From Patescibacteria group bacterium (GTDB lineage: Bacteria; Patescibacteriota; Patescibacteriia; SG8-24; DYFX01), in NCBI GenBank assembly GCA_041659045.1, contig JBAZZB010000001.1:70111-134110 (forward strand): a DNA stretch of 64,000 nt. The letters are read 5' to 3'. The notes under the pieces are model-generated. The model made no database searches. It was not told the origin of the DNA and saw nothing but the letters and a program-made list of their open reading frames with translations. Positions 1-64,000 of this stretch are shown piece by piece (position 1 is the stretch's first letter; every line of letters starts with the position of its first letter). The translations under genes and the position numbers were made by a program.

Positions 1-67
1 TTGGGGCAGCCCGCGAGACACAGCAGGGAAAGGGCGATGACCAGACACGTGACGCGATTGCTTCGCA
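1..67 (-). CDS. partial CDS (5' end only, continues beyond window start): putative lipoprotein
   Basis: Reverse complement of 1-80 reads GGAGGAGG, spacer, ATG, then MRSNRVTCLVIALSLLCLAGCP: hydrophobic signal peptide ending in an LAGC lipobox. Absent from the ORF track because there is no stop inside the window. Confidence 0.4.
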
Positions 68-187
68 TGATACCTCCTCCGCCGAATCTGGCGGCGCGCG
101 AAGGTTCGCATGATTTCTGGCGAATGTCAAGGTAAAAGACTGCCGAGGTGTGGCTGAGGTGTGAAGACGTTGTCACCGTACGTATTC

Positions 188-217
188 TTGACAAAACGGT
201 ACTTTTATCGCTATCTT
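188..217 (+). promoter_or_regulatory. sigma70-like promoter upstream of the sigma factor gene
   Basis: TTGACA (188-193), 18-nt spacer, TATCTT (212-217), about 48 nt upstream of the ATG at 266. Confidence 0.35.
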
Positions 218-265
218 CAGCTGGTCGTTGCACCTTTCACGACCACCCCTTACGAAGGATATCCG

Positions 266-1213
266 ATGCTTCGTACGACTCCGTTATCTGACGAAGAGCG
301 GGCCGAAGCCCACAAGCTCGTGTGGCGCGACCTGAACGTCTGTCGGGAGGTGCTTCGCAAGGAGCTTGGTGGTCGATACGTGCCAGCGACGGCAATACCA
401 GTGTCGCTCCAAGCGTACGCCCACGCCTACTCATCGGCGTGGTTGAAACGGACGCCTCCGTGCGAACGCATCGAGTACTTTCTCTCGCGCCGGCCGATGC
501 ATCTTCTCCGCATGCACGTCGGCCCATGTGCCGCCGCGCGTTTCAAGGAGCTTTGGAACGATCACCTGCCGCTTTGCTACTTCTTTGCGAAGCGGTACGA
601 GAAGATCCTCGGGGTCGATTTCAACGAGCTTGTCAGTCATGCCAGCGAGGGAGTGATGCTGGCGCTCGCGCGGTTTGATCCTGACAAGGGATCCTTCAGC
701 ACGTATGCCTCGCACTGGATCAAGCACTGCATCCTTCGCGATATTCTGCGGCTGAAGCGTCCCATGCACATTCCGTATTGCGCCATCCGAAGGGCGGGAA
801 TGCCCGATGCCACGCCGGAAGAAGCGGAAGTTCTTTCCTATCGCAAGTGCGGGTTCGATACGCGGTTTGGTTTCGAGCGTGTGGCAGCCGCCTTGGGTAT
901 CACCCCGTTCCGCGCGACGCAGGGGTTGTCGCCATTCATGACACGCCAGGATTTCATCGCGGATCCGGATGCCGAAGAAGCCTATGACGCGCAGTCCAAC
1001 GTGCGTGATGGCACTTGTATGATGGATGAGTTGATCACCGTCGCTCTGACGCCGTTCGAAAAGGCGGTGCTCGATGCGCGACTGCAGGAGCCAGCGCCTT
1101 CCTACAAGAAAATCGGCGAAGCGTACAACCTGAGCCGCGAACGCATTCGGCAGGTCCACAACGTCGCCATCTGGAAGATCAAGAAGAAGCTGGTCGACTA
1201 CGCCATGCGGTAA
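266..1213 (+). CDS. RNA polymerase sigma factor, sigma-70 family (RpoD-like, short form)
   Basis: Region 2 (ASEGVMLALARFDPDKGSFSTYASHWIKHCILRDILR) and region 4 HTH (YKKIGEAYNLSRERIRQVHNVAIWKIKKKL). Start moved to the ATG at 266, which is preceded by an AAGGAT RBS; the 161 start in the track is a GTG extension. Confidence 0.75.
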   Translation: MLRTTPLSDEERAEAHKLVWRDLNVCREVLRKELGGRYVPATAIPVSLQAYAHAYSSAWLKRTPPCERIEYFLSRRPMHLLRMHVGPCAAARFKELWNDHLPLCYFFAKRYEKILGVDFNELVSHASEGVMLALARFDPDKGSFSTYASHWIKHCILRDILRLKRPMHIPYCAIRRAGMPDATPEEAEVLSYRKCGFDTRFGFERVAAALGITPFRATQGLSPFMTRQDFIADPDAEEAYDAQSNVRDGTCMMDELITVALTPFEKAVLDARLQEPAPSYKKIGEAYNLSRERIRQVHNVAIWKIKKKLVDYAMR

Positions 1214-1216
1214 CGC

Positions 1217-1250
1217 AAAACCGGCCCCGTGAGGCCGGCTTTTCTTTTTC
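1217..1250. terminator. bidirectional intrinsic terminator between the sigma gene and gyrB (convergent)
   Basis: ccggccccgtgaggccgg hairpin followed by cttttctttttc; an A-run on the other side serves the opposite strand. Confidence 0.7.
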
Positions 1251-3458
<2,208 letters not shown>

Positions 3459-3491
3459 TCAGCGCGTGTTTGTTCGAATAATGGAGGCATC

Positions 3492-3905
3492 ATGGATACG
3501 TCGTCCTCACCAGTGACCATCATCCGTCCCCGTTCCAGCTGTCTCACCGACCTCGCGCAGCAGATGAGCTGGCTCATTGCCGGCAACCCGGACGGCACGC
3601 CCGTCATCGTCGAGCGCCTGATGCGGGAGGGTGGCATCACGTTCGGCGATCCCGACTTCCCGACGACGGAGAAGGTGTACACCGGCCTCGTCCGGAACTT
3701 CTGGTTCTCGGAAGCGTGCGACCAGTTCGAGTGGATCCAGCAGGAGGTTCGTGCGGGCGAGTACTGCGAAGCCGATCAGTCGGCGCTCGATCGTCTCGAG
3801 AAGATCCTGACCGACAACGTCATCTCGCACGCGGAGCTTCGCTCGACCCCCGAGGAGTTCTCGCGGTTGCGTGCGGCTCTGCGACCCGCGACCAACCCCA
3901 CCTGA
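3492..3905 (+). CDS. hypothetical protein (high-GC3 gene)
   Basis: ORF with a GGAGG RBS 6 nt before the ATG at 3492; near-saturated GC at third positions; no recognisable motif. Confidence 0.5.
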   Translation: MDTSSSPVTIIRPRSSCLTDLAQQMSWLIAGNPDGTPVIVERLMREGGITFGDPDFPTTEKVYTGLVRNFWFSEACDQFEWIQQEVRAGEYCEADQSALDRLEKILTDNVISHAELRSTPEEFSRLRAALRPATNPT

Positions 3906-4025
3906 TCTCCGCCCTCAACCACTCGCGCATCCGCGCGGCAAAGAGCATCGCTCGCTCAAGCCGTTCAGGTGCGCTCTTTGTTTTTATGAGGAATGTCGAT
4001 GGCGAATCTGCTATACTTATAAGGT

Positions 4026-4898
4026 ATGGCAGACTCGTCGAACGGGAGCTTCGAATCCACCGGAGCCGCGACAGAAAAAGAACTCCGCTGGAGCCAGTGG
4101 TGGATTGATCATAAGGAGCAGGTCAAAAAGGCCGGGCTCGGAGTTTTTATGGCGTTCGATGTGTGTCTCCTTGGTTTCGGTTTTTGGGGCTTCATCGATT
4201 GGTTGGCGTTCGGCGGATTGCGGGAAGAACAGATGATTCGCCAGATGACGTCTCCTGAATACGGCCGCTTCACGAGCGTGGCACTTGAGGAGGTACAGGT
4301 CGGCGCGCCGATCGTTCTCTCGGGTGGTGTCGGCAAGATCGATATTTTGACGCCGATCGAAAATCGCAACGATGCTTTTTGGGCGGAGGTTGAGTACCGC
4401 TATCTCATCGGCGGTACGGAACAAGCATTACACAAAACGTTCGTGCTTCCCGGGCAAACCAAATACCTCAGCGAACTCGGTGCTTCATCTGGTTCGGGAG
4501 CGAGTGTCGAGCTCCGGATTGAAAAAAGACTTTGGCACCGAGTTGATTTGCAAGACGCCGCGAATGCCGCGGAGTTTGCCGAGTCGCGTCTGAACATTCG
4601 CGCCGAGAATCCCGCCTACACGGCTTCCGATCCTTTGGCGACAACTCCGGTATCGAGTGCGAAGTTCACCCTGGTCAACGGATCAGCGTTCGGATATTAC
4701 GACGTGAATCTTCTCGTGCTGCTCTATCGCGGTGACACGGTTGTCGGCGCGAACCAAGCGAGGGTTGAGACGCTCGCGGCTGGCGAGAAGAAACAGATGG
4801 AACTTTTCTGGTTCCAACTCCTGCCGCAAGTCACCAAGGTGCAAGTTGTTCCCGACATCAATATCTACGACCCGTACGTCTACCGTTCGCCGCGTTAA
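4026..4898 (+). CDS. hypothetical membrane protein
   Basis: 290-aa ORF with an N-terminal TM segment (VFMAFDVCLLGFGFWGFIDWLAFGGL); followed by a terminator hairpin. Confidence 0.5.
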   Translation: MADSSNGSFESTGAATEKELRWSQWWIDHKEQVKKAGLGVFMAFDVCLLGFGFWGFIDWLAFGGLREEQMIRQMTSPEYGRFTSVALEEVQVGAPIVLSGGVGKIDILTPIENRNDAFWAEVEYRYLIGGTEQALHKTFVLPGQTKYLSELGASSGSGASVELRIEKRLWHRVDLQDAANAAEFAESRLNIRAENPAYTASDPLATTPVSSAKFTLVNGSAFGYYDVNLLVLLYRGDTVVGANQARVETLAAGEKKQMELFWFQLLPQVTKVQVVPDINIYDPYVYRSPR

Positions 4899-4917
4899 AG
4901 GTTGACAACATCGACAG

Positions 4918-4946
4918 AAAGACCGTACGTTCCGCGTACGGTCTTT
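4918..4946 (+). terminator. terminator-like hairpin after the 4026-4898 gene
   Basis: Perfect 11-bp inverted repeat aagaccgtacg/cgtacggtctt around loop ttccg, followed by tcgtatttcc, directly upstream of the RBS of the next gene. Confidence 0.4.
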
Positions 4947-4970
4947 CGTATTTCCAAGGAGGGAAAGATC

Positions 4971-5963
4971 ATGGACCCAGTCTTTGATTTGTTCGTAGTT
5001 GTCATGATAGCCGCGGCGGCGCTCGTCGGTGTGCATGCAAACGCGATGCGTCCTCCTGGCACGGTGTCGAACGTTCGACGCACATCCTGGACGCTGCTTC
5101 TCGGGGAATGTCGTGGAAACGACAACCCGCCGGCATACAACTGCCCACGTGTCGCGGACTTTCGCGAGGGGCGCTTGCAGTGCTCGCACTGCCGCCACGA
5201 CTTCTCCGACATCAAGCTCCCGCGCATGTCAGAGGTGTCAGTCGATGGTCGAGCTGGATTGGTACGCGATCCGAACGGCCCACTGGTCTCTTCGCTCTGC
5301 GAACAGGAAGAGGGTGTGCTTACGGAACGTCATGCGCCGGTGTTCGACTTCGACTATCCGGTCGAGCTGCGCGAAGACAAGATCCTGCTGCTCAGGATGC
5401 GTGCAGAGGCGCCGCATGTCAGTGCCGTGCTTGAGATCATGGAGAAGCACGGGCTGGCCGCGCGAGGATCGCATGCGGCGTTTGAAGCCCGCACGCTCGA
5501 CCACACCGTGCTTGGTGATGATGAAGGAGGAATTTCTCCGCATCGCGTAAGCGCGTTCACGCCTTCTGGTCTCGAAATTCTTCTGAGTACGAGCGGTCGA
5601 TTGGTCGCCTCGAGTACGGAAGGACACTTCCATCTCTATCTCGACAAGATGTTGTCATGGGAGGCCTATCGCGAGGTGCTCTGCCGCATGGCGGATGCCG
5701 GCCTCATCGAGCGCAACTGGTTTCGTCTGTGCGATCAACGCAAGATGGGCATGCTGCGCAAGCCGGAATTCAAGAAGCCTGGCGCCTTCACGCCTCCGCA
5801 CCCGGTGCAGACCGTGGTACCTGCAGCGATGCAGTTCGCGCCGACTCCTTTGGCGGACGACCCCGACGAATACTGGAACGGCCGGACGCGCGATGCTGGG
5901 CATGCGTCGGATAGCTATCTTGCGCTCTCAGGGCGGAAGCGAACGTCTGACCCCGATTACTAA
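4971..5963 (+). CDS. hypothetical protein with Cys4 zinc-ribbon-like motif
   Basis: AAGGAGGG RBS then ATG at 4971; N-terminal TM segment; CPRVADFREGRLQCSHC cysteine cluster. Confidence 0.5.
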   Translation: MDPVFDLFVVVMIAAAALVGVHANAMRPPGTVSNVRRTSWTLLLGECRGNDNPPAYNCPRVADFREGRLQCSHCRHDFSDIKLPRMSEVSVDGRAGLVRDPNGPLVSSLCEQEEGVLTERHAPVFDFDYPVELREDKILLLRMRAEAPHVSAVLEIMEKHGLAARGSHAAFEARTLDHTVLGDDEGGISPHRVSAFTPSGLEILLSTSGRLVASSTEGHFHLYLDKMLSWEAYREVLCRMADAGLIERNWFRLCDQRKMGMLRKPEFKKPGAFTPPHPVQTVVPAAMQFAPTPLADDPDEYWNGRTRDAGHASDSYLALSGRKRTSDPDY

Positions 5964-5965
5964 AA

Positions 5966-5994
5966 CCGCCCCTCTTGAGGCGGCTTTTCTTTTC
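5966..5994. terminator. intrinsic terminator between convergent genes
   Basis: ccgcc-cctcttga-ggcgg hairpin followed by cttttcttttc; it overlaps the stop codon of the minus-strand DUF4230 gene. Confidence 0.65.
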
Positions 5995-6598
5995 AGCACG
6001 TTCCCGCCGGACTTTGGATGATGCTGTCCGGATACCCGAGTGCGCCGAGGACAGCCTTGAGTTGCTTCACGGCGTTCTCTTCCGCTTCGCGTAAGATGCC
6101 AGCGGCGCAAGCGGCGTCGCGGATTGACTGCTCGGCGGCGAGGCGCGCCTCTGATTCGAGGTCCTTATCGCCGCGAGAGAGGAGTCCTTGGTCGCGATCG
6201 TACACGCGCGTCTTTTCGTTATCGAGACGTACGGAAAGGATTTGTGGTGCGGGTAGTTTGACGCGTAGCGAGCCCGAGACTTTTTCGACGTCTGCTTCGG
6301 TGAGGCCGCTCAGGTCGTAGCCCGCGACGACTTCGCCGTTGGCGATGAGGAGCAATTTGTCACCGAACAAAATGTTGCGCCAGGGACCGCCACCGTCTTT
6401 CTTGGCCTCGATGATTTTCTCGATCGTGAACGAGGACGTTTCGAGTCGGCCGAGTTGACGCATCTCTTTGATGACGGCGTCACGGCTCGTGTCGATGCGC
6501 GTACCAGTCTGACCTGGACGCAAAAAGAACCAGCTGGCCAGGCCTGCCCCGACGAGGAGAGTGAGAAGTGAGACGGTTGCGGTCGTGCGCATTGTCAT
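5993..6598 (-). CDS. DUF4230 family protein
   Basis: About 200 aa with an N-terminal TM segment, then RIDTSRDAVIKEMRQLGRLETSSFTIEKIIEA...LLLIANGEVVAGYDLSGL, the characteristic DUF4230 pattern recognised by eye. Confidence 0.6.
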   Translation of the reverse strand: MTMRTTATVSLLTLLVGAGLASWFFLRPGQTGTRIDTSRDAVIKEMRQLGRLETSSFTIEKIIEAKKDGGGPWRNILFGDKLLLIANGEVVAGYDLSGLTEADVEKVSGSLRVKLPAPQILSVRLDNEKTRVYDRDQGLLSRGDKDLESEARLAAEQSIRDAACAAGILREAEENAVKQLKAVLGALGYPDSIIQSPAGTC

Positions 6599-6638
6599 AG
6601 GGGGTGGGTTTCAGTAGTATCGTAGGGAACTTTGACGC

Positions 6639-7736
6639 ATGCTGCAACGTACCATTCAGGCGTACCGAAAATTTGATTGGCTGCTCTTCGGCTCGGCGGT
6701 CTTGTTGGCGGGCTTGGGACTCCTCGCACTCTACTCGATTGGTCTCGGCGCGGAAGGGGACTTCGGCAGCTTCAAGAAGCAGCTGCTCTTTTTTGTGATC
6801 GGACTCCTGATCGTTACGGTGGGTACGGTGGGCTTCCACTACCGCTGGCTGACGTTCATCACGGTGCCGATGTACTTCGGCATGATGCTGCTTCTTCTTA
6901 CGGTGCTCCTGACGGGTCAGGTCATTCGCGGCACGCGCGGCTGGCTGTATATCGGACCCGCCGGTTTCCAACCGGTCGAGCTTGCCAAGGTGGTGCTGAT
7001 TATCATCATGGCGAAATTTCTAGCGACGCATGGGCGCTACACCAAAGACATCCGCGTCGTGATTCAGAGCGCTGTGACGGTCGTGCTCATGTTGCTCCTC
7101 GTTGTACTGCAACCGGACTTGGGAGGCGCTATCATTCTCGCTTCGATCTGGTTCGGTATGGTGCTCGTCTCAGGACTTCGCGCGAGACACCTTCTTACGA
7201 TGGCGGGCATCGCGATCGTCTTCGGTGCCGTCGCCTGGCTCTTCCTGCTACGCCCGTACCAGAAGGAGCGCATCATGACGTTCTTGAACCCCGCCAGCGA
7301 TCCGTTCGGACAGGGTTACAACGTGACGCAGTCCGTGATCGCGATCGGTGCCGGACAGCTAACGGGCAGGGGAGTTGCCTCAGGTTCGCAAAGCCAGCTG
7401 CGCTTCCTTCCCGAAGCGAGAACGGACTTCATTTTTTCAGTGATCGCCGAGGAGATGGGATTCATTGGCGTCATGATCCTGCTCGGCTTGTTCGGCGTCC
7501 TCTTCTCGCGCCTCTATGTACTGGCCAAGTCCTCGCGCGACGACTTCACGCTCTTCCTCGTGATCGGTACTTCGGTCGTGATCGCTTCCGAGACATTCGT
7601 GAACATCGGCGTCGCCTCAGGTATTTTGCCAGTCACCGGTCTCGCGCTGCCGTTCGTGAGTTACGGCGGCACCTCGCTCGTCATGCACTTCGTTTTGATC
7701 GCGCTCATGGAGAACATCGCCGTGCGGAGGAGTTGA
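6639..7736 (+). CDS. SEDS family peptidoglycan glycosyltransferase (RodA/FtsW)
   Basis: Ten-TM protein with PDLGGAIILASIWFGMVL, ITGRGVASGSQ, SYGGTSLV; the longer +1-frame ORF 6677-7747 is an antisense-like artefact. Confidence 0.85.
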   Translation: MLQRTIQAYRKFDWLLFGSAVLLAGLGLLALYSIGLGAEGDFGSFKKQLLFFVIGLLIVTVGTVGFHYRWLTFITVPMYFGMMLLLLTVLLTGQVIRGTRGWLYIGPAGFQPVELAKVVLIIIMAKFLATHGRYTKDIRVVIQSAVTVVLMLLLVVLQPDLGGAIILASIWFGMVLVSGLRARHLLTMAGIAIVFGAVAWLFLLRPYQKERIMTFLNPASDPFGQGYNVTQSVIAIGAGQLTGRGVASGSQSQLRFLPEARTDFIFSVIAEEMGFIGVMILLGLFGVLFSRLYVLAKSSRDDFTLFLVIGTSVVIASETFVNIGVASGILPVTGLALPFVSYGGTSLVMHFVLIALMENIAVRRS

Positions 7737-7790
7737 AAAACGAGTGAACAAGATTCTTGTTCATATAAAAACTCAGCGGATACTACTGAA

Positions 7791-7827
7791 AACGCGTGCA
7801 TCAAAAGAATTGACGCACGCGTTTTTG
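7791..7827 (+). terminator. probable intrinsic terminator after rodA/ftsW
   Basis: aacgcgtgc ... gcacgcgtt stem (large loop) followed by tttttg. Confidence 0.4.
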
Positions 7828-7869
7828 ATTGGTAGGTTTTGTGCAGCACCTGAACAAAGGAGAGAGACA

Positions 7870-8520
7870 ATGGGTGATATGAGCAACTGGCCATTTGGAT
7901 TTATCGATGATCCACCTCGCTCGAAACGGCCCGAAAAGCGCATCGTGGCGTTCGCTGGGCGGAACGGTTGCGGCAAGGAGACGGCGGCCAAATGGTCTGC
8001 ACGTGCCTTGGTCGCACGATCCCATACCTATTCGGATGTGCTCGTGGAGACGTTCGGTCTCTGGCACACAAGGAAGACCACGCGACCAGAGCAGCAGGCT
8101 CTCTCGACCTTCATGCGGCAGCTTCTCGGCGAAGATGCCATGGCGATCGTCATGGTGAAGAAGTGCTTGGAGGCACCTAGCAGCCACGTGGTCATCGACG
8201 GCGTTCGCCGACTCGAGGACATCGATCTTCTCTGCAAGGAGTTCGGTTCAAGAAACGTGCATCTCGGTTGGATCGAGGCGGCTGCGAACGTGCGTTACGA
8301 GCGTCTCAAGGCACGCAAGACGAAGGGCGGGGAACAGTTCATGACGTGGGACGAGTTCCTGGTACAGGAGGCTGCCGAGGCGGAGCAGCAACTCGATGTC
8401 GTGCGCGCATCCTGCGCTTTCGAGATCGACAACAACGCACCGCTCGATGCCTCGGGCGTGCCGTCGCAGATGTTCCTTCAGATCGAGCGCACGCTCAGAG
8501 ATCGGCACGTCATGTCATGA
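7870..8520 (+). CDS. P-loop NTPase, small kinase-like protein
   Basis: AAAGGAGAGAG RBS then ATG at 7870; Walker A-like AFAGRNGCGKETAA; an Asp-containing VIDGVRRLEDIDLL segment reminiscent of dNMP/dephospho-CoA kinase folds. Confidence 0.45.
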   Translation: MGDMSNWPFGFIDDPPRSKRPEKRIVAFAGRNGCGKETAAKWSARALVARSHTYSDVLVETFGLWHTRKTTRPEQQALSTFMRQLLGEDAMAIVMVKKCLEAPSSHVVIDGVRRLEDIDLLCKEFGSRNVHLGWIEAAANVRYERLKARKTKGGEQFMTWDEFLVQEAAEAEQQLDVVRASCAFEIDNNAPLDASGVPSQMFLQIERTLRDRHVMS

Positions 8521-8533
8521 TGAGTGCGACCTC

Positions 8534-8562
8534 GACGCCTTCTTACGGGCGTCTTTTTTATT
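8534..8562 (+). terminator. intrinsic terminator
   Basis: gacgcc-ttcttacg-ggcgtc hairpin followed by ttttttatt. Confidence 0.6.
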
Positions 8563-8660
8563 CGAAATAAGGCGGGATCGGGAGTTATACACTCGACAAG
8601 TCTTGCAAAAAATGGTATCGTGTGAAGGTAAAACAAAGTTCGTCCACAAGACAAAAGGCT

Positions 8661-9029
8661 ATGGCTCCACTTTCACAATCTACGCCAAGCTATTATCAGG
8701 ACGGCCTCCGGATGATCTCGTTTTGCCCTCTGTGCGAAACGAATTACAATCCGATGGAGGCGCGCGTCTTGGGCGAAAAAGAGGACGGCCACCTCCTGCA
8801 CATCCGCTGTAAGAAGTGCTGGAACTCCATCTTGGCTTTGGTCCTCGTTTCAAACGCCGGCGTCTCTTCGGTCGGTCTCATCACCGACCTGACCTTTGAC
8901 GACGTGCGCAAATTCTCTGGTCGCGAAACGGAAGTCACAACGGACGACGTCATCAGCGTACATGAACTGCTTGCGCATGATGGCGACGGCTCGTTCGACT
9001 TCATCGACGCGGTGCTGGAGTACATGTAA
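8661..9029 (+). CDS. small zinc-ribbon protein, hypothetical
   Basis: AAAAGG then ATG at 8661; CPLCETNYNP...HIRCKKCWN Cys4 motif. Confidence 0.45.
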   Translation: MAPLSQSTPSYYQDGLRMISFCPLCETNYNPMEARVLGEKEDGHLLHIRCKKCWNSILALVLVSNAGVSSVGLITDLTFDDVRKFSGRETEVTTDDVISVHELLAHDGDGSFDFIDAVLEYM

Positions 9030-9036
9030 TCCGGTT

Positions 9037-9075
9037 GAAGAACAGATCCTGTGAGGGATCTGTTCTTCGTTTTAA
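9037..9075. terminator. bidirectional terminator between convergent genes
   Basis: Perfect 13-bp stem gaagaacagatcc/ggatctgttcttc around loop tgtga, then gttttaaaaaaaaa (T-run on one strand, A-run on the other). Confidence 0.7.
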
Positions 9076-9092
9076 AAAAAAAGCCCGGACGA

Positions 9093-9584
9093 TTACCGTC
9101 CAGGTGGCGACGAGGGGCGACGAGTCTCGAACATGTCTTTCCGGGCGAGCGCATACTTGAGCGTCCGGGTCCGGAACCGATTGAAGCGCTCGAAGATCGT
9201 GGGGTCCATCTGGAGCAGTGTCTCCCGATCGATGTCCAGATACGTCTCTGCCAGGTGCAGATTGTCGCCGCCTGGTTCGATCATGATCCCATCCGGCATC
9301 AGATCGATGACGCACCACCCCAGATTGTTCCCGAAGCGGTACTCGCCGTCGATCGCGCCGCAGCAGACCAGGCTTCCGTGGCAGGTCTCCTGGAGCAGGA
9401 GTGCCGTCACGTCGGAGTGGCCGTAGCTCGGCGGTCGGGACGGGCGGTGAGTGCGCGTCCTTGGGTGGGCGGTATCGTCGAATGTCCAGATCTCTGGCAG
9501 TACCGTGCGCAGTCCGCTAATCACGTGTTCACCGAGTTCCTTTGCGGCGGCCGGTACTTTCCATTGCGAAGGCATGTTCTTCAT
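9093..9584 (-). CDS. hypothetical protein (elevated GC3)
   Basis: GGAGGAG RBS then ATG (MKNMPSQ...); no recognisable motif; Cys/His-rich segment HGSLVCCGAIDGEYRFGNN. Confidence 0.45.
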   Translation of the reverse strand: MKNMPSQWKVPAAAKELGEHVISGLRTVLPEIWTFDDTAHPRTRTHRPSRPPSYGHSDVTALLLQETCHGSLVCCGAIDGEYRFGNNLGWCVIDLMPDGIMIEPGGDNLHLAETYLDIDRETLLQMDPTIFERFNRFRTRTLKYALARKDMFETRRPSSPPGR

Positions 9585-9692
9585 GGCTCCTCCGAGGCGG
9601 AGAGTACTCGATTTGAGGCCGATTGTCAACCCTTGACGTGCGTGAATCCTTCCGGTAACCTCCTACCATAATTCTTATTGCTGAGTAGCCCT

Positions 9693-10379
9693 ATGGCAAT
9701 GGATGCAATCAAGCTGCCTCTCACCAAACGCGACGTGAAGGTGAAGGCCAAGATGCTGCGCGCGCAAGGTCTCATTCCCGCCGTCCTCTACGGACACGGA
9801 ACCGAGAACCACAACCTCGCAGTCCCGTACAACGTGTTTACGAAGGCCTTCAAGGCCGCCGGTGAATCCACCCTGATCGACCTCGAACTCGAGGGGAACG
9901 GCACGGTGAAGGCGCTGGTCAAAGACTGGCAGGTCGACCCGTTGTCGAACCGCTACATCCACGTCGACTTCTATCAGGTCAACCTGAAGGAGAAGCTCAA
10001 GGTGGAAATCGCGCTCAACTACGTCGGCGAATCGCCGGCGGTGAAGGAACAGGGCGGTTCGCTCGTGAAGAGCATGAACAGCCTGCGCGTCGAGTGTCTG
10101 CCGACCGACTTGGTCCACGCGATCGACGTCGACATCTCCAAGCTCAAAGCCTTCGAACAGATGATTCACGTGAGCGACCTCGTGTTGCCGAACGGAATCG
10201 AAGTCCTCGAAGACGCGAACGCCGTGGTTGTCCTGGTCGAAGCTCCGATGACCGAAGACCAGCTCAAGGCGCTCGAGAACGCCGCTCCGCTCGATGTCTC
10301 GGCGATCAAGACCGAGGCCGAAGAGAAGAAAGCTGCCGAGGATGCCGCCAAGGCCGCCGAGGAAGCTGCGAAGGCCTAA
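9693..10379 (+). CDS. rplY: 50S ribosomal protein L25 (Ctc form, with Lys/Ala/Glu-rich C-terminal tail)
   Basis: MAMDAIKLPLTKRD...LRAQGLIPAVLYGHG...VDFYQVNLKEKLKVEIAL...PTDLVHAIDVDISKLK; C-terminal tail KTEAEEKKAAEDAAKAAEEAAKA. Confidence 0.9.
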   Translation: MAMDAIKLPLTKRDVKVKAKMLRAQGLIPAVLYGHGTENHNLAVPYNVFTKAFKAAGESTLIDLELEGNGTVKALVKDWQVDPLSNRYIHVDFYQVNLKEKLKVEIALNYVGESPAVKEQGGSLVKSMNSLRVECLPTDLVHAIDVDISKLKAFEQMIHVSDLVLPNGIEVLEDANAVVVLVEAPMTEDQLKALENAAPLDVSAIKTEAEEKKAAEDAAKAAEEAAKA

Positions 10380-10391
10380 CGCCTCGCAATC

Positions 10392-10418
10392 AAAAACACC
10401 CCTCACGGGGTGTTTTTG
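10392..10418. terminator. bidirectional terminator shared by rplY and prmC
   Basis: aaaaacacccc-tcac-ggggtgttttt hairpin; the prmC stop codon lies in the loop. Confidence 0.8.
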
Positions 10419-11260
10419 TATGTAGCGATGAGGACGCGTTCGTCGCCATGGAGATCTTTCAAAACTTCGATCTTCGCGGTTGGGAGTGTCTCGCGTACGA
10501 GTCGCGTAAGTTCTTCAAACTGACCTGGCTCGGCTTCGATGGCGAGAAGCTGTGGGGCACGCTTCCAGCGAACAAGATTCTTGAACAGGGCGCGATAGTG
10601 ATCGAGTCCGTCTTTTCCGGAGACGAGCGCGAGCTTCGGTTCGTGCACGCGCACTTCCGGCTGCGCTTTTTTCCATGTCGCGAGGGGTAGGTACGGAAGG
10701 TTGGCAAGGAGGATCGTAGAGCCTTTTGGTTCCGGAAGCTTGTTCTTCAAAATGTTGAGTTTGGCGAGACGAACTCGACGTCCAAGTTTCAAGCGCTTCG
10801 TATTTGCCGCGGCGACTGTCAGGGCCTTCGTGGAAACGTCGTAGAGGACTGCTTTTGTATTTGGCCGCTCCATCATCAGAGTAAGCCCGATCGCACCAGA
10901 GCCCGTGCCGACGTCGATACATGTTTCGTAGTCGGTTGCGCGGGCAAGCACGGCTTCAACGAGCAGTTCGGTTTCCGGCCGGGGGATCAGCACGTCTTTC
11001 GTGACGGCAAAGACGCGTCCGTAGAAACCTCTCTCACCGACGATCTGGGCAAACGGCACACGGCGTGCGCGTGCACCGACAAGCTTCGCGTAGGCCTTTG
11101 CTTGGTTGGTTGTGATACCTGCGTCATCGTGAGCAAGGAGCCAGGCGCTGTCTCGTTTGAGGAGATATGCCAACAAGGACTCGGCTTCGAGACGAGGTTC
11201 CGGAATACGAGCGCGTTTCAAGCGGCTCGTGGCGACAAGGATGATCTCACGGATCGTCAT
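10403..11260 (-). CDS. prmC: peptide chain release factor N5-glutamine methyltransferase
   Basis: HemK/PrmC layout: IPRPETELLVE, SAM motif IDVGTGSGAIG, catalytic tetrapeptide present as NLPY (a variant of NPPY); same operon as prfA. Confidence 0.8.
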   Translation of the reverse strand: MTIREIILVATSRLKRARIPEPRLEAESLLAYLLKRDSAWLLAHDDAGITTNQAKAYAKLVGARARRVPFAQIVGERGFYGRVFAVTKDVLIPRPETELLVEAVLARATDYETCIDVGTGSGAIGLTLMMERPNTKAVLYDVSTKALTVAAANTKRLKLGRRVRLAKLNILKNKLPEPKGSTILLANLPYLPLATWKKAQPEVRVHEPKLALVSGKDGLDHYRALFKNLVRWKRAPQLLAIEAEPGQFEELTRLVRETLPTAKIEVLKDLHGDERVLIATYKNTP

Positions 11261-11273
11261 GGGCGCACTGTAC

Positions 11274-11306
11274 GACAAAAAGAAAAGCTCCGCGAGAGTG
11301 CGGAGC
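11274..11306 (-). terminator. intrinsic terminator after the 11315-11713 gene (minus strand)
   Basis: gctccgcgagagtgcggagc hairpin with an A-run on the plus strand, which is a U-run on the minus transcript. Confidence 0.55.
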
Positions 11307-11314
11307 GAGATCGG

Positions 11315-11713
11315 TCAGTTGGGCGGCGTGGGCAGGAGCTCGGCCTCGGTCAGCTCGCCCACGGCCACCATCTGCAGGAGCCGCACGAAGCCGCGCATGT
11401 GCAGCTCCGACTCGCTCATGTTCCGGGCCATGCGGGTGAGCAGGCCGGAGAGATCGAAGTTCGCGGTCTGCAGCGCCGGCGTCGCGGCGATCACGTCGCC
11501 GAGGTCCGACCAGAGGTTGGGCGTGGCGTAGATCTTGGCCGAGATGCCGAAGCGCTCGACGGTGGCCATGACCTGCTCGCGCTCGACGTAGCCGGTGGTC
11601 GGGGCCCGCCGCTTGCCCGGGTTCGGGATCAAGTGGTGGTGAGCCCAGGCGAGCCAGGTGACGGTCGTGAGCAACCTGCTTCCGAGAATCTGAACGTTGG
11701 TCTTCAAGAACAT
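11315..11713 (-). CDS. hypothetical protein, strongly GC3-biased (likely horizontally acquired)
   Basis: AAGGAGG RBS then ATG (MFLKTN...); contains a WLAWAHHH His cluster; codon usage very different from the flanking prmC and NTP-transferase genes. Confidence 0.5.
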   Translation of the reverse strand: MFLKTNVQILGSRLLTTVTWLAWAHHHLIPNPGKRRAPTTGYVEREQVMATVERFGISAKIYATPNLWSDLGDVIAATPALQTANFDLSGLLTRMARNMSESELHMRGFVRLLQMVAVGELTEAELLPTPPN

Positions 11714-11758
11714 CCTCCTTGTAGGATGGCGGAATTTCACCCTACTTTTTGAAAGGTG

Positions 11759-12433
11759 TCAACCTTCGAAAGCGCGGCGTGCTGCTTCAAGCTCGTCTGG
11801 CGTGCCGACCGGCATCCAAAATTTCGATTCGATGAGCCGAACAGGATTTTTGTCCAAGTGTTTGGCAAGCGTTTGCGGTAGACCAAACTCGCCGTTCGGC
11901 AAAGCTGCCGGTTCGAGGGTGAAGAAACGTGCGTCGAGAACGCAGGCGCCGACATACACCTCATGCGCGGCGAGACCTGCAACGTCCTTATTTGGAATGA
12001 TACGTGCCAAAAAATTGCCGTTGCCTTCGAGATGGCTGTACGGGTTCGGTGTTGGGACTCGATGCGCCAGCATGGCAAAGGGCGCGGCAGAAGCTAATTT
12101 CTCCAAATCGTCTTTTGCGTACAGGTCGTCGCCGTTGAGCGCCAAGAACGCTTCGTCGCCCAAAAAAGGTTGGGCGCGCAGGAGGGCATCGTAGGTGCCG
12201 CGGAGGTCATTCTGCTCTACGCAGCGAACGCGCGTATCGTTTTCAAAACGTGCGCGGATCGAATGATTCAAGTGGCCGACGACGATAATGATGTCTGAAA
12301 TCGCGTCCGGAAGCGCTTCGATGGTGCGTTGAAGAATCGGCTTGCCGCCGACCTCGATCATCGGTTTCGGAATCGTGTCGGTCAGTGGCCGAAGGCGAGT
12401 ACCAAGGCCCGCCGCAAAGATGACGGCTTTCAT
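11759..12433 (-). CDS. sugar-phosphate nucleotidyltransferase (NTP_transferase family)
   Basis: MKAVIFAAGLGTRLRPLTDTIPKPMIEVGGKPILQ signature (G-x-G-T-R-L, PKP). Confidence 0.75.
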   Translation of the reverse strand: MKAVIFAAGLGTRLRPLTDTIPKPMIEVGGKPILQRTIEALPDAISDIIIVVGHLNHSIRARFENDTRVRCVEQNDLRGTYDALLRAQPFLGDEAFLALNGDDLYAKDDLEKLASAAPFAMLAHRVPTPNPYSHLEGNGNFLARIIPNKDVAGLAAHEVYVGACVLDARFFTLEPAALPNGEFGLPQTLAKHLDKNPVRLIESKFWMPVGTPDELEAARRAFEG

Positions 12434-12578
12434 AGTGCATTTTCATTCAAACTTTCCACAAGGGTACGACGAGGGGCTTGCGAAGCGAGGACTGTCTGAG
12501 GCAGGCGAGCAAGTATGCGAGCCGGTCGCGAAGCGAGCCGAGTTCCGCAGCGAGCAAGAGCCTCGACGTGCCCGACCC

Positions 12579-13667
12579 TCATTCCTCGTCGGAATCGCCA
12601 CCCGTACCGAATGTGCCCGCGCGGTCGGCTTCGTGAAGGGAGCGCATGATCTCGTCCAAGCCGCCTGCGAGAATCGCCGGCATGCCGTGCCAGGATTTCT
12701 TGATGCGATGATCCGTCACGCGATCTTGCGGGAAGTTGTAGGTGCGGATCTTTTCGGAGCGTCCGCCTTCGCCGATCTGGCCCTGGCGAAGGTCGGTGCG
12801 TGCCTTGCGGCGTTTTTCTTCTTCAATGGCAAACAAACGCGAGCGCAGCACGGCCATGGCTTTCTCGCGGTTCTGAATCTGACTGCGTTCGTCCTGGCAA
12901 CCGACGATCATGCCGGTCGGCAGGTACGTGATGCGTACGGCCGAATAGGTCGTTTGCACGCCTTGTCCGCCATGACCTCCGGCCAAGAACGTATCGATGC
13001 GGATATCCTTGGGATCGATTTTGATGTCGATGTCTTCCGCTTCAGGCATAGCGGCAACAGTCACGGTCGAGGTGTGCACGCGTCCCGCCTTTTCTGTTTC
13101 CGGCACGCGCTGCACGCGGTGGACGCCGGACTCGTATTTCATCTGGCGGTAGACATTCTTGCCCTGCAAACTGAAGATGGCTTCTTTCATGCCTCCGAGA
13201 TCGTTCAAGCTCTGCGAGATCGCGGCAACCTTCCAACCTTGCTTCTCGGCGTAACGCACGTACATGCGGAAAAGTTCTGCGGCGAAGAGCGCGGCTTCGT
13301 CGCCACCAACGCCCGCGCGGATTTCGATGATCGTGTTTTTCTTGTCGAGCGGATCGGGTTCGACCAAAGCGTCTTCGAGTGCCAAGCGCGCCGTTTCGAA
13401 CTCAGCGCCGACGCGCACGGCTTCGGCCTCGGCCATGGCTTTGAGTTCGGGGTCAGTTTCGCTCTTTAACATCGTGTCCGTGTCGGCAGCTTCTTTCTCA
13501 AGTGCCTCGTAGCGTTCGGCGATATCGAGGATCTCGCGCAGCTCGCTGTACTCCTGGTTGAGCGCGCGCATTTTTTGGTTGTCAGAAATCACCTCCGGTT
13601 GCGACAGAAGCGTTTCGATTTCTTGAAAGCGCGCGCGCTTGTTTTTGATTTCGACCGGGACATTCAT
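12579..13667 (-). CDS. prfA: peptide chain release factor 1
   Basis: RF-1 domain order with GGQ loop ([12 protein letters not shown]) and conserved RITYLPTG / DRVTDHRI segments; start set at the [10 protein letters not shown] methionine. Confidence 0.9.
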
Positions 13668-13689
13668 ATGGAAGAGTATAGCGCAGATA

Positions 13690-13720
13690 GCCAAAACCCC
13701 CCGACGCTGTCGGGGGGTTT
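13690..13720 (-). terminator. intrinsic terminator after rpmE (minus strand)
   Basis: ccccccgac-gct-gtcgggggg hairpin immediately past the rpmE stop; a U-rich tail follows on the minus strand. Confidence 0.65.
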
Positions 13721-13727
13721 AGCGAAG

Positions 13728-14012
13728 CTACTTCGAGGCTTTGGCGGCTTTCTGGGCAACGCGCTTGATCGTGCGTGCCTTTTTTCCGGTGGCCTTGGCG
13801 GCCGTGCTCGGCTTCTTGGAGGTGCGCTCCTGGAACTTTTCGACGCGGCGGGAGGCGTCGACCAGCTTCTGCTTACCCGTGTAGAACGGGTGGCAGGCGG
13901 AACACAGTTCGACGTGGAGATCCTTAATGGTGGCTCCGGTCGAGAAGGTGTTGCCGCAGGCGCACACAACCTTGGCGTCAGAATAATATGTCGGGTGGGT
14001 GTCGGCTTTCAT
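13728..14012 (-). CDS. rpmE: 50S ribosomal protein L31 (zinc-binding type)
   Basis: [26 protein letters not shown]...[17 protein letters not shown]. This is the C-terminal end of the artefactual 848-aa antisense ORF 13728-16274. Confidence 0.85.
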
Positions 14013-14168
14013 ATATTGACTACGGCGAGGACTATAGCAGGGGCGCGTGGAGTTGGCAAGGGGTGAAGAAAGAAGCTTGACAAGTCGGGCTTTTTGCGGT
14101 AGGAAAAGGCCGCCGGTAACAATGCCGGTTACGCTTCTTGAAACGAACAAAGAAAGATCGAGGTCACA

Positions 14169-16196
14169 ATGCAGTGGATCACTCCACAGATGCTGGCTCT
14201 GTACGCGGGGGTTGCCTTCTTGGCACTCCTGATCCTGCCATCCATTCGGGTCATCGGACCTACGGAGGTTGGTCTCGTGACCAAACGCTTCGGCTTCAAG
14301 GAGCTGCCTGACGAGAATCCCATCGCCTTCAAGGGCGAGGCGGGGTTCCAGTCGGATCTGCTCCTGGCCGGATGGCACTTCAAGCTCTGGATCGTCTACG
14401 GCGTCCAGAAGTTCCCCTGGGTACAGGTGCCGGCGGGACAGATCGGTGTCGTCGTCGCCCAGCTCGGGCAGGCGCTGCCACCCGGCGCGAAGTCCGCGGC
14501 CTACAAGCAGGCGTTCGGCAACTTCACCGATCCTGCGGCGTTCGTGCAGCATGGCGGCCAGAAAGGCGCCCAGCGCCATCTGCTCATGCCCGGCACGTCG
14601 CTGCCGATCCATCCCGCGGCCTTCATGGTCATCACGAAGGAACGCGTCTACGGACTTCCGATCTCGCCGGAGCTCGAGCGCAAGGCCGGCAAGAACGGCC
14701 TGCGTCCTGAGGTCTTCGGCCTCGAGGCCACGCAGCTCGATCTCGTCCAGATCGGACCGGTGAAGGACAAGGAAGGCAAAGACACCGACATGATCGGTAT
14801 CGTGACCGCCCTCGAAGGCGATCCGCTGCCGCCGACCGACATCGCTTGCCGCCTCGGCGGCTTCACCGATCTCGGCACGATGATGCAGGGCGCCGACTGC
14901 AAGGACAGCGACCTCAGCGAGGCGTTGCTCGGCAGCCAGAACAAGCAGCACAACAACTACCAGAACTTCCAGGCGTTCCTCGACGCCGGCGGCAAGATCG
15001 GCGTCCAGCACGACCCACTCCTCTCCGGAGCGTACGCGCTGAACCCGTTCCTCGTCCGCGTCGAGCGCGTGCCGATGCTGGTCGTGAACCAGGGCGAGGT
15101 CGCGGTCGTGAAGGCCTTCGTCGGCCTGATGACCGAGGACGTCTCCGGCGCCGGGTACAAGCACGGCTCGCTCGTGCGCCCCGGCCGCCGCGGCATCTGG
15201 GAGGAGCCCCTCCGCACCGGCAAGTACGCGCTCAACCCGCGCTGCTACCAGGTCGAGATCGTGCCGACGGCGATCCTCACGCTCAACTGGGCGGAGGCCG
15301 TCTCCAAGGCGCACAACTTCGACTCGGGGCTGAGCCAGATCGACGCCAAGAGCCGTGAGGGCTTCGAGTTCGCCATCGACCTGCAGGTCCAGATCCACGT
15401 GCCTGACACCAACGCCTCGCGCGTGATCGCCGCGGTCGGGACGATGCACAACCTGGTCAACGAGGTCCTGCAGGCGGCGGTGGGCAACCACTTCCGCGAC
15501 AAGCTGCAGGGGCTCCCGGCCATCAAGTTCATCGAGACCCGCCAGGAGATCCAGGTCGAGGCGTTCGCCCACATCAAGCAGGAGCTGGCCAAGTATGATG
15601 TCGAGACACGCGGCGTCTACATCCAGGACGTCGTCCAGCCCAAGGCGCTGATCGACGTGCTCACGGAGCGCGAGATCGCGAACCAGAAGATCGCGACCTA
15701 CAAGAAGGAGCAGGAGGCCGAGGAGACGCGCGTCGCGATGGAGCAGGCGAAGGGCAAGGCCGACATGCAGGCCAAGCTCGCGCAGTCCACGGTGCAGGTC
15801 GACATCGAGACCAACAACGCCAACGCCCTCAGGGCCAAGGCGGGCGGCGAGTCGAACTACATCGAGACGGTCGGCGCCGCCGAGGCCGCCAAGATCAAGG
15901 CGCGCGGTCTCGCGGAGGCCGCCGGCTACCAGGCGCAGAAGGATGCGATCGGCCCGCAGGCGACCGCCATCGTCAACGCCATCCAGGCCATCGCCGACGG
16001 CAAGGTCAACATCATGCCCGAGGTGCTCGTGGTCGGCGGCGGAGGCGGCGCGTTCGAAGCGCTCGCCAGCGTCGTCACCCAGGCGGCTCGCTCCGGCAAC
16101 GTGCCCGGCCTCGGCAAGGCCCAGCCCGTCGCTTCGGCAGCGCCGCTCGAGAGCGGCAGCAACGGCAAGTCGCAGAGCGGCACACTCAACGGCTAG
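14169..16196 (+). CDS. SPFH/band-7 domain protein, flotillin-like (YqiK/FloT-type) with long coiled-coil tail; high-GC3 foreign-looking gene
   Basis: N-terminal TM segment, SPFH-like core, then an EA-rich coiled coil ([37 protein letters not shown]... [20 protein letters not shown]) and a GGGGG tail; about 68% GC versus about 57% in neighbouring genes. Confidence 0.65.
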
Positions 16197-16214
16197 TACG
16201 ATCAGCTCAACCAG

Positions 16215-16248
16215 ACCAAACCTTCGCGGTTTGGTCTTTTCTTTTTGC
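16215..16248 (+). terminator. intrinsic terminator after the flotillin-like gene
   Basis: gaccaaacc-ttcgc-ggtttggtc hairpin followed by ttttctttttg. Confidence 0.75.
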
Positions 16249-16276
16249 GTGCTATGGTCGAGGTAAGGAGGCATCC

Positions 16277-16648
16277 ATGCCGTACCAACTCAGCGTCCTC
16301 TTGGTCATCTTCTTGGCCTGCTCAGGTCCTAACTCCACGGGCCTGTCCACGACAACCTCGGAGCATGGCGAATCGATCGTTCAGTGCCTGACACGCAAGG
16401 AGGTGCGCCTCTACGGTGCGTCGTGGTGCAATTTCTGCCAGGAACAGCTCCTTCTTTTTGGCGACGATGTGGCCGGTCTTCCCTATACGGACTGCGATCC
16501 AAAGGGGGAGCTGGACTTCAGAGAAACTTGTACGGAGCAAGGCGTGCCGTACGGAACGATTATCCCCGTATGGATTTTCAAAGACGGTTCGCGTCTCTAC
16601 GGCGTGCGCCATCCAGACGTGATCGCCGTCGTCGCAGACTGTCCCTAG
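16277..16648 (+). CDS. secreted thioredoxin-fold lipoprotein (CxxC)
   Basis: AGGAGG RBS; signal peptide with lipobox ([10 protein letters not shown]); [14 protein letters not shown] thioredoxin/glutaredoxin-like CxxC motif. Confidence 0.55.
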
Positions 16649-16671
16649 TATCGACTAGGGATTTTTCTTTT
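16643..16671 (+). terminator. terminator after the thioredoxin-like gene
   Basis: ccctagt-atcg-actaggg hairpin followed by atttttcttttc. Confidence 0.5.
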
Positions 16672-16712
16672 CTGCAAAAATAATACGCCCGCCATCAGAG
16701 TGACAGCGGGCG
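16669..16712 (-). terminator. terminator after the RNA ligase gene (minus strand)
   Basis: cgcccgc ... gcgggcg stem; tattatttttgcag follows on the minus strand. Confidence 0.45.
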
Positions 16713-16718
16713 AGCGTC

Positions 16719-17798
16719 TCATCCGTAGTCGCGGACGAGCTTGTACCAGTTCGGTTCCTTTCGTCCGGAGTGGAGGATGAAGATCGCTCCGCGCAGATGC
16801 CCGGGCACCTCCTGCTCCACCCAGGCGGCGAATGCCTTGCGGGATTCGCAACCCTTGGCGCGCTCCAGGTGAGAGAGCGTCTCGAGACGCAAGACTTCGA
16901 CCTTGGTGTCGATCTCCGCGACGATGCGATCCGCATCGATGCGAACCTCTTCGGTCACTTCGGCGACGAGCTTCAGGTACTTCTCCTTGCCGCCCGAGAC
17001 GAGTGCCTCCACGATGTTGGGCGTGGAGATGTCCCAGACGTTTCGACTCAGGGCGCAGTAGGCCTGACCCTTGAGCTTCACGCGCAGACCGTTGGCGAAC
17101 AGGAGGACGAATCCTTCCTGATCGGCCGGCAGCGCCTTGGCGGTGGCGAAGGCCTCCTCGAACGAGGAGAACTCGTACACCTTGGGCAGCCGCGCGCCGA
17201 TCGCCTTCGCGATCTCGACGACTTCGTTCCACGGCAACTCCTCGCCGGTGACCCGGTGACGAAGTCCGAGGAGCACGAGCCCTTCGTAGTCGTAGGTGAT
17301 GACCGAGAGAGCGAACCCTCCGGCCGTCTCGTGCTGCTTCGGGTACACGATCTCGAAGATCGGGGTGTAGCCTTCGGGCAGCGCCTCGAGTCGGAGCCGA
17401 TGCAGCATCTCGGTACCACGAAGCGCTTGCTTCGTATCGAAGCTACCGCGCGTCGCGATCCGTGCTTCGCCGTGCTCGTCGCGATACATCGTGCCGAGCG
17501 TGCCGTCGACCTTCTCGAACGCCTTGAAGGGCAGATCGGGGAGATCGGCGAACTGCGTCGACGACGGGTGGTTGCCGACGTTCGAGAACTTGTCGAAGGG
17601 GCGAGAAGCGATCGACCAGTCACGCGTGTCGATGATCAGGCCGCGACTGACGCGCAGGACGTCATCCCACGTACTCGTGGTCTCGCACTTCTCGGTGTAG
17701 TTGAACAGAACCAGTGGGCCCTGCTTCTTCACCGTGATCAGGTTCTCGTAGCGGGGGAAGAGCGTACCGTCTCGGTACAGCTCGATCACCTTGAGCAT
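16719..17798 (-). CDS. ATP-dependent RNA ligase, T4 Rnl1 (gp63)-like family; high-GC3 foreign-looking gene
   Basis: Nucleotidyltransferase motif I FEKVDGTLG (KxDG); GLIIDTRDWSIASRPFDKFSNVGNHP parallels T4 Rnl1 GIMFEMDG...IASRPMEKFFNLNENP; FEIVYP and a later GFVLLFANG...KLK motif. Start at M31 (GGAGG RBS); the upstream extension in the track is probably not translated. Confidence 0.65.
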   Translation of the reverse strand: MLKVIELYRDGTLFPRYENLITVKKQGPLVLFNYTEKCETTSTWDDVLRVSRGLIIDTRDWSIASRPFDKFSNVGNHPSSTQFADLPDLPFKAFEKVDGTLGTMYRDEHGEARIATRGSFDTKQALRGTEMLHRLRLEALPEGYTPIFEIVYPKQHETAGGFALSVITYDYEGLVLLGLRHRVTGEELPWNEVVEIAKAIGARLPKVYEFSSFEEAFATAKALPADQEGFVLLFANGLRVKLKGQAYCALSRNVWDISTPNIVEALVSGGKEKYLKLVAEVTEEVRIDADRIVAEIDTKVEVLRLETLSHLERAKGCESRKAFAAWVEQEVPGHLRGAIFILHSGRKEPNWYKLVRDYG

Positions 17799-17897
17799 GA
17801 GGGCCTCCAGCGGGTTGGGGGGGTACAGAAGCGGTGTCGATCGGAATGAGCGACCAGCTAAGGTACCCGATTTTAAGGCTTTTGTCAATATTCCCGC

Positions 17898-17926
17898 TTG
17901 ACAGCCTCGAGGATCCTCCCTATACT
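17898..17926 (+). promoter_or_regulatory. sigma70 consensus promoter for the rpsB-tsf operon
   Basis: TTGACA (17898-17903), exactly 17-nt spacer, TATACT (17921-17926); about 100-nt leader before the rpsB ATG. Confidence 0.55.
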
Positions 17927-18031
17927 TCGCCCATTATTAACCTCACATTCCCGACAACACTCCTGGGCGCTTCCATCCTCTGGATACGGAAGTCCCGGCC
18001 GGGAAGGTGATAAAAGGAGTATTCATCTCTT

Positions 18032-18793
18032 ATGTACGAGATTCCCGATCTTCTTGAGTTTCTCAAGACGGGCGCCCACTTCGGCCACCAGGTCTCGAAG
18101 TGGCACCCGAAAATGAAGCCGTTTATCTTCGGTTCGCGCAACGGCATTCACATCATCGACTTGGAGCAGACCGTCGTGAAGTTGAAAGAAGCGCTCGACA
18201 CCGCGCGCGACATGACCGCCAAGGGCGGCGTGATCGTCTTCCTCGGCACCAAGCGCCAAGCTGCGCCGATCGTTGAGAAGTACGCCAAGGCCTGCGGTGC
18301 TCCGTACATCACGACCCGCTGGCTCGGAGGCACGTTCACGAACTTCCCGGAACTCTCGAAGCTCATCAAAAAGCTCAACGAGTACCGCATGAAGCGCGAC
18401 ACGGGCGGCTTCGACAAGTACACGAAGAAGGAACGCGTTGTCATTGATCGCGAGATTGAAGACATGGAGCGCAAGGTCGGCGGCATCGCGCCTCTCACCA
18501 AGCTTCCGGAAGCGATCTTCGTGATCGACGCCAAGCACGAGAAAACGGCCGTTGAAGAATCGCGCGCCAAGAAGATCCCGATCTTCGGCCTGATCGACTC
18601 GAACATCAACCCGGAAGACATCACCTACGGCATTCCGGCCAACGACGACGCTGTGAAGTCCATCGAACTCTTCACACGTCTCTTCTCCGAAGCTGTGGCC
18701 GAAGGTCGCAAGATCTACGAGAAGAACGCGGCTGCCAAGAAGGTTGAAGCTGCGAAGGTGTCCGAAGAGCCGACTCGCGTCATCACCGCGTAA
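18032..18793 (+). CDS. rpsB: 30S ribosomal protein S2
   Basis: LLEFLKTGAHFGHQVSKWHPKMKPFIFGSRNGIHIIDLEQT...VIDAKHE...GLIDSNINPEDITYGIPANDD. Confidence 0.95.
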   Translation: MYEIPDLLEFLKTGAHFGHQVSKWHPKMKPFIFGSRNGIHIIDLEQTVVKLKEALDTARDMTAKGGVIVFLGTKRQAAPIVEKYAKACGAPYITTRWLGGTFTNFPELSKLIKKLNEYRMKRDTGGFDKYTKKERVVIDREIEDMERKVGGIAPLTKLPEAIFVIDAKHEKTAVEESRAKKIPIFGLIDSNINPEDITYGIPANDDAVKSIELFTRLFSEAVAEGRKIYEKNAAAKKVEAAKVSEEPTRVITA

Positions 18794-18818
18794 CCATTCG
18801 TCACTTATTTTCGTTCCT

Positions 18819-19427
18819 ATGATCGACGCCAAAATCGTCTCTCAACTTCGCACCATGACGGGTGCCGGTATCGTCGAGTGCAAGAAGGCACTCGAAGAAG
18901 CGAACGGTGATCTCGCCGCCGCGGCCGAACTGCTTCGTAAGAAGGGGATCGCCAAGGCCGGATCGAAAGCCGAGCGCAACACGTCTGAAGGTCTCATCTA
19001 CGCCTACGTACACGGCAACGGTAAAGTTGGCGCGATGGTCGAGATTCTCTGCGAAACGGATTTCGTCGCCCGCACCGAAGGTTTCAAGGAGCTGTGCCAT
19101 GAGCTCGGTCTCCAGATCGCGGCCATGAACCCGCTCTACGTGTCGAAAGACCAGATCCCGGCGGAAGTTGTCGAAAAGGAGAAGTCGATCTACGCCGAAG
19201 AGTTCGCGGGATCGAGCAAGCCGGCCGACGTCGTCGGAAAAATCCTCGAGGGCAAGCTCTCGAAGTGGTATTCCGAGGTCTGCCTCTTGAACCAGGCGTA
19301 CATCAAAGACGAAGACAAAACCGTCGAAGATATCGTGAAGGAAACGATCTCCAAGTGCGGAGAAAACATCCAGGTCAAGCGCTTCACGCGTTTCGCCATG
19401 GAAGGCTCTACCCAGGTCCCCGGCTAG
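18819..19427 (+). CDS. tsf: translation elongation factor Ts (short, about 200-aa form)
   Basis: MIDAKIVSQLRTMTGAGIVECKKALEEANGDLAAAAELLRKKG (UBA-like N-terminus), then ILCETDFVARTEGF; immediately downstream of rpsB. Confidence 0.9.
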   Translation: MIDAKIVSQLRTMTGAGIVECKKALEEANGDLAAAAELLRKKGIAKAGSKAERNTSEGLIYAYVHGNGKVGAMVEILCETDFVARTEGFKELCHELGLQIAAMNPLYVSKDQIPAEVVEKEKSIYAEEFAGSSKPADVVGKILEGKLSKWYSEVCLLNQAYIKDEDKTVEDIVKETISKCGENIQVKRFTRFAMEGSTQVPG

Positions 19428-19439
19428 TCGTCAGAAAAA

Positions 19440-19465
19440 CCGCCCACAGGCGGTTTTTCTTTTTC
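19440..19465 (+). terminator. intrinsic terminator after tsf
   Basis: ccgcc-caca-ggcgg hairpin followed by tttttctttttc. Confidence 0.75.
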
Positions 19466-19493
19466 ATGCTATTTTTATAGGACGGAGGACGTC

Positions 19494-20153
19494 ATGCGAA
19501 CGCACTTTTGGTATCTCGTGCTTCTCTTTACGCTCGCAGCTTGCGCCGCCCGTCCCGCACGGGTGCGAAGCGCGAAGCCGAGCCCGCATGACACACCGCG
19601 CACGCTTCCGATCTGGATCGAGGACGATCCGCGGATGCCAAAGGAAGCTGTGATGCGCGGTTGTCAGAAGTGGAAAGCGAAGAACATCACCTGCATCGAA
19701 GTTCTCGCGCCTGAGGACTCCAAGATCCAGATCTACGCGGATGACGGCATTTGTGTTGAACGGGACGAAAAAGGAGCGGTGACGCGCAGGACTCTGGCGT
19801 GGGCCTTCTATGGAGGCCGCGTGACGATGATGGCGAACTGTCTGACGAAGACGCTCGACGGCGCGTTTGATCCGCACCAACTCAGCGCGGTCGTGACCCA
19901 CGAAGTCGGGCATCAGCTCGGTATCTGGGATCACGTGCCCGGTTCCTGCACGGAAGAGGGGATCGCGATCCATGAAGAAACGGGTCGCGGGATCTGTGGA
20001 GTGGCCGTCATGAACAAGTATTACAACCCGCGCGTCAGTATTGTTACGGTCGTCGATGCCATGGCTTTCGACGAACGCAATCCCGAGTTTTCCCTCGCGA
20101 TCAGTGACATGAAAGACATTCCGATCTGCACCTACCACGAATCCGCGCCCTGA
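19494..20153 (+). CDS. secreted zinc metalloprotease lipoprotein, metzincin/snapalysin-like
   Basis: GGAGG RBS; lipoprotein signal (LLFTLAAC); HExxHxxGxxD zinc-binding motif THEVGHQLGIWDH. Confidence 0.6.
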   Translation: MRTHFWYLVLLFTLAACAARPARVRSAKPSPHDTPRTLPIWIEDDPRMPKEAVMRGCQKWKAKNITCIEVLAPEDSKIQIYADDGICVERDEKGAVTRRTLAWAFYGGRVTMMANCLTKTLDGAFDPHQLSAVVTHEVGHQLGIWDHVPGSCTEEGIAIHEETGRGICGVAVMNKYYNPRVSIVTVVDAMAFDERNPEFSLAISDMKDIPICTYHESAP

Positions 20154-20167
20154 GCGCGGATCTTTTT
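20143..20167 (+). terminator. terminator overlapping the protease stop codon
   Basis: ccgcgc-cctga-gcgcgg hairpin (TGA stop in the loop) followed by atctttttatc. Confidence 0.5.
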
Positions 20168-20232
20168 ATCTGGACATGCAGATGTTTTTATGTACTTCAC
20201 GCGACGCGCCCCACCTCTTATACTGTCAGTGT

Positions 20233-20817
20233 ATGTCTCTGTGGAGGGTGAAACATGCGTTATCTCCGTCTGTTGAAGCCACGCTGATTAGTGTTGTCGT
20301 GGCCTACGGTCTTTTTGTCGTTTGGTACGCGTCGCTTTCACCGCTTGTCGTTCCCGTCACCGCGATCCTGACCACTGTGCCGCAGGCCGTGACGCTCGAT
20401 ACGGATGATTGGATGCGTCGCGATGATCCGGTTCGCGGATTCGCGTTCGCGCTGCCGCCGCACTGGCTCGTTGATGATGCTGATCCTTCGCGCGTGCGAC
20501 TGGGTCGCTCTGCGAAAGAATTAGCCACGGCTTCCGCGGCGAATGAGGGGATCTTGATGGAAACGCTTTCGCTCGGCGAGCGCGAAGAAATCGCGAATCT
20601 CGTCGCCGAAGATTTTGCCGACGCGCGCCCTGCCCTATACGACGTCTACGTGGACGGACGTCACTCGATCTTCGCGATCACGTTCGAACACTACAGCGTT
20701 CGACGCCAAGCGATTTACATACCCATGGGTAAGGAGGCCCTCGTCGTTCGCGCTGCTTCAACCGATCCCGCCGTGTTTGCGACTCTCGTCTCTACCATTA
20801 AATTCTACAAGCCATGA
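20233..20817 (+). CDS. hypothetical membrane-anchored protein
   Basis: ORF with an N-terminal TM helix (ATLISVVVAYGLFVVWYASL); start uncertain (ATG 20176 or 20233); its stop overlaps the gap start (ATGA). Confidence 0.4.
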   Translation: MSLWRVKHALSPSVEATLISVVVAYGLFVVWYASLSPLVVPVTAILTTVPQAVTLDTDDWMRRDDPVRGFAFALPPHWLVDDADPSRVRLGRSAKELATASAANEGILMETLSLGEREEIANLVAEDFADARPALYDVYVDGRHSIFAITFEHYSVRRQAIYIPMGKEALVVRAASTDPAVFATLVSTIKFYKP

Positions 20818-21824
20818 TCCGCGTTGCCATTAACGGTTTCGGTCGCATCGGTCGCAACACCTTCAAAGCCGCTTTCGGACGTTTGAAAAATTTGGAATTC
20901 GTCGCGGTCAACGATCTGACCGACACAAAAACGCTCGCGCATCTTTTGAAGCACGACACCAACTACGGCGCGTACGAGAAGGAAGTGACGTACGACGAAA
21001 AAAATCTCTACATCGACGGAAAGAAGCTCATCGTCACCGCCGAAAAGGATCCGACGAAACTTCCGTGGAAGGATCTCAAAATCGATGTCGTCATCGAGTC
21101 GACCGGACGCTTCACGGATGAGAAGGGCGCGGGTCAACATCTCACCGCCGGCGCCAAGCGCGTCGTGCTTTCGGCGCCCGCCAAAGGCGGCGAAATTCCA
21201 ACGTACGTTCTCGGCGTGAACGGCCAGGACTACAAGGGAAAGTCGAACATCATCAACAACGCTTCGTGCACCACCAACTGCATCGCGCCCGTGGCGGCCG
21301 TCATGCATTCCAAGTTCGGCGTGAAGAAGGCACTCATGACCACGATTCACAGCTACACCGCCGACCAGGTGCTTCAGGACGGCCCGCACAAGGATCTCCG
21401 CCGCGCCCGCGCCGCCGCCTGCAACATGGTGCCGACCTCGACCGGTGCGGCTATTGCCGTCACCGAAACGATCCCCGAACTCAAAGGCCTCTTCGACGGC
21501 CTCTCGGTGCGCGTGCCGACCTCCGTCGTTTCGATGTCGGATTTCACGTTCGTGCTCGGTCGCAAAACAACGGTTGAAGAAGTGAACAAGGCGATCAAAG
21601 CCGCCTGCGCCACCAAGCGCTTCGAAGGCATCATGACGTGGACCGAAGAGGAGCTCGTTTCCTCCGACTTCATTAAAAACTCTTACTCCTCGATCGTTGA
21701 TCTCAATCTGACGCAGGTTGTGGGCGGTGACCTCGTGAAGGTCGTGGCTTGGTACGACAATGAGTGGGGATATTCCTGCCGCCTCGGCGAGATGGTTGAA
21801 CGCGTCGGCAACTCCATCAAGTAA
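20814..21824 (+). CDS. gap: glyceraldehyde-3-phosphate dehydrogenase
   Basis: MIRVAINGFGRIGRN; active-site SNASCTTNCIAP; WYDNEWGYS. Confidence 0.95.
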   Translation: MIRVAINGFGRIGRNTFKAAFGRLKNLEFVAVNDLTDTKTLAHLLKHDTNYGAYEKEVTYDEKNLYIDGKKLIVTAEKDPTKLPWKDLKIDVVIESTGRFTDEKGAGQHLTAGAKRVVLSAPAKGGEIPTYVLGVNGQDYKGKSNIINNASCTTNCIAPVAAVMHSKFGVKKALMTTIHSYTADQVLQDGPHKDLRRARAAACNMVPTSTGAAIAVTETIPELKGLFDGLSVRVPTSVVSMSDFTFVLGRKTTVEEVNKAIKAACATKRFEGIMTWTEEELVSSDFIKNSYSSIVDLNLTQVVGGDLVKVVAWYDNEWGYSCRLGEMVERVGNSIK

Positions 21825-22762
21825 TGTCCGGCAAGTACTCGCGCCCGGTCTACGTCCTCGATCTTCCGTGGCAGATCTTTGATCTTGCCATTCTTACGCT
21901 GTTGGTTTTTTTCTGGTCGGCGTTTTTGTACGGTTGGACGTTGGGCGGCGCGCTCGGTATCGCAATCGCGGCATCTGCTGCACTTGGTTTCACGACGATC
22001 GCCTACGGATCGTTTGTTGAGCCGAGACGCTTGCGCGTGCGCCGGATGAACGTGGGGGTGGGGGAGCGCGCAGTCACCGTCGCGTTTCTTTCCGATATCC
22101 ACGTCGGTCCGTACAAAAAAACGTCCTGGGTGCGTCATCTCGTGCGCCGCACGCAGGCGCTCAATCCGGACGTCATTCTTCTGGGCGGCGACTTTCTTTA
22201 CAAGAAAGCGGACGCTCTGCCGTATCTTGAGCCGCTAAAAGAGCTGCGCGCCCCGCTCGGCGTCTACGCGATTCTCGGCAACCACGACGAATGGAAGGCG
22301 CGAAAAGAATCCATCGCCTGGTTTGAACGATCGGCGATTCCGCTTTTGCATAATCGTTCCGTACGCGTCCAAAAGAACGGCGCTTCGATCGTGATTGCTG
22401 GCGCCGAGGATGATTGGTACGGCGAGACGGATCTTGCAGTGGCTCTTCACGACGCTGGCTCGTCGGAACTTTCTCTCGTCATGCTTCACAACCCCGATCT
22501 GGCGACTCCGGCCGCAAAACTCCTTCAGAAAGGTCCCGGGAAGATCGTGTTTTTCTCAGGACACACGCACGGTGGACAAATTCGTTTGCCGTTCATCGGT
22601 TCGATCATGCGGCTCCCGCACTATTTAGGGAGGTATTTCGATCGCGGTCTCTTTTCGTTCGAGGGTGTACCGCTCGTGCTTGGCGCCGGACTCGGCGAAT
22701 CAGGTCCGCGTGCGCGCCTCTTCTGCCCACCGGAGATTGTGCTCGTCGAAGTTCGCTTCTAA
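21824..22762 (+). CDS. membrane-anchored metallophosphoesterase (calcineurin-like)
   Basis: N-terminal TM helices, then AFLSDIHVGP (DxH), ILLGGDFLY (GD), ILGNHDEW (GNHD/E), FFSGHTHGGQ (GHxH). Confidence 0.75.
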   Translation: MSGKYSRPVYVLDLPWQIFDLAILTLLVFFWSAFLYGWTLGGALGIAIAASAALGFTTIAYGSFVEPRRLRVRRMNVGVGERAVTVAFLSDIHVGPYKKTSWVRHLVRRTQALNPDVILLGGDFLYKKADALPYLEPLKELRAPLGVYAILGNHDEWKARKESIAWFERSAIPLLHNRSVRVQKNGASIVIAGAEDDWYGETDLAVALHDAGSSELSLVMLHNPDLATPAAKLLQKGPGKIVFFSGHTHGGQIRLPFIGSIMRLPHYLGRYFDRGLFSFEGVPLVLGAGLGESGPRARLFCPPEIVLVEVRF

Positions 22763-22801
22763 ACAGGATTCACTTACGTTTTCGTGGTATACTTCCCTTA
22801 T

Positions 22802-24118
22802 ATGGCAACGCCTCAACGCTGCGAACGTATCGTGATTCTTGGTGCCGGTTTCGGCGGTTTGACGACCGCTGTGCAACTTGCGAAACGCATGGGGAAACGA
22901 CAGGGTTGCGAGATCGTCGTCGTTGATAAATGCACGCACCATCTGTATCGCCCCTGGCTCTACGAAGTCGCGACCGGTAACGCTCCCGAAGATCGTCTGA
23001 AGTCCGGTGTCGCGACACCGTATGAAGATCTTCGCACGCATCTTTCCGGTCTCGGTGTGAAGGTGGAGTATCAGGAAGTCATTGGTGTTGATTGGGAATC
23101 AAAAACGGTACGTCTCTGTGACGACCGTGGTTTACCGTTCGATCATCTTGTCGTGGCGCTCGGTGCTTCGCCGGATTTTTACGGCATCGAAGGGCTCGAG
23201 CAGCATGGCGTGCCGATGTACAGCTTGCAGAACGCGCTTGTCGTGCAGCGCAAGCTCAAGCATCTCGTCGAACAGAAACGCCGCAACGAAATTCCATTCA
23301 TCCGTATTCTCGTCGGTGGTGCCGGTCCGACGGGTGTCGAGTTCGCATGCGAGGCGGCAAACTTCTTGAAGACGCAGGTCAAAAAGAAGATGCTTGGCGC
23401 GGGCGAATACTCGATTGAACTCGTCGAAGCTTCGCCACGGCCGCTCCAGTCGCTTCATCCGCAGCTCTCAACCTGGGCGAAAGAGCGTCTTGAGAAGCTG
23501 GGCGTGAAACTGATTCTCGATGCCTGCATCAAAGGTGCGCACAAAGACCATGTCATCCTCGCGCCGCGGCCGCTCAAGCCTGGCGAAACGATGGAGGCCT
23601 TGATCTGTGATTTCAAAAACGAAGGCGTGAAGGAAGTGACGACGGACCTCCTTGTGTGGTGCGGCGGTTTTCGCGCCAATCCCATCGTGAAAAGCCTTGG
23701 CTTGACGATGGATGTGCGCGGGAAAGTTGAGGTGGACGACACCATGCAGGTGAAGAACATGTCGAACGCCTGGGCTGTCGGCGACTGCATCACGTTGTTT
23801 GACCCAACAGCAAAGCGTCCTGTGCCGCAACTGGCACAAGGAGCGATTCATCAGGCGCACCTCGCGGCTGAAAACATCATGCGCGCGATCGAGAAAAAAC
23901 CGTTGGCGCATTATCAGTATCCCGTCATGCATGCCATCGTGCCGATGGGTGGGTCCTGGGGCGTTGCCGAAGTGTACGGCCATCGTTTTAAGGGTGTGCT
24001 CGTGTGGCCGATTCGGTTGGCGGCCGATATCCGCTATTTCTTGTCGACCTTGCCGCTCAAGAGCGCTTGGAAACTGATCCGCGCGCCGCTTACGGTTTTC
24101 CGACGCAACAATCTATGA
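22802..24118 (+). CDS. NAD(P)/FAD-dependent oxidoreductase, type II NADH dehydrogenase (NDH-2) family
   Basis: Two Rossmann dinucleotide motifs (RIVILGAGFGG, ILVGGAGPTGVEFA). Confidence 0.7.
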   Translation: MATPQRCERIVILGAGFGGLTTAVQLAKRMGKRQGCEIVVVDKCTHHLYRPWLYEVATGNAPEDRLKSGVATPYEDLRTHLSGLGVKVEYQEVIGVDWESKTVRLCDDRGLPFDHLVVALGASPDFYGIEGLEQHGVPMYSLQNALVVQRKLKHLVEQKRRNEIPFIRILVGGAGPTGVEFACEAANFLKTQVKKKMLGAGEYSIELVEASPRPLQSLHPQLSTWAKERLEKLGVKLILDACIKGAHKDHVILAPRPLKPGETMEALICDFKNEGVKEVTTDLLVWCGGFRANPIVKSLGLTMDVRGKVEVDDTMQVKNMSNAWAVGDCITLFDPTAKRPVPQLAQGAIHQAHLAAENIMRAIEKKPLAHYQYPVMHAIVPMGGSWGVAEVYGHRFKGVLVWPIRLAADIRYFLSTLPLKSAWKLIRAPLTVFRRNNL

Positions 24119-25323
24119 AGCTTCGCACGCTCGACGATCACAAGACGCTTAAAGGAAAGCGCGTGCTCCTGCGCGCGGATTTCAATGTGCCGGTGACGCG
24201 CGGCAAAGTAAGTGCCGACGAGGATTGGCGCATTCGTAAGGTTGTGCCGACGATTGAGCGTTTGCGGAAAGCGGGCGCGCGCGTTGTCATTGCGACGCAC
24301 CTCGGGCGACCGGACGGAAAAAAAGTCGTCGCCTTCAAGACCGACCCGATCGCCAAGCGTCTTTCCGAACTGCTGCACGCCCCCGTCGAAAAACTTGCTG
24401 ATTGCGTCGGTGAGGAAGCAGAGGCCGCGACGAAAGCCATGGAAAACGGGCAGGTCATCATGCTTGAGAATTTGCGTTTTAAAAAGGGTGAAGAAGCGAA
24501 TGATCCAGGTTTTGCCGAAGCGCTTTCGCGTCTCGGTGATATTTTCGTAAATGAGGCGTTCGGAACGTGTCATCGCGCCGCCGCTTCGATTGTCGGCGTG
24601 ACGCGGCATCTTCCTTCCTATGCGGGACCGCTTTTGGTGTCGGAAGTCGACGCGCTCAGTCGCGTGATGGAGTCGCCGGAAGCGCCGTATGTGGTCGTGA
24701 TGGGCGGCGCCAAGGTCTCCGACAAGATCGGTATCATTTCCCAGATGCTCTCTGCCGCCGATCGCGTGCTTTTGGGAGGTGCTCTGATCGCGCCGTTCTT
24801 CAAGGCACAGAGCCATTGCATCGGCACAACACCGTGCAGCGACGCCGATCTCGAGGCGGCGCTCGAATTGATGAAGCATCCGTACTACAAAAAATTGATT
24901 CTTCCGCACGACGTTGTTATCGCTGATCCGAAAGATCCGCGCAGTGCACAAGTCGTCGATTTGCAGGAGGAGCCGTTCAACCTCTGCCGCGATCACGAGG
25001 CGATTCTCGACATCGGTCCGAAAACGATCTCGGCCTACGCCGGATACATCCGCACCGCCAAGACGATTGTGTGGAATGGGCCGCTCGGGTTGTTCGAAGT
25101 GCCGAAGTTCAGCCATGGTACGCTCGCGATCGGTCGTCTTATTGCCGCGCGCTCGAAAGGAAAAACCTTCGGCGTCGCCGGCGGCGGCGAAACGGCCGTA
25201 GCGCTTGCGCGAACCGGTTTGGCGGACTGTATCGATCATTTGTCGACGGGCGGGGGAGCCATGCTCGAATTTTTGGAGGGTGCGATGTTACCCGGCCTCC
25301 AACCTTTGCGTATAGACGAATAG
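24115..25323 (+). CDS. pgk: phosphoglycerate kinase
   Basis: KRVLLRADFNVP, VVIATHLGRPDG, GGGA...; overlaps the NDH-2 stop by 4 nt. Confidence 0.95.
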   Translation: MKLRTLDDHKTLKGKRVLLRADFNVPVTRGKVSADEDWRIRKVVPTIERLRKAGARVVIATHLGRPDGKKVVAFKTDPIAKRLSELLHAPVEKLADCVGEEAEAATKAMENGQVIMLENLRFKKGEEANDPGFAEALSRLGDIFVNEAFGTCHRAAASIVGVTRHLPSYAGPLLVSEVDALSRVMESPEAPYVVVMGGAKVSDKIGIISQMLSAADRVLLGGALIAPFFKAQSHCIGTTPCSDADLEAALELMKHPYYKKLILPHDVVIADPKDPRSAQVVDLQEEPFNLCRDHEAILDIGPKTISAYAGYIRTAKTIVWNGPLGLFEVPKFSHGTLAIGRLIAARSKGKTFGVAGGGETAVALARTGLADCIDHLSTGGGAMLEFLEGAMLPGLQPLRIDE

Positions 25324-25359
25324 AACCCTTATTCCTTATTTACGCGTATGGAAGGAAAC

Positions 25360-26103
25360 ATGCCTGGAAAGAGTGCGCTTTGGAACCTGTTGCTTGCAGC
25401 AGGCGTCGTCTATCTTGCCGTCACGGCGGCGAACGCGTTTAAACAGAATAGCTACATCGGGCGACCCGACGCCGCGCGCGATACGATCGCGATTTCAGCG
25501 GAAGGCAAGGTAACAGCGTTGCCGGACATCGCCACGATCTCGGTCGGTGTGCAGACGGAAAACAAAGCCGTCTCCGCCGCGCAGAAAGAGAACTCGACGA
25601 AGATGAACGCGATCATTGAGAAGGTGAAAAGCTTCAGCGTCGCCGCGGAGGATATCAAAACCAGCAACTACTCGATCTATCCGCAGTACGATTACGTGAA
25701 CGGCCGCCAGGTCGAACGCGGCTACATGGTCACGCAGAACATTGACGTCAAAGTTCGCAATCTCGACAAGATCGGCGAAATTCTCGCGGCTGTCGGCGAC
25801 CTCGGCGCGAACCAGGTTGGCGGCGTTGCCTTCACGATTGATGAACCGGAAGATCTTCGCCAGCAAGCGCGTCTCAAGGCGCTCGAAGCCGCTAAGAAAA
25901 AAGCCCAGGCTTTGGCGGACGCCTCCGGCGTGAAACTCGGCAAAGTGGTTGGCTTCAGCGAGAACGAAGGGTACGTGCCGTCTCCGATGTACTACGCCAA
26001 GGAAGCGGCGCTTGGTATGGGTGGCAGCGCAGCACCTTCGATCTCATCCGGTTCGCAAGACGTCATCGTCAACGTGACGGTGTTGTACGAAATTCTTCCG
26101 TAA
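25360..26103 (+). CDS. SIMPL (DUF541) domain protein
   Basis: N-terminal TM anchor, then ISAEGKVTALPDIATISVGV...SNYSIYPQYDY...GYMVTQNIDVKVR pattern typical of SIMPL/DUF541. Start may be 25348. Confidence 0.65.
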   Translation: MPGKSALWNLLLAAGVVYLAVTAANAFKQNSYIGRPDAARDTIAISAEGKVTALPDIATISVGVQTENKAVSAAQKENSTKMNAIIEKVKSFSVAAEDIKTSNYSIYPQYDYVNGRQVERGYMVTQNIDVKVRNLDKIGEILAAVGDLGANQVGGVAFTIDEPEDLRQQARLKALEAAKKKAQALADASGVKLGKVVGFSENEGYVPSPMYYAKEAALGMGGSAAPSISSGSQDVIVNVTVLYEILP

Positions 26104-26179
26104 CTCTCTCGGTTGCGGACAGGAGCTGCCACCTCGGTGGCGGCTCTCGCTCCGAAACTGAACATCAACTGAAACTGCT

Positions 26180-27442
26180 ATGCCCACCATTCGCGACATC
26201 AAAGGCCGGGAAATTCTCGACTCTCGCGGTAATCCGACCGTCGAAGTGAAAATGACGCTCTCTGACGGCACGATCGCCAAAGCCTCGGTGCCTTCTGGCG
26301 CCTCGACAGGTTCGCACGAAGCACATGAGATGCGTGATGGCGACAAGCGTCGCTTCGGCGGACTCGGTGTTTTGAAGGCGATCAAGAATGTTGACGGGCC
26401 GATTGCGGACGCTTTGCGTGGTATGGAAGTGCAGGAGCAGAAGAAGCTCGACGCACGCATGCGCGACTTGGACGGCACGCCGAACAAATCAAAACTTGGC
26501 GCCAACGCCATTCTTGGTGTTTCTTTGGCCGCCGCGCGCGCAGGAGCGACCTCGCTTCAGCTCCCGCTCTATCGCTACTTGCGCGACATCTACGATTTGC
26601 CGCGCGAAGACGGCTACAAATTGCCGCTGCCGATGATGAACGTGTTGAACGGTGGCGCGCACGCCAACTGGAGCATCGATTTCCAGGAATGCATCATCAT
26701 TCCGAAACAGAAAAAATTCCGCGACCGCGTTCGATGCGGCGCTGAAATTTTCCACGCCCTTCTCGCGATTCTCAAGGATAAGAAGATGCCGACGGGCGTC
26801 GGTGATGAAGGCGGTTTTGCGCCGAAACTCAAGAAGAACGCGCAAGCCTTCGAACTGATCGCGCTGGCCGTACGCAAGGCGGGTTACAAGCTCGGTCCTG
26901 ATGTCGCCTTTGGCATGGACCCGGCTACTTCCGAATTCTACGACGCGAAAAAGAAAAAATACGTCCTCGCGACCGACGGCCGGAAACTGGATTCCGATGG
27001 CATGGTTAAAATGTGGGCCACCTACGTGAAGCGCTGGCCGTTCCTTTCGATCGAAGACGGCATGGCCGAGGATGACTGGGATGGTTGGAAGCAATTGACC
27101 GACGCGCTCGGCAAGAAGATATCGCTCGTCGGAGACGATTTCTTCGTGACCAACGTTGACCGTCTGCGCATGGGTATTGAACGCGGCGCGGCCAACGCGA
27201 TTCTGATCAAGGTCAACCAAATCGGCACGCTTTCGGAAACGATCGACGCGATTCGTTTGGCGCAGCGCAGCGGCTACAAGGTCGCGATCTCGCACCGTTC
27301 CGGCGAAACCGCCGACACGATGATTGCCGACTTGGCGGTCGCGGTGAACGCAGAGTTCATCAAGACAGGTTCGCTCTCACGCAGCGAGCGTCTTGAAAAG
27401 TATAATCGCTTGATGGAAATCGAGGATGAAGTCGGCGGCTAA
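26180..27442 (+). CDS. eno: enolase
   Basis: [61 protein letters not shown]. Confidence 0.95.
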
Positions 27443-29000
27443 AGAGACAATCCGACCGGTTGTCCTGGCGATCTGCGACGGCTTCGGTTCGGCTCCGGCT
27501 GGGCTGCAAGGCAACGCCGTCTTGATGGCGAGGATGCCGCACTTTTCGGAGCTGTGGGGGAAATACCCGCACACCGATTTGTTTTCGCATGGCCAACACG
27601 TCGGCTTGCCCAAGCATCAGTCCGGCAACTCCGAGGCCGGGCACATGAATATCGGCGCTGGACGCATCATCAAGCAAGACGCTGTCTACATCACCGAAGC
27701 CATCGAAGACGGTATCTTCTTCAAGAACACGGCGTTTCTCGAAGCGCTCAAGCATGTCAAAAAATATCGGACGCGCGTGCATCTCATGGGGCTCATTTCG
27801 GGCGGCAATTCGGCGCACGCCTCGATGGATCATCTCTACGGACTTTTGGAACTCTGCCGCCGCGAAAAAATTGAAGACGTGGCGCTGCATCTGTTCACCG
27901 ACGGACGCGACAGTCCTCGGTTTTCGGCGACCACGCAAATTCACGACATTGAAGCGCGACTTCGTCCCGGCGAAAGAATCGCTTCGATCATGGGGCGATT
28001 TTATCCGATGGATCGCAACCGCAACTGGGAGCGCATTGGTTTGGCGTATCACGCGATCGTGAATGGGGAAGGTCTTGCGGCGGCCAGCGCCGAAGAAGCG
28101 CTTCTGGGCGCGTACAACCGCGGCGAAACCGATGAGTTTCTTTTGCCGACCGTCATCGTCGACAAAGAGCATGTGCCGCACGGCACGGTGCGCGACAACG
28201 ACGCAATTTTCTTCTTCAACTTGCGTTCCGATCGCGCGCGCCAACTCGCCAAGGCTTTTTTGCTTGATGATTTTGAAAAAAGCGTACCGGATGCCTTTAC
28301 GCGCCGCCGCGTGCCGAAAAATACGCGTTTTGTCGCCATGACGGACTTCGGCCCCGATCTGCCGTATATTCTGACCGCCTATCCCAGCCGCGAACTCAAG
28401 AAAACGTTACCGGACGTGCTCAAGGATTTGAAACAATTTTACGTTGCCGAGTCCGAAAAATTTTCGCACATCACGTTTTTCTTCAACGGCGGCTACCCCG
28501 ACCATCATTTTGGCGAGGAACGCCTGAGAATTGAATCGCTGCGCATCCCGCGCTACGACATGCGTCCCGAGATGAAAGCGCTCGAAGTCACGACCGAGGC
28601 GCTCAAGCGCATTCGTTCCGGGAAGTATCACTTCGTCGCCATTAATTTTGCCAATGCCGACATGGTTGGCCATACCGGCAACCTTGAGGCTGCCGTGAAC
28701 GCGCTCGAAGTGCTCGACGATTGTATCGGACGCTTGTGGAAGGAAATTGATGCCAAAGACGGAACGTTTGTTGTGACTTCGGATCACGGCAACGTTGAAT
28801 CGATGATCGATGTCACGACGGGTGCGGTGGATACCGAGCATTCGACGAACCCCGTACCGTTCGTTGTCGCCAATAAAAACCTCAAGGGCGGAAGGGAGTT
28901 GCCGCGTGGAGTTTTGGCTGACGTCGCCCCTACGATCCTGGATATCATGGGAATTCGCCCTCCCGACGAGATGAGCGGACGCTCTTTGCTGGCCGATTGA
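27426..29000 (+). CDS. gpmI: 2,3-bisphosphoglycerate-independent phosphoglycerate mutase, paralog 1
   Basis: Catalytic Ser motif [32 protein letters not shown]-terminal TSDHGNVE. Overlaps the eno 3' end by 17 nt. Confidence 0.85.
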
Positions 29001-29022
29001 AAAAGAGTAGACTTGCCTGACT

Positions 29023-30600
29023 ATGCCTACACCGAAACCCGTCGTCTTGCTGATTCTTGATGGTTGGGGCGTTGCGCCGCCCGACCAAGGCAACGCGCTG
29101 GCACTCGCCAAGACGCCGAACATGCGCGCTTTGGCTTCGAAATATCCGGCCATGACGCTCCAGTCTTCCGGCGAAGAAGTGGGCCTCATGTGGGGCGAGA
29201 TGGGCAACTCGGAAGTCGGCCATCTTACGATCGGCGCGGGCAAGGTGTATTACCAAAGCTTGCCGCGCATCAATCGCGCGGTTCAGGGAGGGGAGTTCTC
29301 GACGAACCCCGGATTTTTGAAAGCGATCGAGCACGTGAAAAAGAATGGCACAAAGTTGCACTTGCTCGGCTTAGCCTCGATTGGCAACGTCCACGCCTCG
29401 CTTGAGCATTTGCTTGCGCTTCTTGATTTTGCCAAGTCGCAAGAGATAAAAGAAACCTACGTGCACGCTGTGCTCGACGGTCGTGACACGACCTTCAACG
29501 CCGGTATCGACTTCATCACGACCGTCGAAGCGCGTATGAAGAAAAACGGCGTCGGTAAAATCGCCACGCTTTCCGGACGCTACTACGCCATGGACCGCGA
29601 CAATCGCTGGGATCGCGTTGAGAAAGCGTATCGCGCCATGGTTGATGGCGTGTCCGACGCTAAGAACGACGACCCGCTCGCCGCCATTCGCGCTTCATAC
29701 GAAGCGAAAGTTTACGACGAGGAATTTGTTCCGACGGTCATCACGAAAAACGGAGAACCGGTCGCCAAAATCGAAGCGGGCGACGCGGTCATTGTTTTCA
29801 ACTATCGCCCCGATCGCTCGCGCGAAATCACGAAAGCTCTGGTACTGCCGGAGTTCGACAAGTTTGCCCGCCCGCAAATTGCCGATCTCGTGGTTGTCAC
29901 GATGACGGAATACGAAAAAGGACTCCCGGCCGAAGTTGCCTTTCCTCCAGAGCCGATTTCAACGTGCTTGGCGAAAGTCATTTCCGACGCCGGCATGAAG
30001 CAGCTGCACATCGCCGAAACGGAAAAATACGCGCACGTGACGTTCTTTTTGAACGGCATGAAGGAAGATCCGTTCGGCGGCGAAGACCGTGTCATCGTGC
30101 CGTCACCCCAGGTTTCTTCCTACGATCAGAAGCCGGAAATGTCGGCGCCGCAAATTACGGAACGAATCGTGAAAGAGATCGGCGCCGATAAGTACGACCT
30201 CATCGCCGCGAACTTCGCCAACGCCGACATGGTCGGCCACACCGGCAGCCTCGAAGCGACCATCAAGGCCGCTGAATTCGTCGACGTCGCCATCGGAAAA
30301 ATCGCCGCAGCAACGCTCGAAAAAGGCGGTGTCGTCCTTATCACCGCCGACCACGGCAACGCTGAAGAAGTCGTCAATTTGCAAACCGGTTCGATCGACA
30401 AAGAACACTCCACCTACCCCGTACACTTCCTGATCATCGGCCAGCAGTTCGAAGGCATGGCCGGCGAAGCCCAAGAAATGGTCGGCGGTGACCTGAGCCT
30501 CAGCCCGCCGGTGGGAATGCTCTCTGATGTCACCCCAACGATCCTGCGCATCATGGGCATCCCGCAGCCGTCAGACATGACGGGGAGGCCGTTGATTTAA
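29023..30600 (+). CDS. gpmI: 2,3-bisphosphoglycerate-independent phosphoglycerate mutase, paralog 2
   Basis: LILDGWGVAP, EMGNSEVGHLTIGAGK, HLLGLASIGNVHAS, TADHGNAE; about 40% identity to paralog 1 by eye. Confidence 0.85.
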   Translation: MPTPKPVVLLILDGWGVAPPDQGNALALAKTPNMRALASKYPAMTLQSSGEEVGLMWGEMGNSEVGHLTIGAGKVYYQSLPRINRAVQGGEFSTNPGFLKAIEHVKKNGTKLHLLGLASIGNVHASLEHLLALLDFAKSQEIKETYVHAVLDGRDTTFNAGIDFITTVEARMKKNGVGKIATLSGRYYAMDRDNRWDRVEKAYRAMVDGVSDAKNDDPLAAIRASYEAKVYDEEFVPTVITKNGEPVAKIEAGDAVIVFNYRPDRSREITKALVLPEFDKFARPQIADLVVVTMTEYEKGLPAEVAFPPEPISTCLAKVISDAGMKQLHIAETEKYAHVTFFLNGMKEDPFGGEDRVIVPSPQVSSYDQKPEMSAPQITERIVKEIGADKYDLIAANFANADMVGHTGSLEATIKAAEFVDVAIGKIAAATLEKGGVVLITADHGNAEEVVNLQTGSIDKEHSTYPVHFLIIGQQFEGMAGEAQEMVGGDLSLSPPVGMLSDVTPTILRIMGIPQPSDMTGRPLI

Positions 30601-30644
30601 AGTCCGCGCGGAGGTGTGTTGAGCGTATGTCATGAAACTATGAC

Positions 30645-30681
30645 GACCAAAACTCCCCGAAAGGGGAGTTTTGTTCTATAC
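30645..30681 (+). repeat. 37-nt repeat copy 1 containing a palindromic terminator hairpin (after gpmI paralog 2)
   Basis: gaccaaaactccccgaaaggggagttttgttctatac: perfect 11-bp stem caaaactcccc/ggggagttttg with GAAA loop, followed by a T-rich tail. Confidence 0.7.
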
Positions 30682-30708
30682 TGAAACTATCATTCACTGA
30701 ATCTGGTT

Positions 30709-31035
30709 ATGAGCAATGCAAAAAAAGTTTTGGGTAAAGGTGTCGCGATCGCCACGTTGATCGGCGCGGCGGTGGCGCTTGCACACGCGGTGAAGAAGAA
30801 TAAGAAGGCGAAGATGCTGAAGACCGCCGCGGAAGACGCGAAGGAGCATGTTTTTGCGCACGCCAAGAAGCTCGGAGGCGTCTCCAAGACTTCATATAGC
30901 AAGATCGTTGACTCCGTCTTGGCCGAGTACGCCAACATGAAAACCTTTTCGAAAAAAGAGGTTGCCGAGATGGCGCATGAATTGAAGGATGGCTGGCAGG
31001 AAGTCGGCAAGATGCTGAAGGGCAAGAAGCGCTAG
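30709..31035 (+). CDS. small Lys-rich hypothetical protein (108 aa)
   Basis: ORF flanked by the two repeat/terminator copies; N-terminal hydrophobic segment, then a K/A-rich helical sequence. Confidence 0.4.
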   Translation: MSNAKKVLGKGVAIATLIGAAVALAHAVKKNKKAKMLKTAAEDAKEHVFAHAKKLGGVSKTSYSKIVDSVLAEYANMKTFSKKEVAEMAHELKDGWQEVGKMLKGKKR

Positions 31036-31053
31036 ACCGCCAAGGTATTTTCA

Positions 31054-31090
31054 GACCAAAACTCCCCGAAAGGGGAGTTTTGCTTTATAC
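31054..31090 (+). repeat. 37-nt repeat copy 2 (35/37 identical to copy 1), terminator hairpin after the Lys-rich ORF
   Basis: gaccaaaactccccgaaaggggagttttgctttatac. Confidence 0.7.
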
Positions 31091-31156
31091 TCATCGGTAT
31101 CAGATCGGTACCTGGTACCAAAGGGACAGGTTGGTGACAGTATCGTCAAACGCATC

Positions 31157-32485
31157 ATGGAAAAAAGGAGAACCAGCAGGGAATTCATCGCGATGGAAGT
31201 TCCGGAAGATTTTGATTTGTCTGACGAGCGGAAAGCCGTGCTTGAGGCGCTCGAGCATACGAGAAAAAATATCTTTCTGACGGGAAAAGCCGGGACGGGA
31301 AAATCGCAACTTTTGAAATATTTCCGCGCGACGACGCGGAAGAAAATCGCGGTATTGGCGCCAACAGGTGTTGCGGCGGTGAACGTGCAGGGGCAGACGT
31401 GGCACTCGTTTCTTAAATGGCACGGCGATTTCCGGGCCGCAAAAAAACTGAGCATCGAAGAAGCGAAAGTCTTTCGCGAACTCGATATGGTGATCATCGA
31501 CGAAATCTCGATGGTGCGTGCGGATCATTTGGATTACATCGATCATTTTCTCCGGTTGAATCGGGTTGCTCGGGACATGCCCTTCGGCGACGTGCAGATG
31601 CTTCTTCTGGGAGACCCATTCCAGCTGCCGCCTGTCGTGCCGGACGATTTGAAGGAGGCGTTGAAGAGCCTCTATCCCAGCGAGCATTTTTTTGATTCCG
31701 GCGCGTATTTGTCCGGGAACTTTCAGAAATTCGAACTGGTGAAAAATTATCGCCAGCGCGACGAGAAGAAAGGAGACCGCAAGTTTATCGAGGCGCTGGA
31801 CGCCTTCAGGACCGCGACGTTTGACGAAGCGCATCTCGCGCACATTAATACGCGAGCGACGAAACAGAAAAAACATAAAGCGGCGATCTCTGTCGTTTCA
31901 AGAAACAAGATGGCCGATGACATCAATACCGAAGAGCTGGCAAAATTGGATACGCCGGCAAAGGTTTATCAGGGAATCATCCTGGACAAATTCAAGGAAA
32001 AAGATCTCCCTACGGCTTTTGATTTGGTTTTGAAAGTGGGCGCGCAGGTCATGCTCTTGAACAACGATCCGCAAAAGCGTTGGATCAACGGGGATATCGT
32101 GGAAGTCATCCGCACTGAAGATTCATATATCAGAGTCCAGTTCGACGACGGCTCCTACGCCGACGTCGGCCCGAACAAGTGGGAATCGGTTCAGTTTTCT
32201 TTCGATGAAGAAAATAAGAGCGTGCGTCCTGAAGTGACGGGATCATTCAGCCAGTTGCCCGTGAAGCTCGCTTGGGCGATCACAATCCACAAGAGCCAGG
32301 GTCAGACGTTCGACAATGTGCGTATTCATTTCGGCGCGGGCGCTTTCGCCGCGGGGCAGGCCTACGTGGCGCTCAGTCGCAGCAGAACGCTGGGTGGAAT
32401 CGTCCTCGCGCATCCAGTAAGATCCAGCGACATCTTCGCGGACGATCGGATTAAAACGTTTATGGCGTCAGACCTCGCCGCTTGA
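31157..32485 (+). CDS. PIF1/RecD-family ATP-dependent DNA helicase
   Basis: Walker A LTGKAGTGKS; Walker B VIIDEISMV; C-terminal QGQTFDNV, AYVALSRSR motifs typical of PIF1/RecD helicases. Start uncertain (31157 or 31193). Confidence 0.65.
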   Translation: MEKRRTSREFIAMEVPEDFDLSDERKAVLEALEHTRKNIFLTGKAGTGKSQLLKYFRATTRKKIAVLAPTGVAAVNVQGQTWHSFLKWHGDFRAAKKLSIEEAKVFRELDMVIIDEISMVRADHLDYIDHFLRLNRVARDMPFGDVQMLLLGDPFQLPPVVPDDLKEALKSLYPSEHFFDSGAYLSGNFQKFELVKNYRQRDEKKGDRKFIEALDAFRTATFDEAHLAHINTRATKQKKHKAAISVVSRNKMADDINTEELAKLDTPAKVYQGIILDKFKEKDLPTAFDLVLKVGAQVMLLNNDPQKRWINGDIVEVIRTEDSYIRVQFDDGSYADVGPNKWESVQFSFDEENKSVRPEVTGSFSQLPVKLAWAITIHKSQGQTFDNVRIHFGAGAFAAGQAYVALSRSRTLGGIVLAHPVRSSDIFADDRIKTFMASDLAA

Positions 32486-32518
32486 CTGCGAGCCTCTTTT
32501 GGTCCAAGATACGACGTT

Positions 32519-33679
32519 ATGTCCCAGAACTTCACGCTGACCCATCAAGACAAAAACAGCCGCGCTCGCGCGGGGGTTTTGCATACCGATCATGGTGCCG
32601 TGGAGACGCCGGTCTTTATGCCGGTTGGCACGCAAGCGACGGTCAAAGCTCTCGACGCGGCGGACATGGAAATGCTCGGTGCGCAGATTATTTTGAACAA
32701 CACGTATCACCTGCATCTTCGCCCGGGTGAGGATGTCGTGAAGAAGCTTGGTGGCGCGCATGCGTTCCAAAATTGGAACCGTGCGATTTTGACGGATTCG
32801 GGCGGCTATCAGGTTTTTTCTCTCGGTGCGAAGAAATCCGCGCATGGAAACTTGGTGAAGATCGATGAGGACGGCGTCACGTTCAAGTCGCACCTCGACG
32901 GATCGAGTCACCGCTTCACGCCGGAAGAGGCGATCAAGATTCAGCAGAAACTCGGCGCCGACGTCATTATGGCGTTCGACCAGTGCACCTCAGACAGCGC
33001 TTCCGAGTCCGAGGCGCGCGCCGCGATGGAGCGCACGCATCGTTGGGCGGATCGTTGCCTTGCGGCTTTTGCCGATAAAAAAGACGCACCCGCTTTTAAG
33101 CAGCAACTTTTCGGCATCGTGCAGGGCGGCGTCCACAAGGAACTGCGCCGTGCTTCGGCAGAATTCATCGCTTCGCGCGCCTTCGATGGTTTTGCGATCG
33201 GCGGCGAGTCGGTCGGGTATAACATGGAAAAGACACGTGAGATTCTTGGCTGGATCGAAGACCTCATGCCGGAGGATAAAGCGCGCTACACGATGGGTGT
33301 CGGGCTTTCGCCGGAAGATCTTTTTGATGTGGTTGAAGGCGGCGCTGATATGTTTGACTGCGTTTCGCCGACGCGCACCGCTCGAAATGGCGCGCTCTAC
33401 AACCGCAAAGCGGGACGCTCGAAAAAATATCGCGTCGAAATCGGCAACAAGGCGCATGAGCAATCTATGCTCCCAATCGATGAAGAATGCGGATGCTTCA
33501 CCTGCAAAAACTACACCCGTGCCTATTTGCGCCACATCTTCCTGGCCGAAGAGCTCGCGTACTTCCGCCTCGGCACCATTCATAATCTGCACTTCCTCCT
33601 GAACTTGATGCGTGAGATGCGCAAGGCAATCCTTGAAGACCGTTTCCTCGACTTCAAGAAAAACTGGATCGTCGAATAA
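32519..33679 (+). CDS. tgt: queuine tRNA-ribosyltransferase
   Basis: HGAVETPVFMPVGTQATVK, LTDSGGYQVFSL, zinc site CGCFTCKNYTRAYLRH. Confidence 0.9.
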   Translation: MSQNFTLTHQDKNSRARAGVLHTDHGAVETPVFMPVGTQATVKALDAADMEMLGAQIILNNTYHLHLRPGEDVVKKLGGAHAFQNWNRAILTDSGGYQVFSLGAKKSAHGNLVKIDEDGVTFKSHLDGSSHRFTPEEAIKIQQKLGADVIMAFDQCTSDSASESEARAAMERTHRWADRCLAAFADKKDAPAFKQQLFGIVQGGVHKELRRASAEFIASRAFDGFAIGGESVGYNMEKTREILGWIEDLMPEDKARYTMGVGLSPEDLFDVVEGGADMFDCVSPTRTARNGALYNRKAGRSKKYRVEIGNKAHEQSMLPIDEECGCFTCKNYTRAYLRHIFLAEELAYFRLGTIHNLHFLLNLMREMRKAILEDRFLDFKKNWIVE

Positions 33680-33683
33680 AAAA

Positions 33684-33720
33684 GCCGCCCTTCGAGATGA
33701 TCGGGGCGGTTTTCAGTTTT
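33684..33720. terminator. bidirectional terminator between tgt and the convergent small-ORF operon
   Basis: gccgccc ... gggcggt hairpin with AAAAA upstream and TTTTCAGTTTT downstream. Confidence 0.6.
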
Positions 33721-34231
33721 CCTTTGACTCGCGCTCTTCGGCTTGGAGCGCGGCCTCGCTTGCTGAGCGCAGGACGGCTTTGAGGATGAGGATCGCTCTC
33801 TGGCGATCAACTTCCGGATGCCGATAGAGAATGTAGGCAAGGTTGCCATCAGTGTCTTGCGCCGCGATCATCGCCGCGGCGACGGTCGGCGTGCGTCGCT
33901 TGATGACGAGCGCACCCTTCTCTTCAACGGTGAGTTCAACCTCAAGATCGTCGATCTTCTGGGCGATACTGTTCATCACGAACACGCTGTCTCTAGCGGA
34001 GTCGTACGCCTTCGCGAGAAAGCGGGGCTTGTCGCTGTTGTAGACGCAGCCGAACACGCCGACAATATCGTAGTTGGGCGAGTCCGCCGCTGCTGGGTCG
34101 CCTTCGATGACCTCGGAGTTGAGGAGACCGTTACGGACTTCGTAGTGCACGTTCACGAGCACGAGTTCGCGACCGTCGGGAATGACCGTGTTGAGATGCT
34201 CGTACAGATCTTCGCTCGTCATTGCCTTCAT
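33713..34231 (-). CDS. hypothetical protein (last gene of queA operon)
   Basis: GGAGG RBS then ATG (MKAMTSEDLYEHL...); no recognisable motif. Confidence 0.45.
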   Translation of the reverse strand: MKAMTSEDLYEHLNTVIPDGRELVLVNVHYEVRNGLLNSEVIEGDPAAADSPNYDIVGVFGCVYNSDKPRFLAKAYDSARDSVFVMNSIAQKIDDLEVELTVEEKGALVIKRRTPTVAAAMIAAQDTDGNLAYILYRHPEVDRQRAILILKAVLRSASEAALQAEERESKEN

Positions 34232-34309
34232 ACAACCTCCTGAATGACGTACGTCCACTCCATCAAGGAACGCCCGCTTCGTCAAATGAAAAACCATCCG
34301 TGCGGATGG

Positions 34310-34798
34310 TTAGGCGTCGACGACGATCGCGCCTTTGATGGCGGCGTAGATCGTTGCGTCTTCGAACAATGGGAGATAGAAGAGTATCACGGTCGGTTGT
34401 TCTGATTGCGCGCGCGACATGGTAATCGCGGCGACAACCTCGCGCCCGGTGTACGGTAGCTTCGAGAGCGCTTCCGTCGGGAACTCGTTCGAGCCAGGCA
34501 GCGTCTGCATCAGGTAGCTCTGCATCGCTGCGCTGACCTCTTCGAACTCCTTGTCCTCGCCATGAATGTACGTCGCGAGCGTGCCGCCGTTCTCGTGAGT
34601 AACGACAACGAGCGCATCGTGCTCGAGAATTTCGACAAGCGACTCGATGCATCCCTTGAGTGGCCGATAGGCGAGAAAGCCTTTGGCCAAGTCATCCAGA
34701 AAATTGAGATACATCCAGAGCGCGGAACCTTCTTCGAGTCCGGCTGCCATCTTGTACATATGCGCTTCGATGGCTGCAAGCTCATCCTTCGTCGGCAT
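34310..34798 (-). CDS. hypothetical protein
   Basis: 162-aa ORF; its start overlaps the stop of the upstream gene at 34798. Confidence 0.45.
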   Translation of the reverse strand: MPTKDELAAIEAHMYKMAAGLEEGSALWMYLNFLDDLAKGFLAYRPLKGCIESLVEILEHDALVVVTHENGGTLATYIHGEDKEFEEVSAAMQSYLMQTLPGSNEFPTEALSKLPYTGREVVAAITMSRAQSEQPTVILFYLPLFEDATIYAAIKGAIVVDA

Positions 34799-35313
34799 CA
34801 GCTGCCTCCCTTCATGGCTTCAGCTTCCTTCTCGCGAATGAACTGGATCGCCAGTTTGAGGTGACCGATCGCCTTCGCGAACGAGATATCTCGCTTCCAG
34901 GCGACGCCGACGAGCTTCACGCCGTCTTTGCGCTCACCGTAATAAGCGAATACAAGCGTCGTCGCCGGTTCCGGCACGGAAGCGCGTGCTTCCTCCGGTG
35001 TCGTGGGTTTGCCTGGTTGGGACAGAATCGCCTTGAGCAGCGTGTCGCGATCTTGCAGTTCCTCGCCATTGTTCGACGCGGGGTAGAGAAAGAATCGGAG
35101 CGCGCCGTCGGCGGTCGTGCCGATCGTGAAAAGTGAACGCCAGAACGGGCTGCCTGTTTCTTCCGGACCCTCGATCGCTCGATGATCGAGAATGTCACTG
35201 TCCATGTCGGTAAGCGCCTTGAGCAAGGTGCGACCCCCGTGGTTCAGGGGAAGCAGCTGGTCCCACTCCGCCATCGCTTCGGAAACCGGCTTGAGATCTG
35301 CGTCGTCAGTCAT
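34798..35313 (-). CDS. hypothetical protein
   Basis: Start set at MTDDADLK (M85 of the track ORF); stop overlaps the start of the next gene. Confidence 0.4.
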   Translation of the reverse strand: MTDDADLKPVSEAMAEWDQLLPLNHGGRTLLKALTDMDSDILDHRAIEGPEETGSPFWRSLFTIGTTADGALRFFLYPASNNGEELQDRDTLLKAILSQPGKPTTPEEARASVPEPATTLVFAYYGERKDGVKLVGVAWKRDISFAKAIGHLKLAIQFIREKEAEAMKGGS

Positions 35314-35314
35314 G

Positions 35315-35788
35315 TCACGACTCCAATCCGGAGCGGATACATCCGCGTCCGAGCAAGGTGGTGAGCCACCGCTTCGCTTCCTCTTCTTGGAAGCATGGGT
35401 GATAGTACAAGGCCAAGAAAGCTTCGTCATTCGTATCTTGACCCCACATCGCCAGGAGCAGCGTCTTCGGTTCTTCACGCAGGGCGTTTTGAAGCGCCTG
35501 ACGCTCCGGCATTTCCGCAACGTCGTCGCCGAGCAACCTTCGAAGCGCCATGAAGCGCGCTTCATCCGTGATGTTCGCGATATCGACGCAGAAGTCGCCG
35601 TAGAGCACGCCGTCGATCGTGGCTGCGGCCCAAACGTCGCAGAATTTTGGCGCGTGCGCCGGCCAGCGTCCGTAGACTTGTGTCAGTCGAAGCGTGCGTT
35701 CCGCCAGGTCCGTTGCCGAGACCTGAAACAGGCGTTCACGCGCCTCTGTGGCGGGAAAGGTCTGTTCGAACGGTTTCGAAAAGGGCAT
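35315..35788 (-). CDS. hypothetical protein
   Basis: GGAGG RBS 5 nt before the ATG (MPFSKPFEQTF...); 2-nt gap to the next gene. Confidence 0.45.
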   Translation of the reverse strand: MPFSKPFEQTFPATEARERLFQVSATDLAERTLRLTQVYGRWPAHAPKFCDVWAAATIDGVLYGDFCVDIANITDEARFMALRRLLGDDVAEMPERQALQNALREEPKTLLLAMWGQDTNDEAFLALYYHPCFQEEEAKRWLTTLLGRGCIRSGLES

Positions 35789-35862
35789 GGCGACCTCCTG
35801 TGTGGGAGCCATGAACATTTGAGCATTTGGCTGGTGCGCGGTCAATGTTCCGAGCTGAGGCT

Positions 35863-36888
35863 TCAAACAATCAACATGGCGTCGCCGTAGCTGTAAAAAC
35901 GATATTTCTTCTTCACGGCTTCGCGATACGCTTTCAAAATCCTCGGTCGTCCGGCCAACGTCGAAACAAGCACGAGGAGCGTCGACTTCGGAAGATGGAA
36001 ATTCGTCATCAAAGCGTCGATGACACGAAATTTGAAACCAGGGCGAATAAAAATATTCACGTCGCCGTGCCAAGCGCACAACTCGCCTCCGCAGGCTTCG
36101 ACCGCGCCTTCAAGAGCGCGGGCGGTCGTGGTACCGACGGCAATGACGCGCCGCGACGCCACTTTCGCCTTCAAAATTTCTTTGACGGTTTTCTCGGGGA
36201 TCTCGACCCACTCTGCGTGCATTTTATGCACGTCGAGTTCGTCGGCGCGAATCGGCAAGAACGTGCCGAGTCCGACATGCAGCGTGACTTCCAAAAACGT
36301 CACGCCCTTCTTTTTCAACTTCGCGATCAAGGCTTTGGTGAGATGGAACCCGGCCGTCGGCGCGGCGACGGAGCCGACGCTTTTGGCGTAGGCCGTCTGG
36401 TATTCGGACGCGCGTGGCTTGCGCGTGATGTAGGGCGGCAGGGGAATCTCGCCGTTTTTATCGGCCAGCTTGATGACCGCATCCTTCTTCATGCCAAAGT
36501 CGACGAGAATCGAGCCGTCCGCGTCCTTCCATTCCACAGTCGCAACAAACCCGCGGGCGATCGTAATCTTCGATCCGTGCTGCAGTTTTTTTCCTGGCCG
36601 AGCGAGTGCGCGCCAGAAGTTTCCTTCTGGTCTCACGAGAAAAAGTTCGACAGCCGTTTTCTTGGTGTCGTCTAGTGTGCCGGCGAGTCGCGCCTTGAAT
36701 ACTTTACTCACGTTCACAACCAGCACGTCACCCGCCTCCAAAAAATCGGGAAGATCCTTCACGTGCTTGTGCGCGATCGAATCCTTTGCGCGATCAAGTA
36801 CCAAAAGTCTCGCCGACTCGCGCGGTGAAGCGGGTTTTTGGGCGATCAGGGATTCTGGCAGGTCGTAATCAAACTCGGAGACGCGCAT
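35863..36888 (-). CDS. queA: S-adenosylmethionine:tRNA ribosyltransferase-isomerase
   Basis: MRVSEFDYDLPESLIAQKPASPRESARLLVL, then GTTTARALE, ...DALMTNFHLPKSTLL. Confidence 0.9.
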   Translation of the reverse strand: MRVSEFDYDLPESLIAQKPASPRESARLLVLDRAKDSIAHKHVKDLPDFLEAGDVLVVNVSKVFKARLAGTLDDTKKTAVELFLVRPEGNFWRALARPGKKLQHGSKITIARGFVATVEWKDADGSILVDFGMKKDAVIKLADKNGEIPLPPYITRKPRASEYQTAYAKSVGSVAAPTAGFHLTKALIAKLKKKGVTFLEVTLHVGLGTFLPIRADELDVHKMHAEWVEIPEKTVKEILKAKVASRRVIAVGTTTARALEGAVEACGGELCAWHGDVNIFIRPGFKFRVIDALMTNFHLPKSTLLVLVSTLAGRPRILKAYREAVKKKYRFYSYGDAMLIV

Positions 36889-36958
36889 AGGATGACATTG
36901 TAGCATATGGTGATTGACAAGTTCATCGAAATGCTGGAGGCTGCGCGCGGGAGGAATC

Positions 36959-37426
36959 ATGAAGCTTCTCGAAGGACACGACTTGCACGAAGACCTGCCG
37001 CGCGAACGGATCAAGATCAACGCCGATCTTGTCCTGCCGGATTCCGTCCGGTGTCGACTCGGCCTCAAGACAAACGAGGATCCGAACGCGCCGTACTTGA
37101 CGGTCAAGCTCGGTTTCTACAGAACCGGCGATGCGGTGTACGAGCACGACTTCCGGGACCCGCCGCCGACGATGTACCTCGATCAGGTCGGCGTGAGCGG
37201 ACTCGTGCTCTTCAATTGCGCGGGTGCGGACTGTGAAGACGCTCTGCACGAGCTGATTGACCTGACCGGCAACCGCGCGTTCACGCCGCTCGCCGACATC
37301 CAGATCGACCAGGATCATCACTGGGTCATCATCTCGCTCGCGATCGGCAAGAAGGGCGACCGCTACTACTGGGAAGCCGCCCACAACGTGAAGCTCGCCG
37401 ACTTCAAGCAGTCGCTCCATCTCTGA
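36959..37426 (+). CDS. hypothetical protein (elevated GC3)
   Basis: GGAGG RBS then ATG (MKLLEGHDLHED...); no recognisable motif. Confidence 0.45.
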   Translation: MKLLEGHDLHEDLPRERIKINADLVLPDSVRCRLGLKTNEDPNAPYLTVKLGFYRTGDAVYEHDFRDPPPTMYLDQVGVSGLVLFNCAGADCEDALHELIDLTGNRAFTPLADIQIDQDHHWVIISLAIGKKGDRYYWEAAHNVKLADFKQSLHL

Positions 37427-37458
37427 TCGAACCCTTCCACGGGTTCGATTTTTCTTTT
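37427..37458 (+). terminator. intrinsic terminator
   Basis: tcgaaccc-ttccac-gggttcga hairpin followed by tttttctttt. Confidence 0.7.
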
Positions 37459-37472
37459 ACACTGTCCTCGCT

Positions 37473-38303
37473 ATGCCCGAACTCCCCGAAGTCGAGACGC
37501 TGCGCCGCCAGATGGAAAAAGCGCTCGCAAGACGCTTGATTAAGAGTGTGGATATTCGTTTCGGCCGGAAAATCTTTCCATCAGCCGCCGCGCTCGTTCG
37601 AGCCGCCTCCGGCGCGAAATTCAAGTCGTTCGGTCGCCGCGCTAAACTTTTACTCGCGCATCTTTCAAACGGCTGGACGATCATTACGCATTTAAAAATG
37701 ACGGGCTCGTATCTCCTTAAGAAAGAAGAGGAGACTCCTACAAAGCATACGCACATCGTCTTTCATTTGGATAAGAAGGAGCAGCTGTGGTTTGAAGACG
37801 TGCGTAAATTCGGTTTTTTGAAACTCGTAAAGACCGCGGATCTTGAAAAGGAAATTTTCGAAAAAGAAGGCTACGGGCCGGAACCGCTCGATCCGACATT
37901 CACGTTCAAGAAATTCAGAATGTGCGTGACGTCCCGTCCCAAGAAAAAAATAAAACCGCTCCTGCTCGATCAGGGCTGCATTGCCGGCATCGGCAACATT
38001 TACGCCGACGAAGCGTGCTGGTACGCCAAGGTGCATCCCGAGCGGACGGTCGGTTCACTTTCGGAAAAGGAATTAAAGGGCGTCTACGCGGGTGCTCTGA
38101 AAGCGCTTCGTGAATCGGTGAAGCGGCTTGGCTCCTCGTCCGACAACTATCGCGATCTCTACGGCGAGAAAGGTGGTAATGTGCCGCATCTTTGGGTCTA
38201 CAACCGCGAAGGGGCGCCGTGTCGTCGTTGTGGCGCGCCGCTCAAAAAAATGTGGGTCGCAAGTCGCGGCGCACATTATTGTCCTGTATGCCAGAAGTCT
38301 TGA
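37473..38303 (+). CDS. mutM: formamidopyrimidine-DNA glycosylase
   Basis: N-terminal MPELPEVE (catalytic Pro2/Glu3), H2TH region, C-terminal zinc finger CRRCGAPL...CPVCQ. Confidence 0.9.
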   Translation: MPELPEVETLRRQMEKALARRLIKSVDIRFGRKIFPSAAALVRAASGAKFKSFGRRAKLLLAHLSNGWTIITHLKMTGSYLLKKEEETPTKHTHIVFHLDKKEQLWFEDVRKFGFLKLVKTADLEKEIFEKEGYGPEPLDPTFTFKKFRMCVTSRPKKKIKPLLLDQGCIAGIGNIYADEACWYAKVHPERTVGSLSEKELKGVYAGALKALRESVKRLGSSSDNYRDLYGEKGGNVPHLWVYNREGAPCRRCGAPLKKMWVASRGAHYCPVCQKS

Positions 38304-38968
38304 TGTCATTCCCGCGCAGGCGGGAACCCAGAAAAAACAAAAACATCCGAACCGTCATCGGAATTTTGAAACGGAAATTCCCCGGAAAAGGCGCGGTCGA
38401 GCTCGGTCGTCCTGAGGACGTGATTTTGGCGACCGTGTTGTCCGCCCGCACGCGTGATGAGCAAGTGTTGAAGGTGTATCCAAAATTACGGAAGCGTTTC
38501 CCAACGCTCGCCGCGCTCAAGAAAGCGCCGGTTTCCAGGATTGCCTCAGCGATCAATGAGATCGGCCTGTATCGCGCCAAAGCGAAATCCGTGAAGGGGA
38601 TTGCCACGGCGCTGATCGATACGTATGACGGCAAGGTGCCCTCGACGATGGAGGAGCTTATGGCCTTGCCGGGCGTCGGTCGCAAAACGGCCAACTGTGT
38701 TTTGTGTTATGCTTTTAAAAAGCCTGCGATCGCCGTTGATACGCATGTACATCGCGTCACAAACCGTCTTGGCTGGGTGCGCGCCAACGACCCACTCAAG
38801 ACGGAGCTTGCGCTCACGCGGCTGATTCCGAAAGATCTTTGGCTTCACGTGAATCGGGTATTCGTCCAATTCGGACGCACGGTCTGTATTCCGGGCCGTC
38901 CGCGCTGCTGGAAGTGCCCTGTTTTTCGCCTCTGCCGCTTTCCTCGCAAGACACTTACACCACCATGA
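38303..38968 (+). CDS. nth: endonuclease III
   Basis: HhH-GPD (LMALPGVGRKTANCVL... AVDTHVHRV) and 4Fe-4S cluster loop CIPGRPRCWKCPVFRLC; start overlaps the mutM stop (TGATG). Confidence 0.85.
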   Translation: MSFPRRREPRKNKNIRTVIGILKRKFPGKGAVELGRPEDVILATVLSARTRDEQVLKVYPKLRKRFPTLAALKKAPVSRIASAINEIGLYRAKAKSVKGIATALIDTYDGKVPSTMEELMALPGVGRKTANCVLCYAFKKPAIAVDTHVHRVTNRLGWVRANDPLKTELALTRLIPKDLWLHVNRVFVQFGRTVCIPGRPRCWKCPVFRLCRFPRKTLTPP

Positions 38969-40530
38969 AATCGAAAGGGTTTACGCTTGTTGAGCTGCTC
39001 ATCACGACAACCATCATTGGATTGTTGTCGGTGGCGGGTACGGCGACGTATCAATTTATCCGCGTGAGCGCGCGTGACGCCAGGCGCGTCTCCGATATCC
39101 GCACGATCCGCAACGCGATCGAGCTGTATTTTGAACAGAACGCCTATTACCCCGTCGCGCCGCCGGAGGGAATCGTTCTTGGTTCCGAAAACGGAAAGAT
39201 GATCTCCGACGCCGGTATTACCGCGCGAGGCGGCGAGCGCGGCTTGGTGTATCTGCAAGAAGTGCCGTTCAACGTGTTGCCGCATGGGCTTCCCTATACC
39301 TATCGATCGAAGACGCGTAACGGTGACATTTGCAGTTTCGGCAGGTGCCCGAGTTACGAGGTTGCTTTCGCGGTCGAGGCTCCGGTTGGTTCACTTGCGC
39401 CCGGTCCGCACTTGCTGACCGATGCCGGGATTCTTGGCGAGGAAGGTGGTGTGAGTGGTATCTCGAAGTTTGCGGTCTTCGTGACGTACCTGCCTTCGAA
39501 AGAAGAGCTGGACGCCGCGTTTGGCTCCGTTGAGGAGCTTGCCGCGCTCGCTGCTGAAACCGCGGGTCGTGAAGATGTGCAGGCCGCGAACGAGAAAATT
39601 GTCGTGCCTGTTTCTCTTGTATCGATTCTCGCGAGTATCAGTGCTGCCGTTGCTTCGGCGGTTCCTCTTGGGAACGTCGGTCGGGTCGCCGTCTTTTTCT
39701 TCGCGCAGCCCCTTCTCTATTTTTCGCGCCGCAAACGTGAGCGCTGGGGTGTTGTGTATCATGCCGGAACGAAAGTGCCGATCGATCTCGCGACGGTGCG
39801 TTTGCTTGATATAAAAACCGACCGCGTTGTTTCCACGAAGGTGACCGACAAGGATGGGCGCTTCGCCTTCGCGCCAGAGGCCGGGGAATATCGTTTGGAA
39901 GTCGTGAAGCCGGGATTCGTGTTTCCTGCTGTGTCTCTTCAGGCGGTGAGCGAAGATGGCATGTATACCGATATCTACCACGGCACGCTGCTTCGCGCTG
40001 CGGGTGGAGCGCAGGTGTTGTCGGTAAACGTTCCACTCGATCCGAAAGATGAACCGGCGACGGAGATACGCGAACTTTTGTCAGAGCGAAACAAAAATAC
40101 ATTGCGCACGTCGGCGGCATTGGCTGGTCCGATCCTTGCCACGCTCGCGCTCGTGATTACTCCGTCGCTCAGGATGGTGGCGCTTTTCCTGTTCCAAGCG
40201 CTTCTGTACCAAGTCTTCAAACGGTTCGCCGAACCGCCGCAACCGAGGTCGTATGGCGTGCTTCACGATATCGATACGCGCCAGCCGATCGCGGGTGCCG
40301 TCGTACGCGTCATCTCGCTGCCGTACCATAAAGTGCTTGAAACCCGCCTGACCGACGCACAGGGTCGTTATGCCTTTAACGTCGGGGCCGGGCTCTACTA
40401 TCTCACGGCACTCAAACCCGGCTATGAGAAGACGGAAACTGATCAAATCGACTTCAGCAAGAACGAAAAACCGGCCTGGATCGCTTCCGACCTCCCCATG
40501 CAGAAAAGTCGTCCGAGACTGGATTCATAA
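38965..40530 (+). CDS. prepilin-type N-terminal cleavage/methylation domain protein fused to a long C-terminal region with two carboxypeptidase-regulatory-like domains
   Basis: MKSKGFTLVELLITTTIIGLL (class III signal: G|FTLVE); internal hydrophobic segments; two repeats resembling CarbopepD_reg (VVSTKVTDKDGRFAFAPEAGEYRLEVVKPGF and VLETRLTDAQGRYAFNVGAGLYYLTALKPGY). Confidence 0.65.
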   Translation: MKSKGFTLVELLITTTIIGLLSVAGTATYQFIRVSARDARRVSDIRTIRNAIELYFEQNAYYPVAPPEGIVLGSENGKMISDAGITARGGERGLVYLQEVPFNVLPHGLPYTYRSKTRNGDICSFGRCPSYEVAFAVEAPVGSLAPGPHLLTDAGILGEEGGVSGISKFAVFVTYLPSKEELDAAFGSVEELAALAAETAGREDVQAANEKIVVPVSLVSILASISAAVASAVPLGNVGRVAVFFFAQPLLYFSRRKRERWGVVYHAGTKVPIDLATVRLLDIKTDRVVSTKVTDKDGRFAFAPEAGEYRLEVVKPGFVFPAVSLQAVSEDGMYTDIYHGTLLRAAGGAQVLSVNVPLDPKDEPATEIRELLSERNKNTLRTSAALAGPILATLALVITPSLRMVALFLFQALLYQVFKRFAEPPQPRSYGVLHDIDTRQPIAGAVVRVISLPYHKVLETRLTDAQGRYAFNVGAGLYYLTALKPGYEKTETDQIDFSKNEKPAWIASDLPMQKSRPRLDS

Positions 40531-40554
40531 CGGGTTTTAGGCTAAGATTTCCCC

Positions 40555-41316
40555 ATGACATTCATTTGGATATTGACGGCGAGCGGCCTCTCTGGGCTTA
40601 TTGCCTTATTGCTCGCACTCACGCTGTATAAGGGAAAATTGTGGTCCCACGACCGATCACATGATTTTTTGAGTTTTGCGGCCGGTACACTCCTGACCGT
40701 AGCCTTTCTCGACCTGCTTCCTGAGGCAATCGAAGCTTATGAAGAGGCGGCGGGCGGCCACGCGGTCGACTCCGCGGTCTTGGCGGTTCTTGGTGGGTTC
40801 TTGTTGTTTTTTGTCATCGAAAAACTGCTCTTTTGGTATCACTGCCACGAAGAGCATTGCGACGTACATACGTCTTCGGCGATGGTGCTGATCGGCGACA
40901 CACTGCACAACTTTCTTGATGGCGTCGCGATCGCGGTTGCCTTCCTCGTCAGTCCAGCTGTTGGTGTCGCGACGACGATCGCGGTCTTCCTGCACGAAAT
41001 TCCTCAAGAGGTAGCCGACTTCAGCGTACTTCTGTCGAGCGGCATGGCGCCGCGCCGCGCGATCATCTTCAATATTTTCTCGGCGCTGGCGAGTCTTGGA
41101 GGTGCTGTTCTTGCGTACTTTTTCTCGACGCAGATTGCCGGCGCGCTGCCGGTCTTGATCAGTCTGACGGCTGGTGGATTTATTTACGTCGCCGCTGCTG
41201 ACCTTATTCCAGAAATTCACAAGGAACGACGCCGTTCGATGATGGTGCGCCAGTTTACGATTTTCCTCGCGGGTTGCGCGATTATTTTCGCAATGACGCG
41301 TCTTATTGCACACTGA
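40555..41316 (+). CDS. ZIP family metal transporter (ZupT-like)
   Basis: Multi-TM protein; HNFLDGVAIAVAF and HEIPQEVADFSVLL metal-binding helices. Confidence 0.8.
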   Translation: MTFIWILTASGLSGLIALLLALTLYKGKLWSHDRSHDFLSFAAGTLLTVAFLDLLPEAIEAYEEAAGGHAVDSAVLAVLGGFLLFFVIEKLLFWYHCHEEHCDVHTSSAMVLIGDTLHNFLDGVAIAVAFLVSPAVGVATTIAVFLHEIPQEVADFSVLLSSGMAPRRAIIFNIFSALASLGGAVLAYFFSTQIAGALPVLISLTAGGFIYVAAADLIPEIHKERRRSMMVRQFTIFLAGCAIIFAMTRLIAH

Positions 41317-41897
41317 TGAGCTACGACGTTCAAATCTTCCGCGCATTGAATGGACTGGCTGGACGCGACGTAACCGTCGACGCTGTTTTTATTTTCGGCG
41401 CGAAGTGGCTGATTGTCGTCATGGCGGCGCTCATCGTTGCGTACGTCGCCTGCGCCTGGAAGACGTTGGAATTCGAAAACCGCGTCGAGCATGCTTGGCA
41501 TGTAGCTGTCGGGTTCGTCTTGGCGTTCGCGACCGAGAGGGTGATTGGATTTCTCTGGTTCCGTCCGCGGCCGTTTGTTGCATTACCGGACGTGGTGAAG
41601 CTCATCGAAAAGTCCGCCGCGGAGAAATCGTTTCCGTCAGGCCACGCGACTGCTTCGTTTGTTTTGGCATTCGGTCTTCTGTTGCACAATCGAAAATGGG
41701 GCGCCGCGCTGTGCGTCTTGGCGGTGGGGGTGAGCCTCTCGCGTGTGTTTGTCGGCGTGCATTATCCGTCAGATCTCCTCGCAGGCGTCGTTGTGGCGTA
41801 TGTCGCGGCACTCGTGACGCGCCCGGTCGCCAAGGCTATCGAGCCGTATCTCGAATTTCTTCCAGTTTTCCGCAAGTATAAAAAACGCGACGCATGA
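41316..41897 (+). CDS. PAP2 family phosphatase (undecaprenyl-diphosphatase-like)
   Basis: KSFPSGHATASF ... SRVFVGVHYPSDLLAG (PAP2 motifs KxxxxxxRP / PSGH / SRxxxxxHxxxD). Confidence 0.75.
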   Translation: MSYDVQIFRALNGLAGRDVTVDAVFIFGAKWLIVVMAALIVAYVACAWKTLEFENRVEHAWHVAVGFVLAFATERVIGFLWFRPRPFVALPDVVKLIEKSAAEKSFPSGHATASFVLAFGLLLHNRKWGAALCVLAVGVSLSRVFVGVHYPSDLLAGVVVAYVAALVTRPVAKAIEPYLEFLPVFRKYKKRDA

Positions 41898-42985
41898 GCC
41901 TCTACGCCATTCTTCTGGCGGGCGGTAGCGGTACGCGCCTCTGGCCAGTCTCGCGGAGAAACACGCCGAAACAACTTCAACCGATTCTTGGAACGGATAC
42001 GCTTTTGCGTTCCACTTGGAAGCGGCTTCGCGCGGGTTTGCCGGCTTCGCGTATTTTGGTTGTCACGAACGCCGCGCAGGCGGAATTGATCCGTAAGGAT
42101 CTGCCCGAGTTGCCGTCGATGAACTTGCTTGTTGAACCGATGAAGCGCGATACGGCGGCCGCGATCGGCTTTGGTACGGCTGTCGTCTTGTCGCGCGATT
42201 CGCGAGCGACGATCGCGACGATCAACTCCGACGCGTACGTCAAAAACGAAAAAGAATATTGGCGCGTGATTCGCCTGACCGAGAAAGCCGCCCGCAAGTC
42301 TGGAAAAATCGCGCTGGTCGGCGTGAGGCCGTCGTATCCCGAGACGGGGTATGGCTACATCAAAATGGGATCACAAGCGATGCGTTTCAAGCGCCATGGC
42401 GGATATGATGAGGTTTTTGATGTCGAAGGTTTTCGTGAAAAGCCCGACCTGGCGACGGCAGAGAAGTATGTTTCGCAGTGGGAGTATCTTTGGAACCCTA
42501 CGTTGATCGTCGCCGACGCAAAAACACTCATGAACGCGTTTAAGGCGCATCTTCCGAAAACATGGAAACTCTTGGAACAGATTCGCTCCGCGTCCGGCAC
42601 GGCACGTTTTGAAAAAACGCTGGTGAGGGCTTTTGAGCGCATTGTGCCAATTTCAATCGACTATGGCGTCCTCGAAAAAGAGAAAAAAATGGTCGTCGTT
42701 CCCGCCGATTTCGGCTGGGCGGACGTCGGCCATTGGCGCGCGGTGCATGATGTCCTCTCCGGTAAGCCGGAAGCCAATGTCGTGCGTGGCACGCACATCA
42801 GCCATGATTCGAGCGGTAACTTGCTGTACAGCTTCACCGGAAAATTGATCGCGACCGCAGGACTCAAGGACATGATCGTCCTTGAAACAGAAGACGTCGT
42901 GCTCGTGTGTCCGAAGAATCGCGCACAAGACGTCAAAAAAATCGTTGAGGCGCTCGAGAAGAAAAAAATGAAAAAATACCTCTGA
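41894..42985 (+). CDS. mannose-1-phosphate guanylyltransferase-like NTP-transferase
   Basis: MSLYAILLAGGSGTRLWPVSRRNTPKQLQ. Confidence 0.75.
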   Translation: MSLYAILLAGGSGTRLWPVSRRNTPKQLQPILGTDTLLRSTWKRLRAGLPASRILVVTNAAQAELIRKDLPELPSMNLLVEPMKRDTAAAIGFGTAVVLSRDSRATIATINSDAYVKNEKEYWRVIRLTEKAARKSGKIALVGVRPSYPETGYGYIKMGSQAMRFKRHGGYDEVFDVEGFREKPDLATAEKYVSQWEYLWNPTLIVADAKTLMNAFKAHLPKTWKLLEQIRSASGTARFEKTLVRAFERIVPISIDYGVLEKEKKMVVVPADFGWADVGHWRAVHDVLSGKPEANVVRGTHISHDSSGNLLYSFTGKLIATAGLKDMIVLETEDVVLVCPKNRAQDVKKIVEALEKKKMKKYL

Positions 42986-42986
42986 T

Positions 42987-43547
42987 ATGGAAATCAAACC
43001 TTGGAAAATTCTCGATTCAAAAACCGCGTTTAACAACCGTTTCTGGAACATCATGCAGGAGACGGTCGAGTTGCCAGATGGCAGCGTCTATTCGGAATAC
43101 TACGTGAATGACAGGCCGGGAGCCTCGCAAGTGTTTGCTCTCACTACAGAAGGCAAAGTCATCATGAATCGACAGTATAAGCACGGCTCTCGGGAAATCG
43201 TGACGGAGTTCGCGATCGGCGGCATCGAAGAGAGCGAAGAACCGCTTGCGGCCGCGCAGCGCGAGTTGATGGAAGAGACGGGGTACGGAGCAGGCGACTG
43301 GGAACCCCTCGGCGCTCACGCGGCCAACGCCTCTTTTTCGCGCTCGGTCTTCCATGCGTTTCTTGCGCGTAACGTTCAAAAGTTTGAGGAGCCGTCTTCT
43401 AATCCGCGCGAACTCATTGATACGTTCTTGGTGGATCCGAAAGAGCTGCCGGGCATGATTGTGCGCGGAGAGATAACGTCGCTCGCCTCGATCTCGTTGG
43501 CGTTTCTCGCGCTGTCAAAACTCGGACTCCTTGAAGTAAAAGCATGA
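42987..43547 (+). CDS. NUDIX hydrolase
   Basis: Nudix box GGIEESEEPLAAAQRELMEETGY. Confidence 0.75.
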   Translation: MEIKPWKILDSKTAFNNRFWNIMQETVELPDGSVYSEYYVNDRPGASQVFALTTEGKVIMNRQYKHGSREIVTEFAIGGIEESEEPLAAAQRELMEETGYGAGDWEPLGAHAANASFSRSVFHAFLARNVQKFEEPSSNPRELIDTFLVDPKELPGMIVRGEITSLASISLAFLALSKLGLLEVKA

Positions 43548-44569
43548 AAACGTTTTTCGCCGCGATCATCGTCGTGATTGCGCTCGGCGGCGCGGTGTTT
43601 TTACGTTCTGATCGCCCCGTGTCGAAAGAAACGAAGAGTGTTGTCTATGTCGTGAATCCTGGTGACGGCGCACGCGTGATCGCGCAAGGCCTCGAAAAAG
43701 CCAAGCTGATCCGCAGCGAAAAGTATTTTCTGTTCATTGTGTGGCGGCGCGGTAACCAGGCAAAATTCGCTTCGGGCGCTTTTGAGCTGTCACCTTCGAT
43801 GACAACCGGCGAGATCGAAACAATGCTCGCGGGTGGAAAACCGATCTCAAACGAGCGTAATGTGACGGTTCTCGAAGGTTGGACGCTTGACGACGTTGCC
43901 GAGTATTTGGAAAAAGAAGGCGTCGCCTCGCAAAAAGAGTTTTACGCCGAAGTGGGGGAGAGCGCGAAATTTGCGAAAGCAGGCGAACTTCCGGATTGGG
44001 AGGCGTCGTATCCCGCGTTGAAAGGACTTCCTGAAACCTCTTCACTCGAAGGATATTTGTTTCCGGATACCTACCGCATCTACGCCGACGGCGGGGCGAA
44101 AGCCCTCGTACGCCGCATGCTCGATAATTTTGAAACGAAGTTGACGCCTGAGCTACGCAAGGAAATCGCGTCTTCGGGACGTTCGATTCGCGACATTGTC
44201 ATCATGGCTTCAGTAATTGAGCGCGAAGTGCGCGGTGCCGAGGATAGTGCGATGGTTTCCGATGTCTTTTGGAAACGCGTCGACGCGGGGAAAGGACTCG
44301 AGGCGGATTCGACCGTCAATTATATTACTGGCCACTCGAAGCCGTCCGTCAGTTGGGACGAAACGCGCATCGATCATCCGTGGAACACCTACAAATATCG
44401 CGGGTTGCCCGCTGGGCCGATCGGGAACCCCGGCATGACAGCGATTCTCGCGGCGATTCGTCCCAAGAGTAATCCGTACTGGTATTTCCTGACCGACAAA
44501 GAGGGGAAAGTCCACTATGGAAAAACGCTCGACGAGCATAACGCCAACAAAGCGAAATACCTCCGTTAA
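43544..44569 (+). CDS. mltG: endolytic murein transglycosylase MltG (YceG-like)
   Basis: N-terminal TM anchor, then the YceG pattern (LEGYLFPDTY, GLPAGPIGNPG). Confidence 0.8.
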   Translation: MKTFFAAIIVVIALGGAVFLRSDRPVSKETKSVVYVVNPGDGARVIAQGLEKAKLIRSEKYFLFIVWRRGNQAKFASGAFELSPSMTTGEIETMLAGGKPISNERNVTVLEGWTLDDVAEYLEKEGVASQKEFYAEVGESAKFAKAGELPDWEASYPALKGLPETSSLEGYLFPDTYRIYADGGAKALVRRMLDNFETKLTPELRKEIASSGRSIRDIVIMASVIEREVRGAEDSAMVSDVFWKRVDAGKGLEADSTVNYITGHSKPSVSWDETRIDHPWNTYKYRGLPAGPIGNPGMTAILAAIRPKSNPYWYFLTDKEGKVHYGKTLDEHNANKAKYLR

Positions 44570-44570
44570 T

Positions 44571-46229
44571 ATGAAACGACTCCTTGCTGCACTCGCGCTT
44601 TCGATTGGTCTTCTTGCGCCGCAGGCACCCGCATTTGGACAAGCGGTTTGGAGTGTTGAGGAGTTTCATTCCGACGTGACGGTGCGTGAGGACGGGTCGC
44701 TCGAAGTGCGCGAAAGAATCAAGGCGGATTTTTTGACCGAACGTCACGGCATCTATCGGTACGTTCCGTATCAAGGCACGAACGATCAAGGAAAGGCCTA
44801 TCGGTTGCGCGTTGATTTGGTGAGTGTGCAGCGCGATGGTTTGGCGGAGGACGTGTCGACGTCGAAAGAAAACGGCAACATCATTTGGAAAATCGGCGAT
44901 GCAAATCGCACGATGGACGGCACGCACGTGTACGATATGACGTACCGCGTTGAAAACGCGATCGGACGCTTCGACGGATTTGATGAAATCTATTGGAACG
45001 TGACGGGTACGGGTTGGGATACATCTTTACCGGTCGTTACAGCGCGCGTATCTCTTCCGGAGGGTGTCAATGCGACGCAGAGCCGGTGCTACACGGGTGC
45101 CTACGGTTCAACTGCGGAGGATTGCACGATCAGCGAGAACGGTTCGGTTCTTGAGTTCTCTTCCATTCGTCCGAATGAATCCATGACGGTTGCTGTTGGG
45201 TTTCCGAAGGGTGTTGTAGCCGCGCCACCGCTTTGGAAGCGCGTGTTGTGGGCGATCATTCAGTACGGACCTTGGTTTCTGCCGCTTTTGGTATTCGCCT
45301 TCGCCTATCGTTATTGGAGAAAGCATGGAGACGACGCGCCGCTCGGTACGATCGTTACGCAGTACGAGCCGCCGACAGGTCTCACGCCGGCAGAAACACG
45401 GGCACTCCTCACCCAAAGCGCGCATGCGAAGGATCTTACTTCGACGATCGTTGATTTGGCTTCGCGCGGCTACCTGATCATCGAGGAAACGGAGAAGAAA
45501 GGTCTCTTACGCGCAACAAAAGAATATGCGTTTGTTTCAGCAAAAGATTTTAGAACAGACGCTTCACTGCGAGCGTTCGAGCTTCGTCTACTTGCCGGTT
45601 TATTCACGGGTGTCGTCGGTGAAAAAGTTGAACTGTCTTCGTTGAAGAATACGTTTCACACGAAGGTTCAAGCTTTTACGAAAGGGGTTGCAACCTCGCT
45701 CACGGAGCGTGGACTTTTCGTAAAAGATCCGGGTCACGTACGTGGTGTGTGGATGGGCATCGGCGGCGCCTTTGTCGTCGTCGGTTTCGCGCTTGTGGCG
45801 TTCGCTGCGCCGCTCATCGTAAGCGGCGCTATCCTCATGCTCTTCGGTTGGTTCATGCCGAAATGGTCGCCAAGCGGTCTTGAGGCCGCTCGGCACGCGA
45901 GCGGCTACAAAGAATTTATTTCCAAGGTCGAAAAATATCGCGCGCCTTGGATGGAAGATCAGAACATCTTTTTCCGCGCGCTGCCGTACGCGATCGCCTT
46001 CGGACTCGGCGCGAAGTGGGCAAAAGCCTTCGCGCATCTCCAGATGCAGCCACCGAACTGGTATCACGGCGCCAACATGGCCGCCTGGTCTACCGTTGAT
46101 TTCGAAAAAAACATGCAAAGCTGGTCCTCCTCCATGATGGCTGCCGCCATGCCATCCTCGCGCTCCGGTTCCGGCGGCGGGGGATTCTCCGGCGGCGGTT
46201 TTGGCGGAGGCGGAGGCGGCTCGTGGTAA
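44571..46229 (+). CDS. DUF2207 domain membrane protein
   Basis: Signal peptide, then WSVEEFHSDVTVREDGSLEVRERIKADF...HGIYRYVP, TM helices, Gly-rich tail SGSGGGGFSGGGFGGGGGGSW. Confidence 0.65.
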   Translation: MKRLLAALALSIGLLAPQAPAFGQAVWSVEEFHSDVTVREDGSLEVRERIKADFLTERHGIYRYVPYQGTNDQGKAYRLRVDLVSVQRDGLAEDVSTSKENGNIIWKIGDANRTMDGTHVYDMTYRVENAIGRFDGFDEIYWNVTGTGWDTSLPVVTARVSLPEGVNATQSRCYTGAYGSTAEDCTISENGSVLEFSSIRPNESMTVAVGFPKGVVAAPPLWKRVLWAIIQYGPWFLPLLVFAFAYRYWRKHGDDAPLGTIVTQYEPPTGLTPAETRALLTQSAHAKDLTSTIVDLASRGYLIIEETEKKGLLRATKEYAFVSAKDFRTDASLRAFELRLLAGLFTGVVGEKVELSSLKNTFHTKVQAFTKGVATSLTERGLFVKDPGHVRGVWMGIGGAFVVVGFALVAFAAPLIVSGAILMLFGWFMPKWSPSGLEAARHASGYKEFISKVEKYRAPWMEDQNIFFRALPYAIAFGLGAKWAKAFAHLQMQPPNWYHGANMAAWSTVDFEKNMQSWSSSMMAAAMPSSRSGSGGGGFSGGGFGGGGGGSW

Positions 46230-46239
46230 GATACGTGCC

Positions 46240-46929
46240 ATGACAAGTGTCACTGAATTTGCGCCGCCAGAAGACCTCTTTCCGCACGAAGCGCCGTTTC
46301 TTTTGGCTGAAAAAGAGGATGATGCGTTCCAGCGTGCGATGGCGACCGCTCTTCTTGAACTCGCCGACGAGGGGCTCATGACCTATGACGCCGTGCTGAA
46401 GCGCCCCGTCGTTCGGCTGTCACCCGACAGGTCTACGCCGTTCTTTCGGAAGATCGCCGAGATCTACCCTCCCGGCAAGCAGCATTTCGTTTGGATGCTG
46501 GGTATCGAGAAACACGCTACGGCCCGCCTGCGTCAAAAAGGATGGTTGTCCAAGGGGACACAGCGTACGCCCGCGGGCGAAGAGGCGTGCCGCAAACTCC
46601 TCGGATACCGCGAATACCTTCGTAAGGCGATGATGGATCGCGTGCATTTCGATGTGATCGAAGGTCGCGTCGGAAGAGATGCACTATTTGCGGCAGGTCT
46701 CGGCGTTATCAGCGTACCGAACGTCTTCCGCGCAGCGTTCGTGCGGAGCGGTAACCCGGTTGAGGGTTCCCTCGCGAGTTTTCATAATTTTTTCGGAGGA
46801 CGTCCTGAGGTGCAGCACGCGATATCGATACAGAGTTCTCGGAAAGGGCGCGGCTGCGCCATCGCGTTCATGCTCGTGTGGGCAGCTGTCGTCGCAACGA
46901 TGATATTCGTCTTTTTCCAGCGACAATGA
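46240..46929 (+). CDS. hypothetical protein with C-terminal TM helix
   Basis: 229-aa ORF immediately after DUF2207; stop overlaps the start of corC. Confidence 0.4.
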   Translation: MTSVTEFAPPEDLFPHEAPFLLAEKEDDAFQRAMATALLELADEGLMTYDAVLKRPVVRLSPDRSTPFFRKIAEIYPPGKQHFVWMLGIEKHATARLRQKGWLSKGTQRTPAGEEACRKLLGYREYLRKAMMDRVHFDVIEGRVGRDALFAAGLGVISVPNVFRAAFVRSGNPVEGSLASFHNFFGGRPEVQHAISIQSSRKGRGCAIAFMLVWAAVVATMIFVFFQRQ

Positions 46930-48143
46930 TCACACTTTTTCTCGTCGCCTTGCTCGTCTTTCTCGTCTCCGCGCTCGCTTCGTTGGCAGAGACGGCGTTT
47001 TATTCGATTTCGTATTCGAAAGCGCTGACGATGGCGAAAGCGAAGCGTCCGGGTGCCAAAGCGCTCGTGCGCATCAAGGACGATATTTCAAGAGTGATCA
47101 GCGCGATCGTCATCATCGACAACATCGCCGATATCGTCGGTTCGGCCGCGGTCGGTGTACTCGCCTCACGTGTCTTCGCCTCTTGGACGCTCGGTATCTT
47201 TTTTGCCGCGTTTACGCTTGTTGCTATCGTTGCGGCAAAAATCATTCCGAAGAACATCGGTGAGTCGCACGCGGCAGTCGTCGCGCCGTTTCTCGCTCCC
47301 GGCACGCTCGTCGTTGTACGAGTGTTTCGTCCTATCTTGTGGTTGATCGAGCGCGTCGTCGCGCCGTTTCGTTCTTCAAAAAGCGCGCACGGCGTGAGCG
47401 AAGATGAAATCAAGATTATGGCGCAAATGGGTCACGCGGAAGGTAGTCTCGAGGCCGACGAGTCTCGCATGATCCGCCGTGTCTTTCGTCTCAATGACAT
47501 TACGGCCGACGACATGATGACGCCCGCGGTGCACGTGGAAACGATTCCCGGGTTTACGCCGCTTGGAGAACAGAGAAAGAAAATTCTGGATCTACGCCAT
47601 TCGCGCGTGCCCATACTCGGTGAAGATGGAGAGCAAGTCGTTGGCGTGACGTTGACGCGCGATTTGATTTCAGCGATCGCGCGCGATGAATTTCAAGCCA
47701 CGCCTTCCGATTTTTTACAAGAAGCACTCAGAACGCGCAACGACACGCCGGCCGACGATCTTCTGCCGCTCTTCCAGCAGCGCGAGCAGCATTTAGCGAT
47801 TGTCGAAGACACGGAAGGTCGCATGGTTGGTGTCGTCACGCTTGAAGACGTGCTCGAAGAATTGGTCGGTGAAATTACCGACGAAAAGGACGTGCGTCCG
47901 GAAACCATCAAGCGTGTTTCGAAAACGGAGATTTTAGCCGACGAAGGTACGGATATCGCGAAGATCAACCACTTTTTCAATACTGCGATCGAGTTCAACG
48001 GCACACTTGGCGACTATCTGATGGAAAAGTTTGGCCGCCTGCCGCGCGTCGGAGACTCCCTTGACGAAAGCGCCCTAACCTTCGTAATCTCTTCGATGTC
48101 ACGCACGCGACCAAAACACGTTTCCGTCCGCAAGCGCGGATAG
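46926..48143 (+). CDS. CNNM/CorC-HlyC family transporter (DUF21 + CBS pair + CorC_HlyC)
   Basis: N-terminal DUF21 TM domain (LAETAFYSIS...), CBS-pair region, C-terminal transporter-associated domain. Confidence 0.8.
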   Translation: MITLFLVALLVFLVSALASLAETAFYSISYSKALTMAKAKRPGAKALVRIKDDISRVISAIVIIDNIADIVGSAAVGVLASRVFASWTLGIFFAAFTLVAIVAAKIIPKNIGESHAAVVAPFLAPGTLVVVRVFRPILWLIERVVAPFRSSKSAHGVSEDEIKIMAQMGHAEGSLEADESRMIRRVFRLNDITADDMMTPAVHVETIPGFTPLGEQRKKILDLRHSRVPILGEDGEQVVGVTLTRDLISAIARDEFQATPSDFLQEALRTRNDTPADDLLPLFQQREQHLAIVEDTEGRMVGVVTLEDVLEELVGEITDEKDVRPETIKRVSKTEILADEGTDIAKINHFFNTAIEFNGTLGDYLMEKFGRLPRVGDSLDESALTFVISSMSRTRPKHVSVRKRG

Positions 48144-48159
48144 ACAGAAGGAGCATCGG

Positions 48160-48450
48160 ATGTCAGACAAAAAGCTCGATCCTGGAGAGTGGTTCCGCTT
48201 CCTCTTGGAGGAAAAAGAACCCGCCGATGACCCGGATCACTTCGCAGAGCTGGTCGAGGCGTACAGACGTGTGCACACAAGTAGTTCCTTGGTCACGAAG
48301 GTGCTTGGCAACGTCGGCGTGTCCGGAAACTTCCACGATCTACGCCAACTTGTTGATCGTTGGGCAGATGGAGCGGTTATGCCGACTCCGGGGCTGCGTC
48401 GCAAGATCGTTGCGGAGCTGCGGAATCAATTCTCGGCCAAGGGAGGATAG
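48160..48450 (+). CDS. small hypothetical protein (96 aa)
   Basis: AAGGAG RBS; acidic N-terminus; 2-nt gap to the next ORF. Confidence 0.4.
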   Translation: MSDKKLDPGEWFRFLLEEKEPADDPDHFAELVEAYRRVHTSSSLVTKVLGNVGVSGNFHDLRQLVDRWADGAVMPTPGLRRKIVAELRNQFSAKGG

Positions 48451-48452
48451 CA

Positions 48453-48737
48453 ATGGATGACTCCGTTCGCCGCGCGATGAAAGAGAAGTTGCTCGAAGAC
48501 GCGCGCGCTTGGAACACGGACAGTAGCGACCGCAGTTTCATGGACATTCTGCGGAACGCTATCGACCTTGATCCGAGCTATGTCGACAAGTTCGACGGCT
48601 CTCTCGGCATTGATAGCGATGAGCTGCGTGAATGGTGTGCCGGACGCTCGCTGCCCGAGACGTTCTCGCGCTGGGTGATCATAGATGATTTGAAGAAACT
48701 GCTCGAAGCCGATCTCAGCCAAACGACAGAGGCGTAA
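48453..48737 (+). CDS. small hypothetical protein (94 aa)
   Basis: GGGAGG RBS then ATG (MDDSVRRAMKEK...); terminator overlaps its stop. Confidence 0.4.
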   Translation: MDDSVRRAMKEKLLEDARAWNTDSSDRSFMDILRNAIDLDPSYVDKFDGSLGIDSDELREWCAGRSLPETFSRWVIIDDLKKLLEADLSQTTEA

Positions 48738-48752
48738 CCTCTGTTTTTTCTT
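48726..48752 (+). terminator. intrinsic terminator
   Basis: acagagg-cgtaa-cctctgt hairpin (TAA stop in the loop) followed by tttttctt. Confidence 0.7.
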
Positions 48753-48827
48753 ATCACAAGGCGCCGTTGACGGTCGTTGTATTTCGCGGTACACCTGTTC
48801 GCGTCACGAACGTTCATTGGAGGATAC

Positions 48828-49382
48828 ATGGTGGAAACGCTGATCAAGATGTTCGAGCAGGCGCATACTGCGCTTCGCGAGCAGTCGTGCGAGAATCATC
48901 ACGCCGACCACTCGGAATTCAGCAACGCGGGTTGGTTGGATGTCGGCCTCTCTGCGCTCGTGCTTGAGCTGCTGTTCCGTTACGTCGCGCTCGATCTGCA
49001 CAAGGCGGAAGTCTATCGTGCAGAGCGTCGAGAGGCACTGTCGAGAGCATATGAGCGCGACATGTCGTTTTACGACGCGGACGTGAAGAACTTCGTTGTT
49101 CCAGCCGTGCGGATACATGGCGAATTGTTCGTTCGTGAAGTCTGGGACGTGCTGAGAGATCGCTTGCCCAAACGCCGAATCCTGCGCGATACCGTTCGCG
49201 CCGTTCGTGAAAGCGGTTTACCGGACGATATCTGGCTCTATCTCGAACCGCAGATCGACCGGTATGCGCCACTGTTCGGGTTGAAACTGACCGGGCTTGT
49301 CGGTGGTGCGAAAAAGTTCGGCATGAAGAAGATCATTCAACGCGTGGCTCATGCTCCTGCTCAGGATGATGGCGATGAATGA
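48828..49382 (+). CDS. hypothetical protein (184 aa)
   Basis: GGAGG RBS then ATG (MVETLIKMFEQ...). Confidence 0.45.
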   Translation: MVETLIKMFEQAHTALREQSCENHHADHSEFSNAGWLDVGLSALVLELLFRYVALDLHKAEVYRAERREALSRAYERDMSFYDADVKNFVVPAVRIHGELFVREVWDVLRDRLPKRRILRDTVRAVRESGLPDDIWLYLEPQIDRYAPLFGLKLTGLVGGAKKFGMKKIIQRVAHAPAQDDGDE

Positions 49383-49401
49383 GCCTGCTACCTCGACAAC
49401 G

Positions 49402-49429
49402 GCCGCTCCTCCTGAGCGGCTTTTTATTT
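49402..49429 (+). terminator. intrinsic terminator
   Basis: gccgctc-ctcct-gagcggc hairpin followed by tttttatttg. Confidence 0.75.
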
Positions 49430-49463
49430 GCCTTGTTCGCCGTTCGGAGGCTAGACTGTCGCC

Positions 49464-51539
49464 ATGAAAACCTACGTCCTCAAGAAAAATGGCGAGGCCC
49501 CCGGTTTCCGCATTGATTACGCGGCGGAGCTCAACGAAGAGCAGCTCGCCGTCGTGATGAACGGTGACGGGCCATGCTTGGTGCTGGCGGGTGCCGGTTC
49601 CGGAAAAACGCGCACGATCGTTTATCGCGTGGCGTATCTTTTGGAAAAGGGGGTCCAGCCGGAGCATATTTTGCTTCTGACTTTCACCAACAAAGCCGCA
49701 CGTGAAATGCGTGAGCGCGTCGCGTCTTTGATTGGCACCGAACCTGGGCGCTTGTGGGGAGGCACGTTCCACCATGTTTGCCACCGTATCTTGAGGGAGC
49801 GGGGGAATCGCGTCGGACTTCGCGAGGGTTTCACAATTCTCGATTCCGAGGACGCGAAGGATCTGATGAAAACCTGCGTGCGAGAACTTGGTGTCGATAC
49901 GAAAGCGAAGCGTTTTCCGTCGCCGGCGGTGCTCTTGAGTCTCGCGTCTTTTTCGTTCAACGCGGGTTTGTCGCTGATCGAAACGATTGAAGCCAAGCAC
50001 CCGGCGTTTCGCGATCATGCTTCGTCTATTGAGGACGTTGTCGCGAGATACATGGCGAAGAAGCGCGCTTCAAACACCGTCGACTTTGATGATCTCTTGC
50101 TCCTGACCGCCAAGCTCTTGCGCGAGGATGAAGACTCCAGGCGCCGCTACGCCGAGCAATTCCGATATATTCTTGTCGACGAGTATCAAGATACAAACCG
50201 CGTTCAAGCGGAAATTGTTTGTCGTCTCGCCACTGCGCACGGCAACGTGGTCGTGGTTGGAGACGACGCGCAGTCGATCTACTCGTTCCGCGGCGCGGAC
50301 ATTCGTAATATCTTGGCGTTTCCAAAATTGTTCCCGAACGCGAAAACGTTCCGACTCGAAACCAACTATCGTTCGACGCCGGAAATTCTAAGTCTCGCCA
50401 ACGACGTCATTTCGAAAAATACCGAGCAGTTTCCCAAGGAACTAAAAAGCATGAAAGCGTCGTTCGCCAAGCCATCGGTGGTGAACGCGGTTTCCGGAGC
50501 GCAGGAAGCGGAATTCGTCGCTCAGCGCATCAGTGAACTGCACGACGAAGGTACGCCCTACGACGAGATCTCTGTGCTCTTCCGCGCGACATTCCATTCG
50601 CAAGCGCTTGAATTCGAACTCATGAAACGCGGTATTCCGTACGACTACCGCGGCGGCATGAAATTTTTTGACCGCGCGCATATTAAGGACGCGCTCGCGT
50701 TTTTGCGCATTGCCACCAACAAAGACGATGAAGTCGCTTGGATGCGCGTTCTGTCGCTCCAGGTCGGCATCGGTCCGGCGACGGCTGTTCGATTGTTCGA
50801 GCGCGTCCGCTCGCTCTCGACGCTTGATGATGTTGCTGACGATGCCGCATCCGGTCTTCCGGCGCGCGCGGCTGCAGGCTGGAAAGCCTTCTTGAAAATG
50901 TTTGGCGACGTACTCGACGCGCGTCCGTCTCCTTCGAATTTGCTGCGGACCGTGGCAGATTCGGAGTACAAGATCTATTTGGAAAACGAATATCCCGACT
51001 ACCGTGATCGGCTTGAAGATCTCGAACAGATTGCGGGTTTCGCCGAGCAGTATCCCGACGTCGAATCGTTTTTGGCCGACGCGGCGCTTCGTGATGATAT
51101 CGCCGCTGCCGGCAAGAACGCGCGTATTCTCAAGCCGACGGATACGGAAGACGGCAAGGTTGTGCTTTCGACCATTCATCAAGCCAAAGGGCTCGAATGG
51201 GACGCGGTCTTCGTTATTCATATGACGCAAGGCGCTTTTCCAAACAAGCGTGCCCTCGTCGAAGGTGACGCGGGTTCGGGTCTGGAAGAGGAGCGTCGTT
51301 TATTCTACGTAGCCGTCACGCGCGCCCGCCGCGACCTATGGCTCACGTACCCGCTTTCGGTCGGATACGGCGATTTTTCTTTCGAGCCGAAGTCGGAATT
51401 CTTGCAAGAGATTTCGCCGCGCTTGGTTGAAGAGGTGCGTATTGAAGAATCCTACGAAGACCTGCCGACGATCTCCTACGACGAAAACGGAGATCCGATC
51501 CAGCGAAAGGGTTTGTTAAAAAATATCGACGAGTATTGA
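49464..51539 (+). CDS. ATP-dependent DNA helicase, UvrD/PcrA/Rep family
   Basis: LNEEQLAVVMNGDGPCLVLAGAGSGKTRT (Walker A), LTFTNKAAREM, ILVDEYQDTN (Walker B), VGDDAQSIYSFRGA, C-terminal LFYVAVTRAR. Confidence 0.85.
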   Translation: MKTYVLKKNGEAPGFRIDYAAELNEEQLAVVMNGDGPCLVLAGAGSGKTRTIVYRVAYLLEKGVQPEHILLLTFTNKAAREMRERVASLIGTEPGRLWGGTFHHVCHRILRERGNRVGLREGFTILDSEDAKDLMKTCVRELGVDTKAKRFPSPAVLLSLASFSFNAGLSLIETIEAKHPAFRDHASSIEDVVARYMAKKRASNTVDFDDLLLLTAKLLREDEDSRRRYAEQFRYILVDEYQDTNRVQAEIVCRLATAHGNVVVVGDDAQSIYSFRGADIRNILAFPKLFPNAKTFRLETNYRSTPEILSLANDVISKNTEQFPKELKSMKASFAKPSVVNAVSGAQEAEFVAQRISELHDEGTPYDEISVLFRATFHSQALEFELMKRGIPYDYRGGMKFFDRAHIKDALAFLRIATNKDDEVAWMRVLSLQVGIGPATAVRLFERVRSLSTLDDVADDAASGLPARAAAGWKAFLKMFGDVLDARPSPSNLLRTVADSEYKIYLENEYPDYRDRLEDLEQIAGFAEQYPDVESFLADAALRDDIAAAGKNARILKPTDTEDGKVVLSTIHQAKGLEWDAVFVIHMTQGAFPNKRALVEGDAGSGLEEERRLFYVAVTRARRDLWLTYPLSVGYGDFSFEPKSEFLQEISPRLVEEVRIEESYEDLPTISYDENGDPIQRKGLLKNIDEY

Positions 51540-51553
51540 TCGGAAATAAAAGA

Positions 51554-51586
51554 GCCTCGACCTTAGGTCGAGGCTTTGCCGATTTT
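51554..51586. terminator. bidirectional terminator between the helicase and the DHH gene
   Basis: gcctcgacc-ttag-gtcgaggc hairpin followed by tttgccgatttt; the TAA stop of the minus-strand gene lies in the loop. Confidence 0.6.
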
Positions 51587-52660
51587 GCCGTTGCGATCCC
51601 CGACGCGTCCGCGCCGCAGTTGGACCCGGCGCTTGAACTGAGCGCTGAGAAATGCGATGAGCAGGTCGGCCGATTCGGGAAACGGTACGTGGGGTTCGGC
51701 GAGCTGATAGCGCGCGCCGCCGGAGCCGTGCTTGGCGCCGCCGTTGCCTTTGCCGAAGATCTCCTCGATGAACTTGGTGAGGGGCAGCTCCTTGCTGTAG
51801 CTGCGCACCGACGCGCGTACCCAGGCGCCCGTGACGCCCCAGATGACGGTCGTCTCGGCGCCTTCGTTGCGACGCTGACGGTTGGCGATGATCGAGAGCA
51901 GGTCGCCGTCATCTTCCTTGAGGAGGCTGGTCGTGTGCGCGATACGTACGCCGTCGATCACTTCGATCGTGGCGAGGATCTCTCGCTCCAGATCCGAAAA
52001 GTGCGACGGAAGACGGAAGTTGAAGCACGCTTCGAGCAGCTCTTGATCGCCGTCCATCATGAGCCAGGCGAATGTTTCGATGTCCGCCGGACGTACGATG
52101 CCGAGCGTCAGGTGTTCGGTGTCCGAGTGGATACCGACGGCGGCAAGCGTACGGAGCTTCTTGTCCATCGGGACCTTGAGCTCGCGAGCGAGGAGCGTGC
52201 AGAGCGTTGTGGCCGAACCACACGATTCGATCAGATCGAAGCCGTTCTTGATCTTCATCGTCTGCTCGAGATGGTGGTCGACGCGGTAGACAAAGCGCTT
52301 CGGATCGATCTTCACACCGGCACCGAACCGCGAGTCTTCGAGCCGCGACGAATCGACGAGACCGAGCGGCCCTCTTTCAGGCAGCTCGGCGAGCGGTCGC
52401 ATCGTCTTCATCAGCTCCCACTCGTTGTAGAGGAGCTGGTTCTGCGGATGTCCGAAGCCGCCGGCGTAGTAGATCTCGCAGGCCACGCCTTGCGACTCGA
52501 AGAGTGCCTTCGTGACGTGTGCCGCCGCGATGCCGTCCGGATCGATCTGTGCGACGATGATCGAAATCTGTTCTGCCGCCTTCAGCGTCTTGATGAGGGC
52601 TTTGAGTCTCTGGATGTGATCGGGCTTCAAGAGACCGGTCGTGTTTGAATGTGCAGCCAT
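51563..52660 (-). CDS. DHH family phosphoesterase (NrnA-like), high-GC3 gene
   Basis: GGAGG RBS; DHH motifs IVAQIDPDGIAAAH, YRVDHH, DHHA1-like GGAKHGSGGA. Confidence 0.65.
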   Translation of the reverse strand: MAAHSNTTGLLKPDHIQRLKALIKTLKAAEQISIIVAQIDPDGIAAAHVTKALFESQGVACEIYYAGGFGHPQNQLLYNEWELMKTMRPLAELPERGPLGLVDSSRLEDSRFGAGVKIDPKRFVYRVDHHLEQTMKIKNGFDLIESCGSATTLCTLLARELKVPMDKKLRTLAAVGIHSDTEHLTLGIVRPADIETFAWLMMDGDQELLEACFNFRLPSHFSDLEREILATIEVIDGVRIAHTTSLLKEDDGDLLSIIANRQRRNEGAETTVIWGVTGAWVRASVRSYSKELPLTKFIEEIFGKGNGGAKHGSGGARYQLAEPHVPFPESADLLIAFLSAQFKRRVQLRRGRVGDRNGKIGKAST

Positions 52661-52734
52661 GCTTCCTCCGCGGCGAGCATACGCCTTTTACACGCCGTGT
52701 CAATGTGCTACATTCGTGCCGGAGGAATCCCAAC

Positions 52735-53271
52735 ATGCAACACATGACGGAAGACAAGGAATACGAAGAGAAGTTCCTGGTACGGCAGGATCTCTTGCCG
52801 CGTACGTTGCTGTCGGGCCTCTCTAGCATCCGACAGGGTTTTCTTTCGCTTGATCCGGTCGTGCGCATCCGTGAGCAAGACGGTGTCTATGTCGCCGAGT
52901 TCAAGGGTGGTGACGATGATGAGATCTTGATCGGGCATCCAACGCCGAAGCACGGCGCGAAGCTGCTCGGCCACTGCGCCGACGTGGCCGGCATCATCAC
53001 GAAAGGACGCGGTCGCATCGAAGCCGGTTTCGATCAGCGCGTGTGGGAACTCGATGTCTTCCGTGGGAAGAATGCGCCGCTCATGGTCGTCGAGATCGAG
53101 AAACCAACCAAGACGTATTCGCTCAAAAAGCACAAAGCGCTTTGGCCGGAGTGGATTGGCAAGAATGTCACGAAGGACAAGCGCTTCAAGAACAAATATC
53201 TTGCCGTGCACCCGTTCTCAACGTGGCCGAAGACCGAACAGAAGAAAATCCTCAGATTCATGGGCGTATAG
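52735..53271 (+). CDS. CYTH-domain (triphosphate tunnel metalloenzyme) protein
   Basis: GGAGGAA RBS; N-terminal EYEEKFLV matches the CYTH ExExK signature; about 180 aa. Confidence 0.55.
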   Translation: MQHMTEDKEYEEKFLVRQDLLPRTLLSGLSSIRQGFLSLDPVVRIREQDGVYVAEFKGGDDDEILIGHPTPKHGAKLLGHCADVAGIITKGRGRIEAGFDQRVWELDVFRGKNAPLMVVEIEKPTKTYSLKKHKALWPEWIGKNVTKDKRFKNKYLAVHPFSTWPKTEQKKILRFMGV

Positions 53272-53416
53272 CCCATTTTTTCTTTGGGGATAACTCAGGG
53301 TTGTGCCTGGGGGTAGAGGCACTATACTAGGGGCACCTAAGGACACCGCATATGTTGAACCGGACGCAATTCATTGCACGGCACACAGGCGATTTCCGAT
53401 TGGTAACAAAAAGCTC

Positions 53417-53443
53417 TTCATCGTGAAGAGTTTTTTGTATGCT
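53417..53443 (+). terminator. terminator-like hairpin downstream of CYTH gene
   Basis: aaaagctcttca-tcg-tgaagagtttttt. Confidence 0.45.
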
Positions 53444-53493
53444 CCTTGACCGGAGTTCCTTCCACCCACGTTGCAGACCAAGAGAGGTATGTC

Positions 53494-54921
53494 ATGGCGA
53501 ACAAGACCCCGCGTGAAGTTGTCGCGGAGTTTGCTGCGCAAGTCTGCGGCAAGCCCCCGAAGACGATTACTCCCGACGAGAAGACCAAGATTCTCGAGAA
53601 GTGCGTGCGGTACAAGATCGGTCGACGGCGCGTGGGCGAATGCCTGCGCGACCTCGGCTACAAGCAGGAGCTCCCCGCGCGCCAGCAGCCGCAGATTCTG
53701 AAGATGATCGCACGCGCCTTCAAGGCCGCGCAGAATCCCAAGAATCGGAACGAGCTGACGCTGCTCAAGGACAAGCTCCTCGCGGAAATCGAAGACGCAA
53801 CCAAGACGCTCGGCATCGCCAAGCCGTCGTGGGATCACGTCCTCGAGATCGCGCGCGGCATCTCGGGGCTTCCTCAGTGGCCACGCGCCACGGGGTTGCC
53901 GCCCGGCCCTCTGTCGGACGATGAACTGCGCAAGCAGCTCACCGACTTCATGGTGCGAGCGCGTACCGAAAAGGAGGTCAAGAAGAAGTACGGTGATCGC
54001 GGCCTCGCGCTGCTCGCCGGACTCGTTCAGACGCCTCCCGCCGGCTTTCGCATGAAGGATGGTCGCAACGAGTGGCAGGAGAAGACGCTCTACCTGGAGC
54101 AGATTCTCGGCAAGCGTGTCGTGAAGGTTGGCAAGCGCGTGTTCGAGATCCGGCACTCCGAGAACGACATCGACTACGTGTCGGTGATCTTTCCGCAGAG
54201 CCTGGATTTCGCCGACTCGCCCGAAGACAACCAGATCCGCATTCTGCCGATCGACACCGTCTGGTACGGAGACCACGGCTGCGACCTCGAGCGTTTCAAG
54301 GAGTACCTCCTGTACATCGAGCGCAAGCCGTACGTCTTCGCCTTCCTGAACGGCGACATCATCGGCGGCAGCGACTACACCAAGGATACGGCGGTGCTTC
54401 GGCGCGCGGAGCTCAAGGAGCTTCTCAAGCCGGTGGCACACAAGATCCTCTGGGCGCAGTCCGGGCCGCTCGAGCGTCGCATGCGCCGGGTCGACGGCAT
54501 CGAGCCTCTGGCTGACGTCTGCAACGACCTCAAGATCCATCACACGGATCGCCCGGTCGGCGCTGACGTCTACTGGAAGATCCCGACGAAGCCGATCGAG
54601 TTCGTCGCTCTGCACGGCCGTTCGCAGGCCCGCAAGGACGGCTCGAAGGTCAACGCCCTGCAAGACATCGTCGTCGGCAACAACTTCCCGCACTTCGTGG
54701 TCCTGGGCCACTTGCAGGAAGGCATCACCAAGAGCTTCACGGTGCGCCGGCGAGATCCGGTCAACCTGACGATCTTGGAGCATACGACGATCGGCATCGT
54801 TTGCCCGGGCTTCCGCAAGCACCGGGGATCCGACGCCGAGAAGAAGGGCTACCCGTCGCCGGCCATGGGCACCGTCGGGTGCCTGATCGGCGCCGACAAC
54901 TCCCACAAGGCCGCGAGCTAG
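53494..54921 (+). CDS. calcineurin-like phosphoesterase-related protein with degenerate catalytic motifs (paralog A), high-GC3 gene
   Basis: About 200-aa helical N-terminal region, then a C-terminal domain alignable to the downstream gene (PIDTVWYGDHGCD vs PFSDVHYGHRRCD, FLNGD in both, GYPSP vs GYSPG). The DxH of motif I is replaced by TVW, GNHD by GNNF, and GHxH by GHLQ. Confidence 0.5.
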   Translation: MANKTPREVVAEFAAQVCGKPPKTITPDEKTKILEKCVRYKIGRRRVGECLRDLGYKQELPARQQPQILKMIARAFKAAQNPKNRNELTLLKDKLLAEIEDATKTLGIAKPSWDHVLEIARGISGLPQWPRATGLPPGPLSDDELRKQLTDFMVRARTEKEVKKKYGDRGLALLAGLVQTPPAGFRMKDGRNEWQEKTLYLEQILGKRVVKVGKRVFEIRHSENDIDYVSVIFPQSLDFADSPEDNQIRILPIDTVWYGDHGCDLERFKEYLLYIERKPYVFAFLNGDIIGGSDYTKDTAVLRRAELKELLKPVAHKILWAQSGPLERRMRRVDGIEPLADVCNDLKIHHTDRPVGADVYWKIPTKPIEFVALHGRSQARKDGSKVNALQDIVVGNNFPHFVVLGHLQEGITKSFTVRRRDPVNLTILEHTTIGIVCPGFRKHRGSDAEKKGYPSPAMGTVGCLIGADNSHKAAS

Positions 54922-54929
54922 GAGGACGT

Positions 54930-56030
54930 ATGAAGAACAAGCACGCCTTGATCGAACAGTTGGTCAAGATCTCTTCTCGCGGCCGTCGCGTGGAAGAGAT
55001 CGCTCGCGAGCTTGAGGAGCCGGTCGACAAGATCCAAGCGCTCCTCGAGAGCAAGCCGCGCATGCCGGAAGGTTTCCTGCTCACGAGCTGGAAGGACCAT
55101 CTCGGCATGACGTACTGGCAAGTCCTGGCACCCGAAGCGCCGCCGCCGAAGATCGAACCGCGCGCGTACCGCTACGTCCGTTCGAAGGACGAGGCCTACC
55201 ACCGCGTGTTCATCCCCGACGACATCGTCGACGAGAACGGACGTCCCGCGAAGTACATCGAGCTGTTCCCGTTCTCCGACGTGCACTACGGGCATCGTCG
55301 CTGCGACAAGGGCAACTTCATGCGCGACGTGAAGGAAGTGGCGCGGCGGCCCAACCGCTACGGCTTCCTGAACGGCGACAACATGGAGATGTCTCTTGGC
55401 GACAGCGCTGGCGGTGCCGCGTGGGCCGAGCAGGACCTGACGCCCGAAGAGCAGCGCGAGAAGTCGGAACACATCTACCGGCCCATCGCGCACAAGCTCA
55501 TCGTGGCCCGTACGGGCAACCACGATGGTCGTCCGGGACGCAACGGCTCCGGCATGAATCCTCTGAAGGAAGTGTGCAAGAGCCTGGGCGGCATCCCGTA
55601 CTTCAACGGACCTTCCAACATGGACGTCATCTGGAGGGGGTACAGCTGGTCTTTCTTCATGAAGCACGGTACGGGGTCCTCGAACACGGCTGGCGGTAAG
55701 CTGAACACCGCCGGACGCGATCGTGGCTTCACCGACTTCCGGAACTTCTTCATCATGGGCCACGTCCACGATGAGATGTCCCACAAGGTCGTGCGAAAGG
55801 TGCGTCGCCGTGTCTATGACGCGGATGGCAAGCTCCAGCGCTTCTGGGAGGAAGAGCTTCGTGAGTACAAGGTGATCTGTCCGTCGTACCTGCTCTACTC
55901 GGGTACGTACGCGGAAGAAGCGGGGTACAGCCCCGGCAGCCGGAACACGATCGTGATCCAGTTGTTCGCCAGCGGCGACTACCGCGTGGTCTCGAGCAAG
56001 CGTGGACAGAACACGGTGCTCGCCATCTGA
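54930..56030 (+). CDS. calcineurin-like metallophosphoesterase (paralog B, all catalytic motifs intact), high-GC3 gene
   Basis: GGAGG RBS; SDVHYGH (DxH), FLNGD (GD), TGNHDGRP (GNHD), IMGHVHDE (GHxH); about 95-aa N-terminal helical extension. Confidence 0.6.
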   Translation: MKNKHALIEQLVKISSRGRRVEEIARELEEPVDKIQALLESKPRMPEGFLLTSWKDHLGMTYWQVLAPEAPPPKIEPRAYRYVRSKDEAYHRVFIPDDIVDENGRPAKYIELFPFSDVHYGHRRCDKGNFMRDVKEVARRPNRYGFLNGDNMEMSLGDSAGGAAWAEQDLTPEEQREKSEHIYRPIAHKLIVARTGNHDGRPGRNGSGMNPLKEVCKSLGGIPYFNGPSNMDVIWRGYSWSFFMKHGTGSSNTAGGKLNTAGRDRGFTDFRNFFIMGHVHDEMSHKVVRKVRRRVYDADGKLQRFWEEELREYKVICPSYLLYSGTYAEEAGYSPGSRNTIVIQLFASGDYRVVSSKRGQNTVLAI

Positions 56031-56039
56031 AACGCATAA

Positions 56040-56074
56040 CCCCCCGACATACGTCGGAGGGTTTTTCTTTTTTC
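56040..56074. terminator. bidirectional intrinsic terminator
   Basis: ccccccgac-atac-gtcggaggg hairpin followed by tttttcttttttc; a convergent minus-strand gene ends 15 nt further on. Confidence 0.8.
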
Positions 56075-56088
56075 TGCGTTGGCGTCGC

Positions 56089-56847
56089 TTATGGCGCGGG
56101 CTGCGTGGCGGGTTGGAAACCGGAGGAACCGGTTTTCACGATCGTGAGATCGAAACCGAGATCTTCTTTTACGACGCTGATTAGCGTTGGATTGGTGATG
56201 TTGAAAATATCGCCGCGGCCGCGCGGTTCAAGGAGGAATCCGCCGAAGACGTAGGTTTGTCCGGGGATGGGATCGGCGTTCAGATTTGCGACAAGGGCTT
56301 TTTCGGCAACGATGACTTCTCGTTCAAGGGGCACGATGCCAAAGACGGCAAGACTACGACTGATCCCCACCGTCGCGTCAAACGTGAACGATATGATCTT
56401 TTTTCCCATCAAGGCAGCCTTCACATTACCGTCTGCGTAGGCCAGTTCTGCGGCCGGAGAAAATTCCAGTGTGAGTCGCGTCCAACGTCCATCGGGAATG
56501 CGCTCGCTCAAGACCTTCTGAACGGAGCCTGGCTGCAACATGACACGTTGAACGCCGCTGAAAAACTCTGTCGACGCGCCGGAGGCATCCACAACCGTCG
56601 CTTTGACGAGTGTAAGCTCTGCGCGTGACGCGTTGTCCGGCAACGCGGACGGGGGAGCCAGATAGAGGTTGAGCGCGCTGTTGCGTGCCTTCTCAGGTGT
56701 TTCCGGGGTTGAAATGACGGGCGTGACGGGCGTCTTTTTTCCGTACGGCGGCAATCCAAAACGCGGCGCAATGAACAGGAGCCAGAGAACGGCGCAGGCT
56801 GCGAGGAGCGCGATTGTCAGCAAGAGTGAGAACGTCGAGCGTTTCAT
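56089..56847 (-). CDS. secreted hypothetical protein
   Basis: Only the C-terminal 252 codons of track ORF 56089-57660 are real: start at MKRSTFSLLLTIALLAACAV (signal peptide). The upstream part is antisense to metK. Confidence 0.55.
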   Translation of the reverse strand: MKRSTFSLLLTIALLAACAVLWLLFIAPRFGLPPYGKKTPVTPVISTPETPEKARNSALNLYLAPPSALPDNASRAELTLVKATVVDASGASTEFFSGVQRVMLQPGSVQKVLSERIPDGRWTRLTLEFSPAAELAYADGNVKAALMGKKIISFTFDATVGISRSLAVFGIVPLEREVIVAEKALVANLNADPIPGQTYVFGGFLLEPRGRGDIFNITNPTLISVVKEDLGFDLTIVKTGSSGFQPATQPAP

Positions 56848-56913
56848 ACGCAAACAGTATATCATGGCGTACCGTCCCCGAACGACGTGCCGCGTCCTTG
56901 GGGAAAAACGTTG

Positions 56914-56942
56914 TTGACATTCACCCCCTCGGGGACTAAGGT
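56914..56942 (+). promoter_or_regulatory. candidate sigma70-like promoter for metK
   Basis: TTGACA (56914-56919), 17-nt spacer, TAAGGT; about 16 nt to the ATG region. The leader is too short for a SAM riboswitch. Confidence 0.3.
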
Positions 56943-56958
56943 TGGACGGCATTTCCCC

Positions 56959-57999
56959 ATGAAAACAGCTGAATCCGTCACCGAAGGCCATCCCGACAAA
57001 GTCTGCGATCAAATCGCCGATGCTTTGTTGGATGAATATCTCCGTCGCGACCCACGCAGCCGTGTCGCGCTCGAGGTTTTTGGTTCGCACGGAATGCTCA
57101 TGGTCGGCGGCGAGGTGACTTCGCAAGGCGAAGTCGACATCGAAGCGATGGCCAAGCACGTCTACAAGCAGATCGGTTATGACGACGAACTCGAAGTCTT
57201 CGTGAACATCGAACTGCAGTCCGGCGACATCGCGCAAGGTGTCGACGTGGGCGGGGCAGGGGACCAAGGCATCATGTACGGTTACGCTTCGATCGAAACA
57301 CCGAGCTTCATGCCGGCGCCGATCGCGCACGCGCACGCTCTCTCGACGAGCTTGTCTGATTTGCGCCGCCACGATCCAGCCTTCGCCTGGCTTCGGCCCG
57401 ACGGCAAAACGCAGGTTACGATGGATCATGGTCGCGTCACGACCGTCGTTGTTTCCGCGCAGCACGCGCCAGATATCGCGCAGGAAGAAATTCGCGCGCG
57501 CATTATGGAGCGCGTCATCACGCCGGTTATCGGCTCGCTCGACGGTGTCGAAGTCCACGTCAATCCGACGGGCCGCTTTGTCGTGGGTGGTTTCACGGCC
57601 GATACCGGCCTCACGGGACGCAAATTGATGGTTGATACCTACGGCGGCATCATTCCGCACGGCGGCGGCGCTTTTTCAGGAAAGGATTCGACGAAGGTCG
57701 ATCGCTCCGCAGCCTACATGGCGCGCTTTGCTGCTAAGAACCTCGTGGCTGCCGGATACGCCAAGAAGTGCATGGTCTCGGTCGCGTACGCGATCGGTAA
57801 GGCAGATCCTGTGATGTTGACCGCGCGCTCTGAGGACGGACGTGATTTGTCGCCACTTCTTATGAAGTATTTTGACTTCCGTCCGCAAGCAATTATCGAG
57901 CGGCTCGATTTGCGCAAGCCGATTTTCCGCGCCTCCGCGGCCTACGGTCACTTTGGTCGCGATCAGTTCCCGTGGGAACGATTGATCGAGTTGAAATAA
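56959..57999 (+). CDS. metK: S-adenosylmethionine synthetase (short, 346 aa)
   Basis: TAESVTEGHPDKVCDQIADALLDEYL, GAGDQGIMYGYA, GGGAFSGKDSTKVDRSAAY. Confidence 0.9.
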   Translation: MKTAESVTEGHPDKVCDQIADALLDEYLRRDPRSRVALEVFGSHGMLMVGGEVTSQGEVDIEAMAKHVYKQIGYDDELEVFVNIELQSGDIAQGVDVGGAGDQGIMYGYASIETPSFMPAPIAHAHALSTSLSDLRRHDPAFAWLRPDGKTQVTMDHGRVTTVVVSAQHAPDIAQEEIRARIMERVITPVIGSLDGVEVHVNPTGRFVVGGFTADTGLTGRKLMVDTYGGIIPHGGGAFSGKDSTKVDRSAAYMARFAAKNLVAAGYAKKCMVSVAYAIGKADPVMLTARSEDGRDLSPLLMKYFDFRPQAIIERLDLRKPIFRASAAYGHFGRDQFPWERLIELK

Positions 58000-58008
58000 G
58001 AGTTCAGG

Positions 58009-58032
58009 ACGCGCGAGAGCGCGTTCTTTGTG
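58009..58032 (+). terminator. weak terminator-like hairpin after metK
   Basis: acgcgc-gaga-gcgcgt hairpin followed by tctttgtg. Confidence 0.35.
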
Positions 58033-58048
58033 ATAGAGTGATACTACT

Positions 58049-58894
58049 ATGCGAGCAAAAACATTCTCCTTCTTGATACTTGCCGCGCTCTTCTTGGCCG
58101 CGGCTGGAACAGCGTTCGCTTTTCGCGTCGTGATTCGCGACGTTCTTACCGCGCGTTTCAAGCCGGCTCTGCCTACCGCGCAGCCGTACGTACCGCCAAC
58201 GGAACCGTCGCCGACCCCCGCGCCGGAACCTGAGACGAAACCTGTGCCAACACCCGCGCCGACCCCCGCGCCTACTCCGACTCCAAAGCCTGCCCCGACA
58301 CCTTCGCCAAGCCCGACACCTTCGTCGAAGGGCGTGAACCTCGCCGTGCCGTTCACCTCACAGGCGCCGAAAGCTGACTGGAGCATGCCGTATCAAGAAG
58401 CGTGCGAAGAGACGTCGCTCCTCATGGTCAATGCCTTTTTGTCCGGTGCGGGCGCGTTCACACCAGACACGGCTGATGCGCAGATTCTCGAACTCGTCGA
58501 ATGGGAGAAGACACACTTCGGCTACTACGAAGACACGACCGCCGAAGAAGTGGCGGAGACCGCTCGTGAACGCTTCTCGTATGCGAAATCACGCGCAGTG
58601 AAGATCAAGTCGATCGCCGATATCAAGGCGGTACTCAATCGCGGGTTGCCCGTCATCATCCCCGCCGCCGGGCGGCAGCTCTTTAATCCGAACTTCTCTG
58701 GCGCGGGTCCGAAATATCACATGCTTGTCGTCAAAGGCTATACGAAAGACGGCAAGATTATCACGAACGACCCTGGCACTCGGCGTGGCGCCGACTACGT
58801 GTACGAAGCGGACGTGCTGTGGAACGCGATTCATGATTGGAACGGCGGCGACGTCGACAACGGCGCGAAGATGATGGTCGTTGTCGAGAAATAA
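58049..58894 (+). CDS. secreted protein with Pro/Thr/Ala-rich linker and C-terminal globular domain (possibly peptidase C39-like)
   Basis: Signal peptide; PTPAPEPETKPVPTPAPTPAPTPTPKPAPTPSPSPTPSS linker; C-terminal domain with Cys (EACEE) and His (YHMLVVKGY) residues spaced as in papain-like/C39 folds. Tentative. Confidence 0.45.
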   Translation: MRAKTFSFLILAALFLAAAGTAFAFRVVIRDVLTARFKPALPTAQPYVPPTEPSPTPAPEPETKPVPTPAPTPAPTPTPKPAPTPSPSPTPSSKGVNLAVPFTSQAPKADWSMPYQEACEETSLLMVNAFLSGAGAFTPDTADAQILELVEWEKTHFGYYEDTTAEEVAETARERFSYAKSRAVKIKSIADIKAVLNRGLPVIIPAAGRQLFNPNFSGAGPKYHMLVVKGYTKDGKIITNDPGTRRGADYVYEADVLWNAIHDWNGGDVDNGAKMMVVVEK

Positions 58895-58906
58895 AAAACG
58901 CTTCTT

Positions 58907-59260
58907 TCAGAGAAGCGGAAGAATGGCGAGCAGGTAGAGGTGCCAGCACATGACAAGGGTCTGGATGATGATCGCCGTCAGGAGCAACCTCCAAAACGTG
59001 CGACGATATCCGTGAGGTGCCGCGCGCGTTAGGACGGCAAGCGCGACGGTCAGGCAGACGGCAAGCATCATCTTTCCAATCGAGCCAGCGAACTCGCTGT
59101 GCGCGAACCAGGCGCGCATGACCGGATTTATCTCGCGTCCTCCGTGACGTAAGATGTCGATCGTCGCGAGAAGATCGAAGACATGGAGCTGCATGAGCAG
59201 AACCGCGCACAAAGCAAGTACGATGCGCGAGGGCGGTTCCCAAGCGTTTGCGCTTTGCAT
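58907..59260 (-). CDS. small membrane protein (3 TM), hypothetical
   Basis: GAGGAG RBS 5 nt before the ATG; three hydrophobic helices. Confidence 0.45.
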   Translation of the reverse strand: MQSANAWEPPSRIVLALCAVLLMQLHVFDLLATIDILRHGGREINPVMRAWFAHSEFAGSIGKMMLAVCLTVALAVLTRAAPHGYRRTFWRLLLTAIIIQTLVMCWHLYLLAILPLL

Positions 59261-59324
59261 GTTCACTCCTCGGTTGAGAAGTTCCTACGTCCGTGGTATC
59301 ACGGGGCTATACTCACGTCAAACT

Positions 59325-59549
59325 ATGGAAAATCTTACATTCGATCTTGAAGAGTTGTATCAGGCCGTTAAAGAACGCGCGTTGTCCGAGGGCGCCTACG
59401 CACCGGAAGAGTGGAGCGACATTATCGACATGACGCTTCAGGATCGCGAAGAGTTCGCTGAAGTGCACGATGATGAGGAGCTCTCTGCCGTGAAAGAACA
59501 GCTCAAAGCGCGGTACGAGGAGTTCAAGGCTGAGGTCCCGGAAGCCTAG
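59325..59549 (+). CDS. small acidic hypothetical protein (74 aa)
   Basis: ORF MENLTFDLEELYQAVKERAL...; Glu/Asp-rich. Confidence 0.35.
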   Translation: MENLTFDLEELYQAVKERALSEGAYAPEEWSDIIDMTLQDREEFAEVHDDEELSAVKEQLKARYEEFKAEVPEA

Positions 59550-59591
59550 CCATTGACGTTTGATTGAAAAAAGCGTACTCTGCGTACGCTT

Positions 59592-59667
59592 GGGTCGGTA
59601 GCTCAGTCGGTAGAGCAACAGCCTTTTAAGCTGATGGTCCCGGGTTCGATCCCCGGCCGACCCACCA
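59592..59667 (+). tRNA. tRNA-Lys (anticodon UUU), CCA encoded
   Basis: Cloverleaf folded by hand: acceptor GGGTCGG/CCGACCC, D arm GCTC-AGTCGGTA-GAGC, anticodon loop CTTTTAA (TTT), T arm CCGGG-TTCGATC-CCCGG, discriminator A, then CCA. Confidence 0.85.
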
Positions 59668-59673
59668 GAAAAA

Positions 59674-59700
59674 GCCTTACTTCGGTAGGGTTTTTTCTTT
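59674..59700 (+). terminator. intrinsic terminator after tRNA-Lys
   Basis: ccttac-ttcg-gtaggg hairpin followed by ttttttcttt. Confidence 0.7.
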
Positions 59701-59741
59701 TGTCTGAACGGAACGCGTTTCCTTTGCTATACTCAGAGGGT

Positions 59742-60206
59742 ATGAACTTCGCTTTCTCGTGGGAATTCCCGGCCGCCGTCATCGGTGCTATCGCGGTTTC
59801 GATCGCGACCTTGGCGATCATCGTTGCGATTGCTCGAACGCACCACGGACCGACGCACACAGAACTCGCGTTGTTGGGAGTCTTGGCTGTCGTCAGCGTT
59901 TGGACGTGGAACACGCGTCTCGTGCTCGCTCAAAGATTTTTTCCTGATACGACGGGCGTTGTCGAAGAAAGCGTCGCGCTCAATCTTTTGAATCACAGTG
60001 ATTGCGCGGCCTTTGTCGCGCAGACGGGATTAGGAAAAGACGACGGTGCGGTTTGTGCCGTTCGTGTTTTGAGCGCACGCGGGCGATACGTGTCGACGAA
60101 CGCTCCTCGCAAATCATTCGAGTCACCATGCGACATCACACCGAATGAGGAAATTCGTCTGTGGTCGTTCGCTGTCGGTTCGCTTCGCGATTGGTGTTCT
60201 CGCTGA
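59742..60206 (+). CDS. hypothetical membrane protein
   Basis: Start at MNFAFSWEFP (M37 of the track ORF); two N-terminal TM helices. Confidence 0.4.
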   Translation: MNFAFSWEFPAAVIGAIAVSIATLAIIVAIARTHHGPTHTELALLGVLAVVSVWTWNTRLVLAQRFFPDTTGVVEESVALNLLNHSDCAAFVAQTGLGKDDGAVCAVRVLSARGRYVSTNAPRKSFESPCDITPNEEIRLWSFAVGSLRDWCSR

Positions 60207-60209
60207 GTG

Positions 60210-61259
60210 CTATTCGACCGTCGCGTGTCCGCCGCGGTTCGCTCCGATTACGACGTACCATACCTGCCCCTCCGCAAAGGGGATTTTTTGCCCTTCGTCA
60301 TTCAGAACCGTCGTCGGCTCGCTCGCGGATGTTTTTTTCCACGTACCGGAGAGCATTAAGCCGTCTCGAAAGACGCTTGCGGTTCCCGCTCCGATTGTCT
60401 GTAAGCCGATCAATCCTTTGCTGTGAGGGTCGGGGACGGTGAGCACGTCCATTTCAAGAACGACAACGGTACGAGGAGCGATCGCTGAACCGTCACGATC
60501 GCGCATCTGATGATTCCGTCTCCAAAGTGTGTAGCCGTCCTCTTTTATGTCCTCGCGGAATTCGATGGCTTCGCCTCCTTCGATGGGGATGATGCTGATG
60601 CGCGTCGCGGGCGTGCCTGTCGCGGCCTCACGACTCCGCGCCGTCGTATCAATCGCCTCTGTTGTTGTTGACCACCCCTTCTTTTCCATTAACTGGTTGA
60701 GCCGCAGGTTCGAAGTATACGTGTTGTGCGGAGCGTCTCTGCGCGAGTCGCGCCAGAACGTTGAGCCATTGTTGAATTCGTTGGCGTCGTCGAGTCCGAG
60801 CGTGCCGGCGGAGAGTTGCGCGAGCGCTTCGTCGCTGCCGCCGACATGCGCGTAGACAGCATCAAATTCGCGCGCCCAGCGCAAGAAATACGGGCGAGCG
60901 CTTCGTACGGGTCCGATCTCCGTCGTACTGGCGCTGCGGAAGATCAGCATGTTGCGTGTGAGTCCGCCTTCCACCGGAGCTTCCCAAACCACGTCGGCTT
61001 TCGAAACGCCAGATTGCGGCCGCGCATTCGGATGATTGTCGACCATGATCGCGACGGGGCGTGTGTGGTCGATGATGCGTTCTGGCTCAGGTACGGGCGG
61101 GGATGGCAGCGTAACGGGCGCGAGCGATCCTCGAACCCAGAGCGTGATCAAGCCTTCTCGCGCAAAAATATATCCCGAGAATTGCAGGAGAGGAACGCAG
61201 AGAAGGCCGAAGAGCAAGCCCGCAAAACCGATAAATTCTTTTTGTGTGAAGCGTCTCAT
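60210..61259 (-). CDS. DUF3048 domain protein
   Basis: N-terminal TM anchor; PVAIMVDNHPNARPQSGVSKADVVWEAPVEGGLTR matches the conserved DUF3048 core. Confidence 0.65.
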   Translation of the reverse strand: MRRFTQKEFIGFAGLLFGLLCVPLLQFSGYIFAREGLITLWVRGSLAPVTLPSPPVPEPERIIDHTRPVAIMVDNHPNARPQSGVSKADVVWEAPVEGGLTRNMLIFRSASTTEIGPVRSARPYFLRWAREFDAVYAHVGGSDEALAQLSAGTLGLDDANEFNNGSTFWRDSRRDAPHNTYTSNLRLNQLMEKKGWSTTTEAIDTTARSREAATGTPATRISIIPIEGGEAIEFREDIKEDGYTLWRRNHQMRDRDGSAIAPRTVVVLEMDVLTVPDPHSKGLIGLQTIGAGTASVFRDGLMLSGTWKKTSASEPTTVLNDEGQKIPFAEGQVWYVVIGANRGGHATVE

Positions 61260-61366
61260 GCCCACATCGTAACCTTTACGATGGGCGATTGACAATCGGT
61301 TTTTTTCTTGATGGAGTGTGCGCAGGTCATTTCGACCGCGCTAACCCTTCACCGAGGAGACATCCC

Positions 61367-62938
61367 ATGCCGAAGCTCGTAAAAGCGACGCTTGTCATGA
61401 GCGACCACCACCTCGGCGAGGGGAAGCCTAAGCTCGAGGATTTTCCGTCTGAGAACGAAAAGGCATATCTCGAGATGCTCGAGGCGCACTTGCGCATCAT
61501 CGGTCCGGACAGTGAATACGTGCACGTGATCGGTGGCGACTGGCTCGATCACCACGCGGTTGAATTCGAGGGCCGGTACGGAATTTTTCCGACGGAAGAA
61601 GCCGCGCTTGCCAAGACGCAAGCGATCATCAACGCGCACCGCGCGCACTTCGATGGCTTGGGCCAGCTGGCCGGATGCTATCCGTCGCTCGTCTTTCGAA
61701 TCGTCATCGGCAATCACGATCTCGACCTCTCGTGGGAGAGTGTGCAGTCGATGATTCGCGCCGCGCTCGTTCCTGCGGAAGAAGCGCACCGCGTGACGTT
61801 TCATCGCGAAGTACGCATCGCCGAGTCAGTGTTGTTCTGTCATGGCGACCAGTTCGATCCGTTTTCGGCGAATCCGCCGGAAGAGGAAACGTTCAAGGAC
61901 GACGTGATGATCAGCCGCAAGGTTATGCTGCTCATGCTGCTGCTTTCGCTTGTGCTCTCCGGTGCGCTGACGGGCGTCATGTTCGCCATCTTGCCGTATA
62001 CGTTCGCGGGTATCGCCGTCGGCAGCATCTTTTCTTTCTTCGTGCTGTTCCTCATGTTCCGTTGGATCGCCGGACACCTGGCGTTTCGTTGGGGGAGCGC
62101 GAAAAGAGTCTTGAACGTGCCGATCGCTTCGCACATGAACGCCGGGCTCGGCACGAAGCTCAAGAAGTGGTTCTTTCACGGGATTGGTCGGCGCGTCGAT
62201 CACGGCGACGAGTGGATTCTCGGTGTCGCTGAAAAGTGGTACGCCTTGCCGATTCTCTTGCCGATGATCGCGCTTGAAGTCATTGCGCTCAAGTTCTTCT
62301 ATCTGTTCCGGCGCCCGCGCGAGCGATTCAATCCGAGCTTGATGCTCGACTTGCTTGCTTCGACGATGCACGCCGATCGCATTGAGAAAGAGCTGAACGC
62401 GTTTTTGGCGGAACGTCCCGAAGTGTGCCACTTGATCGCGGGGCATACTCACGACGGCAAGATGGTTACGGTTGAGAACGGTGACCGCACGGTCATCTAT
62501 TACAACTCCGGAACGGCAATCCGTCAGATGCGCACCTTCAAGCCTGAAGTGCGTGCCGTAACGGCTTGGCCGAAGGTTGAAACGTTTTTCCGACGCGTGC
62601 TGTACTACTGGCTGCACGCGCCTTGGAAGGCGGTGGGATCAACGCTGGCATACGCCTTCTTTCCGGTCGCGATCTTCATGCTGCCGGAGCTGCCTGTCCT
62701 CACGACGCTCCGTTGGCCGATCGCGTTCGTCGCGCTCTTCCTTCTGCTGTGGTGGCAATTCGCCGCCGAGTATCGAGAGGGCCACTTCTTCCGCTTCACG
62801 CCTCCGGAAGTGCTCGAGTACGACGATGGTTCGGTGCGCGTACGTATTCTGCAATACGATCATGAAACCCGGCGCTTCCTTCTTCTGACCGGAGAAGATG
62901 CTTCGTGGGATCATTACACGGAAGGTTTAGTCGGTTGA
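61367..62938 (+). CDS. membrane-embedded metallophosphoesterase (catalytic domain interrupted by a multi-TM insertion)
   Basis: GAGGAG RBS; MSDHHLGEG (DxH), IGGDWLDHH (GD), VIGNHDLDL (GNHD), LFCHGDQFD, then about 170 aa of TM helices, then IAGHTHDG (GHxH), then further TM helices. Confidence 0.6.
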   Translation: MPKLVKATLVMSDHHLGEGKPKLEDFPSENEKAYLEMLEAHLRIIGPDSEYVHVIGGDWLDHHAVEFEGRYGIFPTEEAALAKTQAIINAHRAHFDGLGQLAGCYPSLVFRIVIGNHDLDLSWESVQSMIRAALVPAEEAHRVTFHREVRIAESVLFCHGDQFDPFSANPPEEETFKDDVMISRKVMLLMLLLSLVLSGALTGVMFAILPYTFAGIAVGSIFSFFVLFLMFRWIAGHLAFRWGSAKRVLNVPIASHMNAGLGTKLKKWFFHGIGRRVDHGDEWILGVAEKWYALPILLPMIALEVIALKFFYLFRRPRERFNPSLMLDLLASTMHADRIEKELNAFLAERPEVCHLIAGHTHDGKMVTVENGDRTVIYYNSGTAIRQMRTFKPEVRAVTAWPKVETFFRRVLYYWLHAPWKAVGSTLAYAFFPVAIFMLPELPVLTTLRWPIAFVALFLLLWWQFAAEYREGHFFRFTPPEVLEYDDGSVRVRILQYDHETRRFLLLTGEDASWDHYTEGLVG

Positions 62939-63017
62939 CGCTCTCGCCACATCGTTCACGAACGACGTGGCGGGGGCTTTTCTTTTTGGTCTTTTCCGGC
63001 TACCCTTGGCACAGACT

Positions 63018-63587
63018 ATGAAAAACGAAAGCTTTCTTCTGCACCTGAAGGTCGAACACGAAACGTTCGACGTGGCGCGTCGCGAAATTATTGGCGCGGC
63101 ATCCAAAGCGCAAAGCGCTTCCAAGCGCGCTATTTTTGCCGTGCTGCGCGAAGATGAGGCTGGTGCCAAGGCGCTTTTGGCCGAGGCAGAGGACGCTTTT
63201 GAGACGATTCGAGCGAAAGTGGAAAGGAATTCCCGCTTGGCACATGAAGGCTCGTATCGAGCTGCGCTCGAGGAGTACGCGGAAGCGCGGTTCATTGCGC
63301 AGATCGCGTGGAAAGGCGAAACGGTCGCTCTTGAAGGATTGGATGAAGAGACGCAAATCGCCGGACTCTGTGATGCGGTTGGCGAGACCGTGCGGCTCAT
63401 GACGTATTACGTCACTTCCGGTCGCGACGCTGAAGCGCGCGAACTGAAAACGCGGCTCGATCGCCTTGTTGCTGGACTCGACACGATGGAATACTCCGGC
63501 TATCTTCGCACGAAATACGATCAGGCGCGCTCGCATTATCGGAAAGCCGAAGACATCTTGTATGAGCTTTCCCTTCGCGGACGGTAA
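63018..63587 (+). CDS. hypothetical all-helical protein
   Basis: 190-aa ORF; no recognisable motif. Confidence 0.4.
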   Translation: MKNESFLLHLKVEHETFDVARREIIGAASKAQSASKRAIFAVLREDEAGAKALLAEAEDAFETIRAKVERNSRLAHEGSYRAALEEYAEARFIAQIAWKGETVALEGLDEETQIAGLCDAVGETVRLMTYYVTSGRDAEARELKTRLDRLVAGLDTMEYSGYLRTKYDQARSHYRKAEDILYELSLRGR

Positions 63588-64000
63588 TACGCGAAGCGTG
63601 GCAGCGATCGTGCCGGCGCTGAACGAAGAAAAAACAGTCGGCGATGTCGTGCGCGTGCTGAAGGCATCGAAGTCGATTGGCGAGGTGGTTGTTGTCGACG
63701 ACGGTTCTGTTGATCGAACGTCTGAGGAAGCGAAGAGAGCCGGTGCGCGCGTCGTGCGTCTTGATCATAATGTCGGCAAGGGTGGCGCGCTGCTTGCTGG
63801 CGCGCAAGCGACAACTGCTGGTATCTTTTTTTTCTGCGACGCCGATTTTATCGGACTGACTCCGGCGCATGTTGAACGTTTGCTTGCGCCAGTGAAGGAG
63901 GGGCGTCTCGTCATGTGCGCCGGACTTCGCGATCGCGGCCCGCTCGTGACGCGGGTTATTGCGCACCTGCCTCTGCTTTCCGGCGAACGCGCCCTTGAAC
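63562..64000 (+). CDS. partial CDS (3' end beyond window): family 2 glycosyltransferase (dolichyl-phosphate mannosyltransferase-like)
   Basis: Own reading of the frame starting at ATG 63562 (an in-frame GTG at 63598 is an alternative start): VAAIVPALNEEKTVGDVVRVL...VVDDGSVDRTSEEA...FFCDADF (the GT2 DxD and DAD signatures). Open to the window end, so not in the ORF track. Confidence 0.6.
   Translation, partial: MSFPFADGNTRSVAAIVPALNEEKTVGDVVRVLKASKSIGEVVVVDDGSVDRTSEEAKRAGARVVRLDHNVGKGGALLAGAQATTAGIFFFCDADFIGLTPAHVERLLAPVKEGRLVMCAGLRDRGPLVTRVIAHLPLLSGERALE

Follow-up and report, generated by a model that had tools for sequence, protein, structure and literature searches.

A conserved gene pair encoding an intact metallophosphoesterase and its catalytically dead paralogue in Patescibacteria

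Within a 64,000-nt stretch of DNA from an uncultured candidate-phyla-radiation (CPR; Patescibacteria) bacterium, hereafter the window, two adjacent forward-strand genes, A and B, encode related proteins of which B retains every metallophosphoesterase motif and A has lost three of five. A possible explanation for this arrangement, to which we give about an even chance, is that A and B are the subunits of one resident nucleic-acid-acting enzyme, with B as the active subunit and A as a dead, obligate partner. The A-B family appears to be undescribed: scans of both window proteins against Pfam, NCBIfam and PADLOC returned nothing significant and literature searches found no work on it, and an earlier note on this DNA could place neither N-terminal region in a known family. 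The elements of the locus are as follows.

53260..53285, + strand: terminator-like hairpin and T-run, with the stem at 53260-53276 and the tail TTTTTCTTTG
53301..53328, + strand: putative promoter-like element TTGTGC-16 nt-TATACT upstream of A, recognised by eye from the sequence
53408..53437, + strand: conserved leader hairpin AAAAAGCUCUUCA-UCG-UGAAGAGUUUUUU, ~55 nt 5' of the start of A
53494-54921, + strand: open reading frame of gene A, 475 aa, with stop codon TAG at 54919-54921
53494..53910, + strand: residues 1-139 of A, basic helical N-terminal region, charge +11, pI 9.9
53911..54108, + strand: residues ~140-205 of A, predicted winged helix, homologous to the N-terminus of B
54226..54921, + strand: residues 245-475 of A, pseudo-metallophosphoesterase domain, from motif alignment
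54920-54925, + strand: AGGAGG ribosome-binding site of B, overlapping the stop codon of A
54930-56030, + strand: open reading frame of gene B, 366 aa, with ATG at 54930
54930..55127, + strand: residues 1-66 of B, predicted winged helix (three helices and a beta-hairpin), from the structure model
55248..56030, + strand: residues 107-366 of B, intact metallophosphoesterase domain, from motif residues
56044..56075, + strand: terminator-like hairpin CCGACATACGTCGG followed by a T-run, 14 nt past the stop codon of B, at the 3' limit of the operon

Stop and start coordinates place A and B 8 nt apart, and the co-directional layout with a GGAGG site before the second gene, as first described, was confirmed, the full site being AGGAGG at 54920-54925. 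Translational coupling of A and B is likely on the basis of sequence, and a 4-nt overlap of stop and start codons was found in nine orthologous pairs (three from gene calls and six from ORF coordinates). The hairpin at 53260..53285 closes the upstream CYTH-like gene and marks the 5' limit of the A-B unit, such that A and B form a predicted bicistronic operon bounded by terminators. We infer that this operon is under its own promoter. The putative element at 53301..53328 was not among the matches of a consensus promoter scan; in the nearest relative, locus L014, its -10-like TATACT and the spacing are unchanged and the -35-like hexamer is one base off (TTGTGT), and orthologous loci carry TTGACA-17-TAnGAT at the equivalent place upstream of A. 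The leader hairpin has a fold z-score of -2.15, a similar hairpin occurs in the leader upstream of A in L001, and conservation of the intergenic leader relative to L014 is about equal to that of coding DNA (74%) or somewhat higher. The leader hairpin is possibly an attenuator or the end of a small RNA; an Rfam scan of the leader was without match, and a metagenome pattern scan for it recovered only the organism of L014 itself and three chance matches. Immediately upstream of the pair, in both the window and L014, lie DHH-like and CYTH-like genes, named by their motifs only, which are absent from the other loci.

Sequence comparison indicates that A and B are paralogous across the full length of B, with a BLASTP match at E 3e-20 and 23% identity and an hhalign match between the two family profiles at a probability of 100% and E 1.6e-71 over 350 columns. 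The homologous C-terminal domains reported by the earlier note were borne out by these alignments, and its unrelated N-terminal extensions of ~200 and ~95 aa proved wrong, as A145-245 is homologous to B7-107 and the unique part of A comprises residues 1-~140 only. Motif alignment likewise upheld the claim that B keeps all of the metallophosphoesterase signatures: SDVHYGH, FLNGD, GNHD, HG (motif IV) and GHVHD correspond to the five motifs of the superfamily (DxH, GD, GNH[ED], H, GHxH), with metal-binding residues D117/H119, D150, N197/H198, H246 and H278/H280. Motif states were compared in 34 proteins (18 B-type and 16 A-type); all five motifs are intact in 18 of 18 B-type proteins and their metal-binding residues are invariant. 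The structure model predicts the beta-sandwich phosphoesterase fold of the superfamily. The Pfam family PF00149 matched neither A nor B, even at E = 1, and gave weak matches in 39 of 58 members of the B family (best E 5e-7). In the model of B, residues 1-108 are predicted as three helices plus a hairpin and a pair of short strands, an arrangement that recurs in the model of A behind its helical region; B-family members show weak wHTH matches in Pfam, and a profile search of the PDB also gave an HTH-repeat match.

The corresponding motifs of A read DTVW (I), GD (II), GPLE (III), H (IV) and GHLQ (V), with motifs I, III and V lost, and A is therefore a pseudo-member of the metallophosphoesterase superfamily. 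Of the substitutions listed previously, TVW for DVH and GHLQ for GHVH stand, and GNNF for GNHD does not: the motif III counterpart is SGPLE (A 323-327), and GNNF lies between motifs IV and V, opposite GFTDF of B. Motifs III and V are lost in all 16 A-type proteins compared. A still has the Asp immediately preceding the motif-I Asp that was lost, an invariant residue, together with the motif-II GD and the motif-IV His, and the Glu of motif III in A-type proteins is also invariant or nearly so. The N-terminal region of A is basic across the family (median charge +12, pI 10.5) and its fold differs between lineages; it is Myb/GcrA-like in most orthologues, the Myb/GcrA matches being weak and confined to few members. 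The winged helix of A is modelled as helices 142-152 and 159-179 and a hairpin at 185-203. With a pI of ~8-9, the winged-helix domains are no more than mildly basic, and could serve protein contacts rather than DNA contacts.

The loss of catalytic motifs I, III and V could indicate that A is simply a duplicate in decay, functionless in itself, which we regard as exceedingly improbable. A is full-length and intact in 16 loci, the A family has a mean column identity of 52%, 33 of its columns being invariant and many more nearly so, and the model of A has a confident predicted fold. The dead state is also ancient, being common to several divergent subfamilies (dead-type proteins make up ~30 of 128 family representatives), and one lineage has the two proteins as a fusion. 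This conservation already refutes the decay of A.

In 18 of the 20 loci, which reach down to ~28% identity, the gene immediately 5' of an intact B-type gene is a dead A-type gene. This supports the earlier note in its view of a co-transcribed active/degenerate pair; the outcome that it named as overturning this view, a single well-characterised single-gene family with no pairing and with the catalytic residues of A conserved, is not what was found. One natural A-B fusion (P0110) is a single called gene in a housekeeping context. In most loci, as in the window, the pair is flanked by metK and uvrD, and this synteny persists though the B proteins are only 33-40% identical between genomes. Since uvrD and metK are mostly on the strand opposite to the pair, the shared arrangement may be functionally meaningless. 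Locus L014 is collinear with the window at 74-80% nucleotide identity, with amino-acid identities of 67-74% for A and B versus 91-97% for the flanking uvrD and metK. The A-B pair is an old, resident operon of these bacteria and not foreign DNA. A degenerate-pattern scan of a genome collection, built from 16 sequences, found 10 loci among 185,579 species-representative genomes, which is a lower bound, and relatives of the family at E <= 1e-10 amount to 2,763 cluster representatives (50% identity). The apparently patchy distribution of the family speaks against a universal core function. The genomes of CPR bacteria are small and rich in unannotated genes, and the retention of a two-gene module beside housekeeping genes in such genomes suggests that the A-B module, nameless at present, is probably part of CPR core nucleic-acid handling.

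One suggestion originally made for the pair was a defence-type effector with a sensor partner in a foreign-GC island, a horizontally acquired module in which B would be the effector and A the sensor. We consider this very unlikely, and the evidence below leaves it largely refuted. In its favour, GC and GC3 are elevated over the pair (GC3 of 0.86 in A and 0.84 in B, compared with 0.60-0.72 in most window genes). The high GC3 relative to most of the window holds; the statement that it is unlike housekeeping genes does not, given values of 0.81 for S2 and 0.82 for L25, two ribosomal proteins encoded in the window, and similar values for an RNA ligase (0.82) and a Band7 protein (0.92) there. Orthologues from other GC-rich genomes show an equal GC3 excess. 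The codon usage of the pair resembles that of S2 and L25, which fits a constitutively used housekeeping function, and the case illustrates that raised GC3 on its own is not to be taken for a sign of foreign DNA. Also favouring a defence module are the faster divergence of A and B than of uvrD and metK, the existence of phage relatives and the position of one pair (L011) among unannotated small genes. However, no defence-protein model in PADLOC-DB v2 matched A or B at E <= 0.1, repeat search and tRNA scan found no att-like repeats, tRNA or integrase in the flanks of the pair, housekeeping-gene synteny is kept over deep divergence, and L014 is collinear with the window; neither a location in a variable island nor mobility signatures were found. 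A foreign island was rejected after whole-window tRNA and Rfam scans, the att-repeat search and the nucleotide comparison with L014 were all negative. The small genes around the L011 pair gave no match in a PHROG scan.

Comparison of predicted folds placed DP1, the small subunit and proofreading exonuclease of the archaeal family-D DNA polymerase PolD, as the top structural match for both A and B, followed by the inactive eukaryotic B-subunits, with DP1 and polymerase B-subunits above all small-molecule enzymes for both proteins. Searched against the PDB, the B-family profile matched DP1 chains as the sole metallophosphoesterases and the A-family profile gave no meaningful match. The hhalign match of the B family to a DP1 fragment covering motifs I-III reached a probability of 96% (E 3e-9) and takes in the family-specific insert between motifs II and III; the match to full-length E. 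coli SbcD had a probability of only 0.75%. DP1 is the closest solved relative of A and B, and the pair shares with it a phosphodiesterase domain of the DP1 type. These relationships extend that domain, hitherto discussed for PolD and the eukaryotic B-subunits, to bacteria and phages, and bear on the origin of DP1 and the B-subunits.

The DP1 similarity raises the question of whether the pair truly corresponds in function to DP1 and the B-subunits, in which case B would be an accessory 3'-5' exonuclease that proofreads or processes primer ends and A a scaffold, docked on a polymerase or replisome. This is quite unlikely in our judgement, notwithstanding the fold ranking, the profile match across the insert and the ribosomal-protein-like codon usage. 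B, like DP1 (PDB 5ihe), retains the five catalytic motifs, and the eukaryotic B-subunits (Pol delta p50, Pol alpha B, Pol epsilon p59) are inactive like A, so that the contrast between active DP1 and dead B-subunits is mirrored by the active-plus-dead pair (PMC7544198). However, the OB fold found N-terminal to the phosphodiesterase domain in DP1 is absent from the models of A and B, which have a predicted winged helix in its place; PF04042 matched neither the window proteins nor family members, and identity between DP1 and the A-B family is only 12-15%. In ~20 loci the genes next to the pair include no polymerase, no DP2-like gene and none for a zinc-finger C-terminal domain, nor is there a DP2 or PolB partner gene nearby, the partner of B being a dead paralogue where that of DP1 is a polymerase. 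In eukaryotic B-subunits the OB fold is present and the polymerase is bound through its zinc-finger C-terminal domain, whereas A has a basic Myb-like/helical N-terminus and a winged helix and is encoded beside an active paralogue. DP1 is archaeal and the A-B family occurs, patchily, in bacteria and phages; the published DP1/B-subunit phylogeny covers archaea and eukaryotes only (PMC7544198). A related reading, that the bacterial and phage family is sister to the phosphodiesterase domain shared by PolD DP1 and the eukaryotic B-subunits and that the CPR operon encodes an active DP1-like exonuclease with a dead scaffold in replication or repair, we consider doubtful; if true, it would place DP1-type exonucleases outside Archaea and Eukarya and would offer an independent, experimentally tractable case of the active-to-scaffold transition proposed for B-subunits.

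The pair also differs from Mre11/SbcD, whose dimers are homodimeric with two active sites: no Rad50/SbcC or other SMC-like ATPase gene is adjacent at any A-B locus, the capping domain is lacking, and a sequence relationship was not found. The direct sequence family of A and B is PHROG 7339 (putative 'DNA repair exonuclease'), the profile of which matches B at 6.4e-28 and A at 2.9e-9. A tblastn search found 21 phage genomes at up to 34% identity, and BFVD also gave structural matches. Phage members differ in being single-copy and about 240-300 aa, mostly with no winged helix and no dead partner. Their surroundings include RusA, a Holliday-junction resolvase, a PD-(D/E)XK protein and methyltransferases, with no consistent function-indicating neighbour across the phage contexts of the homologues.

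It is also conceivable, if rather unlikely, that B is a signalling or metabolic phosphoesterase that cuts a nucleotide-type small molecule (a cyclic or linear oligonucleotide, Ap4A, pAp or a polyphosphate-linked nucleotide) or dephosphorylates proteins, with A as ligand sensor and the winged helices exerting transcription control. The pocket of A is partly kept (the motif-I-adjacent Asp, GD, motif-IV His and motif-III Glu) and could bind a ligand without turnover, and the DHH-like and CYTH-like genes directly upstream in the window and L014 would suit such a role. Against this, those neighbours are missing elsewhere, small-molecule enzymes rank below DP1 and the B-subunits in the predicted-fold comparison for both proteins, the profile search finds DP1 only, and relatives carry inteins and, in phages, are found among DNA-metabolism genes. 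Protein Ser/Thr phosphatase and LpxH were separately rejected, as PPP-type motifs are absent and structural rank is low; lipid A production is not expected in these bacteria.

Under the preferred reading of one resident two-subunit enzyme, a homodimeric phosphodiesterase ancestor of the phage-borne PHROG 7339 type would have undergone duplication, and the duplicates would have become a heterodimer with one active site, that of B. The basic N-terminal region of A and both winged helices may keep the complex on nucleic acid, where B would cleave phosphodiester bonds, its likeliest role being that of a DP1/Mre11-style exonuclease for end processing or DNA repair, and A would position or activate B in a prozyme-like manner. 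The 4-nt overlaps of stop and start codons and the A-B fusion support such a complex indirectly. Two counterpoints are that enzymes with the metallophosphoesterase fold also hydrolyse small molecules, lipids and protein phosphates, and that B of the window misses PF00149. Prozyme-type regulation is otherwise known for the most part in eukaryotes, and the pair represents a clean natural system of an enzyme and its dead paralogue in a bacterium. Paralogy, catalytic loss in one partner and conserved co-occurrence were all found for A and B, and a dead paralogue is retained alongside the active enzyme as in trypanosomatid AdoMetDC, deoxyhypusine synthase and PRMT1, where it is an obligate partner (PMC5201418, PMC3663545). 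The folds and organisms of those pairs are unrelated, however, and activation by A is hypothetical. The pair also gives context to several thousand uncharacterised relatives, including the single-copy phage forms and intein-interrupted forms. Inteins, which occur mostly in DNA-metabolism enzymes, break the active-site motifs in several family members.

Genes A and B lie 8 nt apart (A stop codon TAG at 54919-54921, B start codon ATG at 54930), and both this gap and the ribosome-binding site that the earlier note placed before B were borne out, the latter as AGGAGG. The pair and its flanks carry the following features.

53260-53285, forward strand: terminator-like hairpin and T-run ending the gene upstream of A
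53301-53328, forward strand: promoter-like TTGTGC-16-TATACT in the leader upstream of A
53408-53437, forward strand: perfect hairpin with U-run, about 55 nt 5' of the A start codon
53494-54921, forward strand: gene A, ORF of 475 aa
54920-54925, forward strand: AGGAGG site before B, overlapping the A stop codon
54930-56030, forward strand: gene B, ORF of 366 aa
56044-56075, forward strand: terminator-like hairpin and T-run 3' of B

Given the terminator-like hairpins on both sides, A and B form a self-contained bicistronic unit. Compared with L014, the most closely related locus, the leader upstream of A (53272-53493) is roughly equal to coding DNA (74%) in conservation, if not a little higher. 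It matched no Rfam family, and its hairpin, with a counterpart in the homologous locus L001 (GCTCTTC...GAAGAGC), may be an attenuator or small RNA. An identical A sequence has already been deposited, annotated as a hypothetical protein, from a 646-kb contig of a Patescibacteria-group MAG.

Residues 145-475 of A align with residues 7-355 of B at 23% identity (BLASTP, E 3e-20), and the A-family and B-family profiles align over 350 columns with a probability of 100% (hhalign, E 1.6e-71). A is therefore composed of a B-like body and a unique N-terminal region of approximately 140 residues, rather than the two proteins sharing only a C-terminal domain behind differing N-terminal extensions, as had been supposed. 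All five metallophosphoesterase motifs are present in B (SDVH, GD, GNHD, H246 and GHVH), in agreement with the intact signature set first reported for it, and the aligned positions of A read DTVW, GD, GPLE, H and GHLQ; the degeneration described for A holds at motifs I and V, but the GNNF taken for motif III lies between motifs IV and V, motif III being GPLE. Among 34 proteins from independent loci, every motif was kept in all 18 B-type proteins, and none of the 16 A-type proteins retains the motif III Asn-His or the second motif V His; most of the 16 also lack the motif I His, and six the motif II Asp. Such losses could be read as marking A as a non-functional duplicate, an explanation that deserves almost no credence; A is strongly constrained (mean column identity 52%, 33 invariant columns) and its predicted model is confident (pLDDT 88). 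At the DNA level, the motif II (FLNGD) segments at 54327-54362 and 55349-55384 are 81% identical over 36 nt, against 23% for the proteins overall.

Homologues recur as neighbouring pairs in other genomes, A-type directly upstream of B-type on the same strand at 18 of the 20 loci with sufficient sequence; the unpaired exceptions, L012 and L013, are phage-like contigs. The genes overlap by 4 nt in half of the pairs (9 of 18), and A and B are probably translationally coupled. Pairs extend to MAGs of Paceibacterota and Saccharibacteria, where identity falls to approximately 28%. As in the window, the pair has metK as its neighbour at 11 distinct loci, and at eight uvrD is no more than a few kb away; between uvrD and metK, the window and L014 are collinear, with a nucleotide identity of 74-80%. 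Upstream of the window pair are a DHH-type phosphoesterase look-alike with a DHH motif (51563-52660, reverse strand) and a CYTH-like protein gene (52645-53271, forward strand), neither matching Pfam at E <= 0.001; the former may have been replaced, since it is only 29% identical to its L014 counterpart, compared with 91% for the flanking uvrD. Several MAG records that contain a locus of Patescibacteria type (L014-L016, L019, L020) bear the title 'uncultured Gammaproteobacteria bacterium', and one (L017) 'Candidatus Binatia', titles that look like mislabelling at source; the uvrD of L014 is 91% identical to that of the window. At L011 (GCA_040384425.1, 276-kb contig, 1-15044), some 18 unannotated genes surround the pair; the eight neighbours compared with PHROGs gave no match, and DUF6744 is the sole family on record for any neighbouring gene. 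This region could belong to an undescribed phage or mobile element in a CPR bacterium.

An exhaustive profile search, counted in cluster representatives, recovered 2,763 at a cut-off of E <= 1e-10, 513 of them at E <= 1e-30, and the family is largely confined to CPR bacteria and phage-like contigs. Many representatives are standalone proteins of 240-300 aa, close in size and architecture to single-copy phage relatives. Of the 128 best representatives inspected, a number that excludes the two window proteins, about 30 have dead motifs, which come in several distinct flavours; two further dead subfamilies, picked at random, each preceded an active gene of 352 aa in housekeeping surroundings. One 781-aa representative (P0110), called as a single gene among housekeeping neighbours (YceG, PAP2, HhH-GPD, enolase, PGK), is a natural fusion of a dead A-type domain with an active B-type one, barring an assembly artefact. 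Inteins in several members (P0116, P0181, P0186, P0202, P0223) are inserted at the active site, immediately after motif III GNHE or just ahead of motif V GHVH.

Neither window protein matched Pfam, NCBIfam or PADLOC. Both matched PHROG 7339, annotated as a putative 'DNA repair exonuclease' (B 6e-28, A 3e-9), with single-copy relatives encoded in 21 phage genomes. The predicted B model (pLDDT 92) comprises a winged helix (three helices and a hairpin, 1-66), a short beta linker and a phosphoesterase domain (107-357). Fold searches with A ranked DP1, the proofreading exonuclease subunit of archaeal PolD, at 16.8 and the Pol delta B-subunit p50 at 15.4, the same ranking as for B, and DP1 chains were the only metallophosphoesterases found by the B-family profile in the PDB. 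The B family aligned with a 102-residue DP1 fragment (motifs I-III, including the insert between II and III) at a probability of 96% (hhalign, E 3e-9), and with full-length E. coli SbcD at 0.75%. These matches might suggest a true polymerase-associated DP1 analogue, which is improbable: unlike DP1, the pair has neither an OB fold nor a PF04042 match, no polymerase gene is nearby, and the published DP1/B-subunit phylogeny covers archaea and eukaryotes only (PMC7544198). The pair is consequently termed DP1-like in its catalytic domain, not a DP1-family member.

The N-terminal region of A is strongly basic family-wide (median charge +12, pI 10.5), carrying W-x-E...R-type repeats with weak Myb and GcrA matches in most orthologues and another helical version in the window lineage. 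A and B have mutually homologous winged helices that are only mildly basic, and family members show weak wHTH Pfam matches. Paralogy, the active/dead motif pattern, conserved adjacency with probable translational coupling, one fusion, the DP1-like fold and the basic A N-terminus form the observed basis of a model in which a homodimeric phosphodiesterase of phage type would have given rise to a heterodimer with a single active site, A tethering or activating B on nucleic acid and B acting as an exo- or endonuclease for repair or end processing. This model as a whole has about even chances; an A-B heteromer is likely, and a nucleic-acid substrate falls slightly short of even. An unlikely alternative is that B acts on small molecules or on proteins as a phosphoesterase, with A as a sensing pseudo-subunit. 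Enzyme-prozyme pairs are already known in other folds, and literature searches found nothing on metallophosphoesterases in Patescibacteria or Parcubacteria; what is new here is the combination of winged-helix modules, a DP1-like metallophosphoesterase and a dead paralogue as its presumably obligate partner. Interest in the pair would rise if the DP1 relationship proved phylogenetically specific or a replication link were found.

The pair had also been proposed as a defence-type module in a foreign-GC island. GC3 is indeed higher in A (0.86) and in B (0.84) than in most window genes (0.60-0.72), but A and B do not differ in this from all housekeeping genes, the genes for ribosomal proteins S2 (0.81) and L25 (0.82) being raised as well, together with those for an RNA ligase (0.82) and a Band7 protein (0.92). 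Orthologues of A and B exceed their flanking genes in all GC-rich genomes checked (L002, L006, L008, L014) and do not in AT-rich L001 and L005. Being shared by orthologues and window ribosomal-protein genes, the raised GC3 is a property of the A and B genes themselves, and it resembles ribosomal-protein codon bias. Sequence change has been more rapid in A and B than in the adjoining genes; against L014, amino-acid identity is 67% for A, 74% for B and 91% for uvrD. The island was rejected on the conserved metK/uvrD synteny, the collinearity of L014, the GC3 common to orthologues and the absence of tRNA, integrase and flanking direct repeats at the pair; with the PADLOC scan also empty, a defence module within such an island is very improbable.

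The high-GC3 class of the window (0.81-0.93) includes L25, S2, the 675-aa Band7/SPFH protein, the T4 Rnl1-type RNA ligase and a 141-aa unannotated ORF, at the following positions.

9678-10379, forward strand: high-GC3 gene
11315-11740, reverse strand: high-GC3 gene
14169-16196, forward strand: high-GC3 gene
16719-17888, reverse strand: high-GC3 gene
18032-18793, forward strand: high-GC3 gene

Antisense to these genes are long spurious ORFs with GC1 > 0.77, which could mislead ORF-based gene calling.
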